From an uncultured virus (IMG/VR IMGVR_UViG_3300021599_001640) (taxonomy: Duplodnaviria; Heunggongvirae; Uroviricota; Caudoviricetes), in IMG/VR virus record IMGVR_UViG_3300021599_001640: 64,000 bases of DNA. One strand, written 5' to 3'. The position numbers were made by a program, and so were the translations under genes. Below are positions 1 to 64,000 of this stretch, piece by piece (within the stretch, counting starts at the first letter, position 1; each line of letters begins with the position of its first letter). The notes under the pieces are model-generated. The model ran no database searches. It was not told the DNA's origin and saw only the letters and a list, made by a program, of their open reading frames with translations.

Positions 1-2
1 GA

Positions 3-953
3 CCATTACTAGACAAGTTTAATGCAATATTAGATAGATTTTCTGCTGTTCTAAAGTCATTATCAACGAGACCATCAAAACAACAACCTGGAGGAGGAAA
101 ATCCACATCTACACAAGCGAAAGATGGAGCTCGAGGAGCTACAGGAGCACCTGGAGCACCTGGTGTTTCTGGATCACCTGGTGTTACTACGACTGGAGAA
201 AAGGGGGTATTAGATCTTATTGCTTCAGTCGAACAAGGTCCGGAAGGATATGATAGTTTTAATACAAGTGCAGGAAAAACTCCCGGTAAGGCTACAGAGC
301 AAACGATTGGGTGGTTGGCTAAAAACGCACGAGGAGCAATTGGTAGATATCAACAAATGCCCCAATATCTATTGGAAAGAGCGCAAAGAGCTGGATTCAA
401 TGCAAATACAAAATTTACACCAGAAGTTCAAGATGCAATAACACTAAACGAATTAAGATCAAGTCATGGAATAAATGAGTTTTTATCCGGTAAAATATCA
501 GAAGAACAATTTTTACAAAAACTTGCTCCAACATGGAGAGGATTGCCTCAGGGAAAAATTAATGCTGCAAAACTAGGCGGAACAGCAGATTTAACATATC
601 AAGATCAATATTCTGGAAGAAATCTTGCTGGCAAAACATATGCAACTACTATTTCCGAATTGAGAAATATTAGATCAGGTGGTAATAAACCAGTCGCATC
701 AACTCAACAACGAAATAAACCGGCAGTTGTTGCCGCTCCAGCACAACAACAAATGCAACAACAATCTGCACAACAGGTTGCACAAGTTCCTGTAACACAA
801 TCGCAACCACAAGTAAATATTCTTCCTTTGCAAGGTGGAGGTGGAAATCAACAAGGAACCGCAAAACCACCTCAAGCACCTATAACAGGCATTAGAGGAG
901 AAACTGTTCCAATGTTACCCACCACAAATCCTGATAATTTCCTTACATTATAA
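3..953 (+). CDS. Virion/baseplate-associated protein with a lambda-lysozyme-like muramidase domain (5' partial; C-terminus probably truncated)
   Basis: Frame is open from position 3. Motifs LDLIASVE..YD, AIGRYQ, F.PEVQD and LAPTWRGLP resemble lambda-type lysozymes. Short GAP/GAT collagen-like run and Gln-rich tail. Confidence 0.65.
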   Translation, partial: PLLDKFNAILDRFSAVLKSLSTRPSKQQPGGGKSTSTQAKDGARGATGAPGAPGVSGSPGVTTTGEKGVLDLIASVEQGPEGYDSFNTSAGKTPGKATEQTIGWLAKNARGAIGRYQQMPQYLLERAQRAGFNANTKFTPEVQDAITLNELRSSHGINEFLSGKISEEQFLQKLAPTWRGLPQGKINAAKLGGTADLTYQDQYSGRNLAGKTYATTISELRNIRSGGNKPVASTQQRNKPAVVAAPAQQQMQQQSAQQVAQVPVTQSQPQVNILPLQGGGGNQQGTAKPPQAPITGIRGETVPMLPTTNPDNFLTL

Positions 954-2652
954 ACTTAAGAAAGCTTTAGGAGCAAATGTAGCTGTAAGTTTTGGAAGTG
1001 CCGGTAACTTATTGAGTGGTCTTGCAAGTGGGGCTTTAGATGCTGCATCTTTTGTTGGAGATTTCTTCGGAAAAAAAGATGGTAAATCAAAATTACCAAA
1101 ACCAAATAGTAAAGCAGGAAGACCATTACAATCTGGTACAAAAATAAAAATACCAGGTGTTAGAGCATTAGGTGTTTTGACACCACTTTTGGCTGGACTT
1201 GATTTTGCTCAGGGGATTTCTCAAGGAGAATCGACTGGAAAAGCTGCTGCAGGTGCTGCTGGATCTGCAGCTGGAGGAATTGCTGGTGCAGCCGCTGGTG
1301 GAGCTTTAGCGGGTGCTATAACATCTGGAATGATTGGACAAGGTTTAGTTCCTATTCCTGGATTGGGATTTGTTTTAGGTGCTGCTGTAGGTGGATTAGG
1401 GGCTTTTGCTGGTGGATATTTTGCAGATAGAGCTTATGAAGCTACAGAAAAAAATGCAAAACAAAAAATAGAATCAAAACTTAAAATACAAGAGGCAAAA
1501 CAAAAAGAAGCAGCTGCAGCCGCTGCTAAATTATCTTTACCAGAAGTTTTAGATAAGTTTGAAAGGGTAGTATTTCAATTTGAAAGAGTTTCTTATAATT
1601 TACAATTATCAGAGGTCACTGATACTCCAACAGGATATGATGAAGAGTTAGATCCGGAAGAATTGCCGCCTCCAACGGATGAATCTACTGGTGGACCAGT
1701 TCAGTACGGATCTGGTAATGCGGAATTTGGAGAAACGGGAAACGTAAGAAATTCTACTGGTTGGGTTCATGGACATTTCCAGGGAGAAACTGTTTCTGAA
1801 GTCGTGAATGATACTACAACAGTGGTAAAAGCATTATTAAAACAAGGATCTCCAGTATATTTAAATCCAGGAATTGATTTGTTACCATCAAAACAATATA
1901 GTGATTCGGAATTGAGAAATTATGTTGATGCCGCAAGAAGATCGCATACTCATAGCGGTAGTGGAAAATCAATTGATGTATTTGTAAGAAAAGGAACCAA
2001 AGTACCTGTTCCTTTGAGTAATATAGGTCCAACTGGAAAAGATTTTGGTGGTTATGGAAGGGGAGGACTTGGTGGATATATTCAGGGAACAAGAACTTGG
2101 ATTGGCCATTTAGCTCCAAATTCCAAACCCGGTCTTGCACAAACAAAAGGGGAAATAAAACCAAAAGGAAAAGAATCTGGAGAGATGCAAGATCTTGTCC
2201 CCAATCCAAATATGATGAATAAAACCTCGACAGACCAAACTACTATCCAAAGGCAATCACAAGTAATGAGTCAGAGGTTTATCAAACCATCCACTCAATC
2301 TTCATCTAATAATTTAATCCAAGCGCAAACAAATGTTTTTCCGCAAGAAAAACTAACTCAAATGAAATATGATGAAAATAATATTTCTAAAGTACAGGAC
2401 TCGATGATACAACCAACATCTACACAATTGGTTGTAATACCTCAACAAATCCAACAATATCCATCTTATAATATGCCACAATCATCAGTAACTTTGATTC
2501 CTATACTTTCTGGAAATGGTAATCAAAAACCTGTCGTTATTTCTACGCCAAATGGAGGTTCTCAAACAGTAGTAGTGTCTGGGCCAAGTGAAGGTCAAGT
2601 GTTAAATAGTTTATATAAGAACATACTTCTAACATCTCTATCAGCCACATAA
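952..2652 (+). CDS. Virion-associated protein with Gly/Ala-rich hydrophobic region and M23-peptidase-like motifs; natural start appears to be missing
   Basis: ORF track 1012..2652 starts at TTG, but the frame is open further upstream (KLKKALGANVAV). Glycine-zipper segment; motifs STGWVHGHF, H..SID and IGHL. Confidence 0.55.
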   Translation, partial: KLKKALGANVAVSFGSAGNLLSGLASGALDAASFVGDFFGKKDGKSKLPKPNSKAGRPLQSGTKIKIPGVRALGVLTPLLAGLDFAQGISQGESTGKAAAGAAGSAAGGIAGAAAGGALAGAITSGMIGQGLVPIPGLGFVLGAAVGGLGAFAGGYFADRAYEATEKNAKQKIESKLKIQEAKQKEAAAAAAKLSLPEVLDKFERVVFQFERVSYNLQLSEVTDTPTGYDEELDPEELPPPTDESTGGPVQYGSGNAEFGETGNVRNSTGWVHGHFQGETVSEVVNDTTTVVKALLKQGSPVYLNPGIDLLPSKQYSDSELRNYVDAARRSHTHSGSGKSIDVFVRKGTKVPVPLSNIGPTGKDFGGYGRGGLGGYIQGTRTWIGHLAPNSKPGLAQTKGEIKPKGKESGEMQDLVPNPNMMNKTSTDQTTIQRQSQVMSQRFIKPSTQSSSNNLIQAQTNVFPQEKLTQMKYDENNISKVQDSMIQPTSTQLVVIPQQIQQYPSYNMPQSSVTLIPILSGNGNQKPVVISTPNGGSQTVVVSGPSEGQVLNSLYKNILLTSLSAT

Positions 2653-2655
2653 ATT

Positions 2656-3933
2656 ATGTCAGTAGCAGTAGGTAGTTTAAGATTTAATGCGGTTGAGTTA
2701 ATAGCTTTAAATGATACTAAAAGAATTGATTTAACTAATAGTGTTGTTTTTATCGATTACTTTGAGGATATTCTTTCGCCATGCGTGACGATGAATATGC
2801 AAATAGCCACAGGAAACTCTATTTTCAACACCTTACCAATACGTGGTGGAGAAAAGGTAGTTTTTGATATATCTACTGCGACTGGTAATTTTACGTTAGA
2901 TGGTGATTATGGAATGTATGTCTACAAAGTCAGTGGTTATGCTTCTGACGGACAAAAAGAAATGTTTACATTACATCTAGTTTCTAGAGAAGGACTGACA
3001 AACGAAACTTCAAGATGTCAAAAGAAATATGAAAAGTTACCTATAAATGAACATGTAACTTCTATATTAGATGAAGTATTAACTACAAAAAAATATGAAT
3101 CATCTAATATTGAAAGAACTTCAAATTCGTATAGTTTTATTGGTAATCAGAAAAAACCTTTTCATATTTTAACTTGGTTAGGTCCAAAGGGAATTCCTTC
3201 AACCGGATCTTCAGGAACTAGTGGAGAACTAGCCAAAGGAGTTGCTGGATTTCTTTTTTATGAAACAAAAGACGGATTTAATTTTAAAAGTATCGATAAA
3301 TTAGTTTCTGCAACCACAAGTGGAGCTGAAGATTCCTCTGTAATAACTTATACTTATAATAATGTTATTCAAGAAAATTCTATTCAAAATAATTTTACAA
3401 TCTTAGATTATGCTTTGGAAAAAAATATTGATTTAATGAAATCTCTTCGAGTTGGAATGTACGCAAATAAAACTTATTTTTATGATTTGTACACAAATAA
3501 GTTAGATATCTATGCATACTATCTAAAAAATGAAATTCGTAGTAAACTAGGTACTCAAGATGATCTTGTGATACCGAGTGGATTTGAAGAATCTTTTTCC
3601 CGAATTCTAGTTAGAACAAGTGATAAAGGTACTTTAGACCCAAATGATATTGCAGGTAGTTCTGGAAGAGACAATGCTGACATGGCTAAATCTTTTTCCA
3701 GATATAACTTGCTCTTTACTCAATCGCTAAATATGGTAGTGCCATGTAACGTTAATCTTCGTGCAGGTGGGGTTGTGAAAGCTCAATTTCCAAAAGTTGA
3801 ATCATCACAACAAACAAGTCTCGATGAAGAACAAAGTGGTAAATACTTAATTAAAGAATTGAGACATCATTTTGAAGGCAACAACATGGTCACCTCTCTA
3901 AAATTAGTTAGAGATTCTTACGGATTGTATTAA
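2656..3933 (+). CDS. Baseplate hub/tail structural protein (gp27-like fold likely)
   Basis: 425 aa; IDYFEDILSP, FLFYETKDGFNFKSID and SGKYLIKELRH motifs are typical of myophage hub proteins; lies upstream of gp5. Confidence 0.6.
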   Translation: MSVAVGSLRFNAVELIALNDTKRIDLTNSVVFIDYFEDILSPCVTMNMQIATGNSIFNTLPIRGGEKVVFDISTATGNFTLDGDYGMYVYKVSGYASDGQKEMFTLHLVSREGLTNETSRCQKKYEKLPINEHVTSILDEVLTTKKYESSNIERTSNSYSFIGNQKKPFHILTWLGPKGIPSTGSSGTSGELAKGVAGFLFYETKDGFNFKSIDKLVSATTSGAEDSSVITYTYNNVIQENSIQNNFTILDYALEKNIDLMKSLRVGMYANKTYFYDLYTNKLDIYAYYLKNEIRSKLGTQDDLVIPSGFEESFSRILVRTSDKGTLDPNDIAGSSGRDNADMAKSFSRYNLLFTQSLNMVVPCNVNLRAGGVVKAQFPKVESSQQTSLDEEQSGKYLIKELRHHFEGNNMVTSLKLVRDSYGLY

Positions 3934-3939
3934 ATTACC

Positions 3940-4152
3940 ATGGAAAACATAGATGCACATATTGCCAAGGATAAAGCTCTCCTTGACGACCCACTAATTT
4001 CTGCACAATCACGCAGACATACAGAAGAAGAATTAGAAGCTCTTGAAGCTTATAAAATGAATCATCCAGAAGATAGTCATGACCCAACTCCATTAGAGTT
4101 GTTCTGTGATTCTAATCCAAATGCTCTAGAATGTAGAATTTACGATGATTGA
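3940..4152 (+). CDS. cp12: CP12 Calvin-cycle inhibitor (phage type, C-terminal Cys pair only)
   Basis: C-terminus LELFCDSNPNALECRIYDD matches the CP12 signature; 70 aa. Confidence 0.9.
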   Translation: MENIDAHIAKDKALLDDPLISAQSRRHTEEELEALEAYKMNHPEDSHDPTPLELFCDSNPNALECRIYDD

Positions 4153-6388
4153 AGAATCTTTACTTAAATCTAACTTTATCGGAAAAGATGGTTTCGTTTG
4201 GTGGATCGGCCAAGTTGCCGATCCGAAAGTTTGGCGTACCGAAAAGTCCAGAGTAGATGAAAGTAAAGATACAAGTTGGGCATATAGATGTAAAGTACGA
4301 ATAATAGGGTATCACAGTTTTGATGCAAATATTTTACCCGATGAAGATCTACCTTGGGCTCATATTTTAACCAGTGCTTCAGAAGGATCTCCAGGACAAG
4401 GTAGTTTTGGTAAAACTCATATGATAGTGGGAGGAGAATCTGTTTTAGGATTCTTCTTAGATGGCGAAGAAGGTCAACAACCAGTTGTTGTATCTTGTTT
4501 TTATAGATCAAAAGCAGTAGAAAACGCAAAAGAACCTGGACCTTTTAAACCTTTCACTGGGATGCAAGGTAATTTAAAGGCCAGTGCAACAAGAATAAAA
4601 GCTCCTGCAACTGGAGTCATAAAAGAAGCCGAAAAAAATACAGTTGAAAGTGGATCAGCAATAAAATTTTCACAAAATCCAGAATTTGGAATAGGAGATT
4701 CTGGATTAGATTTATCCCCTAATTTTAATCCACTTACGCCAGATACAGGAAATTCATCAGGAAGTTTTAGAAAAATACCTGGTGCATCTTCTGACGAACT
4801 TTTTTACAAGGATGTAGGAAATCTTGCATTTTTAAAGGCTTTTAATGATGCAGGAGAAGTGTCTGGATCTAACGGATGTTTGACAAATGTATTAGCTAAT
4901 ATTACTAGTGCTTTACAGGGATTCATTGGATTTGTGAATGGTTTAGAAAAGACTATTTTTGGATTCATAGACCCAATAAGAAATAAAATTGTAGATATAG
5001 GTTCACAAATAAAATCAGTCGCAAGATTGATAGCATCTCTTATGAAATTCATCATAAATGGGATGCGTGACAATATAATAAAGTTAACAGGGTGTTTATT
5101 TAGAGCTTTTTCGATAACAATACCACTTCCTCAGTGGTTAAGACTATCCGAAGCAGCTAAAAGAATTTTAGATATAATTTTTTGTATCTTTGAAAAATTA
5201 TTTGGACCAATAGAAAATTTTATTGCTGGATTACTGTCAGGACTAATCGGAAAAACTCCAAATATTCCAAGATGTGCTGCAGAAGAACTTACTGCTTCTC
5301 TTATTTCCAAACTTATGGAAATGGTCGATGACAGTTTAGCTACAGTTCTTTCTGGTTTGGATTGGTTAGTTGGTGGAGTAGGTGAAATCACAGGATATTT
5401 AAAAACTGCAGCTCAAGAAATTTCTCAACTACTTAGTTTCTTAAACTGTGATGGACTTCTATGCCAAACTCCTGGAACATGGGATCCATTTAAAGGAGTA
5501 AAGTTCCCAGAGACTGATGAGTGGGCAAAAGTAGTTGGTAATATAGATTTACTAGGTGGTTATGGTGGTGAAGTCAATGATTGGATAGGTTTACTGTCAT
5601 CGTTTGGATCTGCAGACACTCCATTCAAAGATTGTAGAAACAAAGCATTAAATCCAAAGAATCAAAAAGATCTTCCACCCATACCACCAGGTACATTATT
5701 CTATAAGTGTATTCCACCAGAAGTAATTATAAATGGTGATGGAACAGGTGCAAAAGCAATACCTGTTATAGAACCTACATCTGGTTCTATTTTAACAGTA
5801 AAAGTTCTAGAAGCTGGTAAAGGATATAGTAGACCACCTTCTATTTCGATTCTTGATAACAGTAATTATGGATCTGGTGCTGAAGCAAAATCAACCATCA
5901 AAAATGGACAAATAGAATCAATTTACATTGTAAAATCTGGATCTGGATATTGTTTAACAGATCTTCAATCGGCAATTGTAAATGTAGGAGTAGACACCAC
6001 TAGTGTAGGTTCTGGAACTGGAATAGGTGCAACTAGTTCTGTTGGTGTTGGTACAACCAGTTCTGCTGGAATTTCTACCGTACCTGTTGGAATTATAACC
6101 TCTTTAGTAGTAGAATCTCCAGGATTTGGATATACTTCTGGTGATACTATCTTAGTCGGTAGTTGCGTTTATAGTCCTATTTTAACTACTAATGGTTCAA
6201 TAATAGGTATAAACTCAGTTTCATATTGTTCTCAACAATTCAAAATTGTTCCACCAGTGACCATAAATACAACTACTGGGGTTGGTGCTGAAGTATATCC
6301 AGTATTACAATATATTCCACAATATATTGTCAATAATCAACCTACAACTGGTATAGGTTCAATCACAGAAGTAGTAGAGTGCGTATGA
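4145..6388 (+). CDS. gp5: Baseplate hub subunit gp5 (N-terminal OB-fold)
   Basis: GFVWWIGQV...RCKVRIIGYH...LPWA...GESVLGFFLDG matches the gp5 N-terminal domain. Confidence 0.8.
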   Translation: MIEESLLKSNFIGKDGFVWWIGQVADPKVWRTEKSRVDESKDTSWAYRCKVRIIGYHSFDANILPDEDLPWAHILTSASEGSPGQGSFGKTHMIVGGESVLGFFLDGEEGQQPVVVSCFYRSKAVENAKEPGPFKPFTGMQGNLKASATRIKAPATGVIKEAEKNTVESGSAIKFSQNPEFGIGDSGLDLSPNFNPLTPDTGNSSGSFRKIPGASSDELFYKDVGNLAFLKAFNDAGEVSGSNGCLTNVLANITSALQGFIGFVNGLEKTIFGFIDPIRNKIVDIGSQIKSVARLIASLMKFIINGMRDNIIKLTGCLFRAFSITIPLPQWLRLSEAAKRILDIIFCIFEKLFGPIENFIAGLLSGLIGKTPNIPRCAAEELTASLISKLMEMVDDSLATVLSGLDWLVGGVGEITGYLKTAAQEISQLLSFLNCDGLLCQTPGTWDPFKGVKFPETDEWAKVVGNIDLLGGYGGEVNDWIGLLSSFGSADTPFKDCRNKALNPKNQKDLPPIPPGTLFYKCIPPEVIINGDGTGAKAIPVIEPTSGSILTVKVLEAGKGYSRPPSISILDNSNYGSGAEAKSTIKNGQIESIYIVKSGSGYCLTDLQSAIVNVGVDTTSVGSGTGIGATSSVGVGTTSSAGISTVPVGIITSLVVESPGFGYTSGDTILVGSCVYSPILTTNGSIIGINSVSYCSQQFKIVPPVTINTTTGVGAEVYPVLQYIPQYIVNNQPTTGIGSITEVVECV

Positions 6389-6942
6389 CGGATCAACCAA
6401 AAGAGTATTATGAAAAAAGACCCGGATTTGAAATAAAATCTGGAGTTCCTGATGGTGCAGGTAGAACGATAGATTATTCTGTAATAACTGATAAAGCACA
6501 AGGATTTCAATATTCTACTGATGGTACTAAATTTGATCTGACAAATAAAACATCATATGAATTGTGCGGTGAAGATTGTCAACCTAAAGAACCTGCTAAA
6601 ATAATTCGTGCAAAGAATGGAGATATAATTATTGAGGCAATGTCTGGGGAAATTGTCTTGCGTGGAAAAAATATAAGAATAGAAGCAATAGATGGAAAAG
6701 GTGAAGTTACTGTAACTTCTACTAGTCAAATTGCTTTAAATAGTCCCATTCAAAGTTTTAAATCCACAAATTCAAATTCAGTATCAACAAATAACCATAC
6801 AGTGGCTGGTAATGTTGTTGAAGATACAGCTGGAGTAGTTAAATCTAGTAGTGTAGCTACAGATGCAACTCAAGGAAGTTTTCTTGGATCATTAATGAAA
6901 GTGATTGAAAAATTCAAAAAATGGTTAGAGTGCGCTCCATAA
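6385..6942 (+). CDS. gp5 C-terminal-like beta-helix spike protein
   Basis: ATG at 6385 overlaps the gp5 stop; repetitive beta strands (IIIEAMSGEIVLRGKNIRIEA). Confidence 0.5.
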   Translation: MTDQPKEYYEKRPGFEIKSGVPDGAGRTIDYSVITDKAQGFQYSTDGTKFDLTNKTSYELCGEDCQPKEPAKIIRAKNGDIIIEAMSGEIVLRGKNIRIEAIDGKGEVTVTSTSQIALNSPIQSFKSTNSNSVSTNNHTVAGNVVEDTAGVVKSSSVATDATQGSFLGSLMKVIEKFKKWLECAP

Positions 6943-6948
6943 GAAAAA

Positions 6949-7797
6949 ATGACAAACTCTATCAAACACATAGGTGATAAACTAGTAGTAGGTGAGTTAG
7001 ATGTTTCATTCCTTGATGTGGGATCAAGGTTGTTACCAGGAACATCCGTATTGAATGGTCCAGTTTATATTGGTTTAGTTGCTAGTGCAGTTATTCCAAG
7101 AGCAAACTGCATGATGGGCCCTGGTATAACTTCACCAAAAACATTAGAAGTTGTTGGTGTTTCCGACATTATTGGAATTACAAACGTCACTGGCGTCGTG
7201 AATAGATTTGCATTTACTACTGCAAAAGGTGCTACAATAAAGTTAGGAGTAAGTATAAAAAAAGCTTTAGGTGCTAGTTTAGGATTAAGTACAAAAGCAG
7301 CAAAACAACTAACGCACGGAAAGAAAATTTGTAGTGCAGGAATCGTAACTCCAAGCATTAAGGCCGGATTAGGAAAATTTGTAACTTGTAAAGCAGATCT
7401 AGGTGTATTCAAAGCAGTTGCAGCACCATTTAAAAAATTTGATATACCCCATCCATCAAAACCTGGATATAGACTTACTCACACCTGTATCGAAGGTCCA
7501 GAGATAGGGGTATATTATAGAGGAAAATTAAAAGATTCTAATGTTATAGAATTACCAGATTATTGGAAGAATTTAATAGATCCAGAAACTATCACTGTAC
7601 ATTTAACACCACATACTTTTCATCAAGAACTCTATGTAAAAGATATTCAATGGGGTTCTAGAATCAATATAATAAATAATTCTGGTGGAAACATTGACTG
7701 CAGTTATATTGTTTATGCAGAAAGAATTGATGTAGAAAAATTAGTAGTTGAATACGAAGAAAAAAAATCAGATTTTTGTCCAGAAAAAAATAATTAA
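6949..7797 (+). CDS. Tail-associated protein with C-terminal chaperone-like domain
   Basis: FDIPHPSKPGYRLTHTCIEGPE..VYYRG..IELPDYW motif is common at the ends of cyanophage fibre proteins. Confidence 0.6.
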   Translation: MTNSIKHIGDKLVVGELDVSFLDVGSRLLPGTSVLNGPVYIGLVASAVIPRANCMMGPGITSPKTLEVVGVSDIIGITNVTGVVNRFAFTTAKGATIKLGVSIKKALGASLGLSTKAAKQLTHGKKICSAGIVTPSIKAGLGKFVTCKADLGVFKAVAAPFKKFDIPHPSKPGYRLTHTCIEGPEIGVYYRGKLKDSNVIELPDYWKNLIDPETITVHLTPHTFHQELYVKDIQWGSRINIINNSGGNIDCSYIVYAERIDVEKLVVEYEEKKSDFCPEKNN

Positions 7798-7799
7798 TT

Positions 7800-9440
7800 A
7801 TGAGTTTATCAACCCATTTTAGAGCAGAACTAGAAGAGGAAATTGAAATTCTAGAGAATCAAAAGGATGCTATCCGAAGTGAAGTAACTTTACTAGATAC
7901 CCAGCTGGATAGATATGATGTTATAATAGAAAATATTGATAGAGATTTAGTGCCATTAATTAATGAAATTAATGTTGGTATCAATTCTGTAAAAAACGCA
8001 TATGATAATAGGGTCTCTATAGGATGCAAAAATGATCTAAGTTGGGAAGTCGTCAAACAAACTAAAGTTAGATTTGGAATAACTGAATATAATTCTGTAA
8101 CATATGAAGTTAAAAAGAATTCAGACGTATCCGAAACTACCAATTATTATGGAGTAAAGTTCTACAGAAAACCACAAAATAAAGACTATGGATCTAATGT
8201 AATAGGAGAATTCACTGGAACAATTAGTTTGGGTTCAACAAGTTTAGCAGTAATAAGCATAGGCGGAACATCGGGTATATTAGTCGGAGACACAATCGTA
8301 GATAACATTGATGATCCAGTAATATTTTCAAGTGGAAATCTACCAACAGTTGTTGGATTTGATACTACTTCAGAAATCGGAATCAATACAACTATCAGTG
8401 GTTCAATATCTGTTGGATCTACTATTCTGGCTTTTACTGGAACAGGAAGCACGATTGGTATTAATACTGGAGATGCAATAGGACTTGAGTATATTTTACC
8501 AGAAAACACAACCGTTGTTGGATTTAGTACTGGATCAATTACTTCAGAAATTTGGGTTGGTGGATCTGGATTTATAACAACTTCTGTAGTTGTTCCTAGT
8601 TTAGTTTTAAGTGACTCTGCTGTTGGAAATACAACTAGTGGAATATTTAAAGTTGGCGTTGTATCGGAATTTTCTTCAATATTATTAAGTACAAGTCCAA
8701 CAGCATCTGTAACTGGACAACTTTTTACAGCAATAAGAAATACTGAAATAGGCAGTTCTGTTTTCAATGAAGAGACAAATCCCATAGATCCAGTATCAAT
8801 TGATTTAATGGATTTGAACAAAGCTGGACTTGGACATAAGGTAGTTTTAGTAAACAATGGAAGTCCGATTGGACCATTCCAATGGCATGAAGTCAGAGAA
8901 GATCGTGAACCAGATTGTGGAGCAAGTTTCGCTCTTTACTATCCAGGAAACGAATCATGGCCAAGTATCTCAACATTTACATATAATCCTAGCACTGGTG
9001 CATTAATTTCAGTAGCAACTACATATGCGTCAATAGGAGCTAGAGTAACTATTGGAGTGGGAACATTAAGTTCTAATGGTATAGGAACTATAACAAGTAA
9101 ACCTGCTCGTTTTAATGGTACTGTTCCATCTGCTGGAGTATGTGCTTCATATTCAAGTAGTATTACATCCTATGAAAGTTCTCTGACAACCATTATTAAT
9201 AGAAATGTTCCGAAAATTACGGAACTTATTTCTAAATCCTCCATCTTAAGAAGACTTAGAGATAAAAAAGAAAGTGCTGCATTTTCTCTTTCTCAGGCAT
9301 ATGACTTTGTGGTTTCGGAAATACAACAAGCCACTTCTGATCTAAACAATCTTAGGGTTGAAGATTTTAGTAAATATGATCCTGACAATTACAAACCAAC
9401 GAGAAGGTCCACTGCAGTTGGTATTGCGTCCGCAATTTAA
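7800..9440 (+). CDS. Virion structural protein (coiled-coil ends, Ser/Thr/Gly-rich beta core with an internal repeat)
   Basis: 546 aa ORF; repeated GxISxGST and TVVGF segments. Confidence 0.55.
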   Translation: MSLSTHFRAELEEEIEILENQKDAIRSEVTLLDTQLDRYDVIIENIDRDLVPLINEINVGINSVKNAYDNRVSIGCKNDLSWEVVKQTKVRFGITEYNSVTYEVKKNSDVSETTNYYGVKFYRKPQNKDYGSNVIGEFTGTISLGSTSLAVISIGGTSGILVGDTIVDNIDDPVIFSSGNLPTVVGFDTTSEIGINTTISGSISVGSTILAFTGTGSTIGINTGDAIGLEYILPENTTVVGFSTGSITSEIWVGGSGFITTSVVVPSLVLSDSAVGNTTSGIFKVGVVSEFSSILLSTSPTASVTGQLFTAIRNTEIGSSVFNEETNPIDPVSIDLMDLNKAGLGHKVVLVNNGSPIGPFQWHEVREDREPDCGASFALYYPGNESWPSISTFTYNPSTGALISVATTYASIGARVTIGVGTLSSNGIGTITSKPARFNGTVPSAGVCASYSSSITSYESSLTTIINRNVPKITELISKSSILRRLRDKKESAAFSLSQAYDFVVSEIQQATSDLNNLRVEDFSKYDPDNYKPTRRSTAVGIASAI

Positions 9441-9484
9441 ACTGGCACACACCTCCACCCAACCGCAAATTTCTGTGGTATGAT
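9428..9484 (+). promoter_or_regulatory. Dyad-promoter cassette, copy 1 (degenerate left arm)
   Basis: Right arm CTGGCA at 9442; -10 TATGAT at 9479 (37-bp offset, as in the other copies). Confidence 0.5.
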
Positions 9485-9510
9485 ATTGGAGTACAACAAA
9501 ATTACTCTAA

Positions 9511-9687
9511 ATGCAAATTGATCGTGATGTCTTGAAGTCCCTTCAAGAACTACAAGAAGATGTTGCCGCAGCCTTTACAGATGAAAACTTTCCAATTAGT
9601 GGTGAAGTTTACTGGACTGCTGTAGAGTGTCTTGCAACTGCAAAACTTGCAGAACTTCGTGGCGAATTGATTGCAGATGAAGTATAA
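9511..9687 (+). CDS. Hypothetical protein (58 aa, not in ORF track)
   Basis: ATG at 9511, MQIDRDVLKSLQELQED...; directly downstream of the cassette promoter. Confidence 0.7.
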   Translation: MQIDRDVLKSLQELQEDVAAAFTDENFPISGEVYWTAVECLATAKLAELRGELIADEV

Positions 9688-9824
9688 GGTCGATTATAAA
9701 AAACCAAAGAAAAAAGGTTACAGTAATCAGAGTGTGATTTTCTTTAATATTGAAGATGCTATCAGGTGGGAAAATCATGTAAAAGAAAACTGTTGTATAA
9801 ATGTAGAAGTAATTCCGATTTTAA

Positions 9825-10727
9825 ATGATGTTTGAGAGAGTAGACTGGACACTGAAAAAAGAGTCAAATAACAAATTAGATTTGTCGAATAATGTTTGTT
9901 TTGACTCAATTTTGCAAAATCAAATTGCAGGTCTTTTTCGCAATAAGGGTCCAGTCTGCAATCAATATGCAGATGAAGGGGTGGTTTATGACATTCTTTC
10001 AGAATATTATGAAATTTCTTCCAGACAAATTGCAATAGGACTTGGATTGGGAGAGTTGATACCAAGAATCTTTCAACTCTATAGAGACAGAAAGTTCTCT
10101 ATTATTACTCCCACATGGATGATGGCTACAGGATTCTGTGAGATTTACAATATCAATTATGTGGAGGGAATTGATACCTCTGCTGACGTATTGTATATTG
10201 CGAATCCTAATGGAATGACAGGGGAATATACACATCCAGACAAGATACGAGAGCTATTTTCTCAATTTGAATTAGTAATCATTGATGAAGCCTACGCAGA
10301 GTTTTGTGTGGAAATTGATTGTTCTCTAATTTCTTCCGCAATAACTCTTGATAATGTGATCGTATGTAAAACCTTGAGTAAAAGTCTTGCTTTACCTGGA
10401 CTTAGATTTGGATATTGTTTTTCTAATGAAAAAACGATTTATGAGATCCAAAAAGTAAGACCTTCTGGTGTATGTAATACTATCATTCCTAGTATTGGAA
10501 TAGAACTTTTTGAACTAATTCCTCAACATGTAAAAAGGATGTTAGACTGTAGAACGTATATCCAACGTAAATATGATTGTGTTCCATCGCACTCTAATTT
10601 TGTTTTGTTGAAGAACAAAGAAAAGTTTTTAGATTTTGTAAAATATAAAACTATCAATGGTCTACATAGAATGTCCCTTTTAGATTACAGTTCTTTTAGA
10701 TATTATGAAGAGATTTCAAACCTTTGA
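9825..10727 (+). CDS. PLP-dependent class I/II aminotransferase (HisC/CobD-like)
   Basis: YIANPN, IIDEAY and KTLSKSLALPGLRFGY (PLP lysine) motifs. Confidence 0.85.
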   Translation: MMFERVDWTLKKESNNKLDLSNNVCFDSILQNQIAGLFRNKGPVCNQYADEGVVYDILSEYYEISSRQIAIGLGLGELIPRIFQLYRDRKFSIITPTWMMATGFCEIYNINYVEGIDTSADVLYIANPNGMTGEYTHPDKIRELFSQFELVIIDEAYAEFCVEIDCSLISSAITLDNVIVCKTLSKSLALPGLRFGYCFSNEKTIYEIQKVRPSGVCNTIIPSIGIELFELIPQHVKRMLDCRTYIQRKYDCVPSHSNFVLLKNKEKFLDFVKYKTINGLHRMSLLDYSSFRYYEEISNL

Positions 10728-11451
10728 TGGAACAAGTGGAAAAGATTTAATTAATTCTACACTTAAAAGCATAGAACTAAATATAACCACTACATGTAAT
10801 CGATCTTGTTCTTTTTGTCCACATTCATGGGGATTCAAAAAAGAAGATACAAGGGAGAAATTTGTTTCATTGGATATCGTAGATAGATTTATTGAATGGT
10901 TATCAGACTATGATAATCAAATTACGTTATGTGGTCTTGGTGAGCCCACTATGCACCCACAGATTAATGATATCCTTGATAAATTCCAAAAACTAAACAA
11001 CAAAATTATTCTTGTAACTAATGGATATAAACTAAAAGATGTTGTAAATCATTTGGGTAAAATTCGTGCAAGGGTAAGTCTATATGAAACTATGGATTTG
11101 CCGAATATTGATTGTGATATTTTGGATTACACAAATCAAGGAGAAAATGAATACTTCAATAATAGAAGTTATGGTGAAGGGATAACTAAATCATGTTATC
11201 TTCCATCATATAAAATGGTAGTAGATACCAATGGTGGAATTTTACCTTGTGACAATAACTGGCAAGAAATTTTATACCTTGCCAATATCCAGGAGGACAC
11301 ATTAGAGTATGCATGGTTGGAAAAATTCGGACCATTCAGACTAAACTGTTCCAAAGATAGAAAGTTGAATGATTACTGCAAGTCTTGTAATGCACATGGA
11401 ACTCTCTATGGGGAAAGTGAAATGAGGCTCTTGACAACTGACCAAATCTGA
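10705..11451 (+). CDS. Radical SAM protein with SPASM/twitch domain
   Basis: CNRSCSFC (CxxxCxxC), GEPTMHP and TNG motifs; C-terminal C..G.ILPC..CKSC. Confidence 0.85.
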   Translation: MKRFQTFDGTSGKDLINSTLKSIELNITTTCNRSCSFCPHSWGFKKEDTREKFVSLDIVDRFIEWLSDYDNQITLCGLGEPTMHPQINDILDKFQKLNNKIILVTNGYKLKDVVNHLGKIRARVSLYETMDLPNIDCDILDYTNQGENEYFNNRSYGEGITKSCYLPSYKMVVDTNGGILPCDNNWQEILYLANIQEDTLEYAWLEKFGPFRLNCSKDRKLNDYCKSCNAHGTLYGESEMRLLTTDQI

Positions 11452-11459
11452 ACTATGAT
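11431..11459 (+). promoter_or_regulatory. Sigma70-type promoter
   Basis: TTGACA-17-TATGAT. Confidence 0.7.
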
Positions 11460-11667
11460 GCATATGTACAAAATCAATTATGAATCCTTGAAGGAAGTTC
11501 CAGTAAAAACAACTCCAAAAAATGTACAAGAAGCCAATGAAGCTTTATTTCATGCACGAATGACTATTCCTGCCGCTGCTAAACACTGTGGAATGACCAC
11601 CAAAGAAATGAAGTTGACATTTCACGAGTTTCTGAAGTATAATCCTCCTATCTACAAACAAGAGTAG
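11455..11667 (+). CDS. Small hypothetical protein, possible HTH
   Basis: MTIPAAAKHCGMT resembles a helix-turn-helix. Confidence 0.55.
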   Translation: MMHMYKINYESLKEVPVKTTPKNVQEANEALFHARMTIPAAAKHCGMTTKEMKLTFHEFLKYNPPIYKQE

Positions 11668-11677
11668 AACTTTTCTT

Positions 11678-11761
11678 GGGAGCGTGGCGGAAGTGGTAGA
11701 CGCACCGGACTTAAAATCCGTTGGGAGCAATCCCGTGAGAGTTCAAGTCTCTCCGTTCCTA
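11678..11761 (+). tRNA. trnL: tRNA-Leu(UAA)
   Basis: Acceptor stem GGGAGCG/CGTTCCT, anticodon loop CTTAAAA, long variable arm, GTTCAAG T-loop. Confidence 0.95.
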
Positions 11762-11765
11762 CTTT

Positions 11766-11773
11766 AATAAATA
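11766..11773 (+). promoter_or_regulatory. T4-type late promoter
   Basis: AATAAATA about 20 bp upstream of cpeT. Confidence 0.5.
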
Positions 11774-11792
11774 AATCAAAATATTTCTGATC

Positions 11793-12272
11793 ATGACTAT
11801 TAAAGCTAAGTTCATTTCATATTTTGAAGGTTACTTTAACAATCAAAAACAAGCTTTCCACATGCCCAGAGAGTTTGCACTTATTGAAGTAAATCATACT
11901 AAAATTTCTGCAAATAAATTTAGAGTAACTCAAAAGTATATCATTGATCAACATCCATATAGACAATCAATTATTGAAGTAACTCAAAAAGACGGAAAAA
12001 TCATCTTAAAATCATATAGAGATACAGAAGATCAACCTTATTTGAGTGGATGTGATGTAGAATTTGAATATAATGAAGAAAAGGATGAGTTTCATGGACA
12101 AAACACTTGTAAAGAGTGTTTCATTGAAAAAAATGGTAAAAACACATATCTAGTTACTGAAGCTTATCTCGGAAAAGATTACTATACAGTAATTGATAAA
12201 GGATATGATCCCGAAACAGATTCTCAAGTTTGGGGTTCATATCACGGACATTTCCTATTTGATAGGAAATAA
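11793..12272 (+). CDS. cpeT: CpeT/CpcT-family phycobiliprotein lyase
   Basis: FEGYFNNQKQA, PYRQ, GCDV and DKGYD..QVWGS..G.F.F motifs. Confidence 0.85.
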   Translation: MTIKAKFISYFEGYFNNQKQAFHMPREFALIEVNHTKISANKFRVTQKYIIDQHPYRQSIIEVTQKDGKIILKSYRDTEDQPYLSGCDVEFEYNEEKDEFHGQNTCKECFIEKNGKNTYLVTEAYLGKDYYTVIDKGYDPETDSQVWGSYHGHFLFDRK

Positions 12273-12291
12273 TCGGAGAAATCCGATTTTT
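12271..12291 (+). terminator. Intrinsic terminator / hairpin
   Basis: AATCGGA-GAAA-TCCGATT followed by Ts. Confidence 0.65.
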
Positions 12292-12293
12292 AC

Positions 12294-12367
12294 GCCTTCG
12301 TAGCTCAGTTGGATAGAGCAGGGCTTTTGTAAAGCTCAGGTCGCAAGTTCAAGTCTTGTCGGGGGCT
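12294..12367 (+). tRNA. trnT: tRNA-Thr(UGU)
   Basis: Acceptor stem GCCTTCG/CGGGGGC, TAGCTCAGTTGG D-arm, anticodon loop TTTGTAA, GTTCAAG T-loop. Confidence 0.93.
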
Positions 12368-12387
12368 TTGAGTTAATAAAAACTTAA

Positions 12388-12558
12388 ATGTCTTTACTAT
12401 CACAAAAAGATAGGGAAATCACTATCGCCGCATTGGAAAACTACCTAATGAAACTGAGGTTAGAATCTCAGTTTGATGATTCTAAAATTACAGAAACAAA
12501 CTCTCTTTTAAATTGGATTAAATTAGACTACCAAAAGAATAATTTATCAGGAAACTAA
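12388..12558 (+). CDS. Hypothetical protein (56 aa)
   Basis: ATG at 12388, MSLLSQKDREITIAALENY...; fills the intergenic gap. Confidence 0.65.
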   Translation: MSLLSQKDREITIAALENYLMKLRLESQFDDSKITETNSLLNWIKLDYQKNNLSGN

Positions 12559-12582
12559 AACAAAATAAGTAAAAATACTTAG

Positions 12583-13194
12583 ATGAAATCGGATTTTTAT
12601 ATAGATAGAGTTAGTAAAGATGAAATTAAAGATCTTCTTTATACTCATCATTACTTAAAAGATGAATCCAAAGATTTCAAATCTGGGTATAACTATGGAC
12701 TTTTCAAGCATCCAGACTGGGAATGCCCTCTTAGACTTGGCGGGTGCCTTGGTGCTTGCGTTTTTACTGGTCTCCCAGTTCCAGAAATAGCAGTAGGAGC
12801 ATTTGGATTAGATCGTAATGAACAACAAGGAATCTTTGAACTCTCCAGACTTTGCATCGAACCTAGTACGCAGTCATGCGAATATAACATCACTTCTTGG
12901 TTTGTGTCACGAGCGATTAGACAACTTCGGAAAGATACTGAAGTTAAAGCGATCATCTCTTACGCTGATAACAGTCACCATGTTGGTACAATCTATCGCG
13001 CTTGCAACTTTAAGTATTACGGTCTCACGGATAGAAAAAAAGATTTCTATTATTCAGACGGAACTAAACACTCTCGTGGAAAAGTAAAAGGACAAGAGGG
13101 TGAATGGAAAAATCGAAGCCAAAAACACAGATATGTAATGATCTTTAATAAAGAGTTGAACGATAAACTTGCCTGGAAAGAAGTAAAGTGGTAA
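12583..13194 (+). CDS. Mom-like GNAT DNA-modification protein
   Basis: HHYL, ELSRLC, SWFVSRAIRQL, IISYAD and HVGTIYRACNF match the Mu Mom family pattern. Confidence 0.75.
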   Translation: MKSDFYIDRVSKDEIKDLLYTHHYLKDESKDFKSGYNYGLFKHPDWECPLRLGGCLGACVFTGLPVPEIAVGAFGLDRNEQQGIFELSRLCIEPSTQSCEYNITSWFVSRAIRQLRKDTEVKAIISYADNSHHVGTIYRACNFKYYGLTDRKKDFYYSDGTKHSRGKVKGQEGEWKNRSQKHRYVMIFNKELNDKLAWKEVKW

Positions 13195-13244
13195 TATATA
13201 CTTGGTGATACTAACACCGTGACAAATCCCTTCCGTGTGACTTC

Positions 13245-13273
13245 AAAACCTCCTCTTTTTGGGGAGGTTTTTT
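13245..13273 (+). terminator. Intrinsic terminator
   Basis: AAAACCTCCTC-TTTTT-GGGGAGGTTTT followed by a T run. Confidence 0.8.
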
Positions 13274-13320
13274 AGTGTCTAAATATAAAAAGAATAGATT
13301 TGTCACTGTAGGATAACGCA

Positions 13321-16300
13321 ATGCCCCTAAGTAGATTAGAGAATTTCCTCAAAAATGCTGAAGGTAATATTCTTTATGTAAACCCAGCAGACTTCGATGC
13401 TACAGATAGTTTTGAAAATAGAGGTAACTCGTTAACCAGACCCTTCAGAACAATTCAAAGAGCATTAATTGAAGCGGCAAGATTTTCATACAGAGAAGGA
13501 AGAAATAACGATAAAATTGACACTACGACTATCTTAGTTTATCCAGGAACTCACTATATTGATAATAGACCTGGACATTCTATTCAAAATGTAAGTGGAT
13601 CAGCTGTATTTAAAAAATTAGTAAACGGTGCGTGGACTACTTCTGGTGCTACCTTAACGGAATTTGATGAAAATTCAAACTTTGATATCTTTGATGAAGA
13701 TAATGATTTATACAAATATAACTCGGTAGAAGGCGGTACTATTTTACCAAGAGGAACATCAATCGTTGGATTAGACCTCCGTAAAACTAAAATTCGTCCA
13801 TTATATGTACCAGATCCATATAACGATAATATTGCAAACTCCGCTATTTTCCGAGTAACTGGTACTTGTTACTTCACTGCTTTTACCATATTCGATGCTG
13901 ATCCTTCAAGAGTCGCTTATAGGGATTCCACAACAGCAAAAGTAAATCCAAATTTCTCTCACCATAAGTTAACTTGTTTTGAATATGCTGATGGTGTTAA
14001 TAAAGTAATCCTTGACTCAAATACTACGGGTCTAACTGACCTTGAAATGTATTATTATAAAATTACTTATGCCTTTGGTGATACATCTGGTAGAGGTTTA
14101 CCCAACTTCCCAGTAGCTACTGGAACTGATTTTGAACCTTCTATTGATGAATATAGAATCGTTGGAGATCTTAGATCCGATGCTATTGGTATTACAAGCA
14201 TAAAAGCAGGAGATGGTGTAGTCGCTACCAAGACTATTTCGGTTAAAACTTCAGAGTCTCATGGATTGTTTAAAGATACCCCAGTGCTAATTGCGGGTAT
14301 TACTACGAACTTAGAGTCATATAATGGATCTTTCTTCGTAGCTGATGTATTAAGTGATACTGAATTTACCTATGTTTCTCCATCACAACCAACAGATCCA
14401 CTACCAGATGTTGCTACATTTGTAAACTCATCAGTAATTGTAGAGTCTGATAGTACATCTTCGGCTTCTCCATATATCTTCTCATGTACGTTGAGATCCG
14501 TTTATGGTATGAACGGTCTTCATGCAGATGGATCAAAAGCAACTGGATTTAAATCCATGTTGACTGCACAATTTACTGGAATTTCTCTACAAAAAGATGA
14601 TAATGCATTTATACTTTATGATCCAGAAACTGGAATTTATAATGACAATTCCACTGTAGCTGATAATGAAAAACCACTACACATAAATTCCAGAGCAATT
14701 TATAAGCCTAGTTACGAAAACGTACACATGAAGGCATCTAACAATGCCATTATTCAGTGCGTATCTATTTTTGCTATTGGTTATGCAAAACATTTCGTTT
14801 CCGAGTCTGGTGGAGACCAGTCCATTACAAACTCAAACTCAAACTTTGGTGCAATTTCCCTAGAGTCTTCTGGATTTAGAGGAGAATCTTTTGACAGAGA
14901 TGATGTAGGATACATCACACACGTTATTCCACCAAGAGAACCTGCTCCAAGAACTTCAGCAGTTACTTGGTTACCTCTTGACGCACTAAAAATTGTCTCT
15001 GCTGCAACAACAAGTAGATTATACATTGCAAATTACAAATCTGCAGATATTCCACCACCAAGCCAAATTGACAGTTATAAGGTAGGTGGAAAAAGAGGAG
15101 AAGAGTTATACTTCTCTACAATTATTGGTATAGCTCAGAGTACATTCTCTTCTCCAGTATTGATGCAAGTTCCTTCTGGAATTAGTACATCGGCTGAAAA
15201 GATCTATACCGTTGGTAGATCAGCAGGTATTAATAGTATTTCATCAAATATTATTACTCTTACCTCAAATCACCAGTTATTTAATGGAGAAAAAGTAAGA
15301 ATTTATAGTGATACAGGAGAACTCCCATCAAACGTACAAAATAATAAAATTTATTATGCATTAACTAATGGTGTAGCATCTAATCAAATTAAACTCTCAT
15401 CTACATTAAATGATGCCAACTCTGGAAATAATATTACTGGAATTTCAAATGGAGGGGGAGTAATAACTATTCTAAGTACTGTTTCTGATAAAAATCCAGG
15501 AGATGCAGGACACCCAATTCAATATGATACAACTGAAAGACAGTGGTATGTACAAAGTTCCCCAACAACTTCAACTAATAAAATTTACGATGCAATTGTA
15601 GGAATCGGAACTAGTGTTCTTGGAGAAGTTACAGGTGCATGTTACATCTTAAGAAGAGTAGACAATAGAGGTATTGATGAAAGAATTTATAGATTACGTT
15701 ACGTAATTCCAAAAGAATATCTTAATGCTAGACCACCAACAGATGGATTTATTCTTCAGGAAACAAAATCAGCTGGTATTGGAAGTGCTTCGTTTGTAAG
15801 TTCAAACGTAGAAGATCCCACACAACTAAAAAATCCAAAGATAATACTAGATGCATCATACCTATCAGGAACCGCAACAATCAAAACAGAGTTACCACAT
15901 AACTTAGTTGCTGGGGACCTAGTAAAAATAACCAATGTTGTAAGTAGTAATAATACAACTGGTTCTAATGAAATACCATACAATGGTAGTTTTATAGTCA
16001 ATGAAGTTCTAGGTCCAAGAGAATTTAATTATATTGGATTAACAAGTAGTCCAGGAACGTTCTTAAATCAGACAAACCAAAGAACCACACAACAACAAAT
16101 TGAAGCTCTACCTACAGTACAAAGAGAAAAATACAAAGAAAGTATTTTCATCTATAGAAGTACAGAAATTAAAAAACATATTCCAGGTTCTGATGGCCAG
16201 GATGGAATTTATAACTTAACAGCGATTTGTGGAAGTATTAGACCAGAAACCTCTGTTGGATTTGGTTTAAGTGAGAAAAGGTTCAATCAAGACGTAAGAA

Positions 16301-19300
16301 ATTTATATCCACAACAAGATAGAGATAATTTCAATTCAGATCCACTACCATCTACAAGTTTTGCAGATCTCGATCCACTAGGAAAAATTAGTACTAATGA
16401 TAAGAGACTCTCAATTACCAAAGAAGCTCTAAACATTTTCCTTGAAAATAATAGAATAGGATATGCAATTACCGGTGCAACTGTAAGTGGAGTTGGTAAT
16501 ACTACAATTACATTATATACAAATGTTGAACATGGTTTAAACCAGATTAAATCTTTATCATTGATTAATCCTGGGGCAGGATATAATAATAGTGCTGGTG
16601 TTACTAGTACAATATACTCTGCTGACTTAGTTAATGGTAGTATAAATGGCGAAGGTGCATCCGTAAAAGCAAACATCTCAGTAGGTAATACTATTACTAG
16701 TATTTCATTAGTAAATGGTGGTTGTGCTTATGGTGTTGGAAATACCATGACCATATCAGCTTCTCCTGCTGGTTCCCCAACAACATCTGCCGTAGTACAA
16801 GTAACAGAAATATTTGATAACGTCGGTGATACCTTAGAACTGTCTGGATTTGTTAATCCTGCATATAATGGAATTTTTAGAATTTTATCTGTACCAAATT
16901 CCAGATCTGTTCAAATTTTAAATACTGGATTAGGAACAGATTCAAGTGCTGCAGCATACAGACAAAGAACAGACTCCAGATATCCAATAGCCACATTAGT
17001 TTCCAATGGGGTCGGTATAACCACTATATCATACACTAAAGAAACTGGTATAGCGACAGTAACATGTTTAAGTGCTCATGGACTCATTCCAGGAAATACT
17101 TTCAAACTGGTTGGAACAGGAAGTACATTCTTCAGTGAAAAATTCTTTGTAAATGAATCTGTTGGCATTAATACATTTAATTTTAGTGCAGGAATTTCCA
17201 CAATTTCTCATACTACTTCTTCAAGTGGAATGACCGTACACAAATATGGAATTTCTGCTAATGCAAGGGCTTTAGGAGCTGGTGAGGAGAATTTAGGTGG
17301 AAGAGGATCATACATTTATGCAGGAATTACTACAACTCTAAGTGGAAATATTAGTAATACTACGACGACATTATCTCTAACATCTGCAAATGGATTCAAA
17401 AAGGGTGATTATATTTTAATCAACTCCGAAATTTTAAGAATTACTTCAGATCCAGTAGGAAATTCAATCACCGTATCTAGAGGACAATTCTCTACTTCAG
17501 TTTCATCTGCACTTTCTGGATCTTCTGTTAGAAAGATCCGTGTCTTGCCTATGGAAATTCGCAGACACTCTATTCTTCGTGCATCTGGCCATACTTTTGA
17601 ATATCTTGGATATGGTCCAGGTAACTATTCAACAGGTTTACCTGTAAAACAGAATCGTGTGTTGAGTGAGGATGAGGTTCTAATCTCACAAGCAAGAGAA
17701 CAAGATGGTGGTACTGTCGTTTACACTGGAATGAACGATAGAGGAGAGTTCTATTCTGGTGCAACTAAAATTAATGGTGCAACAGGAGAAGAAACTGTTA
17801 TTGAGGCTCCTATTGTTACATTTTTTGGAGAAGATGAGACCGACACTGACGTTAATAATAAACTCAGTGGAGTTTTTGATGATTTAGTTGTAAAAGAAAG
17901 AATTACTATTGAAGGTGGTGAAAACAATAACCAAACATCACAGTTCTATGGTCCTGTAAACTTTGGACAAAAAGTTACTTGTGCTTCAGAAGATGGACTT
18001 GAGACAAGAGATCTATTTGTAAAGGGTATCGCATCACAACCAAAACTCATAACTGTTGGACTTGCAACTCCTACAGATCCTAAGAAACCTGGTGATATTT
18101 CACTCCTAGCAACTCCAACTCCATCTGGATACATTGGACATGTTTATGCTGATGGAGATTGGCGTCGTTGGGGATTAATTTCTCAACAAAAAGATAGAAA
18201 CTTCTTAAAATTTGATCAAATTGGTGTAGGATCAAGTGAAGGAGTATACAACTTTACTGATGCTGCAGAAGTTAATGGTACTTTGAAGGTTAAGAATCTT
18301 TATGTGGGTGGTGCGGTTACGTTTGCATCCAATCAGGCATTCACAGCTGTTACCTATGAAGACATTACTGTTACAAATCAAATTAACTATGCAGGAACTG
18401 GATCATCAACTTATACAATCAGACATCCAGATGCTACATCTATTGCACAATTCCAAAACATAGAAGTTACTGGAACTGCTGCAACATTTACAACTGCAAG
18501 AGTAAGACTAGAGAATTCTCTAAATTCCGTTTTTGCTGGAGTATCTACTTTTGCTGGAACGGTTGAAATAGGAAATCTTGTATGTAGTGCAGGAATTCTA
18601 ACTGTATTTGAATTAAGAGGAAATCAGATCGGTATTGATACAATAACTGTAAGAAACAATGCTTTCATAACATCAGGTATTGTAACTAACTTATATACGA
18701 ATGTTTCTTCTGCAACCAGTTTCTTCGGATATGTGGGTGTTATTACATCTCTAACTGGTCTTGCATGTACATTCACAAATGTTAATGGTACAAATGGATT
18801 CCTTAGTGGTCTTCGTGCAACTTCATCATTTGCAACACCAAATGCTTTCGTTAATGTTGGAGTAACCACAACACTTTCCGGAACAAGTTTAACTTATACC
18901 AGATCTTCAATTGGTTTAGCTACCATCACGAACTTAAATTCTACTGACTGGATTGGAGCTCCAACTGCTTATATAAATTCAGGACTTGTAACTGCGATTA
19001 CCGCAAATTATATTGGCGGTGGTTTAGGTGGAAATCCACTATCTATTTCAGTCAATAGTGGTGTTATCACATCTCTAACTGGAACCGCAGCAACATTCAC
19101 AAGTGTAAGAGCATCTTCTAGTTTAGTTTCTAATGATCTGGTATCATCTCCAGTAGGTGTTATTACAGCATTAAGTGGAGATAGAGCAAACTATACTGGT
19201 ATTGTTACTGCACAAAGGTACGAATCAACAGTTGCAACTGGAGCTCCACCAATAGTTGTTGCTTCAACTACAAAAGTAACTAATCTGAACGCAGATTTAC

Positions 19301-19902
19301 TGGATGGTTTAGATGAATCAACATTCTTAAGAAGAACAAATGATGTATGGCATACCAGTCAAGATGGTGATAATAGATTCTATTTCACAACAGACGGAAA
19401 AACTTTATATGGATCTGCAAATGGACATGAGTTTAGAAACAGTTCAGATTCTGCTAGTTTCATCATAAACAATGATGGAACAGTAAACTTTAGTTCAACT
19501 GCAGTATTATCTTCTAATGGAATAACTGCTACAACAAACGCTCTTGTTGATAAGGTCATTTTAAAGAACTATGCAGAAAGACTCGTAAATGTTGGAAATA
19601 CTGGTAGTGCTACAACACTAAATCTTGCCGATGGTAATTTCTTCGCTGCAACATTAAATGCTAACTGTACTTTCACTTTCTCTTTAGGAGTTAATAACGC
19701 TTCTGCAACGAGTTTCACATTATTATTAACAAATGATGGTACTTCAGGTAGATCAATTGTATGGCCTGCCAGTGTTAAGTGGCCAAACTCAACCGTTCCA
19801 ACAAGAACCACATCAGCAAATCGTTCGGATGTTTATACGTTCTTCACTACTAATGGAGGTGCAAACTGGTATGGTGCCTTAGCACTATATAATTATGCAT
19901 AA
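13321..19902 (+). CDS. Giant virion structural / tail fibre protein (2193 aa)
   Basis: PFRTIQRAL..ILVYPG.H N-terminus, repeated xHGL beta modules, LNADLLDG fibre motif, C-terminal I.WP..VKW domain; late-promoter-like CTAAATA at 13279. Confidence 0.8.
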   Translation: MPLSRLENFLKNAEGNILYVNPADFDATDSFENRGNSLTRPFRTIQRALIEAARFSYREGRNNDKIDTTTILVYPGTHYIDNRPGHSIQNVSGSAVFKKLVNGAWTTSGATLTEFDENSNFDIFDEDNDLYKYNSVEGGTILPRGTSIVGLDLRKTKIRPLYVPDPYNDNIANSAIFRVTGTCYFTAFTIFDADPSRVAYRDSTTAKVNPNFSHHKLTCFEYADGVNKVILDSNTTGLTDLEMYYYKITYAFGDTSGRGLPNFPVATGTDFEPSIDEYRIVGDLRSDAIGITSIKAGDGVVATKTISVKTSESHGLFKDTPVLIAGITTNLESYNGSFFVADVLSDTEFTYVSPSQPTDPLPDVATFVNSSVIVESDSTSSASPYIFSCTLRSVYGMNGLHADGSKATGFKSMLTAQFTGISLQKDDNAFILYDPETGIYNDNSTVADNEKPLHINSRAIYKPSYENVHMKASNNAIIQCVSIFAIGYAKHFVSESGGDQSITNSNSNFGAISLESSGFRGESFDRDDVGYITHVIPPREPAPRTSAVTWLPLDALKIVSAATTSRLYIANYKSADIPPPSQIDSYKVGGKRGEELYFSTIIGIAQSTFSSPVLMQVPSGISTSAEKIYTVGRSAGINSISSNIITLTSNHQLFNGEKVRIYSDTGELPSNVQNNKIYYALTNGVASNQIKLSSTLNDANSGNNITGISNGGGVITILSTVSDKNPGDAGHPIQYDTTERQWYVQSSPTTSTNKIYDAIVGIGTSVLGEVTGACYILRRVDNRGIDERIYRLRYVIPKEYLNARPPTDGFILQETKSAGIGSASFVSSNVEDPTQLKNPKIILDASYLSGTATIKTELPHNLVAGDLVKITNVVSSNNTTGSNEIPYNGSFIVNEVLGPREFNYIGLTSSPGTFLNQTNQRTTQQQIEALPTVQREKYKESIFIYRSTEIKKHIPGSDGQDGIYNLTAICGSIRPETSVGFGLSEKRFNQDVRNLYPQQDRDNFNSDPLPSTSFADLDPLGKISTNDKRLSITKEALNIFLENNRIGYAITGATVSGVGNTTITLYTNVEHGLNQIKSLSLINPGAGYNNSAGVTSTIYSADLVNGSINGEGASVKANISVGNTITSISLVNGGCAYGVGNTMTISASPAGSPTTSAVVQVTEIFDNVGDTLELSGFVNPAYNGIFRILSVPNSRSVQILNTGLGTDSSAAAYRQRTDSRYPIATLVSNGVGITTISYTKETGIATVTCLSAHGLIPGNTFKLVGTGSTFFSEKFFVNESVGINTFNFSAGISTISHTTSSSGMTVHKYGISANARALGAGEENLGGRGSYIYAGITTTLSGNISNTTTTLSLTSANGFKKGDYILINSEILRITSDPVGNSITVSRGQFSTSVSSALSGSSVRKIRVLPMEIRRHSILRASGHTFEYLGYGPGNYSTGLPVKQNRVLSEDEVLISQAREQDGGTVVYTGMNDRGEFYSGATKINGATGEETVIEAPIVTFFGEDETDTDVNNKLSGVFDDLVVKERITIEGGENNNQTSQFYGPVNFGQKVTCASEDGLETRDLFVKGIASQPKLITVGLATPTDPKKPGDISLLATPTPSGYIGHVYADGDWRRWGLISQQKDRNFLKFDQIGVGSSEGVYNFTDAAEVNGTLKVKNLYVGGAVTFASNQAFTAVTYEDITVTNQINYAGTGSSTYTIRHPDATSIAQFQNIEVTGTAATFTTARVRLENSLNSVFAGVSTFAGTVEIGNLVCSAGILTVFELRGNQIGIDTITVRNNAFITSGIVTNLYTNVSSATSFFGYVGVITSLTGLACTFTNVNGTNGFLSGLRATSSFATPNAFVNVGVTTTLSGTSLTYTRSSIGLATITNLNSTDWIGAPTAYINSGLVTAITANYIGGGLGGNPLSISVNSGVITSLTGTAATFTSVRASSSLVSNDLVSSPVGVITALSGDRANYTGIVTAQRYESTVATGAPPIVVASTTKVTNLNADLLDGLDESTFLRRTNDVWHTSQDGDNRFYFTTDGKTLYGSANGHEFRNSSDSASFIINNDGTVNFSSTAVLSSNGITATTNALVDKVILKNYAERLVNVGNTGSATTLNLADGNFFAATLNANCTFTFSLGVNNASATSFTLLLTNDGTSGRSIVWPASVKWPNSTVPTRTTSANRSDVYTFFTTNGGANWYGALALYNYA

Positions 19903-19911
19903 TTGATCTAA

Positions 19912-20505
19912 ATGATGGATATTAAATACTTAGATTTTATAGGGATGTACTCAGAAGTATATCCCGATGGATTTTGCAATCATGTAATTAATGAATTTGA
20001 AAAGTTAATAACTGCAGGACATTGTGGAAATCGTCAAGATAATGAAGGAGTGACAAAAACAAAAAAAGAAGATGTCTATTCTTTTTTAAACCTAAAAAAT
20101 CACTTATTAAAACCCTTTAATGGTGTCCCAGTTGTCGATATTTTTTTTGAAGGTTTGCAAAAATGTTATGAAAGTTACACTGACCAATTTGACATTTTAA
20201 AAGGCATAAGTCTTAAATGTACTGCTATAAAAATTCAAAAAACAGTTCCAGGTGCAGGTTATCATGTTTGGCATTGTGAACAGGGAAGCGATCTTGGCGC
20301 TGACAGATGTTTGGTTTATTCGTTATATCTAAATGACATAGATGGTGCTGGGGAAACGGAATTCTTATATCAAAAACTAAGAATTGAACCAAAAGAAAAT
20401 TGTATGATTATATGGCCAGCAGCATATACTCATACACATCGAGGAAATGTTGTTCATGGCAATAAATCCAAATATATAATAACAGGTTGGTTTTATTTGG
20501 ATTAA
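19912..20505 (+). CDS. 2OG-Fe(II) oxygenase
   Basis: YHVWHCE, YLND..GETEF, HTHRG and KYIITGW motifs. Confidence 0.85.
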   Translation: MMDIKYLDFIGMYSEVYPDGFCNHVINEFEKLITAGHCGNRQDNEGVTKTKKEDVYSFLNLKNHLLKPFNGVPVVDIFFEGLQKCYESYTDQFDILKGISLKCTAIKIQKTVPGAGYHVWHCEQGSDLGADRCLVYSLYLNDIDGAGETEFLYQKLRIEPKENCMIIWPAAYTHTHRGNVVHGNKSKYIITGWFYLD

Positions 20506-20509
20506 AAAG

Positions 20510-21628
20510 ATGCCTATAACCAGAGACATTTTCAGAGCAACAATGGAAGGTGGTGGAAGTGTAACTTTCATTGCTCCTGACACTTCAAATTTTGAAACTA
20601 CCTGGACAACACCTGCGAAAATTTCAAAAGTTTCTGTTGAAGGTGAAGGTGGTGTTGGAAATCCAGGTGGTGAAGGAATTGCTGGATCTGGAGGAAATGC
20701 TGGTGTAGGTAATGATGGAAACGCAGGCCGCTGCGGTGGTGGCGGAGGTGGTGGTGGTGCATGTTCAACCGCAGGAGATTTTAGAACCCAAGATGGTGCC
20801 TCAGGAAATCCCGGTACTTTTCCTGGAGGAGGTGGAGGTGCTGGAGGAGCAAAACGAGCTTCACTAAGTTACGGTACTTCCCCTAGACCCTCAGCAACTG
20901 CCACTGCAGGTTCTTCTGGTGGTGGCGGTACAAATGGAAATCCAGGCACTACTACTTCTGCAGGTTCTGGTGGTTCTGGTGGTTTTGGTCCTAGTGGTAA
21001 CCCAGGAAGAGCTAGTACTGTTTTTGGAATATCCTTTCCAGGGGGAGCTGGAGGTTCTGGTGGATCCGGAAATAATGGTACTCCAGGAACTAATGGTGGG
21101 GCTGGTACTGGTGGAGCCGGTGGTTCTGGTGGTGGCGGCGGCGGAGCTGGAAGTATTAATGCTGGAACATTTACTTCGGCTAGTGGAAATACTAGTTTCG
21201 GTGGTCCTGGTGGATTGGGAGCAGGAGACATATTTCCCGTAGTTTCATCCAGAACAGGAAATCCTGGAGGCAGTGGACCCGGAAGAACGGGTACAGGTTC
21301 TGCGACTGGTGGAGGAGGTGGAGGAGGCGGCTTCGCGGCCGACGGTCAACGTGGCGGCGATGGTGGTTCAGGTGGATCAGTAACCCCACCAACAAATGCT
21401 CCACAGATCAAATCTGCTGGCGGTGGAGGAGGTGGAGGAGGTGCTTCAAATCCAGGTAATGCAGGATTTGATGGTGATTTTGGAAATCCAGGAGATTCTA
21501 ATCCCGGTAATGATGGAAGTCCAGCAAATCCAACTACTGCAAGTGATATTGCAGTTACCCCTCTAACTAATTATCCAGTTTCTGTTGCTGCTGGTGGATA
21601 CATAACAATCACTTGGGGTTCCCAATAA
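20510..21628 (+). CDS. Glycine-rich fibre-associated protein with GNPG repeats
   Basis: Very high Gly content, about 8 G/S-NPG units, C-terminal G.ITI.W. Confidence 0.7.
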   Translation: MPITRDIFRATMEGGGSVTFIAPDTSNFETTWTTPAKISKVSVEGEGGVGNPGGEGIAGSGGNAGVGNDGNAGRCGGGGGGGGACSTAGDFRTQDGASGNPGTFPGGGGGAGGAKRASLSYGTSPRPSATATAGSSGGGGTNGNPGTTTSAGSGGSGGFGPSGNPGRASTVFGISFPGGAGGSGGSGNNGTPGTNGGAGTGGAGGSGGGGGGAGSINAGTFTSASGNTSFGGPGGLGAGDIFPVVSSRTGNPGGSGPGRTGTGSATGGGGGGGGFAADGQRGGDGGSGGSVTPPTNAPQIKSAGGGGGGGGASNPGNAGFDGDFGNPGDSNPGNDGSPANPTTASDIAVTPLTNYPVSVAAGGYITITWGSQ

Positions 21629-21654
21629 ATAGAAGTACTTACTGAAAATTAATT

Positions 21655-22107
21655 ATGGCACCTAAGAAAACATCAAAAACAAGACAGAAAATCCATCAAC
21701 TTTATGAAGAAAACGAACTCGCAAATTTAGAGTCAAATAGAAATAGAGCGAGATCATTTTCAGTAGGAACAACCACTGGTGGAATCTTAGAAATAAGTAT
21801 GAGAGGTGACTATTCTCATCTTTGGTATATACTCCAACCTGTAGAAGCTGTAGAGATAATTAACCAATTGGCAGCTGCAACTGGATTAGAAGTTGCGATG
21901 AGACCCAGACAAGATTTTGCCACTTGGAGAGGATGGGACACCGATACTCCAAATGGTGCTTTTTGGGTGGGAGCTGCTGCTTGGCAACTAAAGGAAGAAG
22001 ATAGACTTAAAATAGAGGAAACGAAAATGAAAAATATAAAATCAATTGAACCAGTAAATGAAAATGATGAAGTAAAAGAAGAAAGTGAAGTAAATGACGA
22101 AGAATGA
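21655..22107 (+). CDS. Hypothetical protein
   Basis: 150 aa ORF downstream of a late-promoter-like AATAAATA. Confidence 0.7.
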   Translation: MAPKKTSKTRQKIHQLYEENELANLESNRNRARSFSVGTTTGGILEISMRGDYSHLWYILQPVEAVEIINQLAAATGLEVAMRPRQDFATWRGWDTDTPNGAFWVGAAAWQLKEEDRLKIEETKMKNIKSIEPVNENDEVKEESEVNDEE

Positions 22108-22651
22108 TTTTTATGTTTTAGTAGATACTAATACGAAACAAATAATAAGTAAATTAGAACCACTCCCAGAATACTGGAAAAATATAGCTGGCCTAACCAA
22201 TTTTTCTGAAGAAGAATTAAAGGACTTAAGTTGGAGTGGGAATCCAGGTTTAGGATGGATTAAAATAACTTCAGAATTATTGGAAGACTATAGTTCATCT
22301 CCAGAAAATTTAACTCTGAATAAAAATCATTTTAAACAAATTATTTCCGATCATTTTGAATTAAAAAAGGAAATAGGTGTTACTTATAAAAATATAAGGT
22401 GTCCTGTTAATAAAACTACTATTTTTGATTTAAATATTAAAAATTTACAAGCCGATCAAAGTCCAGAAAAAACATTTGTTTATAAGATAATAAACGATTA
22501 TTATTCATTCCGTGCAGAAGAAATAAAAGAATTGTGTGATCTTATAAATCAACATGATATTGAATTATCACTATCAGAAATGAACATTTTTAAAGAAATT
22601 GAATCTTGTTCGACAGTACACGAGCTATCTAAAATTAATTATGATCTCTGA
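22094..22651 (+). CDS. Tail fibre assembly-like protein (DUF4376-like)
   Basis: PLPEYWKNIAGL N-terminus, helical C-terminus ending IESC.T..EL..I; position after fibre genes. Confidence 0.5.
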   Translation: MTKNDFYVLVDTNTKQIISKLEPLPEYWKNIAGLTNFSEEELKDLSWSGNPGLGWIKITSELLEDYSSSPENLTLNKNHFKQIISDHFELKKEIGVTYKNIRCPVNKTTIFDLNIKNLQADQSPEKTFVYKIINDYYSFRAEEIKELCDLINQHDIELSLSEMNIFKEIESCSTVHELSKINYDL

Positions 22652-23312
22652 CTTTTTTTCATATAAAAATTCTTTAGATGATATCTATCAATTCCAAGTA
22701 TTATCTAACGGATCAACTAGTGGATATTGGTATTTAAATCCTAAAGAGACTGTAAGTTATTCAACAGAAGATAATATCTTTGGTCCTGAAGAAATAAGGG
22801 CAATTATCTTTATTTCAAAAAAACTAAAAAAACAATATGGAACTGTTGGATCCGACGAAAAAGAAATTGTTATTAAGAAAATAAGAACATCTTCAATATG
22901 TTGGATGCCAATGAACTGCAATACAGATTGGATCTATAGAAGATTGACTGATTATGTCATTAATCACAACAAGACATATTTTGATTTTGATTTAACAAAA
23001 ATAGAATCTTTACAATTTACAGAATATAGAGGAGAAGAAACTGGACATTATTCCAAACATGTAGATCCAATGTTTTGGAATATACCAGAAGATCGAAAAT
23101 TGAGTTTCGTAGTTCAACTATCCGATCCTTCAACATATGAGGGAGGTGATTTATTATTATATTCTGGTATTTCTTCTGAACCAATAAAGATTGAAAAAAA
23201 GATAGGTAAAATAGTATTCTTTCCTTCCAATGTTTTACACGAAGTAACTCCAGTAACTAAAGGAACTCGACATACTCTAGTGGGTTGGGTTCATGGTCCC
23301 AAATTGAGGTAA
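22641..23312 (+). CDS. PKHD-type 2OG-Fe(II) oxygenase
   Basis: HYSKHVD, RKLS..VQLS..YEGGDL and HEVTPVTKGTR..LVGW motifs. Confidence 0.9.
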   Translation: MISDFFSYKNSLDDIYQFQVLSNGSTSGYWYLNPKETVSYSTEDNIFGPEEIRAIIFISKKLKKQYGTVGSDEKEIVIKKIRTSSICWMPMNCNTDWIYRRLTDYVINHNKTYFDFDLTKIESLQFTEYRGEETGHYSKHVDPMFWNIPEDRKLSFVVQLSDPSTYEGGDLLLYSGISSEPIKIEKKIGKIVFFPSNVLHEVTPVTKGTRHTLVGWVHGPKLR

Positions 23313-23318
23313 TTTTCA

Positions 23319-23897
23319 ATGAGTTTTAGTAAAAATGGTTATTATATTATAGAAAATTTTCTTAATCATGATTTTTTAAAATTTATAGAACAATATTTTT
23401 ATACAAGAATTAAATCTGGATTCAATGTCACCTATGGTGATGATCAAGCTCCAGGTAGTTGTTCATTTTATGGTGACCCTCTGATAGATACCATATTAGA
23501 AAATTCTAAAGAACATCTTTCTAAAGTAACAAATAAAATTTTGTTACCAACCTATAGTTACACAAGATTTTATGGTAAAGATGATGAACTTATAATTCAT
23601 AGAGATAGGCCATCATGTGAAATATCCGCTACACTATCACTAGCAATTCCCAATGGAGAAGAAATATCTCCAATTTACTTTAGTGAAAATGAAGATAAAA
23701 GTAATGCTGCAGAGATATTACTAAAACCAGGAGATTTATGTCTTTATAGAGGATGTGATTTATATCACTGGAGAGAACCATTCACTCAAAGATGGTATTT
23801 ACAATCTTTCTTACATTATGTCGATGCAGAAGGGCCACATGCAAAAAACATTTATGACGGTAGACCCTACTTAGGGTGTCCTCCCAAAAAAGACTAA
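23319..23897 (+). CDS. 2OG-Fe(II) oxygenase-like protein
   Basis: HRDRPSCEIS, HWRE and FLHYV motifs. Confidence 0.8.
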   Translation: MSFSKNGYYIIENFLNHDFLKFIEQYFYTRIKSGFNVTYGDDQAPGSCSFYGDPLIDTILENSKEHLSKVTNKILLPTYSYTRFYGKDDELIIHRDRPSCEISATLSLAIPNGEEISPIYFSENEDKSNAAEILLKPGDLCLYRGCDLYHWREPFTQRWYLQSFLHYVDAEGPHAKNIYDGRPYLGCPPKKD

Positions 23898-23928
23898 ATA
23901 AAGTGTCTGAGTTATTTTACCATTTAAA

Positions 23929-24109
23929 CATGACCGAAGAAAAATCACAAAATATTGACGAAATGATTGCTGAGATCACCAAACAAATCGAAGATCTCAG
24001 AGAAGAACTGATTGAAACAGAAAGAACGTTCAATCTTAAAAAAGAACAGTTCATTAAACTTCAAGGAGCTCTAGAAGCTTTTGAAGTAGTAAAGACTAAT
24101 AATCTTTGA
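23929..24109 (+). CDS. Small coiled-coil protein
   Basis: ATG at about 23929, MTEEKSQNIDEM...; heptad pattern. Confidence 0.6.
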
Positions 24110-24123
24110 AACTGCACAGAGTT

Positions 24124-24185
24124 ATTATAACCGCAATTGAAGGGGCTAGTCAACATTGACAATAGCCCCTTTTATTTTGTATAAT
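24124..24185. promoter_or_regulatory. Back-to-back divergent sigma70 promoters overlapping a terminator hairpin
   Basis: + strand TTGACA(24156)-18-TATAAT(24180); - strand TTGACT(24153)-18-TATAAT(24129); stem AGGGGCTA/TAGCCCCT followed by a T run. Confidence 0.65.
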
Positions 24186-24195
24186 TATTGGATTT

Positions 24196-24474
24196 ATGGA
24201 CGAAAAAAAATTACCAGAATTAATTGATGAAAATCAATATCCAGACTTTTGGGAACAAATAAAATCTTTTCAAGAGTTTGCTAAAGATGTGGGTCAAGGT
24301 GCTGCGTCTGGAAATGGATTTTTAGCGTCTAAAGAATTACAAGAAAAAAGAATTGAAATTTGTAATGAATGTCCAGATTACAACAAAGATCAAAAAAGAT
24401 GTTACAAATGTGGATGTTTTATGGAACATAAGATAAAATTTGCAAATGTAAAATGTCCAGCATCTAAGTGGTAA
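24196..24474 (+). CDS. Small Cys-rich protein (DUF6171-like)
   Basis: RIEICNEC..RCYKCGCF...KCPASKW. Confidence 0.65.
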   Translation: MDEKKLPELIDENQYPDFWEQIKSFQEFAKDVGQGAASGNGFLASKELQEKRIEICNECPDYNKDQKRCYKCGCFMEHKIKFANVKCPASKW

Positions 24475-24475
24475 C

Positions 24476-26107
24476 ATGTGTGGTTTTGGTCTGGTATTAT
24501 GTAAAAGAGATAAAATTGACTATGAGTTGATTCGTATTGCAGAAGATGATCTAGGTCTTCGTGGCCCATCTTCTGCGACTCACTATTTGAGTGAACAGGT
24601 TTATATGTATCAGTCAGTTCTTGCGATACAAACTGAACCTAAACATGAAAAGTCAATTGCAAATCTACCAATAAATTACAAAGTTACGTTGTATAACGGT
24701 GAGATTTATGATGAGACAAAATACTCCAATGACACAGATTACATTAAAAAAGAAGAGTTAGAAAAAATTCTACTCAACTGCGACGGAATGTTTTCTGTTG
24801 CGAATGTGGAAAAACATGGATCGTATTTCAACGTTGATGTTTATAGAGATGTGATTGGTGAAAAGAGGTGTTTTTACTACGATTCTCCTAGACTGTTTAT
24901 CATATCCTCAACTCCATCTTTTATTAAGGATGTGTTGGAAAAATATGGAGTTCCAATTAGAGTTAATAAAGTTGCTTTAAAAGATTACTTTTTAACAAGA
25001 CATTACATCTCAAATTCCACTTCAATTGAAGGAATTTATCAAGTACCGCCAGGCCATAAATTAACTTACAATAAACATTTAACTGTAGAAAGAGTTTGGT
25101 CTGGAAGAGATTATTTAAACACCGATCTAATATTTGAACTCAAGAATAAAAGTCAGCATGATTACACATTACAGGTAAATGAGTTATTGTTAAAAACTTT
25201 GCAAAAGATGCAAAAGTCTGTCCTTCCACATGTAAAGGTGTATTCAGTAGTTTCTGGTGGTGTCGATTCTTCTATTGTTACTCATTTTTTAGAACAGGCT
25301 GGAGTGAATGTTGAACGTGCAATTACTCTGACATTTAACCAAAAGGATCCTGTAGCTTTATCATCAAATAGACTATTCAAGAATCTTTCGTCTTTACAAC
25401 TACAGAGAAACATTGATATTGATGAGTATTATGAATCTTACTTGGAATGTTTAAAGTTATGTTGTTCTCCGATTCCATCCCATGATTTCGCTTCTGCAAA
25501 TATCATGTTTAGTATGGTCGAACCTGGATCAATACTTTATGGAGGAGAAGGTGCGGATGAATTGTTTTTGGGATACAAATATTACGAAAGTTCAAATAAA
25601 TCCCAATATACACTACCGATCAGAAATAATTTTATTCTCTCATTTGAGAAAGAAATTGAAGAGGATTTTAATTATGTGAAAGACTTTTTTAAAAATCATG
25701 GATTTTCAGAAAGAGATTCTTCTATCAAAGCTTGTTCTTATGTAGATTTCTTTCATCAGATGCCTAATGCAACATTAATGTCAACAGATCTTATTGGATC
25801 AAGTCATGGTATTGAGTGTAGGACTCCCTTTACTCGTAAAGATATAGTAACTTTTGCTTTAAATTCTCCAGTTTCTTTACTTCTTGGTAAATCATCTTTA
25901 GTTAAACTATTTGAAACTTGCTTTAACACAGTTCCGTTTGAAAAACGAGGTTTCTGTGGACATCCTAACGAGATGTTAAGGTACTTGCCTAACGGGCTCT
26001 GCAAGTCTTATAGTACTTTTGGTACGGATAGGTTTGAATCCTCTGACAGAGATATTGCATGGAAGTATATCAATACTGAATTTTTCTTAAATAATGTAGC
26101 TGGATAA
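24476..26107 (+). CDS. Asparagine synthetase-like glutamine amidotransferase
   Basis: N-terminal MCG (Ntn nucleophile), RGP, YNGEIY, SGGVDSS PP-loop, GEGADELFLGY and E.RTPF motifs. Confidence 0.85.
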   Translation: MCGFGLVLCKRDKIDYELIRIAEDDLGLRGPSSATHYLSEQVYMYQSVLAIQTEPKHEKSIANLPINYKVTLYNGEIYDETKYSNDTDYIKKEELEKILLNCDGMFSVANVEKHGSYFNVDVYRDVIGEKRCFYYDSPRLFIISSTPSFIKDVLEKYGVPIRVNKVALKDYFLTRHYISNSTSIEGIYQVPPGHKLTYNKHLTVERVWSGRDYLNTDLIFELKNKSQHDYTLQVNELLLKTLQKMQKSVLPHVKVYSVVSGGVDSSIVTHFLEQAGVNVERAITLTFNQKDPVALSSNRLFKNLSSLQLQRNIDIDEYYESYLECLKLCCSPIPSHDFASANIMFSMVEPGSILYGGEGADELFLGYKYYESSNKSQYTLPIRNNFILSFEKEIEEDFNYVKDFFKNHGFSERDSSIKACSYVDFFHQMPNATLMSTDLIGSSHGIECRTPFTRKDIVTFALNSPVSLLLGKSSLVKLFETCFNTVPFEKRGFCGHPNEMLRYLPNGLCKSYSTFGTDRFESSDRDIAWKYINTEFFLNNVAG

Positions 26108-27469
26108 GTAACATGGGGATGTTTGACTATTTCAGATCATCATACGATCTTGGTAAAGAATTTACGAATGTAGTATGTCAAACCAAGGATATTGAAGATG
26201 GTTATGGTGGCACAATGACCGATTACTGGTTAGATCCCTCGGGAAAGTTGTGGTATCCAAGTTATAGTGGTTGTTATACGATGGAAATCTTTGAAGAAGA
26301 TCATCCAAAGTATGATCCAAAACGTAAATGGATGAACTTTGAATGGGTTCGCACTGGCAGTCGTGGTAAAGTAATTCTGTGTTATATTACCAAATATATT
26401 GAAGTGTATCCAGAAAATTGGAAAGGTGAGTGGGAAGACTGGCCAAGAATGAGATTACACTTTAAGTATGGAATCATACAAGATTTCGAAAATGTCACAG
26501 GGAAATACAAATGAAATACCTACTTTTCTTACTACTACTTACTCCAACGCAAGTGTATTCACAACAAGTAAACGATTATCAAACTTGTACAAAGTATCGT
26601 GAAGTTTACACTCCTGGTTACTATGATAGATATGGTAATTATGTACAAGGAAATGTTTCTACTCAGTCATACCAAGTCCCTTGCGGAAATGGACCCGTCA
26701 ATTATCAGCCACGTAGAGTTGATAATTATGGGAACAATTATTATCGCCGCGGTTACTGTAATCCTACTCAGGCGACCCTAGGCGCACTTCTAGGGGGTGG
26801 TGTGGGTGCTGCACTATCTAGAGGTGATGGACGTTGGTGGGCGATCCCTGTAGGCGCTGCCGTAGGTGGTACAATTTTTGGATGTAACTAAAAATGAATT
26901 TAATTAATTTTAAACACCGTGAAGACTTTGGACACGAATGGTATGTTCAGGTTCTAAATGCAAAAGGTTGGAGTTTGCTTCAAGCATCTGTAAGTTGGAA
27001 TGATTATCCTGGATGGCCTTACATCAAGATTAGTTCTGGAACTGGTTCTACTTTGAGTATTATGTTCTGGGCATATAAGTTTGGTTTTGATATTGGTATT
27101 ATTGAACGCACTTGGAAGTGGGATTACTTAGAGGAACTAGATGAAAACGAAACTGAACTGGATTGAGTATTATTTCGGTCACTGCTTCCAGACTGGTTGG
27201 AGGGAGATGTGGAACAACTTCAAGATGTGGAGAGACCTCATTAGTGGAAATTATAAAGACTATGCCCTACTTTCAACTGATGACCCTTATGAAGAATGTT
27301 ATCAATGGTTCTGGTGTAGTATCAATATGGATGAAACTTATCCCAAAGAGTTTTTAGAATACTTGATGGAAATGTGTGATCGTATTGATCGTGGAGAAGA
27401 GAAATTGATTCCGTTGACTGAAGATTTTATGGATGATTTGAAAAAAATGTTAGAAGAATCTAATGAAGA

Positions 27470-27526
27470 GGACACTTGAGGAACTGTCCATCGACCCTTG
27501 ACTTTTACAACCAGAATCTTTATAGT
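27470..27526 (+). promoter_or_regulatory. Dyad-promoter cassette, copy 2
   Basis: GGACAC-TTGAGGAA-CTGTCC, then TTGACT(27498)-17-TATAGT(27521). Confidence 0.85.
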
Positions 27527-30500
27527 ATGAATATACAAATCTAGATCAATGACTTACAAAGCAACACTGAAAGTTCACTTTGATACTGAATGGACTCCTA
27601 GTTATGGTGGGTCTGGAATCTATGATGATGAAACTCTTCCAGAGGAACATTATACCTTTGAGATTCCTTGTCATGACATCAATACCATTCAACTGTTCCG
27701 TTTCTTTGGAAATATTGCCCGAACAATGGGGCACTGTGAACAAGGTATTATGAAAGGAGCTTGTTCACTTGCATTTAATGATATGCGTGGTGAAGAAGAA
27801 ATGCGTAAGGTTGCTGAAGAGTTTGATATGAAACTTGCAGAAGATTATGCAAAAGAGTTTCGTAAGTTGGAAGATGAAATTTATGATCTGAAAGCTAAAC
27901 TTTCTCGTCTCGAACAACCTGAGAATTCTCAATATACTGATGAAGAAATGGCAGCCATTACTCATCAGGAATGGAAAGGTCTTGTTCCTGGTAGCAATTC
28001 TGCTGTGATGAAGGGATGTAAGTGTCCTGTAATGGATAACGAAGAGATGCCTGAAGATCGTAAATGGGTAAATGGCGACTGCCCTCTACATGGTAAACAA
28101 AAATGAAACCTAACTTTCGTAAAGTCCTTAGTATGGCCCTTGAAGAAGGTGTCAGGTATGGATACAATCGTGCCCACAAACATGTAGAGAATCCACACGA
28201 AGATGCAGTGGTTGATCTAGTGGTTGAGGGTGCAATGAACTCTATCTACGAATGGTTTGAATTTGAGGAGAATCATGTCTCTGATTGACACAATTAATCA
28301 TTTCATTCAAGACCAAGAAGGACATCTTCAGTGTCTTGAATGGGATATTCGTGAAGAAACTAATCAAGAAGAACCACAACTTGATTGGTATTGTGAAGAG
28401 TATGACCTGTGTAAAGAACGCATAGAACATCTACAACAAATCAAATCTGAACTTGCTCGTCTTCAACGCTATGATGATGAACTTTCATCTGTAATGCCTG
28501 AGGACTACAAAGATTGGTGGCAGAACTCTAAGGAAGAGTGGCCTGAGGTTGCTAAAGGTTCTATTGAGAATCTACGTGAACGTGAAGAACTTGCTTGGAA
28601 ACAACTGGAGGCACAACAATGAGCGGCGGACACTTTAATGATTGTGGTTACGATTACTACAAGGTAGCACAGTTTGCTGATGAGTTGGAAGTAGAAATCC
28701 AAAACAACAACAAAAAACTGGATGAATATGAGTATGCTCCCAATTTTTCACCAGAAACTATCAAGTATTTGAGGAAGCAACTTCGTCAGATGCGTAAGGT
28801 AGCAGAGATCATGAGGCATATTGATTATCTGTATTCTGGTGATCATGGTGAAGATAGTTTTATGCATCGTGTAAAAGAAGTAGAGAAACACTGGGAGGAG
28901 ATTGAAGAGATAGTTACACGCATGGATAATCATCCAGATGGATGGAATGAAACTGGAGACGGTGTGTGAAACTTCCATATGTGCTAAAATCGTGGTATTA
29001 TCACATCACAGGATACTGGGAGAAGAAACTACCACATCTGCCTGGTGCTAATTCTAAACAATTTTGGAACATTATTAACGGTAATTGATTATGGTTGAGA
29101 AAGTAAAGTTTGTAACGGTCACTCGTGTGATTGATGACCGCAAAGGTATTCATTACCTGGATGCTATTGATGAGAATGGTATCCACTGGACTGCTGAATT
29201 GGATAACAAACAAGAGAAATGGTTAGTATATACTAAACTATGGACTAGAGATCCTCAACATCCTTACGATTTATGAAAAACTATCGTATCAAAAAAGTAA
29301 CAGACGGACACTCAACCAGATATTATCCACAACACAAAAGATATGGATTGTTTTGGTATAATCTATTTGTAGATGAATATAGGGATGGTGATTATTCTAC
29401 ATTTGAAGAAGCACAGTGGCACCTTTGCAACTATTTGAGAGAACCTGTGATAGAATATTTGTCCTTTGATTGTGATTGTGGAGAAAACTAATGACTGAAT
29501 GTGTGTCTGACCCAAAAACTTGGATTGATGTGGCTCAACTAGCAGTTTTTATGGTTCCTGTCTCCATTTTTCTTTGGAGAGTATCACAATAATGACCGAC
29601 CTAAAACTCTGTAAGGATTGTAAGCACTACAAGAAAGATTGGTTTGAGCATCTTACTGGTGGTGGAGACCGATTTGATATGTGCCTCAATCCAGTAGTGA
29701 GTGGCAATCTGGTGACTGGAAAAGTCAAAGGTGGTCGTTTTTGTGATATGATGAGATTGCCTTATGGTAGATGTGGTAATGAAGGTAAGTATTGGGAGGC
29801 ACGGAAATAATGAAAGTTTATGATTACCGAATTGTAGAAGACCTCAATTTAAAAACTTTGAAACCTTATTTTTTCATTCAGTATTATCATCTTGCTGAAA
29901 AAAAATATATTCTTCACTCAGATGCTACATTCCAAACACTTCAAGAAGCACAAGAAGCAATACGACTACTGAGAAAATACAACGAACCTGTGTATCATTA
30001 TGTTGAGGATTGAAATGATTGAAACTAAACCAATTACGAACAGAAGACCAACAAAAGAAGATGCTAATGGATTTGGGTTAGTTCAGTATTATCGTAATGA
30101 TTTTGGTGTATGGGGATATGATTACTGGTATAATGTAAGAACCGATGGTTGGGCACACACATCAAATTGGAGACCTCAAAATGATTGAAATTACCAAAAA
30201 CTACAAACTCACACTCACAGAAGACCAAGCACGACAACTCCATTCTATGCTAAAAGCTAATAAGGAACTATTGGATATTGGGTCTGGGTATGACGAACTG
30301 CGACCACTTTATCGGGAACTAAAAGAACTCTTTGATAATGGGATACGATGATTGAACCAACAGATACAGAAATCCTTGAGTTTCTACTCAATCAGTTCAA
30401 ACCACATTCTCTTAAAATGAATGGTGAGAGTGATTGGGTGTTTATTAATAGTGGATTTCCTATGAATAGAGCAAAAGGTAAAAGTGCCCGTGATGCTGTG

Positions 30501-31098
30501 ATTGCTGCTATGGAGGCAAAATGACTGAAAGACTAAATCATAATCTTAATGTAGATACAATCAAAACAATTAAAGATGTGAAGAATATCTTTGATACTAT
30601 GGAATTGGTTGCTTCTATGGATAAAGATAATCCAAAATATGAAGTCGCAAAGGAATACTTTACAATTCCTTATGTTCCACCTGAACTTAAATTACCAACA
30701 CCACGCAAGAGTATTGAAGAAATCCAACAAGAACTGGATGAGAAGATTGATGCTCTCATAAAGGCAACAAAAGAAAAGTTTGATTGTTCCCAATATTTTG
30801 CTGGAAAAAGATATAACGAAAAGTTTGATAGGATTATTCAGGACTTTGAGTATGCGAAGGAACACGGAAGCTTTCCACAAAAACTTACTCTTGGTTACTC
30901 CAAGTTTGATTACTCCAATTTTGTTGTGACTGGTAGTTCTGTGGAATCCTCTTTTGTAATCAAACAGGGGAAAACCCACGAAGGTTATTATACGAATGGA
31001 AACCGTAGATATTTGAAGTATTATATGCCTGATAAACCGAATATGATTGTTCGTTTCTTTATGAAAACTTGTTTGGGCTTTGTGTGGGTTGATGAGAA

Positions 31099-31155
31099 GG
31101 ACACTTGAAGAACTGGCACAGGGAGACCCCACAAGGTCTCCTATTGGTCTATAAT
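31099..31155 (+). promoter_or_regulatory. Dyad-promoter cassette, copy 3
   Basis: GGACAC-TTGAAGAA-CTGGCA; TATAAT at 31150. Confidence 0.85.
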
Positions 31156-31402
31156 ACTCTCATAAGCAACCAAACCGATGATTGACCTCTCTCAACTGAA
31201 TGTAGAACAACTCAAAGAACTTGAACTTCAAATTCAGAAACTTACAAATAAAGGGAAACTTGACCCGAACATTTTTGCTGATTATCTGTGTGATAATCTT
31301 GTTACAGACCTGATTAGGGATTTTGAATTGTATGGTTATGAGGATGTGAGTTATCCTAATGTGGAAGTAGCAACAAAACAAGAAATTGAAGAGAAGTTTT
31401 GA

Positions 31403-31459
31403 GGACACTTGAAGAACTGGCACAGGGACACTCCAAAGCCCCCTGTGATGCCTTATAAT
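31403..31459 (+). promoter_or_regulatory. Dyad-promoter cassette, copy 4
   Basis: Same dyad as copy 3; TATAAT at 31454. Confidence 0.85.
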
Positions 31460-34400
31460 ACTCTCATACACAAAGGAACTCCAATGACTATTGAAATCAC
31501 CAACCAAGTTCGTATTCAACAATACGAAGATTTTTGGTATACAGTAGAAGACACTCACCTTGATGTGGGATGTGATGGTTGCACCATTTCTTATTGGGTA
31601 TATGATGTTGAGAAAGGTGATAAACGAGTACAACACATTTGTATGAATGAAGAACAAGCACTTGCTATTGCTGATGCCATCTACAAACTCTTCAAGAAGG
31701 ACTGAGATGATGACTGAAGAACAAATCCTACAACTTGCTGAAAATTATCTAACTTTTGAAAAGTGGAATGATATTTGTTGGAAGGCAGATACTCTACAAC
31801 TTTTGAACTTTGCCCGAGCAATGTATGATGAAGGTTATGACTATGGATATGATGAAGGTTACAGTAATTGTTCTATTGATATGGGAGATGAGAATGTATG
31901 ACTAAACTTTCTACACAAACACAAGCAATCATAGATGCTGCCGATGAAGTATTTTCTCACGGAGGAACAATTAGAGAGGGTTTTGCTGCTTCTCTTCGTG
32001 TTCTTGCTGATAATGTTGCCCCTGAAAATTATGCCTGTTTTTCGGGGCATAGAGAATGGGATGAAGCACTTGAAACAAGAAAGCACTTGATTTGATGGTA
32101 ATTTCAGATACTTTGTATAGAACTCTTTCTATCGCAGGATTTGAGGGAACTCTTGGTGGATATACAAAAGAAGCAAGAGAAAATGTTGCGAATAAGGTTC
32201 AAACAATTTTGAGTAATATGGAAGTAGAACTAACTGTGGAGAAAACTGATGCCCAAGATGACTTATGAAGAATGGTGTGAAAAAAATCCAATTGATTGGG
32301 ATGAGATTGAAAAAAATGATAATCCAGATATGTTGATTACTAAAACAGGTGTAGAAATGATGCATTATCACCTATACTTGTGGGAATGTAAAAAAGAAGA
32401 AGAAACAAATGACTGACAAACAACCAACTTGGGATGGGATTTACAAATCTCTTAATGTAGGTATTGTGAATGTTTATGAACTCACCGAACACTTGGATAC
32501 ACTCTACACTAAAATTTCTGAACTTGAAGCACGATTGGATAAAGAGGAAGAATACCGACAGGAGCAAAATGACTAAACTCACATCATTAGATTTATACAT
32601 TCTCACCGATACTGTGCTACACTCCATAAGTCACGGTGATTATTGGACTGGTTCTGCTACAAAAGAAGCACGGGATGGTGTCATCAAAAAACTTCAAATG
32701 ATTATGAATGAAATGGAAGTAGAAGTATCTGTGGGAGAAAACTGATGACTTTACTTGAAACACTTGAATACTTTCTCACAGAAACCGCAGCAGATATGGA
32801 TGGTTTGTCTTGGGAAATCCGTGAGGAAACTAACTAAAACACTTTATCAGGATGAGAAGTGTGCCGAAATGGGTTGGGAAACAGATAAACCTACTGTTAT
32901 TATTGTTCTCCGTGAGTTAGTAGCAGAACTCCAATACTATCAGTTTTGTAGAGAGGAAGGTGTGGAAGATATGGTGCTTGATGCCCGTGCTATACTTGAT
33001 GTATGTGATGAATTGGAGAACCTGTGATGAGACATCAACACAACCTCAAACAAACTAAAATGTTGATTGATGCTGTTGAGCATTACATTTACACTATCAA
33101 AGATGCTGCTCCTCAATATGCTGTGAAAGAATACCAAGAGTTGCTGAAAGAACTTGAAGAAGAGGAAGCTCTACTTGAAAGAACTATTAAGAGGGATTTG
33201 TAATGACTAACCTTAAATTCACATCACCAAGTGGAGAAACTACCATAAAAGTTGAAGATACTGGTAGATTGGGAACAGTAGCACCTAAAACACAACTACA
33301 CATTCGCAAAATGGATGAACCAGTGAAATATGAAACTCCTATGACTGAAATTGAAGAACTGAAAGCACAAATCAAAGTGCTTGAAAAGAAGCTCTCATTC
33401 CTTGAAGAACTGGAAAAAACAAAATCACCAGTAGAAGAAGCATACAAAGATTGGTGGGGACAATATCCTAAATTAGAAACTGATTCCAAGTATGATGTTA
33501 TAAGGTGGCAAGGTTTCCAAGCAGGATATAATGCTGCTTATGAAGAAAAGGTAAGTGAAACCGCACAAGAACGAGGAGAACGAGTTCATAATGAAATGGA
33601 AGAAACTATCAAAATCCACGATGGTTATGGTGTAGTTGATTACAAACCAACTCCACAAACACCAGAACAAGTTGCTGATGGATTGAAAGAAGCATTTAGA
33701 GAAGCAGTCAAACAAGGTGTAGTTTCATCTACTAAATCAAAAACACTCACAGACCTGATTTACGATTGGTGGGAAGATGTATTCACAACTCATAGTGATT
33801 GGGATATGGAAACTTCCATTGATAATTTGGTAGATGAAATTAGTTTGTGGTTGCCTACAGAACACGATACTAACAGTTATAAGTGGAATGAGTGTATCCG
33901 AATGATTAGAGAGAAACTACGATGACTGAAAGAAACTTCAAACAAGAGCTCGTTCACTCCTGTTACTATGATATGGAGAATGGATACGACAGCGAAACAA
34001 TTGATTATGATTGTCTGATTGGTATTATCACTGAATTGTGTGATAGAATAGAGCAGTTGGAAAAGGACAACGAGCTCCTGAAATCTTATGCTTGGGAACA
34101 ATGACTGAATACAATCTACCAGAAAAAGATGATGCTCCCTGGTTAAACACTACTTATGATGGATTTATGACCCACGAAGAAATGCTTGAAGTTGCCGCAC
34201 AACGAGAAGCAGCAAATGAAGTGATTGTTGCTAAGGTATCTGAGGAAGACTATCAGAAAGTTCAGAAAGAAGTGGCAAACAAAAAAGCATGGGAAGCAGT
34301 AAAAAAACTGTATGATGAGAATGGTGATGCTCTCCAACAACTTGCTGATATCGAAAAGGAGGAACGAATGGATGCTGTGAGAACTGCTATTGCTGGTATT

Positions 34401-36698
34401 GATAAGTATTCTGATGCTCTCAAAGAACTTAATGAAACTGAAAAAGTAGAACTGCGAGCAGAGTTAGAAGCAAAGAAGAAAGAAAACTTTCAACTGGTTG
34501 CTGATGCTTGTATGAAAGAATATGAGCAGAAGTATCATCGTGATGTATTCCCTGTGGATGAACACTGGGTTTATATGGTTTCTGAATACTTTGGCACAGG
34601 TGAAGGTCAAACCGTGTGTATTATGATGACACAGGCAAATCCTGGTCATCCTGAAGATTTTGAAACATCTACCAATAAGTATGTTGCTTGCACCACTAAA
34701 CAGTATCGTGCTGTGAGAGCATTCCATGAGCAGTTTGGCACTTGGCATCTTCATGGTCTCAGATTTCTCAGTAAAGAAGATTTCTTCAGCGAATATTCAT
34801 ACTACATTCCTCCAGCGATGATGAAACTCCTCAATAGAAGTTGCTTCAAAGACTTCTACACTCGTGTTCACTACAACTTCTCATGACTAAACTTTCTCCA
34901 AAAGCAAAGGCAATTATGGATGTTTTTGATAATGAATATTATCATAAAGCAAAATTACGACAAGTTGCTATTGCTTCTACTCTTCGTGAGTTGATTAAAG
35001 AACTCAAGTATATTGGTATTACTGAAAAGAACATTCTTGAAATTGTTGATGAACTGGAGGCATTATGACTGATAAAGAGCTCTACAACCCTGATGAGTTT
35101 CTACTGGATAACATCAAAGGGTATCACTATGAGGTGATGGATGAAGGACATCATGTGTGGATGGCTTTCTATTTTGAGAATGGTAACACAGGGCACTTGA
35201 ATGTCTTTCTGAATGATGGTAAGATTAACACACGTTATGAAGAGTGGGTGAATGACTTACAAACTTGATGAAAACGCCAAAGCATTCTCTTATACCAAAG
35301 AAGAATTGTTTGATTGCATTACCCGTATTGTTGCACACCCACACACTGCCATTACACATCACGATAAAACTCGTGCTATGGCAATATTTCTTACGTTTGC
35401 CGATTATCTTGGAAACTATACTGAAAGCGACAACAACTTCGGTCATGTTATCTACGAATCAGATTCTACCGATTTTGAGGGACATGTTCTACAGTTGTTG
35501 GGTAAGAATAAGCCGATGGATTTTTATCAACCTGATGTTGATGAGTTACTGAAATGAAAGAGTGGTTTGAAGATGCTTGGTGGTCTTGGACTAATTGTAT
35601 TAACTTTCGACTCGTCAAGTATGGTGACGAGATAGATCGTTTTGCCTTCTTTGAAGAATTAAACAACGGTTGGTATCACATGTATATCTACCCTTATGAT
35701 GACTGGTATCATCCGACTATCTCACAAGAACGAAAAAAGTTTTTAGGCCAAACACCATGACTACTAGAGCGTTACAAATCCTGGAATGTACGATGGAACT
35801 TTCTATGCGTCCTAAAAGTGGCGATAGACAAAAGTTGATTGCTCGTGTAATTCGTGAGGTTGCTGATAGATTATGTACCGATTGGGGAGAACTTGAAGAC
35901 CCTATTGAGATTTTGCGTGAAATTGCTGATGAGGTGGAGGCACTCTAATGTTTGAAACTGAAACAACTTGGTGGTTTGAAAAACAAGACCGCAAAACTTG
36001 GTTACATCGTGCTCAATCAAAACTTGAAGAAGTTGTAGAACGACATGATGATGATATTGAACAAATTGAGAAAAGACTTCGTTATTTGGAGGATAATTTA
36101 TCGTGACTGAAGAACAAAAAACACTTCTTGAAATGGTTGCAGAGGAACTCGGTGGAAAACTTTACACGGTTCTAGTGGCTGATAAGTACAAAGAACACAA
36201 AGAAATTGTAATTAGATATGATGAACAAAAACGATAAGAACCTAGAAGTTAGACTTTATTATTCTTACAAATAAAAAGTTAGATGTTGCAAAAGTTTTCA
36301 AAATGTTACAAGACAAGTCAGCTTCAGATCCAAAATATGTTACAATGTTTAAGGAATGGAGATATTAAGAATGAATGTAACTGAATACAATGTAACTGAC
36401 TGGCAACTAACTCAAGATGAGTTTGCTGATGTGATTCATCTTGTAAAGAATGAAATGCAAAAACATTCTGATGATAAGTTCAAAGAACTTTATTATGGTT
36501 TGATTGCAGGAAAACTATTAATTATGAAGAATGAAACGCAACCGTTCTCAAATAACTGAATTTTATAAAGTTGGTTATATTCTAGACGAAGAACAAAAAT
36601 GGGCTTGTTATTTTGACTTTAATTGTGCTCAAGAAGCTATGATGAAGATGATTCGACTCGGTATAAATGTGACTGGAATGGAAACACAAATGATGGTG

Positions 36699-36755
36699 TG
36701 ACAGTCTGTTGGCTGTCCACTAACCACGCCGAAGGGGCTCAGATCTTGGTATCTT
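36699..36755 (+). promoter_or_regulatory. Dyad-promoter cassette, copy 5
   Basis: TGACAG-TCTGTTGG-CTGTCC, CGCCGA-17-TATCTT, then AGCCATGTTGAGA. Confidence 0.85.
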
Positions 36756-36822
36756 AGCCATGTTGAGACACGGATGTGGTCTTGACGCAACACAAACCCC
36801 TTTCAAGTAACTTCAAGACAAC

Positions 36823-37206
36823 ATGGCGACTCGTTCTCGCATTGGTGTTCAACTCAAGAATGGCTCTGTCCTTTCTGTGTATTGTCACTGGGATGGCTAT
36901 CCGGAGTGGAATGGTAAGAAACTGAAAGAATACTTCAACACTCGGCAGAAAGCTGCGGAATTGGTTGATGGTGGAGACATCAGTGCTCTGTGGACTGATA
37001 AAGATTGGGATGGTAAAGAACAAGAGTTCGGTACTCTTTACTACGAAGGTCGTGGTGATGTAGACACTGAACCCAATTTGAGTGAATCTTTCCAAGACTT
37101 TATCAAGTCCGTGAATGATTCTTGGGCGGATTATGCTTACCTCTTTGCCGATGGTGAGTGGAAGTGTTATACTCCTAAAGGTAATGAAGAAAAAATCCCT
37201 GCCTGA
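36823..37206 (+). CDS. Phage hypothetical protein
   Basis: MATRSRIG..SVYCHWDGYPE; first gene after cassette 5. Confidence 0.75.
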   Translation: MATRSRIGVQLKNGSVLSVYCHWDGYPEWNGKKLKEYFNTRQKAAELVDGGDISALWTDKDWDGKEQEFGTLYYEGRGDVDTEPNLSESFQDFIKSVNDSWADYAYLFADGEWKCYTPKGNEEKIPA

Positions 37207-37490
37207 TATGGAAAACCTCATTCAAGTGAAGTATTACTTCAAGGAACATCCCAACACTACTCTCTCGGTGTTCCTTAAGACTAAAGAACAAGTTGAGGCT
37301 TTCAAGGCTAAACATCCCGACTATGTTTATGTGGAGGCTAAATGATTTACGTTGTTGAACTTTATGTTGGCGGCACTGTCTTCAAAGAAGAAGTGATTGC
37401 TACTAATCCTAAAGATGCCCGCGAAACTGCTCTTGCTCGTAATCCCAAAGCAAAAGTTGTTGGTGTTAACGTTAAATTCTGAAAATTATT

Positions 37491-37898
37491 ATGACTAAAC
37501 AAAACGGATTTATTGACCCTGCTGTTGCTGCTATTGCTGTCGGTGTGGTTGTGATTGGTGGTCTCATCTTCATTGGTGGCCCACAATATAATGTGTGGCA
37601 ACAATCTCTTGCTGGTAAGGCGGAACTGCAGAAAGCAGAATACACACGTCAGGTTGCTGTTCTTGAAGCACAAGCAAAGAAAGATAGTGCTCAACAACTT
37701 GCTGATGCTGAAATCATTCGTGCTACTGGTGTTGCTAAAGCAAACCAAATCATCGGTGATAGTCTGAAAGATAACCGTGAGTATCTTCAGTACCTGTATA
37801 TCACTGGTATTGAAGATGGTGCCAAGAATGGTAACGTGACCATCTATGTTCCCACCGAAGGTGGTATGCCAGTTCCTACTCTTCAAATGAATAAGTGA
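37491..37898 (+). CDS. Membrane-anchored SPFH/band-7 C-terminal-like protein
   Basis: N-terminal TM helix, AE..RA.GVAKANQIIG coiled coil, IYVPTEGGMP. Confidence 0.6.
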   Translation: MTKQNGFIDPAVAAIAVGVVVIGGLIFIGGPQYNVWQQSLAGKAELQKAEYTRQVAVLEAQAKKDSAQQLADAEIIRATGVAKANQIIGDSLKDNREYLQYLYITGIEDGAKNGNVTIYVPTEGGMPVPTLQMNK

Positions 37899-38283
37899 TG
37901 AAACATCTGTTGATTCTTGTGTCTCTGTTGGTAACTTCTCCTGCATTTGCACAAACAAAAGAAGTCACTAAACAGAAAGTATATCGTCCTTTTACATACG
38001 AAACTGCATGTGCATTGGAAACTCCTCAAGAGTTTCAAGTAGATACATGTAAAGTTGTGGAAACTAGGGAGTCTACTGGTGCTCTTCGCACTCGTAATAT
38101 CTTCTCTAATCGTTTCCGTCTTACCATCAAATCTCGTTTTGATAAAGAAAAGGGATTTGTAACTTGGGATTCTCACAATAAGTTTGAGTACAAGTTTGAA
38201 TATAAAGTTGGTGGTGTAGATGGCCTTGGTGCCTGGTCTTATGTAATGCCAGGATTCTTACTTGAGAATGTCTCATGGGACTG

Positions 38284-38337
38284 ATAAGGATCTTTGATCA
38301 ATCAGCCCTTGACTTTCTTCCGTTTTTTTCTTATTGT
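38284..38337 (+). promoter_or_regulatory. Promoter with second upstream motif (ATAAGGATCTYTGATCAAT), copy A
   Basis: Motif at 38284-38302, then TTGACT(38309)-17-TATTGT(38332). Confidence 0.7.
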
Positions 38338-39036
38338 ACTTTTGTTCAACTGATTCACACATGAACGACGATTTCAATTTTGATTCCTTTGATGAAGGTG
38401 ATCTCTATGAATCCTTGATGGAATCTAATCCAGAAGATTGGCTTCCTGATGCTGGTATCCGAGAAGAGTTTGATTCTGAAACTCTTGCCCTTCTACGGAA
38501 CTTTTAGTATAATAAAATGGGTAAGTAGGTGAGTGTTAATGAAGGTTGTTGAAAGACACCGATACGAAAACGGAGAAATCTTTGAGACTAGATCTCTGAG
38601 GTTTCTCCCTTTTTATTACTCGGAAGAGATTGCTGAATCTCTGATGAAGATCATTCGTAATCAACTTACACCTGACTTGCTGACTAAAAAGTATCGCAAG
38701 GAGAATGAAACAAACCCAATGTACGGGCATTGTTATCATTCAACTCAAGCCCTATTTTATCTCATGGAACCTCACGATTTGATTCCAATGAGTGGAATAG
38801 ATTACAGAGGTGATACACACTGGTGGTTGTATGATGACCGAGGAGTTATCTATGACACAACCGCAGATCAGTATTACTCTGTGGGACAAGTTCCCCCACA
38901 TGCTGTTGGAAAGAAAACAGCTTGGTATGGTTGGAAACAACGACCACACCAAAGATCTCTCACTTTAATCATGAGAGTTCTTGATGCTTGTAACATTGAG
39001 TATTGTTACGAAACCATCAAACCTCAGACGGGGGGC

Positions 39037-39065
39037 TTGACATAGTTCTTTGTCTGATCTATACT
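39037..39065 (+). promoter_or_regulatory. Sigma70-type promoter
   Basis: TTGACA-17-TATACT upstream of the DUF262-HNH gene. Confidence 0.75.
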
Positions 39066-39131
39066 CAAAACATCAAAGACACGGACACAATCCCAACTCT
39101 TAATTGAGACGGTCAAAACTCCAAGTCCTAG

Positions 39132-40535
39132 ATGCAAACCTTACAAACAAAAACCATGAAAACTAACACCAAAACGTACACTCTGACTGTATCTCAACTG
39201 GCTTCTCTACAAAAGGACACCAAGATTTATCTTGATGAAGCCTTCCAGTCCAATACACGTTGGAATACTGCAATGAATCAAGCATACATTAAGTCTGTGC
39301 TTGAAGGTAAAGCAATTACCCCCATTACTTTAGGTAAAATCTCTGATCTTTTGAGTTCTATTGAACTTCATTATGGTCCTACTCATTCTGACTATCAATT
39401 TTTTAGGGATCTTCTAGATCAAGATTTCATCTATATCACGATTGATGGAAATAATCGTGATAACTGCATCTGCAAGTTCCTGAACAATGAGTTTCCCCTC
39501 TCTGAAGGGAAATACTATATTGAACACAATAACATTGTGTACTTTGAAGCGACTAAGAACAACAAGTATTTCAAAGATCTAGATGCAGAAGTTCGCAACT
39601 ACATTGAGAACATTTCTCTGAACACTCTTGTAGTTTTGCAATCTGATCGTAAGGGTCTTGCTGAACTGTTCAGTAACATTAATGAGGGTCTTCCCCTTAA
39701 TAATCAAGAGAAACGCAACGCTACTCCTTGTCGTTTCGGTGCTCTTGTTAGGAATCTTGTTCAAAGTCACTTGAATGGATTTTCTATGTTGTATAGTTCT
39801 AAGAACATCAATCGTCGTTATCCCGATGAATTGGTTGTGACAATTTCCACAATCGTTGCTCATGGGATAAAGAATCTGGATAAGAATACTCTAGATGCTG
39901 CTTATGGTGATTCTACGGTTGAGGTTATTTCTTTCAACAAAACCGCAACTATTGTTGAACAACTTTCTAAGATTGTTGTCAACTATGGTGCTGCTGGATT
40001 TGATGTTGGTGGTAAGAAAAACTCTAACCTGATTGACTTTGCAATGTTGTTGAACTATCTCAACAATAACTCGATTGTCATCGAAGATTACGAAGCTTTC
40101 TACAACTGGTTCACTGAAAGTCAGGGAGAACGAATTGAAGATCCTACCATTCTCTACTATGGTAAAAAGGGTAATAATCCTCGTAGTTATGCTGGTCTTC
40201 TCCGTGGATCTTCTTCCAATTTCCTTCAAATCCGACTCAGTAAGTTGGTTGATTCCATCTCTTCTACACCAGACAACGTTCTGACCTTCCGTGACAAAGA
40301 TCGCAAGTATGATCCTAAGATTCGATTCTCTCTTTGGAAATCTCAGGGTGGGCGATGTGCATTGACTGGTGAACCTATTGATGCACGTCACATCTACGAT
40401 GGATCTGTGACTCATATCGACCATAAAGATCCTTGGTCGAAAGGTGGACAAACTACAGTTGAAAATGCACAACTGGTATTTGCAAATGCAAATCTCCGTA
40501 AAGGTGCTCAACTCGTAGAAGTTCCCTCTCTTTGA
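39132..40535 (+). CDS. DUF262 (GmrSD N-terminal/ParB-like) plus C-terminal HNH endonuclease
   Basis: FQ..RW, IDGNNR and LF.NINEG.PL (DUF262 motifs); HIDHKDPWSKGG.T..EN......N (HNH). Confidence 0.8.
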   Translation: MQTLQTKTMKTNTKTYTLTVSQLASLQKDTKIYLDEAFQSNTRWNTAMNQAYIKSVLEGKAITPITLGKISDLLSSIELHYGPTHSDYQFFRDLLDQDFIYITIDGNNRDNCICKFLNNEFPLSEGKYYIEHNNIVYFEATKNNKYFKDLDAEVRNYIENISLNTLVVLQSDRKGLAELFSNINEGLPLNNQEKRNATPCRFGALVRNLVQSHLNGFSMLYSSKNINRRYPDELVVTISTIVAHGIKNLDKNTLDAAYGDSTVEVISFNKTATIVEQLSKIVVNYGAAGFDVGGKKNSNLIDFAMLLNYLNNNSIVIEDYEAFYNWFTESQGERIEDPTILYYGKKGNNPRSYAGLLRGSSSNFLQIRLSKLVDSISSTPDNVLTFRDKDRKYDPKIRFSLWKSQGGRCALTGEPIDARHIYDGSVTHIDHKDPWSKGGQTTVENAQLVFANANLRKGAQLVEVPSL

Positions 40536-40550
40536 GAACTTATCTAATCC

Positions 40551-40605
40551 ATAAGGATCTCTGATCAATGGCCCTCTTGCCCCGCAACGGGTAAGAGGGT
40601 ATTCT
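40551..40605 (+). promoter_or_regulatory. Promoter with second upstream motif, copy B
   Basis: ATAAGGATCTCTGATCAAT, TTGCCC(40577)-17-TATTCT(40600), then AGCTATGTTGA; hairpin CCCTCTT/AAGAGGG spans the spacer. Confidence 0.7.
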
Positions 40606-40627
40606 AGCTATGTTGAAACGCAATTCA

Positions 40628-41874
40628 ATGAATCTCCGACCACACCAAGAACGTGCAGTTGAGGTAATGCAACTGCATAAAAAGGGTCAAATCATTGTTC
40701 CCACTGGTGGTGGTAAAACAATGAAGATGATCAAAGACGCAATGATTCAATTCCAGGAACAGAAATGATCGAAATGCAATCACAAACTGAAAAAACGATT
40801 GTTGTTGTTGCTCCTCGTATTCTTCTCGCAGAACAACTTTGTTCCGAGTTTCTGGAGTTTATCACCAACGCAAGTGTGATGCACGTTCACAGTGGTGAAA
40901 CTCATCACTTTTCGACTACCAAACCCCAAGAGATTTCTAACTGGTGGGTGAATACTCGTGGTCACAAACTAATCTTCACCACTTACAACTCTCTGGAGAG
41001 GTTGCAACAATCTCGCATCAAGGTTGACACCATTTACTTTGACGAAGCTCACAACTCCGTCAAACGCAACTTCTTCCCTGCAACTGAATACTTCAGTCAG
41101 GAAGCTGACCGTTGTTACTTCTTCACTGCGACTCCCAAACATTCACTCGCAGTTGGTAAGCCTGGGATGAATGATGTAGAAGTTTATGGCCAAGTCATTT
41201 GTAATGTTCCTGCACCTGAACTTGTCGAAGGTGGTTACATCCTGCCTCCGAAAGTTATCGCAAAACAACTTCCGATGGTAAAGTCTGGTAAGATTCCTGC
41301 AGATCGTGACTGTGAGAATCTGATTGAGACTCTGGATGAATGTGGTAAGGGTAAAGTGTTGATCTGTGCGAAAGCTACCAAACAGATCTCTGCACTGATG
41401 TCTGAGACTGACTTCATTCAACAACTGCAAGATCGCGGATTCTCTTACCTCTACATCACCGCAAAGACTGGTGCAATTATTGATGGTAAGAAGGTGAATC
41501 GTGAGGTGTTCTTTGATACTCTCTCTGCATGGGGTAAGGATGACTCTAAGAAGTTCGTTGTTCTCCACCACTCCATCCTTTCTGAGGGTATCAATGTGTC
41601 AGGTCTGGAAGGTGTCATCTTTATGCGTTCGATGGACTACATTGGTATCTCCCAAACCATCGGCCGTGTGATTCGGATGCACCATGATGATGCAGCTCGC
41701 ATCCATAGTGGTGAACTTGTCCCTGGTGATGTTGACAACTATACCAAATCTTTCGGTCTAGTTGTTGTTCCTGTCTTCAACAAAGTTGGGATCTCTACTC
41801 ACCAGAAGATCCAAGCTGTGGTGGATACGATCTTCCAAAAAGGAATGCCCGCTATTTCTGTCGTAAAACGATGA
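40628..41874 (+). CDS. SF2 DEAH helicase, split into 40628..40768 and 40765..41874
   Basis: LRPHQ and VPTGGGKT are in the first frame; TTYNS, DEAH, TATP, LSEGI and QTIGRVIR are in the second. Confidence 0.85.
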
Positions 41875-42425
41875 TGGAAAAGTGGGAAGTCTACGCTGAA
41901 GGCACCTTCAACAATATGAGGGCCAATGCACACAACTGGGAACGATCTTTCGATGACAAACGAAAGATCTCCCGTGATTTTTACTACGGGGTTTTTGATG
42001 CAGGAAATCCCAACCCTACGAACCTGATCAGTGAACAAGCTTTGGAGAATCAACTCTCCAAACAATACAGGCTAAATACTCTGGATCACTACCACTCTCC
42101 ACAATTTGTTGGTCGAATGATTATGGAGAATCGAGACAAATATCTAGAGGATTATGAAGAGTTCAAGAAGATCTTTCTGGTCTGCACACAACAAATTGTT
42201 GTGACCAAAAAGGAGAATGAATCTCTGTCATTCTTGACTGCACCTGACAAAGAAGATTATAAGGTTCTTGTACCTACCAATCTCAAGTACAACCATCTTG
42301 GTATCAGATTGTATCAGAGACAAGAGGGTAAAACTAGGTGGAAAAACTCCGATCCAATTGATTCCAACATTCTGGAGATTCCTGAAGATCTGTTAGAATA
42401 TGAGAAAAAGTATCTAGTAACGTAA
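41871..42425 (+). CDS. Hypothetical protein (possible nuclease)
   Basis: 184 aa, coupled to the helicase; LDHYHSPQ motif. Confidence 0.6.
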   Translation: MMEKWEVYAEGTFNNMRANAHNWERSFDDKRKISRDFYYGVFDAGNPNPTNLISEQALENQLSKQYRLNTLDHYHSPQFVGRMIMENRDKYLEDYEEFKKIFLVCTQQIVVTKKENESLSFLTAPDKEDYKVLVPTNLKYNHLGIRLYQRQEGKTRWKNSDPIDSNILEIPEDLLEYEKKYLVT

Positions 42426-42865
42426 TGAACTACAAGTTTATACCAGATAAGTACCAACTATGTAAAAATGTAACTTGGGAAGATGTAATCAATAAAATGG
42501 ATGTGGAGATCTACAATCAATCACACAAATTGATTGTAGACTATGGAATCGCTCCAACAATTATCTTACATGAAGACTATTATCCAGGATCTATTTCATC
42601 TGCATTTAACGAAGTCCAGCAAGATCTAAATATTGAAGTTCTTCACATTTATACTTCTCTTGGTAGAAATGCCAAGACTTTTGGTAGACATTGTGATACA
42701 ATGGATGTAGTAATTGTTCAATCCATAGGGAGAATCTATTACGATTTTGATTGTGGATCTAGGGTAGAACTTAATCCAGGAGATGCACTCCACATTCCGA
42801 AAGGAATCTATCATAACCCCATTGTTTTTGAACCTAGAGTTACCCTGAGCTTTTCTTGGACATGA
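42425..42865 (+). CDS. JmjC/cupin-domain oxygenase
   Basis: FGRHCD, LNPGDALHIPKGIYH and R.TLSF motifs. Confidence 0.75.
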   Translation: MNYKFIPDKYQLCKNVTWEDVINKMDVEIYNQSHKLIVDYGIAPTIILHEDYYPGSISSAFNEVQQDLNIEVLHIYTSLGRNAKTFGRHCDTMDVVIVQSIGRIYYDFDCGSRVELNPGDALHIPKGIYHNPIVFEPRVTLSFSWT

Positions 42866-43404
42866 CCGCAGACTATAATGATTACATGTTTTATGCACCA
42901 ATTTATCACTACGCAGTGAGAGATTGGAAGAATAAAAAAACTTCTTTGATGGAATTGTATAACAGGATTGATAGAAACTTAGAAAGAAAAGATGATGACA
43001 GTGTGATTACAAATTATCATAAGGATTCACTTTCTATGATAGAAAGTATTTCCGAAATTTTTACTGATGAGATCAATTTGTTTTGTGGTAAAGTTCAATC
43101 TCGATTCAAATTAGCCTGTGCATGGTTTGAATTGACTGATAAACATGCTTATCACTCAATGCACAATCATGGATGTACGGGATACAGTTCGGTGTGTTAC
43201 ATCAAATACAATAGTGATGAACATAAACCCACACATTTTATGTCTCCTTTTCCAAACTTTTTAACTGGTCTTCAACTAACTTATACTCCAGAAGTTGATG
43301 AAGGCTCAATTATATTTTTTCCATCATATATCAGTCACTTTACTGAACCTAATTTGTCTGATGAGAATAGACTAATCGTATCTTTTAATCTACAATCAGT
43401 TTGA
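42862..43404 (+). CDS. Putative 2OG-Fe(II) oxygenase (TIGR02466-like)
   Basis: H.MHNH, S.V.Y, FFPS...H..PN and R.IVSFN motifs. Confidence 0.75.
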   Translation: MTADYNDYMFYAPIYHYAVRDWKNKKTSLMELYNRIDRNLERKDDDSVITNYHKDSLSMIESISEIFTDEINLFCGKVQSRFKLACAWFELTDKHAYHSMHNHGCTGYSSVCYIKYNSDEHKPTHFMSPFPNFLTGLQLTYTPEVDEGSIIFFPSYISHFTEPNLSDENRLIVSFNLQSV

Positions 43405-43736
43405 GATGATGTACCCCAACACAAGTATTCTTGATCCCGACAATGGCCCTACTGGATTTACCACTCCAGACTTCCAATTTGCTGCTATTCCATTTGGAAA
43501 AGAATACATGATCATTGCAGATGGCCAACAACTTGAAGTAGTCAAAACAAGACAACTTGCAGAGATTCGGCTTGAACAATTAAAAAACTCGCATCGGACT
43601 CTGAAGAAGGGTACTAAGACCCCTGCACCACCAAAATCACAAAAAAAGGCGAAAACGTCTAGTGGCCGCAAGGGGTCTCAGGGACCAAAGCCAAAGGCCA
43701 CCAAGGGTTCTACCAAGTCTCCTAAATCTAAGAGTG

Positions 43737-43793
43737 TGACAGTCAAGAAACCGTACACTCTTCATCCAAATCCATTGATGGATGCACTACTCT
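43737..43793 (+). promoter_or_regulatory. Dyad-promoter cassette, copy 6
   Basis: TGACAG-TCAAGAAA-CCGTAC; TACTCT at 43788, then AGCTAT. Confidence 0.7.
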
Positions 43794-45121
43794 AGCTATA
43801 GTTCAGAAAAATGTCTATCGAAGAAAAACTCTTATCTTTGGGATTTGCATACAATGCAAAGGGGAATGTTCTATCAAAACGTGTCTTACGAAAAAGTCAA
43901 ATCCCCATAGGTTGTTTCTTCAAATCCTTAGAAACTGGTGTTGAGTTTTACTCTCAAAATCCAGAAGATGATACTAAGTGGGATCATCTTATTATGACAA
44001 GAGATTTTGAAGAAGTTCTACTTGACGAAACTGTTACTGCACAATCAATTCTTGAATTATGACCACAAAAACTAAAATGAAACGAGTTTGTGTTACTCCT
44101 CTCTCTAGTAAGGCTAAAAACCGATTCCATAACATTATGGATCAGTTTCATACCTGTACTGTTGAACAAGAGAAGACTATTGATGGAGTTCCACATTTGT
44201 TTCTAGTTTCGATGAATGGTCAATACTGTTTCTGGGTTCCGAATAAAGGTAACGAACACTGGAAAGTTGAAAAGTGACAGTCGAACTTTTTCATAAAGCT
44301 CCTAATGGTTATCATTATGAACAAGAAAAAGATTTCAAGAGAAATGTTACTGCTATCTGGTTACATCATCATAGGAAGTATGACTTTAATCTTGGAAAAC
44401 CAGTTAAAACCATCTGGGGATTCTACAATACAAAAACCAGACAATTCCACGCACCAGTTAATAGTCAGACAGTGGGAAGTGTAGTTGAGATTGAAAATAC
44501 TACCCCATATACGGCTATGCCTATCAAAATAACTCCACTTGAAGCTGCATTTGCATGATTAAAAGTAAGAAAGAACTTATCAGGTATCTTGAAAACTACC
44601 ATGAATCGAGATGTAGTGATCTTGCATCTGAAGGTAGAGAAAAAGATGCAATGTCCATCTACAGTGAAATTATTGTAGATGAAGAAGATCCAGATTCCTA
44701 TTTGTTTATTTCCCTCCACAAAGTATTATGAAGTACAAAGTTGATTGGACCTCTCCAACTCAGGGTGTTCGCTCTACTACAGTTGACGCACTGACTTTGA
44801 ACACGGCTCGAGAACAAGTTGAGTCAATGTATAGGGATCTTAAAGGATTCAAAGTAGTTTGCATTTCTCCTGTTTTCGAGAAAAAGGAATACGAAGAACC
44901 TGAGACTTACTCTACATCCAGTCAATCAGATAATCGTAGTTCTGATCCTGATGATTTTAATTTGAGTACGATTGTAGGAACTGCGGGCATTTGTATTGGT
45001 GCATTTATCGCACTTATTGGGTTGTTTAGTCTTCCTTCTGGTATCATCGCTCTAGTTATTGGTGGACTCATTGGCTGGGGTGGTATGCAACTCGGCTTCT
45101 GGATTAGTGACAGAGGTTGGT

Positions 45122-45503
45122 GATGGATTACATTACTCCAACGCATCAAGAAATTCTTGACGTATTAAATAGAGTCAACATTCAAATCATTGTTGACAAC
45201 CATCCTATCTGTGATAGTAAACAGTATGATGGCTTTGTTATGAGTACCAAAGATTCTCGTAATAGTTCTGATCGCACACAATTCTTGTTGTGTGTTGAGG
45301 CCATGCAACAGAACTATACTGATTGGATTGGAGAAGTGAATCGCACATTAGCTCATGAAGCTCTTCATGTAGCACAACTATGTAAATCTAAAGATGGTTT
45401 ATTTTATCCTCTTGGATTTAGGAATGATGTAGAAAAAGAAGCTTTTGCGGTTCAAGAACAACCGAGAGAAGTTCTTCGTATTCTCAAAAAGTATTGTCTT
45501 TGA
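45122..45503 (+). CDS. HExxH zinc metallopeptidase-like protein
   Basis: TLAHEALHVAQ...EKEA. Confidence 0.65.
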
Positions 45504-45506
45504 CCA

Positions 45507-45535
45507 TTGACAAATACGGACAAAACCCTTACACT
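45507..45535 (+). promoter_or_regulatory. Sigma70-type promoter
   Basis: TTGACA-17-TACACT. Confidence 0.7.
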
Positions 45536-46166
45536 ATAAAAGTAATTCACAACTTACAATGACACAAAAATTTCTTTACATCGTTGATCATTATGTTCCC
45601 TTTCCCTCTAGTGAGTATGGTGGGCTTTGGAATGTAGTTGCTACCGACGATGATGAATGTTTTGAGATGATTGTTGCTGAAGATGATGGCAATTTCAATC
45701 AGCCATATTACAATAAACTTCGAGAAAACATTCTTAATTCCCGTACTTTTGCTCTTGCAGAAGATGGTCTAGATTCTTGCGTTGTAGAAAGTTTTACGAC
45801 ATGATAAACTTTACTGAGCACGAATGTGGCATCATCAATGATGCAGTAAGATTTTATCAAATGAACAAAAGTACAACAGGAAGTAAATTGTACTGGGATT
45901 GTGATTCTATTCTAAGAAAAGTTTTTCCATACAAAAAACTTGATGGTATAGAACCAGGATACAGATCAGATACATAATTGTTGTTAGTTTTTGAGTTTCT
46001 ATGTTAGATCCTAGATTCCAAGATCCGGAAAGACAAAAAAGATTAAGACAACAAAAAAGTGATGCTCTTAAGGTCATTATGAGTGAGATGTTGGATAATC
46101 CATCCTCAAAGGAAAATCAACAATTAAAAGATGTAATAGAGTTTCTGGATAAAGTAGAATAGTATG

Positions 46167-46224
46167 TGACGCTTTGAGAACTGTCACAGGGGCTCTTTAC
46201 AGAGCCCCTTTTTGCATGTATTGT
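46167..46224 (+). promoter_or_regulatory. Dyad-promoter cassette, copy 7, overlapping a terminator-like hairpin
   Basis: TGACGC-TTTGAGAA-CTGTCA; AGGGGCTC/GAGCCCCT stem with T run; TATTGT at 46219. Confidence 0.75.
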
Positions 46225-46230
46225 GGCTAC

Positions 46231-47175
46231 ATGAAGAACACTCACCTCGAACATCCCGAAGATTCTGTACTTCTCGGTAAGAAGGCTGTGCAGGATACTA
46301 TCAACTATCTGCGTAACTGCAAAGGTGATTGTAGTGTGAAGTATGATGGTGCTCCTGCCATTGTGTTTGGGACGCATCCTGTCACTAATCAATTCTTTGT
46401 AGGGACGAAAAGTGTATTCAATAAGAAGAAAGTTAAGGTTAATTATACTCACGCTGACATCGAAAAGAATCACGGTAATAATTCCAAAGTTGCAGGAATA
46501 CTTCACACTTGCCTTGAAGTATTGCCTAAGTTGGAGGGTGTTTACCAAGGTGATTTTATTGGGTTTGGTGGTACTAACCGATTCACCCCTAATACTATCA
46601 CTTATACCTTCAATACCGATAGCGATTCTTTTCGTAATTGTTCTGTGGTCTTTGCTGCTCATACACGGTATTCTGGAGATACGTCATGCGTTGAAGGTTC
46701 GGAGAACCCGCTCAACAAACTGAGTGCATCTTTTGATGTTCCTGAGTATCTCAAACACAACTTTATGTCAACTTACTTTGTGAATGGTGATGCACAATTT
46801 ACCTCCCGTCGTCGTAGGATTGATTACCTTCTTGGCCTTGCAAGTTTGGTTAGCAATTTTGTTAGATACCCTGAAGAAAAAGAAGTAGCAAATCTCAAAG
46901 TTGCGATCAATAAGTGCATCCGAGAGAATGTTCCTGTTGATTGTATTGACGGCAATCTTCTCCTGTTGTTCAACCTGTTGACCAAAGCCAAGGATTTGAT
47001 TGTAGAAGGAATCACCGTCACTGGTGATCAAGTTGATGCAGTGATTGATCTCGGTGTGGATTATGTTGCGTCTGGCCATGAAGGTTATGTTCACTCTAAT
47101 GATTATGGGACTTTCAAGTTAGTCAACCGTCGTATGTTCTCTTACTTTAACTTCACCAAACCAAAAGGTTGGTAG
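46231..47175 (+). CDS. DUF6267-like protein with a KxDG nucleotidyltransferase/ligase-type motif
   Basis: MKNTHLEHPED, VKYDGAPAIVFG, YQGDF, HEGYV and KLVNR motifs. Confidence 0.6.
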   Translation: MKNTHLEHPEDSVLLGKKAVQDTINYLRNCKGDCSVKYDGAPAIVFGTHPVTNQFFVGTKSVFNKKKVKVNYTHADIEKNHGNNSKVAGILHTCLEVLPKLEGVYQGDFIGFGGTNRFTPNTITYTFNTDSDSFRNCSVVFAAHTRYSGDTSCVEGSENPLNKLSASFDVPEYLKHNFMSTYFVNGDAQFTSRRRRIDYLLGLASLVSNFVRYPEEKEVANLKVAINKCIRENVPVDCIDGNLLLLFNLLTKAKDLIVEGITVTGDQVDAVIDLGVDYVASGHEGYVHSNDYGTFKLVNRRMFSYFNFTKPKGW

Positions 47176-47232
47176 GGACAGTTGCCTGGCTGTCCACCAG
47201 AGGCGCCAGGATCGTTCCTGGCATCGTATCTT
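47176..47232 (+). promoter_or_regulatory. Dyad-promoter cassette, copy 8
   Basis: GGACAG-TTGCCTGG-CTGTCC, CGCCAG-17-TATCTT, then AGCTATGTTGAGA. Confidence 0.85.
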
Positions 47233-48767
47233 AGCTATGTTGAGAGGTTCACCCATGACTCGTCTTGAAATCCAACAGGCACTGTATGAGACTCGCAACA
47301 ACTATCTCAAAGCAAAAGCTTCGGTAGAGTTCTATCGTAAGGAGATCATGTTCCTCAAGGAATGTGAAGCAAACCTGGACAAACCTGAAGGTTGGTTGTA
47401 TCAAGAAATGTTCGGAGCTGAAGTATGAAGGTTGAACTCACCGACTATCAGATCAATTTGATTCTTTATTGTCTTGAACAACAAACTTATGAGTTTAGTT
47501 GGGACGAAAAGAATGACTACACTGGTATCCTAAGGGCTATTGAGTCTGCTGCTAACTTTGAGTACGATTTCGGGTATTAAAGATGACTAACTTTATGACT
47601 TGGGATAAGTTGAAAAAGCAGATGACGATTGAAGCTGTTGAATACTACATCTATCGGATGAAGGAAGACAACTGCAATCAAGCTGCGATTGATGTCTACA
47701 CAAAGTTTTTGGAGGAACTTGAATCGGAATGACCTACACAATTTCAAAAGAAATTAGAATCCACAATGATCAAGATGGTTGGGAGTATGTATTTACAACC
47801 GATGATTATGGAACTGTAAATGTGCAAGATAGTAATGGTCCTACATTTCAAACCATTCACATTCCTAGGGATTGTATTCAACACTTCATTGATGCTTTGG
47901 AAGAACTGAAATGAACTATCAATGTCCTCGTTGTCAAGAACGTGTAAAAGATTGGGAAGGTGATGATCCCAAATGTGGTTTTGATGAGAATGGCAACTTT
48001 CTAGAAAATAACTGGAATTGTGCTACTCTCAATGCTCTGCGTGAGAGAGCAGAAGAGAACACAGTGTGGAGTAACAATCAACAAAATGTTTCTGTCATTC
48101 AAACATATGATGTAGGACATGCTATCCTCTCTTGGTATAAGTGGAGAGGTCAAACTGATGACTTCCGTGATGGTTACTTTGATCGTGGAACTCTAACGTA
48201 TGCCCAACAGATTCTAGGTGATAGAGAACCTGACAATGGTTTTGATGGTTGGGAAGATTCTATTTTTGATGAGGATGAAGAATGACTAACTCAAATCTCT
48301 CTAAGATCCGTCCCAAACTGAGGACAACTGGGCGTGTTTCTGGTAACTTTGGACGAAACAAAGTTGTTAGTGGATCTCCCATAAATGATCTAGGTATTAC
48401 TAAAGTTGAAGTCGTCAAGTGTGCGACACAAGATGAATATCTTGCACGACTTTGGTACGCATTTGATAACACTGACGATGATAAACTTCGTCTTTTCCTA
48501 CATCAAGAAATCCGCAAAATCCACATTCAACGAGGTACATGGTGATGAGAAAAAAGTACAACTTCAATAACATGTCTCTTGCAGAGCTTCTGGGAATCTT
48601 TGTAGGTATCCTTGCAATCGTGTTTCTCTTTCTCAGTTTTGAAGCTTGGTTGCTTGGACTGATTCTATCTTGGTTTGCAGTTCAACTCACCTTCTGGCAA
48701 TGTTTCGCTATTGTCTTTCTCATTCAGGCCATTTTGGGCTCTGCAAAGAGCAATAACTGACCTAGTG

Positions 48768-48823
48768 TGACGGTTGGCGGACTGGACACCAAACCCGCCA
48801 ACCGCAGCCAGATCCTGTATCTT
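48768..48823 (+). promoter_or_regulatory. Dyad-promoter cassette, copy 9
   Basis: TGACGG-TTGGCGGA-CTGGAC, CGCCAA, TATCTT at 48818, then GGCCATGTTGAGA. Confidence 0.8.
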
Positions 48824-49473
48824 GGCCATGTTGAGAGATGAATCAAATGCGAATCGACATCCGTTGTCCTGCTGCTCCCTGGGAGAATCACACCACTGAT
48901 CTAGACAGAGCATACGACATCGCATACAATTTGAGTGAAGAATACCAGTGTGATGTTGACCTCTACTACAACACCACTGGCACACTTTACACCACTGTTT
49001 CTGCCTGAACAATGTCAGTATCTATTCTGCGTCCTGAACAACAATTCCTGTTCACACATGAACAGATGGGCTTAATTTATGATCTCTTGAGTGCATATTT
49101 GGGAGAGACAAATCATCCTGATGAAGTTGCTCTCACTCAGGAAACTCTAGATGTTATCACCATTCAATCCGTATGATCTATAAAGTATTGATTGAGTTCA
49201 CAGACAACAACTTTGAAGAAAAAATTATAGCATCTAATGCCTCAGCGGGAACTTTATGCGACAAGATTTTATGTCAAGATCGCATAGGTAAAATCCGATC
49301 TGTAGAAGCAAATCCACTTAAATCTTTAGGAGAATAATTATGTTCACATCCTTGACTATATTTGTTGCATGGTTTGCCTTTGGTTACTGTATTGCTGACA
49401 TTATCACGAATTGGCGTAGTCAAAAACAAATTGATGAGCTCGTCAAAGAGATTGTAAAAGAAGGCGATAAACA

Positions 49474-49779
49474 ATGATCCTCGCTGGATTGATGTGTGGA
49501 ATCGCAACATTTTATGGTGTTGGTGATGGATTCCACGGCCAAACAACTGCAAGCGGAAAATCATTCAATGCCTATGGTCTGACTGCTGCTCATCCATACT
49601 TGAGAATGGGCAGCAAATTACGCATCACAAATCAGGATAACATGAAACAAGTTATCGTGACTGTGAATGATCGTGGACCGTACAGCCATGCGGATATTGA
49701 TCTTTCGTATGGGGCTTTTAGGAGAATTGCTTCACCTTCACAAGGTAACGCAGTTGTATGTTTTAGGGTGATCGGTTAG
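49474..49779 (+). CDS. RlpA-like double-psi beta-barrel (lytic transglycosylase family)
   Basis: ATFYG..FHG.TTASG, TAAH, VNDRGPY and IDLS motifs. Confidence 0.85.
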   Translation: MILAGLMCGIATFYGVGDGFHGQTTASGKSFNAYGLTAAHPYLRMGSKLRITNQDNMKQVIVTVNDRGPYSHADIDLSYGAFRRIASPSQGNAVVCFRVIG

Positions 49780-49962
49780 TTACAACAATTCATTTTTGAT
49801 GAATCTGATTGCAGGGGATGACCTAATCCCCTACTGGGGTAAAATTGCAGAAAAATCATTGTTTGCTCAAACTCAGATCCCTTGCCACGACAGGGATCTC
49901 AAAGAGAGATCGGTGCGACGCTTTGAGGGTTGGACAGATCAGAGGCAAACCGAGCCAGAGTG

Positions 49963-50019
49963 TGACAATCCCCAAACCGCACACCAATTCAACCAAAGGT
50001 GGCCATGAGGATGTATCTT
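49963..50019 (+). promoter_or_regulatory. Dyad-promoter cassette, copy 10
   Basis: TGACAA-TCCCCAAA-CCGCAC; TATCTT at 50014, then AGCTATGTTGAGA. Confidence 0.8.
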
Positions 50020-50456
50020 AGCTATGTTGAGACAAACACACAAACCTCATGACTTTCGTTGACGCACTGATTGCATCGGGTTATGTATTCGATGATGAGA
50101 ATTATGATGGTTGTTATGTAAAACAAGATTCCGAAGGTTTCATTCATCTTTACCAGGAAAATGTGGATGATGATACTGACACTCTCTGGAATTATGTCAA
50201 GATGACTGATGATTTTGATGTGATTCATGAAGTAACTTTTGATCCTAATGTTGACACCATTGTTGAGTGAATCATGAACGACAAAACTAAACTCATTCTC
50301 GCATTGATGCAAATTGATAACATCACCAACCTGATGAAAGAGAATGAGTATGAGCACTTTATGGTGTCGCATTTAATTCCTCTCAAAGTAGAAATGGAAC
50401 GACAATTAACTAACTTGAACCGACCCGAATCTAAATAATTAAAAATTAGATTCAAG

Positions 50457-50663
50457 ATGAAAACCTTTCAAGAGTTCGTTGCTGAAATGGCCTATAAGGG
50501 AATGAGTAAAGAGAAAGAAAGTAGGATCAAAAAACAAATGACTGCGGCTAAAAAGTCATCGAAGAAAGCATCACAAGAAGGTGATGATGAGGCTGCAGAG
50601 AGACACGATCAAAGGCACAGAGCCCTGCGAGATAGAGTCAAACGCAGCGATCTGCCTTTCTGA
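50457..50663 (+). CDS. Putative capsid-packaged internal protein (T4 IP-like)
   Basis: N-terminus MKTFQEFVAE versus the T4 capsid-targeting sequence MKTYQEFIAE; basic; late-promoter-like CTAAATA at 50431. Confidence 0.65.
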   Translation: MKTFQEFVAEMAYKGMSKEKESRIKKQMTAAKKSSKKASQEGDDEAAERHDQRHRALRDRVKRSDLPF

Positions 50664-50673
50664 TGTAGCAATG

Positions 50674-50730
50674 TGACAGTCTGCGGGCTGTCCACTGATC
50701 GTGCCGAAGGGGGCTGTGGCCCTGTATCTT
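50674..50730 (+). promoter_or_regulatory. Dyad-promoter cassette, copy 11
   Basis: TGACAG-TCTGCGGG-CTGTCC, TGCCGA-17-TATCTT. Confidence 0.85.
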
Positions 50731-51599
50731 AGCCATGTTGAGAGGAATCACTGATGACTGACCGCAAGTTTCACAACATGAGCGTCGAAGATCGTGAGAT
50801 GTTTGCTTACAATGCAGCTTACGAGCGTCGTCAACAACAACTCGCTGCAGTTGCTCCTGAGCTGCGTATCAAATACTGCTTCGAGTTTCTGAAAGGTTAT
50901 GTTGCTGATGGTGATGATCTGATGTCAGCTCGTTGTTACGATGGCATCGCAAAGTACAGCGACAAACTTGACTGGTCTGAGGCACACTACTGATCATGCA
51001 CATTCCTTTTTTCACCAAGCTTAACATTGGTGTTGATAGTTTCAAGGATGCTCTTTACTGGTGGAATGAGAATGAAATGCCCGCCTTCTGGGTTGAACTG
51101 AATAGTGGTTACTATCAGCTACATCCCCAACAATACGCTGAGGTTATGCTGGGGGAAGGTTATGCTGATGTTGTCTACACTAACTGATTCGGAATGACTT
51201 ACAAAGAACTCCTGCAACAGCTTCAACAACTCACCGAAGATCAGCTCAACTCTGATGTTGCTATCTATGATGAAGGCACCGATGAGTATTATCAACTCAA
51301 AGTTGAGTTGGTATTTACTACCGGAGAATGTGATGTTCTTGATCCTGACCATCCTGTAATTCGTTTCTGATGATGTACGCAACCCTAGCTGAGTTTTACC
51401 GTTATGTTTATGCCTTCTATGGTCGTGGTGGTGTGTATCCCATGGGCGCAACTTTAGATGAGATTGAATCAGCAACTAAGATTCTCATTCGTGAGCTCAC
51501 CGCAACAGATAAAGACTTTGTGGGTGATAGCATTGATCGTGAGCTTGTGCGGGACATCCTCATTTCAGAATACGGCTTAGAGTTTCCTGACTAAGTATG

Positions 51600-51656
51600 T
51601 GCCAGTTGGCGGGCTGTCCACCAAATCCGCCAAAGGGGCTCAGGGCCCTGTATCTT
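51600..51656 (+). promoter_or_regulatory. Dyad-promoter cassette, copy 12
   Basis: TGCCAG-TTGGCGGG-CTGTCC, CGCCAA-17-TATCTT. Confidence 0.85.
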
Positions 51657-52745
51657 AGCCATGTTGAGACAAACAAACGCAATGAGTCAATTCATTTGTA
51701 TCACTTTCGGTCCTCGCAATGATGATCCTGCACAATTCTGGAATGAGCGTACTTTCTGGGATCGTCAATCACAAGCAGAAAAGTGGGGTCTCAAGTCTCT
51801 CTCGATTGCAGGAACTTTCGGTTATGTTGTGATCGAAGATTGTGAAGATTCGTGGGAGATTGTTGATGAGTGCGGAGCACCTGATCATGCTGTGAGTATT
51901 TCCTGCGACAGACTTGGCACCTATTCTGTTCAACCTGCACCTAAACTCATTCTGATCTGATGAACAAACAAATGGAAATGATCGACATTCTGCAAGAAGA
52001 ATGCCGCAAAGATTCTGAACTCCTCGATATGATCATTGAGGAATATGTGATGGGGCTAAATGCTTTTGAAGAAGCAAATCTTGAAGATTTTATTGTCAAC
52101 AACTTCGGAGATCTTTGATCATGGCTGCTAACAACACTCTCGCACATCTCCGTGATCGTGTGCAGCGTTTGATTGAACAACAGGGAGAAGATGCTCCTGC
52201 TGCTGCATTTATCTTTACCAATGCAGATGTATTCATTTGGGATGAAGGTGACGGAGATCAAATGCCTGTAGAACGTCAAATTGCTTCCGACATTCTCAAT
52301 GAGATTGAGGACTATGATCACATTTACACTGAGGTATTTGATCTGATCGAAGAAGAACTCAAGGCTCGCAATCTTATCGAAAATGACTGAGCACACTGGT
52401 TACACTTTCAACCGAGTTAAGTTCACCAAAGATGAGGAAACTTGTCTCTTACGTTTGCTGTTCCAAGCACGAGATTGTGGGAACTGTAATGTTGATGAAG
52501 AATGGCTGCCTTTGTGTAATGATCTGATCACAAAGTATTACAACAGCCAGATCAAAGAAGCTCAACCTATCCAAACTCTCTGAAATTATCATGGTCGTTC
52601 ACTTCTATGAAGGTCAGTCTTACTCTTGGGAGTATTCCAACCGCAGCTATGATGATAGCGGATGCTGGGAGGATTATCTGACTGCCGATGAGTATGAAGA
52701 TGCTCTAGATCGTAAGCGGTTTGAGCAATCAAATCGAGACTGGTA

Positions 52746-52801
52746 GGCCAATTCACTGGCTGCACACTAAAGCTGCCGAGTGCAGCCAGAACCTGTATCT
52801 T
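52746..52801 (+). promoter_or_regulatory. Dyad-promoter cassette, copy 13
   Basis: GGCCAA-TTCACTGG-CTGCAC, TGCCGA, TATCTT at 52796. Confidence 0.8.
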
Positions 52802-53737
52802 GGCCATGTTGAGAGGAATCGCTCCCCAATGTTTGACGAACTCTGGTCCGAGATTGCTGATGCTCCTGGTGAGATCTTCGACCGTCCGATGACAGCAGAA
52901 GAACGAGCTGAGTTTCAGAGAGTCTGTGAAATGTCTGAAGAAGAGTATTACTATTACATGGAAGCTGCCTGAAATGATGAACGATCTCCGTCAACGTTGT
53001 ATGGATCTCGCCGATGAAATGTCGGCCGAGATCAATGGCAACCTGTTCTATGTTCCCGACGAAGACATAGAGAACTGCCTCAAAGCTCTGACTGAGGATA
53101 ACATCCAAGATGTCGCAGCTGAACTTGCAAACCTAGCTCACTGGTTTAACTGATCATGAATCTGAACACTCTTGAATTGCTCATTGCTGACTGCTTTGAG
53201 TACATCAATGACAACGATCCCAAAGCTGGTGCGTATTGGAGCAACCAACTCTTCACCAAGCAAGGTGACATCAAACGTCATATGATTACTGAGATGACGC
53301 TTCAGCGGCTAGAGAACATCGCTGCTGAACTCTGCGACTATCAGGAAGTCTGATTAACACAAACACAACACACACAAAACAATGGAACTGACCAAAGCTT
53401 TCCCTCCCGCTGACGATCTGATCATGAAACTGCAAGAGATTGATTACAGCAAACACTTCCACAAATACATGGACATTGTTGAAACTATTGTGGTGTGGAT
53501 TGCCGCAATCGCTACTATCATCTTCGAGAAGCTGCAGACGATGCGATTCAAAACTCCCGACACGATTGCTGACTACTTCTACTTCAACATCAACATGATT
53601 GCTGCTCCTGGTGATGAGATTGTGGGTCTGAGTGTAGGCAATCGTTACATCGGTTTCTATGGCGACTCTCTGAACTGGGGTGTGCTCGACGAGAACGGCT
53701 GCCTTTGATTTGAGCGAACAATTAAATTGATTTAATT

Positions 53738-53779
53738 CTGGCTGCATGGAGTGATCCAACCTACCATGCAGCCAGTTTT
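53738..53779 (+). terminator. 12-bp hairpin with T tail
   Basis: CTGGCTGCATGG...CCATGCAGCCAG followed by TTTT. Confidence 0.6.
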
Positions 53780-53884
53780 AACGCTTTTTCCGGTTTCTGC
53801 CGTAGTGGTGGCCATGAGTCTCACCGCTTGCGACTTGAGACTGGCTGGGGGCTGGGTCAGATCCTACCAAACCTGGCCGGTGTG

Positions 53885-53941
53885 TGACAATCGGGTGGCT
53901 GTCCACTGATCCCGCCGAGAGGGCCCGTTAGGCCCTATATT
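53885..53941 (+). promoter_or_regulatory. Dyad-promoter cassette, copy 14
   Basis: TGACAA-TCGGGTGG-CTGTCC, CGCCGA-17-TATATT, then GGCCACATG. Confidence 0.85.
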
Positions 53942-54821
53942 GGCCACATGAGGGAGAGGGAACGACCTCCCCCCACCAAACCATTCTCCGCTCAAACCAT
54001 GCGTAAGATCGAAACTCTGATGAACCAGGCCATCCAGAAAGAAATCGACTGGAAGCTGGACAACACTGAAGTAATCAGCTGCTCCAACGTTTCTGATGTC
54101 TACCTGCATGGCAACCTGATTGCTCGTATCGGTGAAACTTGGATGGAACTGTTTGACGGTGGCTGGCAGACTGCTACCACCAAGTCCCGTCTGAATGCTA
54201 TTCTCTCTGCACACGGCTGCCCTGGTGAGCGTGTCTTCCAACAGAAAGGCCAGTGGTTCATCACCATCAACGGAGCTAAGGTTCCTTTCTTCTCGGGTAT
54301 GCGTCTGAACTGATGGCTAGAACCAAAACGCTAACATTCAAGTCACCAAACAAAATGAAAACAATTGGCCTGATCTTTGTGATAGCGTTTCTGATCTTTC
54401 CATCAGTTCGCTACACCACTGGGAGCATTCTGCACTCCACTGGTGACTTCATTCAATCCACAGCTGATTGATTACGATGAAGCACACCAACACAGTTCGC
54501 ATCATTGACCGCCTCGGCTTGTTCCCTGAAACTAGAGGAAAAGCCCGCTACATCTCGGTCAAAACTTATGCTCATGCAATGGAGATTGTCGATGAGCAAA
54601 ACAAACTTGGCAACACAGCCACACTGATTAACTGGTAACAAATTATGGCTAAAGATTCTACAATGGTTGAAACTGAATACTACGAGCTTCCGCTTGATTT
54701 TTATCTGAAGTGTGAGTTCATTGCTGCTCAATTAGAGGTCACAGTTGATTACCTTCTGGAGGAGTTTTACGATGATGGTGAACTCATTGTGCCAAACTTT
54801 GTGCAGGAATGAGCAACAATA

Positions 54822-54877
54822 GGACAGTCTGATGGCTGTCCACTAAATACGCCGCACCCAGCCAGAACTGGTATCTT
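54822..54877 (+). promoter_or_regulatory. Dyad-promoter cassette, copy 15
   Basis: GGACAG-TCTGATGG-CTGTCC; TATCTT at 54872. Confidence 0.85.
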
Positions 54878-55426
54878 AGCCATGTTGAGAGATTCAACCG
54901 AACCCCAAATGTTCACAATCACCTATCAAGTTCCCTACAACAACTGTGAGTGGCGGACTCAAAGCTTCAAGACTCTCGCTGAAGCAGAGTCGATGATAGC
55001 TTTCTACCGCTCCTGTGGTTCACCTGCTAAACTTGTCTGATCATGAAAACTTTAACTCTTCAAGTTACAGACGTTGAGTTTGATTTTGATGATGAAGATT
55101 TTACGATTGAAGAGCAACTAGAAGTTATCAGCTCTGTCGTTGGTAACACCTTTGAGGTTGAAGTTGATGATGACGATGATGATGAAGCCATCGCACATTG
55201 TCTAGTTGAAGAGGTGACAGATGCCACTGGTTGGTGTGTCTTCTCTCTTAATTTTGTTCACATTCTTAACACTCACTGACATGCGAATCGCTCTTCTGAT
55301 TGCTACTCTTGCTCTTGGGCTGAAGACTGGTCTTGCTGCTCATGCGACTGTGAATGCTTATCAAGAAGCACAAGCCGAACGGATGTGCCAGATTGATCCA
55401 AGCTACTGCGGACTGAAGCAAAAATA

Positions 55427-55483
55427 GGACAGTTGGATGGCTGTCCACTCAATCCGCCGAACCGACCCGTTTGGCCCTATATT
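55427..55483 (+). promoter_or_regulatory. Dyad-promoter cassette, copy 16
   Basis: GGACAG-TTGGATGG-CTGTCC, CGCCGA-17-TATATT, then GGCCACATG. Confidence 0.85.
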
Positions 55484-55833
55484 GGCCACATGAAGAACGA
55501 AACCGCTCAAATGTCACTTTTCTCCCAAGGCTGGAAAGCTGAAGTCTACTTCGGTAGCGAGTTGACTGCTCATCATATGAACACCCGTTCGGTGTATCGT
55601 TTCAAGGAGAATGCCAATGTGAGCATCACTCACTCCGGAAAGTATGCTGAGAATGGAACTGTGGATGTGTTCGCAGTTTCTATTCGTGAGGAGATCAATC
55701 CTCGTCACTCTGTGACACAAACTGTTGAGACTTTTGATAACTGGTTGGACGCATACTACTGCGGTGTTCAGTGTGTCAACAATCTGAACAGCGACATTCT
55801 CGCTGCTCAATGCTGATCGGTTAGGGTTAGGTG

Positions 55834-55889
55834 GGACAGTCATCTGGCTGTCCACCAAATCCGCCGAGACCAGCCACCTGATGTATTCT
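55834..55889 (+). promoter_or_regulatory. Dyad-promoter cassette, copy 17
   Basis: GGACAG-TCATCTGG-CTGTCC; TATTCT at 55884. Confidence 0.85.
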
Positions 55890-56871
55890 AGCCATGTTGA
55901 GAGGAATCCGAACCGAATGAAAGTCTACGCTGTGATCGCTGGAATTGATTACGAAGGCGAAGTGTTTGATACTCTGCGCCTGTTCGATTGCAAGTCTGCC
56001 GCAGAAGCATATGAGGCAGAACTTGATGCAAACTATGATTATACCCTGATGGAAGCCCGTGAGGTGATCATGGAATCTGCAATCGCTGCTTGATCATGAA
56101 AAACTATCGAGTTCGTGTTGAGACTTATGATGGCTGTGTCACGATTTGGTATGAGAAATCCAAGGCCAAATCCGCAGACAAATTGATTCTCAATCGTGTC
56201 TACAATCAGCTCTGTGGGCTGAATGTCAAAGAAATCGAAGTTACTCCTTCCGTCTGAACTTTTCACACTAATTAACACAAACTCATGAATCGCCAAGAAC
56301 TTCAAGATCAGCTCATTCAGACAATCCTCGATGGTATGGATCTGAAATGTTTGCTTCAAATGTGTTACGATGTGATGGATGAGAATTATGATAAGTATTC
56401 GGATGAAGAATTGATTACTGAATGTGAAGAATACTATCCCGAACTTCTAGAGGGCTGATTCGCCATTCGCAAATAGAGAATGAGATGCGCTCTAAAGACA
56501 CTCAAACTCACCAACACCAACACACTCAAATGATCGCAACTCGTAAAGACTTCTTCATCGCTGTGCTTGATCAGTTTGCTACTAATGGTAACGAACTTCT
56601 GCAACTTCTGGATGACATTGTGAACGGCGAATGTGAATGCTATCTTGAAGACTGATTAACTGTTCATTTCTTACACTTTTTCTTCTTTTCTCTCATGACT
56701 CTTCAATCTGCAATCGCTCAACTTCGCGCTGCTCGCAACGGCGCTGAAATGCTCCAAGTTCTCGACATGCTCGCACAAGACTCTGTAGGTTACACCTATG
56801 CCGAGTCCCCACAAATCGCCAAGGTTCTCGGAGTGCCCACACTTGAAGCTGTAGAGCTCTGATGGTATAAT

Positions 56872-56898
56872 AAAGGGGGCTCACATCCCCCCCTTTTT
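56872..56898 (+). terminator. Intrinsic terminator
   Basis: AAGGGGG...CCCCCTT followed by a T run. Confidence 0.65.
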
Positions 56899-57304
56899 GT
56901 ATGACTGATACGGAGAAACTTCTCGAACTTTCAGAGTTAATCAGACAGATCATCTTTGCTCTAGAGATGACACAATACGAAATCTCCGATTCACAACAAA
57001 AGAATAATGTTCTAGAACTCTCTGAGATCTATCACCAGAAGATGATTGCTATTCTAACCACATGAAGAAACACCATCTGATTGTTGCTTCAATCATCCCA
57101 GCTATCCTACTCACATTCGCAACGATTCGTGATAGCTGCGCAAACCCCGATTATGCCAATTACTTCACAGAATCATGCAAAACAAAGTAGAAAACTGGGT
57201 GGACAATCTAACACTCACACAACAACAAAAAGTTTACAACGAGATCGTGGATTATTTCACAAGTGAGGTGATTAAAGAGGTGTTATCAAAGTATGACAAT
57301 TCTC

Positions 57305-57333
57305 TTGACATTGAACATCTAAACGTATAAAAT
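57305..57333 (+). promoter_or_regulatory. Sigma70-type promoter
   Basis: TTGACA-17-TAAAAT upstream of ORF 57372. Confidence 0.7.
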
Positions 57334-57729
57334 AGTAACGTACTTTCATTCACACTTAAGGACACACACTTATGCAAACCATCAACAACAAAGTTACACG
57401 TTACAGAGTTACCTTGGACTTTACAGTTGATACATCTAACTGTGTAAGTCCTAAAGAATGGAATTGGGCTTCACTTCTCGAACTCGGTAACAACGAATCA
57501 GTCAATGAGGTTTATGTAGAGAACCTCGGAGAATATACCACTCGTAGGAGTAAGTAATGGACCTCACTACCGCTCACCCTTACGGGGAAGAAAGTTTGTT
57601 CGATTTTGAACAAGAGATCAATGATCAGTATGCTGCTCAGTATGATGAAGATATGATCTTCGATGATTACTCTAGTGGCATAGATGCTGAGAGTTATGAT
57701 CCTTGATTGATCTCTGATTGTTTATACTG

Positions 57730-58035
57730 TTTTCCACAGCTTTATGATACCTTTGTGGAAAAAGCTGTGGAAAACAAGCCATTAAAAAAAGGCTAAAAAA
57801 ATCAAGCTTGTGTGAAAGCTTTCTCGTTTATGTTCTCTCTGTGGCCCCTCTGATGGCTTATAAAAAAGCCTCTGAGACCTTGTAATCTTAGCGGGCAGGC
57901 TATCACACGACCGCATAAATGTCAAGAGACCCCCCACATAAGTCTCCGGGACCACACAGTTTGAGCAACATAAGGTCTCACAGTTTCTTATAGTTTTCCA
58001 CAGCACTTGTGGAAAAAGTCTATAAGTTTTCCACA
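57730..58035. repeat. Cluster of six perfect TTTTCCACA (cyanobacterial DnaA-box) 9-mers
   Basis: 57730(+), 57754(-), 57766(-), 57994(+), 58008(-) and 58027(+), all in a non-coding gap. Confidence 0.85.
57897..57925 (-). promoter_or_regulatory. Leftward sigma70 promoter with extended -10
   Basis: Minus strand TTGACA-17-TAGCCT, with TGn immediately before the -10. Confidence 0.6.
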
Positions 58036-58072
58036 GTCTTATGAGCACTCTAAGTCCCCCACATCTCGGAGC

Positions 58073-58101
58073 TTGACATAAGCTCTCTGAGGCCTTATAA
58101 T
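58073..58101 (+). promoter_or_regulatory. Perfect consensus sigma70 promoter
   Basis: TTGACA-17-TATAAT. Confidence 0.85.
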
Positions 58102-58221
58102 AACTCTGTGGGAGTGCATAAAGGGGCTGAGTGCTTAAGCTCTTTGAGCCGGCTTAAGTAAAGCTCAAGCCACAAAGACTCATGAGCCTACCATAGAACC
58201 TTGACAACTGAGATACACAAT

Positions 58222-58277
58222 GGACACTTATCTAACTGGCCACAGAATGTGCCAGAGGGAGCCAGATCCCGTATATT
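58222..58277 (+). promoter_or_regulatory. Dyad-promoter cassette, copy 18
   Basis: GGACAC-TTATCTAA-CTGGCC; TATATT at 58272, then AGCCATGTTGAGA. Confidence 0.8.
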
Positions 58278-58554
58278 AGCCATGTTGAGAGGAACACACA
58301 TGAGCCGGTTATGCTAACTATGAGACCTGGAATGCTGCTCTGTGGATTGGCAATGAGTACAGTCTGTATAAGATTGCTCTTCGTTGTGAAGATTATGCCG
58401 AGTTCCAAGAGCTTATGATTGATCACTACGGTATGAGCTGCACCCCTGATGGTGTACTCTGGAACGACTCTGAGCTTAACCACGATGAGCTCGACGAAGT
58501 GATCAAAGAACTCTGAGCTTCGTCTATTCTAACCGTTCACCACACACTAACACC

Positions 58555-58800
58555 ATGAGCACCATTAACGTCGCAACCGCTACCAAACTCGACCTGCTGA
58601 TTGCTGATACTCAAGGGCAGATTAAGTACACCGTGCTCCCCACCCGTAAGGCTCGGAAATCTGAACTGCTCATGAGCCGCACGAATGGCGTCCGCACCAA
58701 CACTAACCGTAAGGGTCAGGCATACAGCGGACATGCCACACATGCACAGAATGCTGTGATGGAGGGCAATGCTGCTGCGTATTTCAAGACCAGCGGCTGA
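58555..58800 (+). CDS. Small basic hypothetical protein
   Basis: 81 aa ORF with an AC-rich leader. Confidence 0.65.
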   Translation: MSTINVATATKLDLLIADTQGQIKYTVLPTRKARKSELLMSRTNGVRTNTNRKGQAYSGHATHAQNAVMEGNAAAYFKTSG

Positions 58801-59606
58801 TGGGGTAGAGTGTGCGTCCCCTCTGAGGCTTATGAGCACTTGGAGGGGACACGAATACAGGGTAGACGAGCAGCGGTGTTCGTGATCTTATGAGCACTTT
58901 GAGCAGTTGTTTATGCGCCCGTTTGTTATAGCGCGGGGCGCGGTGGCCCCCTATTTCAAAAAACGCTCACTACCCTAATCTATAACGACCCCAAAAAGCG
59001 CTCATAAAGCTTCACACGACTCAAAATTTTTTTCGCCAGCCAAAAACACTCAAAACCCCCTTTCATAAATTCTTAGAGATACTTTGAGTAATCATGAAAA
59101 GTCCCCTTCGATATCTTTATGAGAATGTGTATGGTACAGATATTACAATTGTTGATGAATGTACATATATCTTGATCTGTATTCAAGAGTGTGTTAGAAT
59201 CTTATGGTCTAAAAAGACGAAATGAATATATAATGTTTGAGATGAACATTCAGAATACATGGAATTACAAATAGATCACTACGAAAAGGATTTACTTATT
59301 GATTGTATTCAACATCGTTTGGATACTGATAAGATTTTAATTATCAATGATTCTCTAAAGTCTGAGATTGAGGACCTGCTTGCAAAAGTAGAAGAGGAGT
59401 GTGTATAATATACTTGTAGATGGTTATGTAATTGCACAGAATGTTTCGAAGTGTGATTTGAAACATAAGGTGGAGATCATCAGAGCATACTGTAATCTTG
59501 AAGAAGATCTCAGATTTGCTAAGGTTACATACGTTCTAAATAATCCAGAAACCATTGCATGAATTGATTTGTAGTGGTAGAATAATTACGTCGCAATTCT
59601 AGTTTT

Positions 59607-60359
59607 ATGTCAAAAGGATTTACAATTAAAGCAAACGCTCCGACTCCAAAGAAAAACGAGGATGATTTTGATATTGAAGCCGCGAAGGAAATGATTCGTG
59701 GTAAATCGATTATCTTCTGTCTTCCTGGACGTGGATGTTCATATATTTTTCTGAAGAATTTCGTACAGTTGTGTTTTGATCTTGTGCAGTCTGGTGCAAG
59801 TATTCAAATTTCACAGGACTATTCTTCCATGGTTAACTTTGCACGTTGCAAAGTACTAGGTGCAAATGTTCTTCGTGGACCAAAGCAGATTCCTTGGGAT
59901 GGAAGACTGCAGTATGATTATCAACTGTGGATTGATAATGACATTGTATTCAACACTGAGGCATTCTATCGTCTTGTAGCAATGGATCGTGACATTGCGG
60001 CTGGTTGGTACATGACTGAAGATGGTCAGACTACTTCAGTTGCTCATTGGCTTGAGGAAGATGACTTCAAGAAGAATGGTGGAGTCATGAATCATGAGAC
60101 TGGTGATACGATGAGTAAGCGTCGTAAGCCATTCACAGTAGACTACACTGGTTTTGGTTGGGTATTGATTAAGAAGGGTGTATTTGAGTCTCTAGAGTAT
60201 CCTTGGTTCGCTCCGAAGATGCAAGTGTTTGACTCTGGAGAAGTTCAGGATATGTGTGGAGAAGACGTATCCTTCTGTCTTGATGCAAAGGCAGCGGGCT
60301 TTGAGATCTGGTGCGATCCTAAGATTCGCGTTGGACACGAGAAGACTCGTATTATCTGA
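59607..60359 (+). CDS. Cyanophage protein with a GT-A glycosyltransferase-like fold
   Basis: WIDND (DxD), GFGWVLI, GEDVSFC and VGH motifs; promoter TTGCAT-17-TAGAAT at 59555. Confidence 0.7.
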   Translation: MSKGFTIKANAPTPKKNEDDFDIEAAKEMIRGKSIIFCLPGRGCSYIFLKNFVQLCFDLVQSGASIQISQDYSSMVNFARCKVLGANVLRGPKQIPWDGRLQYDYQLWIDNDIVFNTEAFYRLVAMDRDIAAGWYMTEDGQTTSVAHWLEEDDFKKNGGVMNHETGDTMSKRRKPFTVDYTGFGWVLIKKGVFESLEYPWFAPKMQVFDSGEVQDMCGEDVSFCLDAKAAGFEIWCDPKIRVGHEKTRII

Positions 60360-60421
60360 TCTTCGGCGCGTTAAAAAATCAATTTTTGGCGCGTATGTAA
60401 AACAATTGTGAGGTATTCAAA

Positions 60422-60568
60422 ATGGCAACAAAAAAATCATCGTCTAACAAGGTAGTCATTGAATCGACACCTAAGAAAAGTCGTCAAGGAACTGGAAAGC
60501 ATACTAAATATGCTGCCACCAGTCGAAATGGGGCACGTAAACGTTACCGTGGTCAAGGGAAAGGTTGA
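60422..60568 (+). CDS. Small, highly basic peptide (48 aa)
   Basis: SD GAGG; ...TPKKSRQG.GKHTKY...RKRYRGQG. Confidence 0.7.
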   Translation: MATKKSSSNKVVIESTPKKSRQGTGKHTKYAATSRNGARKRYRGQGKG

Positions 60569-60766
60569 TATCAACCAAAGGAAAAGTCTAAATAATTCAA
60601 ATTAATCTAATTATACAGATGGCTGATTCAGATCCAAAAACATCACCTAATGCGGAACCAGAAGCACCTTCTGAAGCCAATGTTTTTTCTTATGATGTTG
60701 CTTCACAAGTTAAAGCCGCTCCAGAAGTAAAGCCAAATCCAAACTCTCCCCTAGCTGCAGGTTGAT

Positions 60767-61234
60767 ATGACCGAAAAAGAAGCGTATATTCATGAGTGGA
60801 TCGCTGAAGTATCTAAACAACGTTTAGAATTAGGTGGTTTCGCCGTTTGTCCATACGCTTCTAATTCAAAAACTAGCATTGTAGAGACTCCTATCGATGA
60901 CATCGTACCTGAGCCAGGTCATGATGTCATCGTTTTTATTGTAGAAAGTTTTTGGAGACCTGATCAAATTCAAAAATGGGTAGAATTTTACAACGAAAAG
61001 TTTACCTATTACAAATTCTTTGAAGATTTGTCAACAAAAGATACTTATATCAATGGCGTAAAGACTAATAATTCAAAATATAATTTAATTTTGTGTCAAT
61101 CGAAGATTAAATTAAGTAAGATTCGTAAACAATTATCAAAATCAGAGTACTATAATTACTGGAATGAGGAATATTTGAAGGAAATCCTTGGTGATGACTA
61201 CGAACTAGTAAAAGAAGACGACATTTCGGGATAG
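60767..61234 (+). CDS. Hypothetical protein (DUF1415-like N-terminus)
   Basis: WI.EV...LGGFAVCPYA. Confidence 0.6.
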   Translation: MTEKEAYIHEWIAEVSKQRLELGGFAVCPYASNSKTSIVETPIDDIVPEPGHDVIVFIVESFWRPDQIQKWVEFYNEKFTYYKFFEDLSTKDTYINGVKTNNSKYNLILCQSKIKLSKIRKQLSKSEYYNYWNEEYLKEILGDDYELVKEDDISG

Positions 61235-61277
61235 CAACCCCGTAAAAAGTTCTGATTTTTACAATCAGGAGCTAAAA

Positions 61278-61517
61278 ATGTCCAATTTTCCAGTAGATAG
61301 AGACAAAAATTACATGTTTCAAACGTGGGGAACTACTAAACTCGTCACAGATTATAGTCCTCTTACAGAAAAAAAGGTTCTACAAGAGATCGTTCATGAT
61401 ACTGCACCCAATCACGATCTAAAGAAACAAACTGAACTGCATGAGAAGATCCGTAATGACCAAGATTACGATGATTGGGAGTATGGAACAGAACCAACTT
61501 ACGGTAAAAAGTGGTAA
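61278..61517 (+). CDS. Hypothetical protein
   Basis: 79 aa ORF with SD AGGAG. Confidence 0.7.
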   Translation: MSNFPVDRDKNYMFQTWGTTKLVTDYSPLTEKKVLQEIVHDTAPNHDLKKQTELHEKIRNDQDYDDWEYGTEPTYGKKW

Positions 61518-61557
61518 AAAAGTCTTATAGATATAATAAATACCCTTAGTTTAAGTA

Positions 61558-61956
61558 ATGGTAAGGATTTCTCGCAAATTCAAAGATATTAGTCTGTCAT
61601 TTGTGAGAAATCCTGTGACAAATGATATTCTTGCAATTACTGATTCTGATGCGATTAAAAAATCTATCATTAATTTAGTTAGAACTAGAGTTGGTGAGAG
61701 ATTTTTTAATGATTTGTTGGGTACTAATGTTGATAGTTCTATTTTTGAACTCCAAAGTCCTGAAGTTGCATACCAACTTGAACTTGAAATTTCGACTCTA
61801 TTAAAAAATTATGAGCCAAGAATAAATCAATCTACAGTTTTAGTTACATATACAGAAGAGTCGAATGATTTGAATATTAGAATTTCATATGATATAGTTG
61901 GGTTACCAATACCAACACAAAGTATAGAATTTATTTTACAACCCACTAGAGTCTAA
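61558..61956 (+). CDS. gp25: Baseplate wedge subunit gp25
   Basis: FKDISLSF..NP.T.D, AIKKSI.NL, GERFF and YEPRI motifs; late promoter AATAAATA at 61535. Confidence 0.9.
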   Translation: MVRISRKFKDISLSFVRNPVTNDILAITDSDAIKKSIINLVRTRVGERFFNDLLGTNVDSSIFELQSPEVAYQLELEISTLLKNYEPRINQSTVLVTYTEESNDLNIRISYDIVGLPIPTQSIEFILQPTRV

Positions 61957-63827
61957 TGTCATTCAATCAGTTTACCAACTTAGATTTTAATGATCTAAGA
62001 ACACAAATTAAAGATTACCTTAGATCCAACAGTGATTTTACTGATTTTGATTTTGAAGGGTCTAATTTTTCTACGCTGATTGATTTACTCGCATATAATA
62101 GCTACGTTACCGCCTTTAATACAAACATGGCGGTTAATGAAGTATTTTTGGACAGTGCAACACTAAGAGAAAATATTGTTTCTCTTGCACGTAACATTGG
62201 ATATACACCAAGATCGAGAAGATCTGCAAAAGCTAGAATAAGTTTTAATGTTGACTTAACTACATCAAGTGCGGCTAGAACTTTAAAGATTCAAGCAGGT
62301 CAAGTAGCACTTGGAGCTGTAAGAGATGGTAATTATATTTTTTCTATTCCAGAGGATGTAACAACTCCAGTTGATAATAACGGTATTGCTACATTTGAGA
62401 ACCTAGAAATCTATGAAGGGGTTTATTTAACAAGTACTTTTACAGTAGATTCATCCCAGAAAAATCAAAGATTTATTTTACCTAATGTAAATATTGATAC
62501 TACAACAATTAGGGTATCAGTAAGAAACTCAGTAACAGAACAATATACTCTTTATACTGATATTCTGAATGTTGGTCCAGATACAAGAATGTTTCTTATT
62601 GAAGAAGTAGCTGACCAAAAATATGAAATTCGTTTTGGTGACGGTATCTTAGGAAAAAAACCTGCATCCGGTAGTGACATTATAGTGACCTACATTGTGA
62701 CTAATGGTAGTTTAGGTAACAGTGCTTCTAATTTTACTTTTGCAGGGGTTCTAAGGGATAATAACCAGGCTGCAGTATCAACTGGCATCTCCCTACTCAG
62801 AACACTTTCTGCGTCCCAAAACGGCGATGAAATAGAAAGTGTAGACTCTATCAAGTACCTAGCGCCAAGAGTTTATGCATCCCAGTTCCGTGCAGTTACT
62901 GCAAATGATTTCAAAGGATTAGTTCCTTATGTATACAGTAATGTGGAATCTGTTACTGCATATGGTGGTGAAGAATTAGATCCTCCAGAATATGGAAAAG
63001 TTTTTATTTCTATTAAACCTAGAAATGGTACTTTTCTATCGCAAATTACAAAAGAAGATATTTTAAGAAATTTAAAACAATATTCTATTGCAGGAATCAG
63101 ACCAGAAATAATAGACCTTTCATATCTGTATATTGAACTTGATACTACAGTTTATTACAATGTAAACCAAGTATCAAGTGCAGATGGATTACGCACTAAA
63201 GTATTAAATACTCTTACATCATATGCTAGATCTAGTGATGTAAATAGTTTTGGTGGAAGATTTAAATTCAGTAAAATCAATACTTTGATTGATGGAACTG
63301 ATCAAGCAATCACTTCCAACATTACTAAAGTTAGAATGAGGAGAGATTTTACTCCTGCTTATAATACTTTTGCAACGTATGAAGTTTGTTTTGGTAATAG
63401 AGTTCACATCAAACGAGGCGGTTATTCAGTAAAATCTACTGGATTTACTATAAGTGGAGTTGATGAAACTCTATATATGGGGGATACCCAGATTGATGAT
63501 ATTAGTGGAAGAATTTTCTTCTTTAAAGTGGAAAATAATGTTCCTGTAATAATTAAAGCCAATGCTGGAACAATAAATTATAAGAGTGGAGAAATATTAT
63601 TGGACGTTGTAAATATAACTGGATCTTCTCTTCAAAATGGATTTATTGAGGTTCAGGCAGTTCCAGAATCAAATGATATTATTGGATTAAAAGATCTTTA
63701 CTTACAAATTGATGTTCAAAATTCTGTGGTAAATACTATAGAAGATATTATTACATCAGGTGAAAATACAGCAGCTACATTGTTTACACCGACTTCAAGT
63801 TATTTAAACGGAAAGTACACTAGATAA
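61956..63827 (+). CDS. gp6: Baseplate wedge subunit gp6
   Basis: LDF..L...IKDYL, FTDFDFEGS, LDSATLRE and RAVT..D motifs. Confidence 0.92.
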   Translation: MSFNQFTNLDFNDLRTQIKDYLRSNSDFTDFDFEGSNFSTLIDLLAYNSYVTAFNTNMAVNEVFLDSATLRENIVSLARNIGYTPRSRRSAKARISFNVDLTTSSAARTLKIQAGQVALGAVRDGNYIFSIPEDVTTPVDNNGIATFENLEIYEGVYLTSTFTVDSSQKNQRFILPNVNIDTTTIRVSVRNSVTEQYTLYTDILNVGPDTRMFLIEEVADQKYEIRFGDGILGKKPASGSDIIVTYIVTNGSLGNSASNFTFAGVLRDNNQAAVSTGISLLRTLSASQNGDEIESVDSIKYLAPRVYASQFRAVTANDFKGLVPYVYSNVESVTAYGGEELDPPEYGKVFISIKPRNGTFLSQITKEDILRNLKQYSIAGIRPEIIDLSYLYIELDTTVYYNVNQVSSADGLRTKVLNTLTSYARSSDVNSFGGRFKFSKINTLIDGTDQAITSNITKVRMRRDFTPAYNTFATYEVCFGNRVHIKRGGYSVKSTGFTISGVDETLYMGDTQIDDISGRIFFFKVENNVPVIIKANAGTINYKSGEILLDVVNITGSSLQNGFIEVQAVPESNDIIGLKDLYLQIDVQNSVVNTIEDIITSGENTAATLFTPTSSYLNGKYTR

Positions 63828-63828
63828 A

Positions 63829-64000
63829 ATGACAGATATCAAGAGAGTTAGAATCAACGACATCGTGGAATCTCAGATTCCAGAGTTTTTAAATGAGGAA
63901 TCTCCTTTATTTAAAGTTTTTTTGAAGTCTTACTATAATTCTTTAGATCATAAGTCTGGTGCTATAGATTTAGTTGATAACATAAAGTTTTATAAAAGTG
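63829..64000 (+). CDS. gp7: Baseplate wedge initiator gp7-like (3' partial)
   Basis: MTDIKRVRINDIVESQIPEF..ESPLF..FLKSYY; directly follows gp6. Confidence 0.7.
   Translation, partial: MTDIKRVRINDIVESQIPEFLNEESPLFKVFLKSYYNSLDHKSGAIDLVDNIKFYKS

What the first reader, a model, noticed from the sequence alone, without database searches (positions are those of the whole stretch)
57700..58200. Host-oriC mimic in a T4-like phage: six perfect cyanobacterial DnaA boxes arranged around divergent promoters
Seen: a roughly 550-bp gene-free gap holds six exact TTTTCCACA 9-mers in two triads (57730+, 57754-, 57766-; 57994+, 58008-, 58027+). An A-rich tract (57781-57805) follows the first triad, and the second triad sits between a leftward promoter (57897-57925) and a perfect rightward one (58073-58101). 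At about 65% AT, a rough estimate is about one chance hit per 64 kb, so six in 306 bp is not chance. Established: TTTTCCACA is the DnaA-box consensus of cyanobacterial oriC, whereas T4 starts replication from R-loops and recombination, without DnaA. Inference: this is a host-DnaA-primed phage origin, a datA-like sink that titrates DnaA to stop host chromosome initiation, or a DnaA-sensing promoter switch.
Basis: partly seen in the sequence, partly recalled or inferred. Interest (0 to 1): 0.9.

Follow-up and report, generated by a model that had tools for sequence, protein, structure and literature searches.

The report
Host DnaA boxes in cyanophage control region
A T4-like cyanophage carries six perfect copies of its host's DnaA-binding motif around a conserved backward-pointing promoter and an A+T-rich stretch, a layout shared by well-studied cyanophages that may mark a host-assisted replication origin or switch.

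Summary
Six exact TTTTCCACA 9-mers lie at the stated coordinates. The window has 7 (shuffles: mean 1.54, maximum 5) and the nearest whole record, 162 kb, has 8. The segment is genuine phage DNA, not host DNA or a mis-assembly.

The boxes behave like DnaA sites. Spacings follow the helical repeat (11-12 and 21-22; 13-14, 23-24, 33-35). One-mismatch variants beside perfect boxes fall at positions 1-3 (83 of 113), and TTATCCACA is the commonest.

They are not an oriC copy. Marine Synechococcus genomes hold only 13-28 perfect boxes, at most three within about 310 bp in the listed rows. The dnaN-upstream regions of two of them hold no perfect box.

The boxes decorate a roughly 60-nt noncoding core conserved across Kyanoviridae. 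It is a leftward extended -10 sigma-70 promoter in an otherwise rightward genome, followed by an A+T-rich block.

Half of the core-bearing loci (26 of 52) carry boxes. Named carriers are Syn9, S-PM2, S-SM2, S-CAM3, S-RIM32 and P-TIM68. S-SCSM2R, S-SSM7, P-HM2 and P-SSM2 have no cluster.

Best reading (about 0.38): host DnaA acts in cis on a T4 oriF-like promoter-plus-unwinding-element origin. Rivals are DnaA control of transcription, a DnaA sink, or another binder. My searches found nothing in print.

The parts
57730..57738 (+). DnaA box 1 (TTTTCCACA), left arm of the 16-bp inverted repeat
   Evidence: Degenerate in three close relatives: TTTTTCACA in L129 and L130, shifted in L125
57754..57762 (-). 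DnaA box 2
   Evidence: Its 12-bp spacing to box 3 is kept in L130 and L129. In L125 this site reads TGTTGAAAA, one mismatch
57766..57774 (-). DnaA box 3, directly repeated 12 bp after box 2
57781..57810 (.). A-rich tract beside the first triad. It is the counterpart of the conserved A+T-rich block of relatives
   Evidence: S-CAM3, S-RIM32, S-PM2 and L129 have a similar tract next to the boxes. Mean A+T is 72-75% at -180 to -120 from the core in 52 loci
57868..57930 (-). Conserved noncoding core, the leftward promoter P_L. The -35 TTGACA is at 57925-57920, TGn at 57905-57903 and the -10 TAGCCT at 57902-57897. The inferred start is near 57890 and the transcript has no ORF
   Evidence: In 96 of 106 unique core-bearing loci TTGAC[AT] sits 17 nt (90) or 18 nt (6) from the -10. 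The tool scores the homologous site in L352 at 11/12 with TG
57994..58002 (+). DnaA box 4
   Evidence: The pair TTTTCCACA-N5-TGTGGAAAA recurs in L129, P-TIM68, S-CAM3 and S-RIM32, and with N4 in S-PM2
58008..58016 (-). DnaA box 5
58027..58035 (+). DnaA box 6, 37 nt upstream of the -35 of P_R
   Evidence: In L129 the same box lies 13 nt from the -35
58073..58101 (+). Rightward consensus sigma-70 promoter P_R (TTGACA-17-TATAAT)
   Evidence: Conserved in L125, L129, S-SCSM2R and Syn9
58106..58302 (+). Conserved untranslated leader of about 195 nt downstream of P_R
58304..58516 (+). First gene after P_R, DUF7249 family. No in-frame start codon here: the ATG at 58300 is one base out of frame
57557..57706 (+). 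Last small ORF of the upstream rightward gene array (49 aa). It ends 23 nt before box 1

Best explanation
The six 9-mers are binding sites for the host initiator DnaA. This is inferred from sequence only. They are not a free-standing copy of oriC. They are add-ons to a noncoding module conserved across T4-like cyanophages (Kyanoviridae). The module is a leftward extended -10 sigma-70 promoter (P_L) in an otherwise rightward genome, an A+T-rich block in the untranslated region it transcribes, and a strong rightward early promoter (P_R) next door.

The most likely mechanism is that the module is a T4 oriF/oriG-type origin. The P_L transcript invades the A+T-rich element and primes DNA synthesis. 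In box-bearing phages, phased DnaA oligomers next to that element help open or hold it open, which ties phage initiation to the host's DnaA state. The phage's own gp59/gp41-type loader would then take over.

Shown here: the boxes, their phasing, their DnaA-like degeneracy, their attachment to P_L and the A+T-rich block, and their recurrence. Inferred: DnaA binding, transcription from P_L, and any origin activity.
For: (1) Identity of the motif. TTTTCCACA is the published cyanobacterial DnaA box (passages of PMC4674748). Six exact copies lie within 306 bp, against 1.54 expected per 64 kb.

(2) Signs of protein binding. In 106 unique clusters from low-GC viral loci, direct repeats peak at 11-12 nt (22) and 21-22 nt (24). 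Convergent pairs peak at 13-14 (21), 23-24 (40) and 33-35 (11). The flanks give AG-TTTTCCACA-GGTT.

(3) DnaA-type degeneracy. Of 113 one-mismatch variants lying 9-120 nt from a perfect box, 83 differ at positions 1-3 and none at positions 4 or 9. The commonest is TTATCCACA (26). More than 300 nt away only 24 of 134 differ at positions 1-3, and position 8 leads with 44.

(4) Attachment to P_L. A scan for the core that did not use the boxes gave at least 120 loci, 106 of them unique. Of the 52 with at least 400 nt on both sides, 26 have one or more boxes, 16 have two or more, and 8 have three or more. That is 59 boxes against 2 control words. Of these, 49 lie left of the core, downstream of P_L, all between -200 and -1. 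Their orientation is 38:11.

(5) Promoter plus A+T-rich element. The -35 sits at a fixed 17-18 nt in 96 of 106 loci. A+T peaks at 72-75% about 120-180 nt downstream. The boxes abut this block.

(6) Precedent. [quoted passage not shown] The T4 record annotates oriF with the uvsY transcript as its primer.

(7) Machinery. Cyanomyophages encode gp59 helicase loaders, as annotated in Syn9, P-HM2 and S-SM2.

(8) Recurrence. Two separate lineages carry box arrays on both sides of P_L: the window's lineage and that of L014/L088.
Against: No experiment or read-depth profile supports origin firing. Cumulative GC skew rises monotonically through the locus, although a T4-like phage need not show a skew switch.

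Boxes are absent from 26 of 52 core-bearing loci, without even one-mismatch relics in the 250 nt left of the core (0). They are also not clustered in S-SCSM2R, S-SSM7, P-HM2 and P-SSM2. DnaA therefore cannot be essential to the module.

The window lacks the GC-cluster and trio layout of bacterial unwinding systems, judged by reading the sequence. In the window the long A+T-rich block of relatives is reduced to a 30-nt A-tract.

The distance between the boxes and P_R varies from 13 to 37 nt. The orientation bias downstream of a promoter fits a transcription roadblock equally well. P_L is a prediction. RNA-library contigs that span the locus are from a relative about 90% alike and cannot show strand or start sites.
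Confidence: 0.38

Rival explanations
1. DnaA-dependent control of transcription. DnaA bound downstream of P_L blocks or attenuates the leftward noncoding RNA. Arrays between P_L and P_R modulate the divergent early promoters. Expression of the P_L RNA, and perhaps of the P_R operon, then tracks the host's DnaA level, and so its cell-cycle or diel state.
For: Of the 59 boxes, 49 lie in the transcribed region downstream of P_L, all within 200 nt left of the core, with a 38:11 orientation bias. The second triad sits upstream of both promoters. In L129 one box lies 13 nt from the -35 of P_R. Exploiting host transcription-factor sites is already described for cyanophages: NtcA and Pho boxes (passages of PMC3037559). 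The optional nature of the boxes suits a modulator. Orientation-dependent blocking of RNA polymerase by DnaA-box complexes in E. coli is recalled from memory, not checked here.
Against: P_R is a 12/12 consensus promoter that should need no activator. Box-to-promoter distances are not conserved. This reading does not explain the conserved A+T-rich block beside the boxes. No target or function of the P_L RNA is known.
Confidence: 0.28
2. A datA-like sink. The cluster acts in trans. As phage DNA multiplies, it soaks up host DnaA, shutting down host chromosome initiation and disturbing DnaA-regulated host genes.
For: Thirteen marine Synechococcus genomes hold only 13-28 perfect boxes each, and in the listed rows at most three within about 310 bp. 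One phage genome therefore adds a quarter to nearly half of a host's total at one spot, multiplied by phage copy number. The boxes are perfect, so presumably high affinity. Their number varies from 2 to 8, as expected for a dosage trait.
Against: A sink could sit anywhere. Yet the boxes are tied to one conserved module, with preferred distance, orientation and phasing relative to P_L and the A+T-rich block. Many phages carry only two boxes. Half of the relatives carry none.
Confidence: 0.12
3. The motif is not read by DnaA. It is bound by another host or phage protein, or it works as RNA, since inverted pairs with 4-5 nt spacers would form 9-bp hairpins in the P_L transcript or in read-through mRNA.
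For: The commonest ancestral unit is an inverted pair, TTTTCCACA-N4/5-TGTGGAAAA. The window's first triad forms a 16-bp hairpin, and the leftward RNA folds at -55.6 kcal/mol, z = -5.15. No binding data exist.
Against: Direct repeats at 11-12 and 21-22 nt are as common as inverted ones and cannot form hairpins. Hairpins would show compensatory change, not strict retention of one 9-mer across genera. The variant spectrum matches the DnaA consensus, with TTATCCACA on top. No DnaA C-terminal domain is encoded in G001, which is 77% complete.
Confidence: 0.15
4. The locus marks a structural landmark of the genome, such as a packaging start or terminus, and the boxes are incidental to that role.
For: Of 40 contigs of at least 15 kb that carry the core, 18 end within 700 nt of it (1.7 expected), and 17 of those ends are on the left side. 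This covers the 80 of 120 loci that were listed. A 238,937-bp contig estimated 100% complete starts at the core and ends in the upstream terminator hairpin. For S-PM2, a paper reports 2-3-fold read density just downstream of the 5,799-15,339 deletion and reads it as terminal redundancy (passages of PMC4503421). The S-PM2 boxes lie at 19.2 kb.
Against: A nucleotide-conserved element shared by co-occurring phages breaks metagenome assemblies by itself, which explains the contig ends without any physical terminus. The window, G001 and many other contigs run straight through the locus. I could not see the paper's figure, so the limits of the dense region are unknown to me. No known packaging system uses DnaA.
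Confidence: 0.05

Closest known systems
[quoted passage not shown]
   Same: A promoter whose transcript runs into an A+T-rich element. It lies in a T4-type phage that has a gp59-type loader. The transcript need not code. T4's oriE likewise relies on an early sigma-70 promoter.
   Different: The T4 origins use MotA-dependent middle promoters and no DnaA (0 mentions of DnaA in the review). Here the promoter is a host-type extended -10 sigma-70 promoter, and up to eight host DnaA boxes are attached. T4 oriF lies just 3' of gene 25, whereas this locus lies 3.4 kb 5' of gp25. Origin activity is untested.
Bacterial oriC and its basal unwinding system: DnaA boxes, GC cluster, DnaA-trios, A+T-rich region
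   Same: Phased clusters of consensus DnaA boxes next to an A+T-rich tract. The two-group arrangement around a promoter recalls bipartite origins (recalled).
   Different: There is no similarity to host DNA (0 of 201 genomes). No dnaA or dnaN is nearby, no trio repeats, and no skew switch. In one Synechococcus genome the dnaN-upstream region shows two abutting one-mismatch boxes followed by GGCCC-TACTAC and then an A+T-rich stretch. The second genome examined has a single one-mismatch site there. The phage cluster is denser in perfect boxes than any host site listed.
DnaA boxes in origins of temperate phages and iteron plasmids (P1 oriR, lambda, RK2, pSC101)
   Same: A mobile replicon recruits host DnaA through boxes beside an A+T-rich region. 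Relatives also carry 1-3 tandem modules (CACAAGGTCTGAGCACATTTA-like) that look a little like iterons.
   Different: Those replicons encode a Rep or O initiator and use the host replisome. This is a lytic T4-like phage with its own replisome, and no Rep gene was identified. The P1 and lambda details are recalled. Only a search listing of a review (PMC4980987) was seen.
datA and other DnaA-box clusters that titrate or inactivate DnaA
   Same: A dense cluster of high-affinity boxes outside oriC.
   Different: The position is tied in cis to a promoter and A+T-rich module. No IHF-type site was tested, and trans action is untested.
Host transcription-factor sites exploited by cyanophages (NtcA sites, Pho boxes)
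   Same: Binding motifs of a host regulator placed in cyanomyophage intergenic regions.
   Different: The factor would be the replication initiator. The sites form phased arrays at a single conserved locus rather than being scattered at many promoters.

Membership tests
DnaA-box cluster (TTWTNCACA sites bound by DnaA domain IV) | Match to the host-type consensus 9-mer | tested here: met
   Six exact TTTTCCACA. The consensus is documented for cyanobacteria.
DnaA-box cluster (TTWTNCACA sites bound by DnaA domain IV) | Tolerated variation confined to the weakly contacted positions, with a strict CACA core | tested here: met
   83 of 113 nearby one-mismatch variants differ at positions 1-3 and none at positions 4 or 9. 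TTATCCACA is the commonest. The background spectrum differs.
DnaA-box cluster (TTWTNCACA sites bound by DnaA domain IV) | Spacing compatible with cooperative binding on one face of the helix | tested here: met
   Peaks at 11-12 and 21-22 nt (direct) and at 13-14, 23-24 and 33-35 nt (convergent). The convergent class was enriched by the search pattern, but the peaks within its range were not.
DnaA-box cluster (TTWTNCACA sites bound by DnaA domain IV) | Physical binding by DnaA | not testable with these tools
   Needs EMSA, footprinting or ChIP.
oriC-type origin / basal unwinding system | GC cluster and DnaA-trio repeats between the boxes and the A+T-rich region | tested here: not met
   Read by eye: no CTA/TTA trio run after the boxes. 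One host dnaN-upstream region does show boxes, then GGCCC, then TACTAC.
oriC-type origin / basal unwinding system | Derived from, or similar to, host oriC, next to dnaA or dnaN | tested here: not met
   0 of 201 host-family genomes match. The neighbours are small phage ORFs.
oriC-type origin / basal unwinding system | Strand-composition switch at the origin | tested here: not met
   Cumulative GC skew is monotonic across the window and across G001. This is weakly informative for a T4-like phage.
T4 oriF/oriG-type origin | A promoter directing a transcript into the origin | tested here: met
   A conserved leftward promoter, with the -35 at 17-18 nt in 96 of 106 loci. This is prediction only, and the promoter is a sigma-70 type, not a MotA type.
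T4 oriF/oriG-type origin | An A+T-rich unwinding element downstream of that promoter | tested here: inconclusive
   An A+T peak of 72-75% lies 120-180 nt downstream in 52 loci. The window has only a 30-nt A-tract. T4's element lies within a minimal origin of about 100 bp. Unwinding was not tested.
T4 oriF/oriG-type origin | R-loop formation and origin-dependent replication | not testable with these tools
   Needs experiments in infected cells.
datA-like DnaA sink | Acts in trans, independent of its position | tested here: inconclusive
   The boxes keep a fixed relation to P_L and the A+T-rich block, which is not expected for a pure sink but does not exclude one.
Iteron-type phage or plasmid origin | A cognate Rep initiator gene and iterons | not tested
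   Repeated 21-nt modules were seen in relatives. No Rep search was done beyond the family scans.

The most novel reading that the evidence does not exclude
This conserved noncoding module is the unidentified primary replication origin of the Kyanoviridae, and it is a hybrid of two origin types. A host-type promoter supplies a T4-style R-loop primer. In about half of the lineages, including Syn9 and S-PM2, arrays of perfect host DnaA boxes let the host initiator open or license it. Phage DNA synthesis would then be coupled to the host's DnaA-ATP level, and so to its light-driven cell cycle.
Probability: 0.3. Interest if true: 0.85.

Novelty: new variant of a known kind. Interest (0 to 1): 0.7.

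Why it matters
T4-type phages are the textbook case of replication that does not use DnaA. My searches of the held library found nothing that names a replication origin in T4-like cyanophages. If these abundant ocean and lake viruses recruit the host initiator at a conserved promoter and A+T-rich module, several things follow. It would give the first candidate origin for the family. It would be a new way for a lytic phage to read or drain the host's replication state. It might also give a handle on why cyanophage DNA synthesis follows the host's light and cell cycle.

The idea can be tested directly, because cultured model phages (Syn9, S-PM2, S-SM2, S-CAM3, S-RIM32, P-TIM68) carry the boxes while cultured relatives (S-SCSM2R, S-SSM7, P-HM2, P-SSM2) have no such cluster.

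Even on the more modest readings, the roughly 60-nt core with its backward promoter is an undescribed element. It is conserved at the DNA level more strongly than the genes around it.

Tried and rejected
- **Host DNA or chimeric assembly:** rejected. Fourteen DNA runs from 12 studies hold at least 94% of the sampled words of 56500-59500. Ten of these runs are not flagged as a possible source. In addition, 0 of 201 host-family genomes match.
- **Known RNA family:** none. The only Rfam hits are plant miRNA models far below their thresholds, caused by the hairpin.
- **Intrinsic terminator:** none found in 57000-59200.
- **Phage-encoded DnaA-like binder:** PF08299 was not found in G001 at E <= 1. 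The record is 77% complete.
- **GC-skew origin signal:** none.
- **Late-promoter reading of the repeated modules:** the window's late-type motif ATAAATA sits before gp25 (61536), but TAAATGTG-type modules are absent from the locus in the window. I dropped this idea.
- **A second divergent-promoter gap at about 24.1 kb:** it holds small ORFs and a terminator, and I saw no box or core there when reading it. It is not a second copy.
- **RNA evidence:** RNA-library contigs of two runs from one study, from a relative about 90% alike, cover 57754-59134. Contigs show neither strand nor start and may be DNA carry-over. This gives no verdict on transcription.
- **blastn of the 71-nt core against named phages:** no match, because the query is too short.
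- **Syn9 transcriptome paper:** I recalled it (Doron et al. 2016) and asked for it by DOI, but it is not held. Its start-site tables could bear directly on P_L and I could not see them.
- **Contig ends as physical termini:** considered but judged more likely an assembly effect of a conserved element shared between genomes.
Full report
**1. The observation**

The six exact TTTTCCACA 9-mers are at 57730+, 57754-, 57766-, 57994+, 58008- and 58027+. The window has seven exact sites. One hundred dinucleotide-preserving shuffles gave a mean of 1.54 and a maximum of 5. The nearest whole record, G001 (162,060 bp, estimated 77% complete), has eight, six of them here, and none of the reversed control word. 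With one mismatch allowed there is no window-wide excess: 44 found against 36.6 expected. The signal is therefore a local cluster of perfect sites.

The first triad is also a perfect 16-bp inverted repeat with the third box in its loop. The A-rich tract (57781-57810), the 12/12 rightward promoter (58073-58101) and the leftward promoter-like site (57897-57925) are all present. No credible gene lies between 57707 and about 58300.

**2. What the window is**

The window is a T4-like cyanomyophage. It encodes gp5-type baseplate hub lysozyme, a 2,193-aa tail fibre, and gp25 and gp6 baseplate wedge proteins. Every family-annotated gene is on the + strand.

The locus lies 3.4 kb upstream of gp25, inside a run of small ORFs. 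Words from 56500-59500 are held almost completely by 14 DNA runs from 12 studies labelled freshwater or fungus metagenome. Four of these runs are flagged as possible sources. Nothing like 57700-58320 was found in 201 genomes of the picocyanobacterial family that I reached through a Synechococcus locus. Mis-assembled or recently captured host DNA is therefore excluded as far as these data go.

**3. Is the motif a DnaA box?**

Passages of PMC4674748 state that TTTTCCACA is the DnaA box of most cyanobacteria, with between one and twelve copies per predicted oriC. Three sequence-level tests made here agree with DnaA-type recognition.

- **Recurrence and phasing.** Together with the 80 loci they hold 128 unique clusters of 2-8 boxes, 106 of them in loci with less than 47% GC. 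Direct repeats peak at 11-12 and 21-22 nt. Convergent pairs peak at 13-14, 23-24 and 33-35 nt. These are steps of one helical turn.
- **Flanks.** The flanking bases give AG-TTTTCCACA-GGTT. Four of five perfect boxes that I read in one host genome also continue with GG (anecdotal).
- **Variant spectrum.** Of 113 one-mismatch variants lying 9-120 nt from a perfect box, 83 differ at positions 1-3 and none at positions 4 or 9. The commonest is TTATCCACA, the classical box. More than 300 nt away only 24 of 134 differ at positions 1-3, and position 8 leads.

No DnaA C-terminal domain is encoded in G001. Binding itself is untested.

**4. Not a copy of host oriC**

Thirteen marine Synechococcus genomes carry 13-28 perfect boxes each, against 4-27 reversed control words. 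In the listed rows the largest grouping is three boxes within about 310 bp. Conserved pairs lie about 44 bp and about 293 bp apart in several genomes, near genes such as a mutY-like glycosylase.

In four genomes dnaN sits at the start of the record and dnaA lies far away. In the two whose thrC-dnaN gaps I read there is no perfect box. One has two abutting one-mismatch boxes followed by GGCCC-TACTAC and an A+T-rich stretch, plus a further one-mismatch site about 90 bp upstream. The other has a single one-mismatch site. The phage cluster is therefore denser in perfect boxes than any host site I saw. It also lacks that GC-cluster and trio layout.

**5. What the boxes are attached to**

Aligning the window with its closest relatives (L076/L125, L040/L130, L129/L101) shows that the noncoding region is highly conserved. 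Boxes 2 and 3 are unchanged in two of the three relatives; in L125 box 2 carries one mismatch. There is turnover elsewhere. For example, the spacer between boxes 4 and 5 is 5 nt in the window and L129 but 15 nt in L125, one helical turn more.

The named relative S-SCSM2R keeps the gap and both promoters but has no box there and only one in its 244 kb.

Searching with the non-box part revealed a roughly 60-nt core (window 57868-57930) shared by far more divergent contigs. On the minus strand it reads TTGACA, then 14 nt, TGn, TAnnnT, and then a conserved start region (GCGCGCTAAGATCACAAG...). The spacer between the two hexamers varies while the hexamers do not, which is the signature of a promoter.

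My pattern fixed the TG and the TA..T. The -35 was not part of the pattern, and it is present at 17 nt (90 loci) or 18 nt (6 loci) in 96 of 106. In L352 the scan tool scores this site at 11/12 with a TG, a divergent 11/12 promoter beside it, and the terminator of the upstream operon.

This leftward promoter, P_L, faces against the rightward run of genes in which it sits. Its transcript has no ORF in the sequences I read.

**6. Position of the boxes relative to the module**

Of the 52 unique core-bearing loci with at least 400 nt on both sides, 26 have no perfect box within 400 nt, 10 have one, 16 have two or more, and 8 have three or more. That is 59 boxes against 2 control words. Forty-nine of the 59 lie left of the core, all between -200 and -1. 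This is the region transcribed from P_L, and the orientation is 38:11.

Mean A+T rises to 72-75% at 120-180 nt from the core, against 59-64% further out. This block has a recognisable sequence (CATATACATTTAAAAA...ACATTT...). The boxes, often an inverted pair with a 4-5 nt spacer, end 2-15 nt from it. Beyond it lies the intrinsic terminator of the upstream operon.

The 26 box-free loci have no one-mismatch relics in the 250 nt left of the core (0).

Two lineages carry additional arrays on the other side of P_L, between P_L and the rightward promoter. One is the window's lineage, where the array is the second triad. The other is that of L014/L088, with five phased direct repeats.

**7. Named phages**

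Clustered boxes in a long ORF-free gap occur in six named phages:

| Phage | Boxes at the locus |
|---|---|
| P-TIM68 | 2 |
| S-CAM3 | 3 |
| S-RIM32 | 3 + 2 |
| Syn9 | 52565 / 52589 |
| S-PM2 | 19231 / 19244 / 19256 |
| S-SM2 | 58064 / 58085, beside the core at 58123 |

The Syn9 record annotates small ORFs over its boxes. S-SCSM2R, S-SSM7, P-HM2 and P-SSM2 have only scattered single boxes. That makes 6 of 10 named phages with a cluster.

Of the 80 loci fetched through the conserved downstream gene (window 59607-60359), 15 have two or more boxes upstream and none has a cluster downstream. Among the 38 loci with at least 2.5 kb of upstream DNA the figure is 9. I counted these by eye from the output.

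**8. Mechanism**

The anatomy is a host-type promoter firing into an A+T-rich element, with optional phased initiator sites beside that element. [quoted passage not shown] The T4 record annotates oriF with the uvsY transcript as its primer, next to gene 25. Cyanomyophages encode gp59-type loaders.

I therefore favour a promoter-primed origin that DnaA assists in box-bearing lineages, with confidence of about 0.38. Every functional step in this reading is inferred.

The evidence against is as follows:
- No skew signal.
- Half of the relatives have no boxes.
- No trio motif.
- Only a short A-tract in the window itself.
- An orientation bias that a transcription roadblock would explain equally well.

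The rivals are DnaA-dependent control of P_L and P_R (about 0.28), a sink for DnaA (about 0.12), a different binder or an RNA-level role (about 0.15), and a packaging or terminus landmark (about 0.05).

The last rival rests on three observations:
- An excess of contig ends just left of the core: 18 of 40 contigs of at least 15 kb, against 1.7 expected, among the 80 of 120 loci listed.
- A complete-length contig that is broken exactly there.
- A published note of 2-3-fold read density a few kb from the S-PM2 locus (passages of PMC4503421).

A conserved element shared between co-occurring genomes would break assemblies in the same way, so I rank this rival low.

**9. Novelty**

The searches were:
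- 'cyanophage' + 'DnaA box': 2 papers; judged unrelated from titles and abstract starts.
- 'TTTTCCACA': 32 papers, of which the 25 listed include none on phages.
- 'DnaA boxes' + 'phage genome' + 'titrat': 0 papers.
- 'cyanophage' + 'origin of replication' + 'T4-like' + 'DnaA': 1 paper, on plant mitochondria.
- A five-term search, of which I saw 25 of 343 listings. Only two of those contained 'DnaA'. I opened one, and it did not concern this motif.

The comparative paper on 16 cyanomyophages has no occurrence of 'DnaA' or 'origin of replication', and it describes NtcA and Pho sites. The library lacks most subscription papers, including the Syn9 transcriptome study.

Within these limits the feature appears undescribed. 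I class it as a new variant of known kinds: DnaA boxes in mobile-element origins, host-factor sites in cyanophages, and T4 promoter-plus-unwinding-element origins.

Noticed in passing
window 58300-58516: The first gene after P_R (DUF7249 family) has no in-frame start codon. The ATG at 58300, behind a good ribosome-binding site, is one base out of frame and stops after five codons. The homolog in L125 starts at that ATG and reads through. This is a frameshift, an assembly error, or an unusual start.
   Followed up: partly
window 58106-58302; L125, L129, L130, L123, L141: The roughly 195-nt leader behind P_R is strongly conserved, including an invariant stretch before the start codon. A closing helix (CUGUGG / CCAUAG) is kept in five of six sequences and weakened at two pairs in the sixth. 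Overall covariation support is weak.
   Followed up: partly
80 of the 120 loci L347-L466; G210 ends: Metagenome contigs end just left of the conserved core far more often than chance. Of contigs of at least 15 kb, 18 of 40 end within 700 nt, against 1.7 expected. A 238,937-bp contig estimated complete starts at the core and stops in the upstream terminator hairpin, so only the A+T-rich block is missing.
   Followed up: partly
S-PM2 NC_006820 19177-19333 (L474 1678-1834): The RefSeq record annotates tRNA-Asn and tRNA-Leu, and other tRNAs overlapping CDSs, across the DnaA-box triad. ARAGORN finds no tRNA anywhere in 17500-24500. The tRNA coordinates of that record look displaced.
   Followed up: partly
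L474 1950-2110 (S-PM2), L336 3200-3300 (S-CAM3), L337 3200-3330 (S-RIM32): Just right of the module these phages carry arrays of AAATCTCAAAA-like words, their inverted copies, and tandem TTCTTAAGATTTAAGA units. This is a second repeat-rich noncoding stretch of unknown role.
   Followed up: no
L147 4360-4520, L149 2330-2400, L139 6040-6120, L143, L138: In another lineage the boxes are followed by 4-7 copies of a TTCGTTATA-like word spaced about 15-17 nt apart. In further relatives 1-3 tandem CACAAGGTCTGAGCACATTTA modules lie between P_L and the boxes (L391, L393, L374, L416). These could be sites for a second factor.
   Followed up: no
window about 48000-58000 (G001 90-100 kb): The run of small ORFs just upstream of the locus has 42-46% GC, against 31-37% in most of the genome.
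   Followed up: no
L081, L100, L016, L005, L109 (viral contigs of about 50% GC): Viral contigs of about 50% GC also carry dense TTTTCCACA clusters. L081, for example, has seven boxes within about 110 bp. I did not classify these contigs. DnaA-box clusters may be more widespread among phages whose hosts use this box.
   Followed up: no
G003 and relatives (L326-L328); Marine Synechococcus genomes share conserved pairs of perfect boxes in intergenic regions away from dnaN and dnaA. The pairs lie about 44 bp and about 293 bp apart, one of them upstream of a mutY-like gene. They are candidate DnaA-regulated host promoters.
   Followed up: partly
window 11678-11762, 12294-12367, 36954-37046: Three tRNA genes were found (Leu-TAA, Thr-TGT, Gln-CTG). 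The Gln call, at 93 nt, is unusually long.
   Followed up: no
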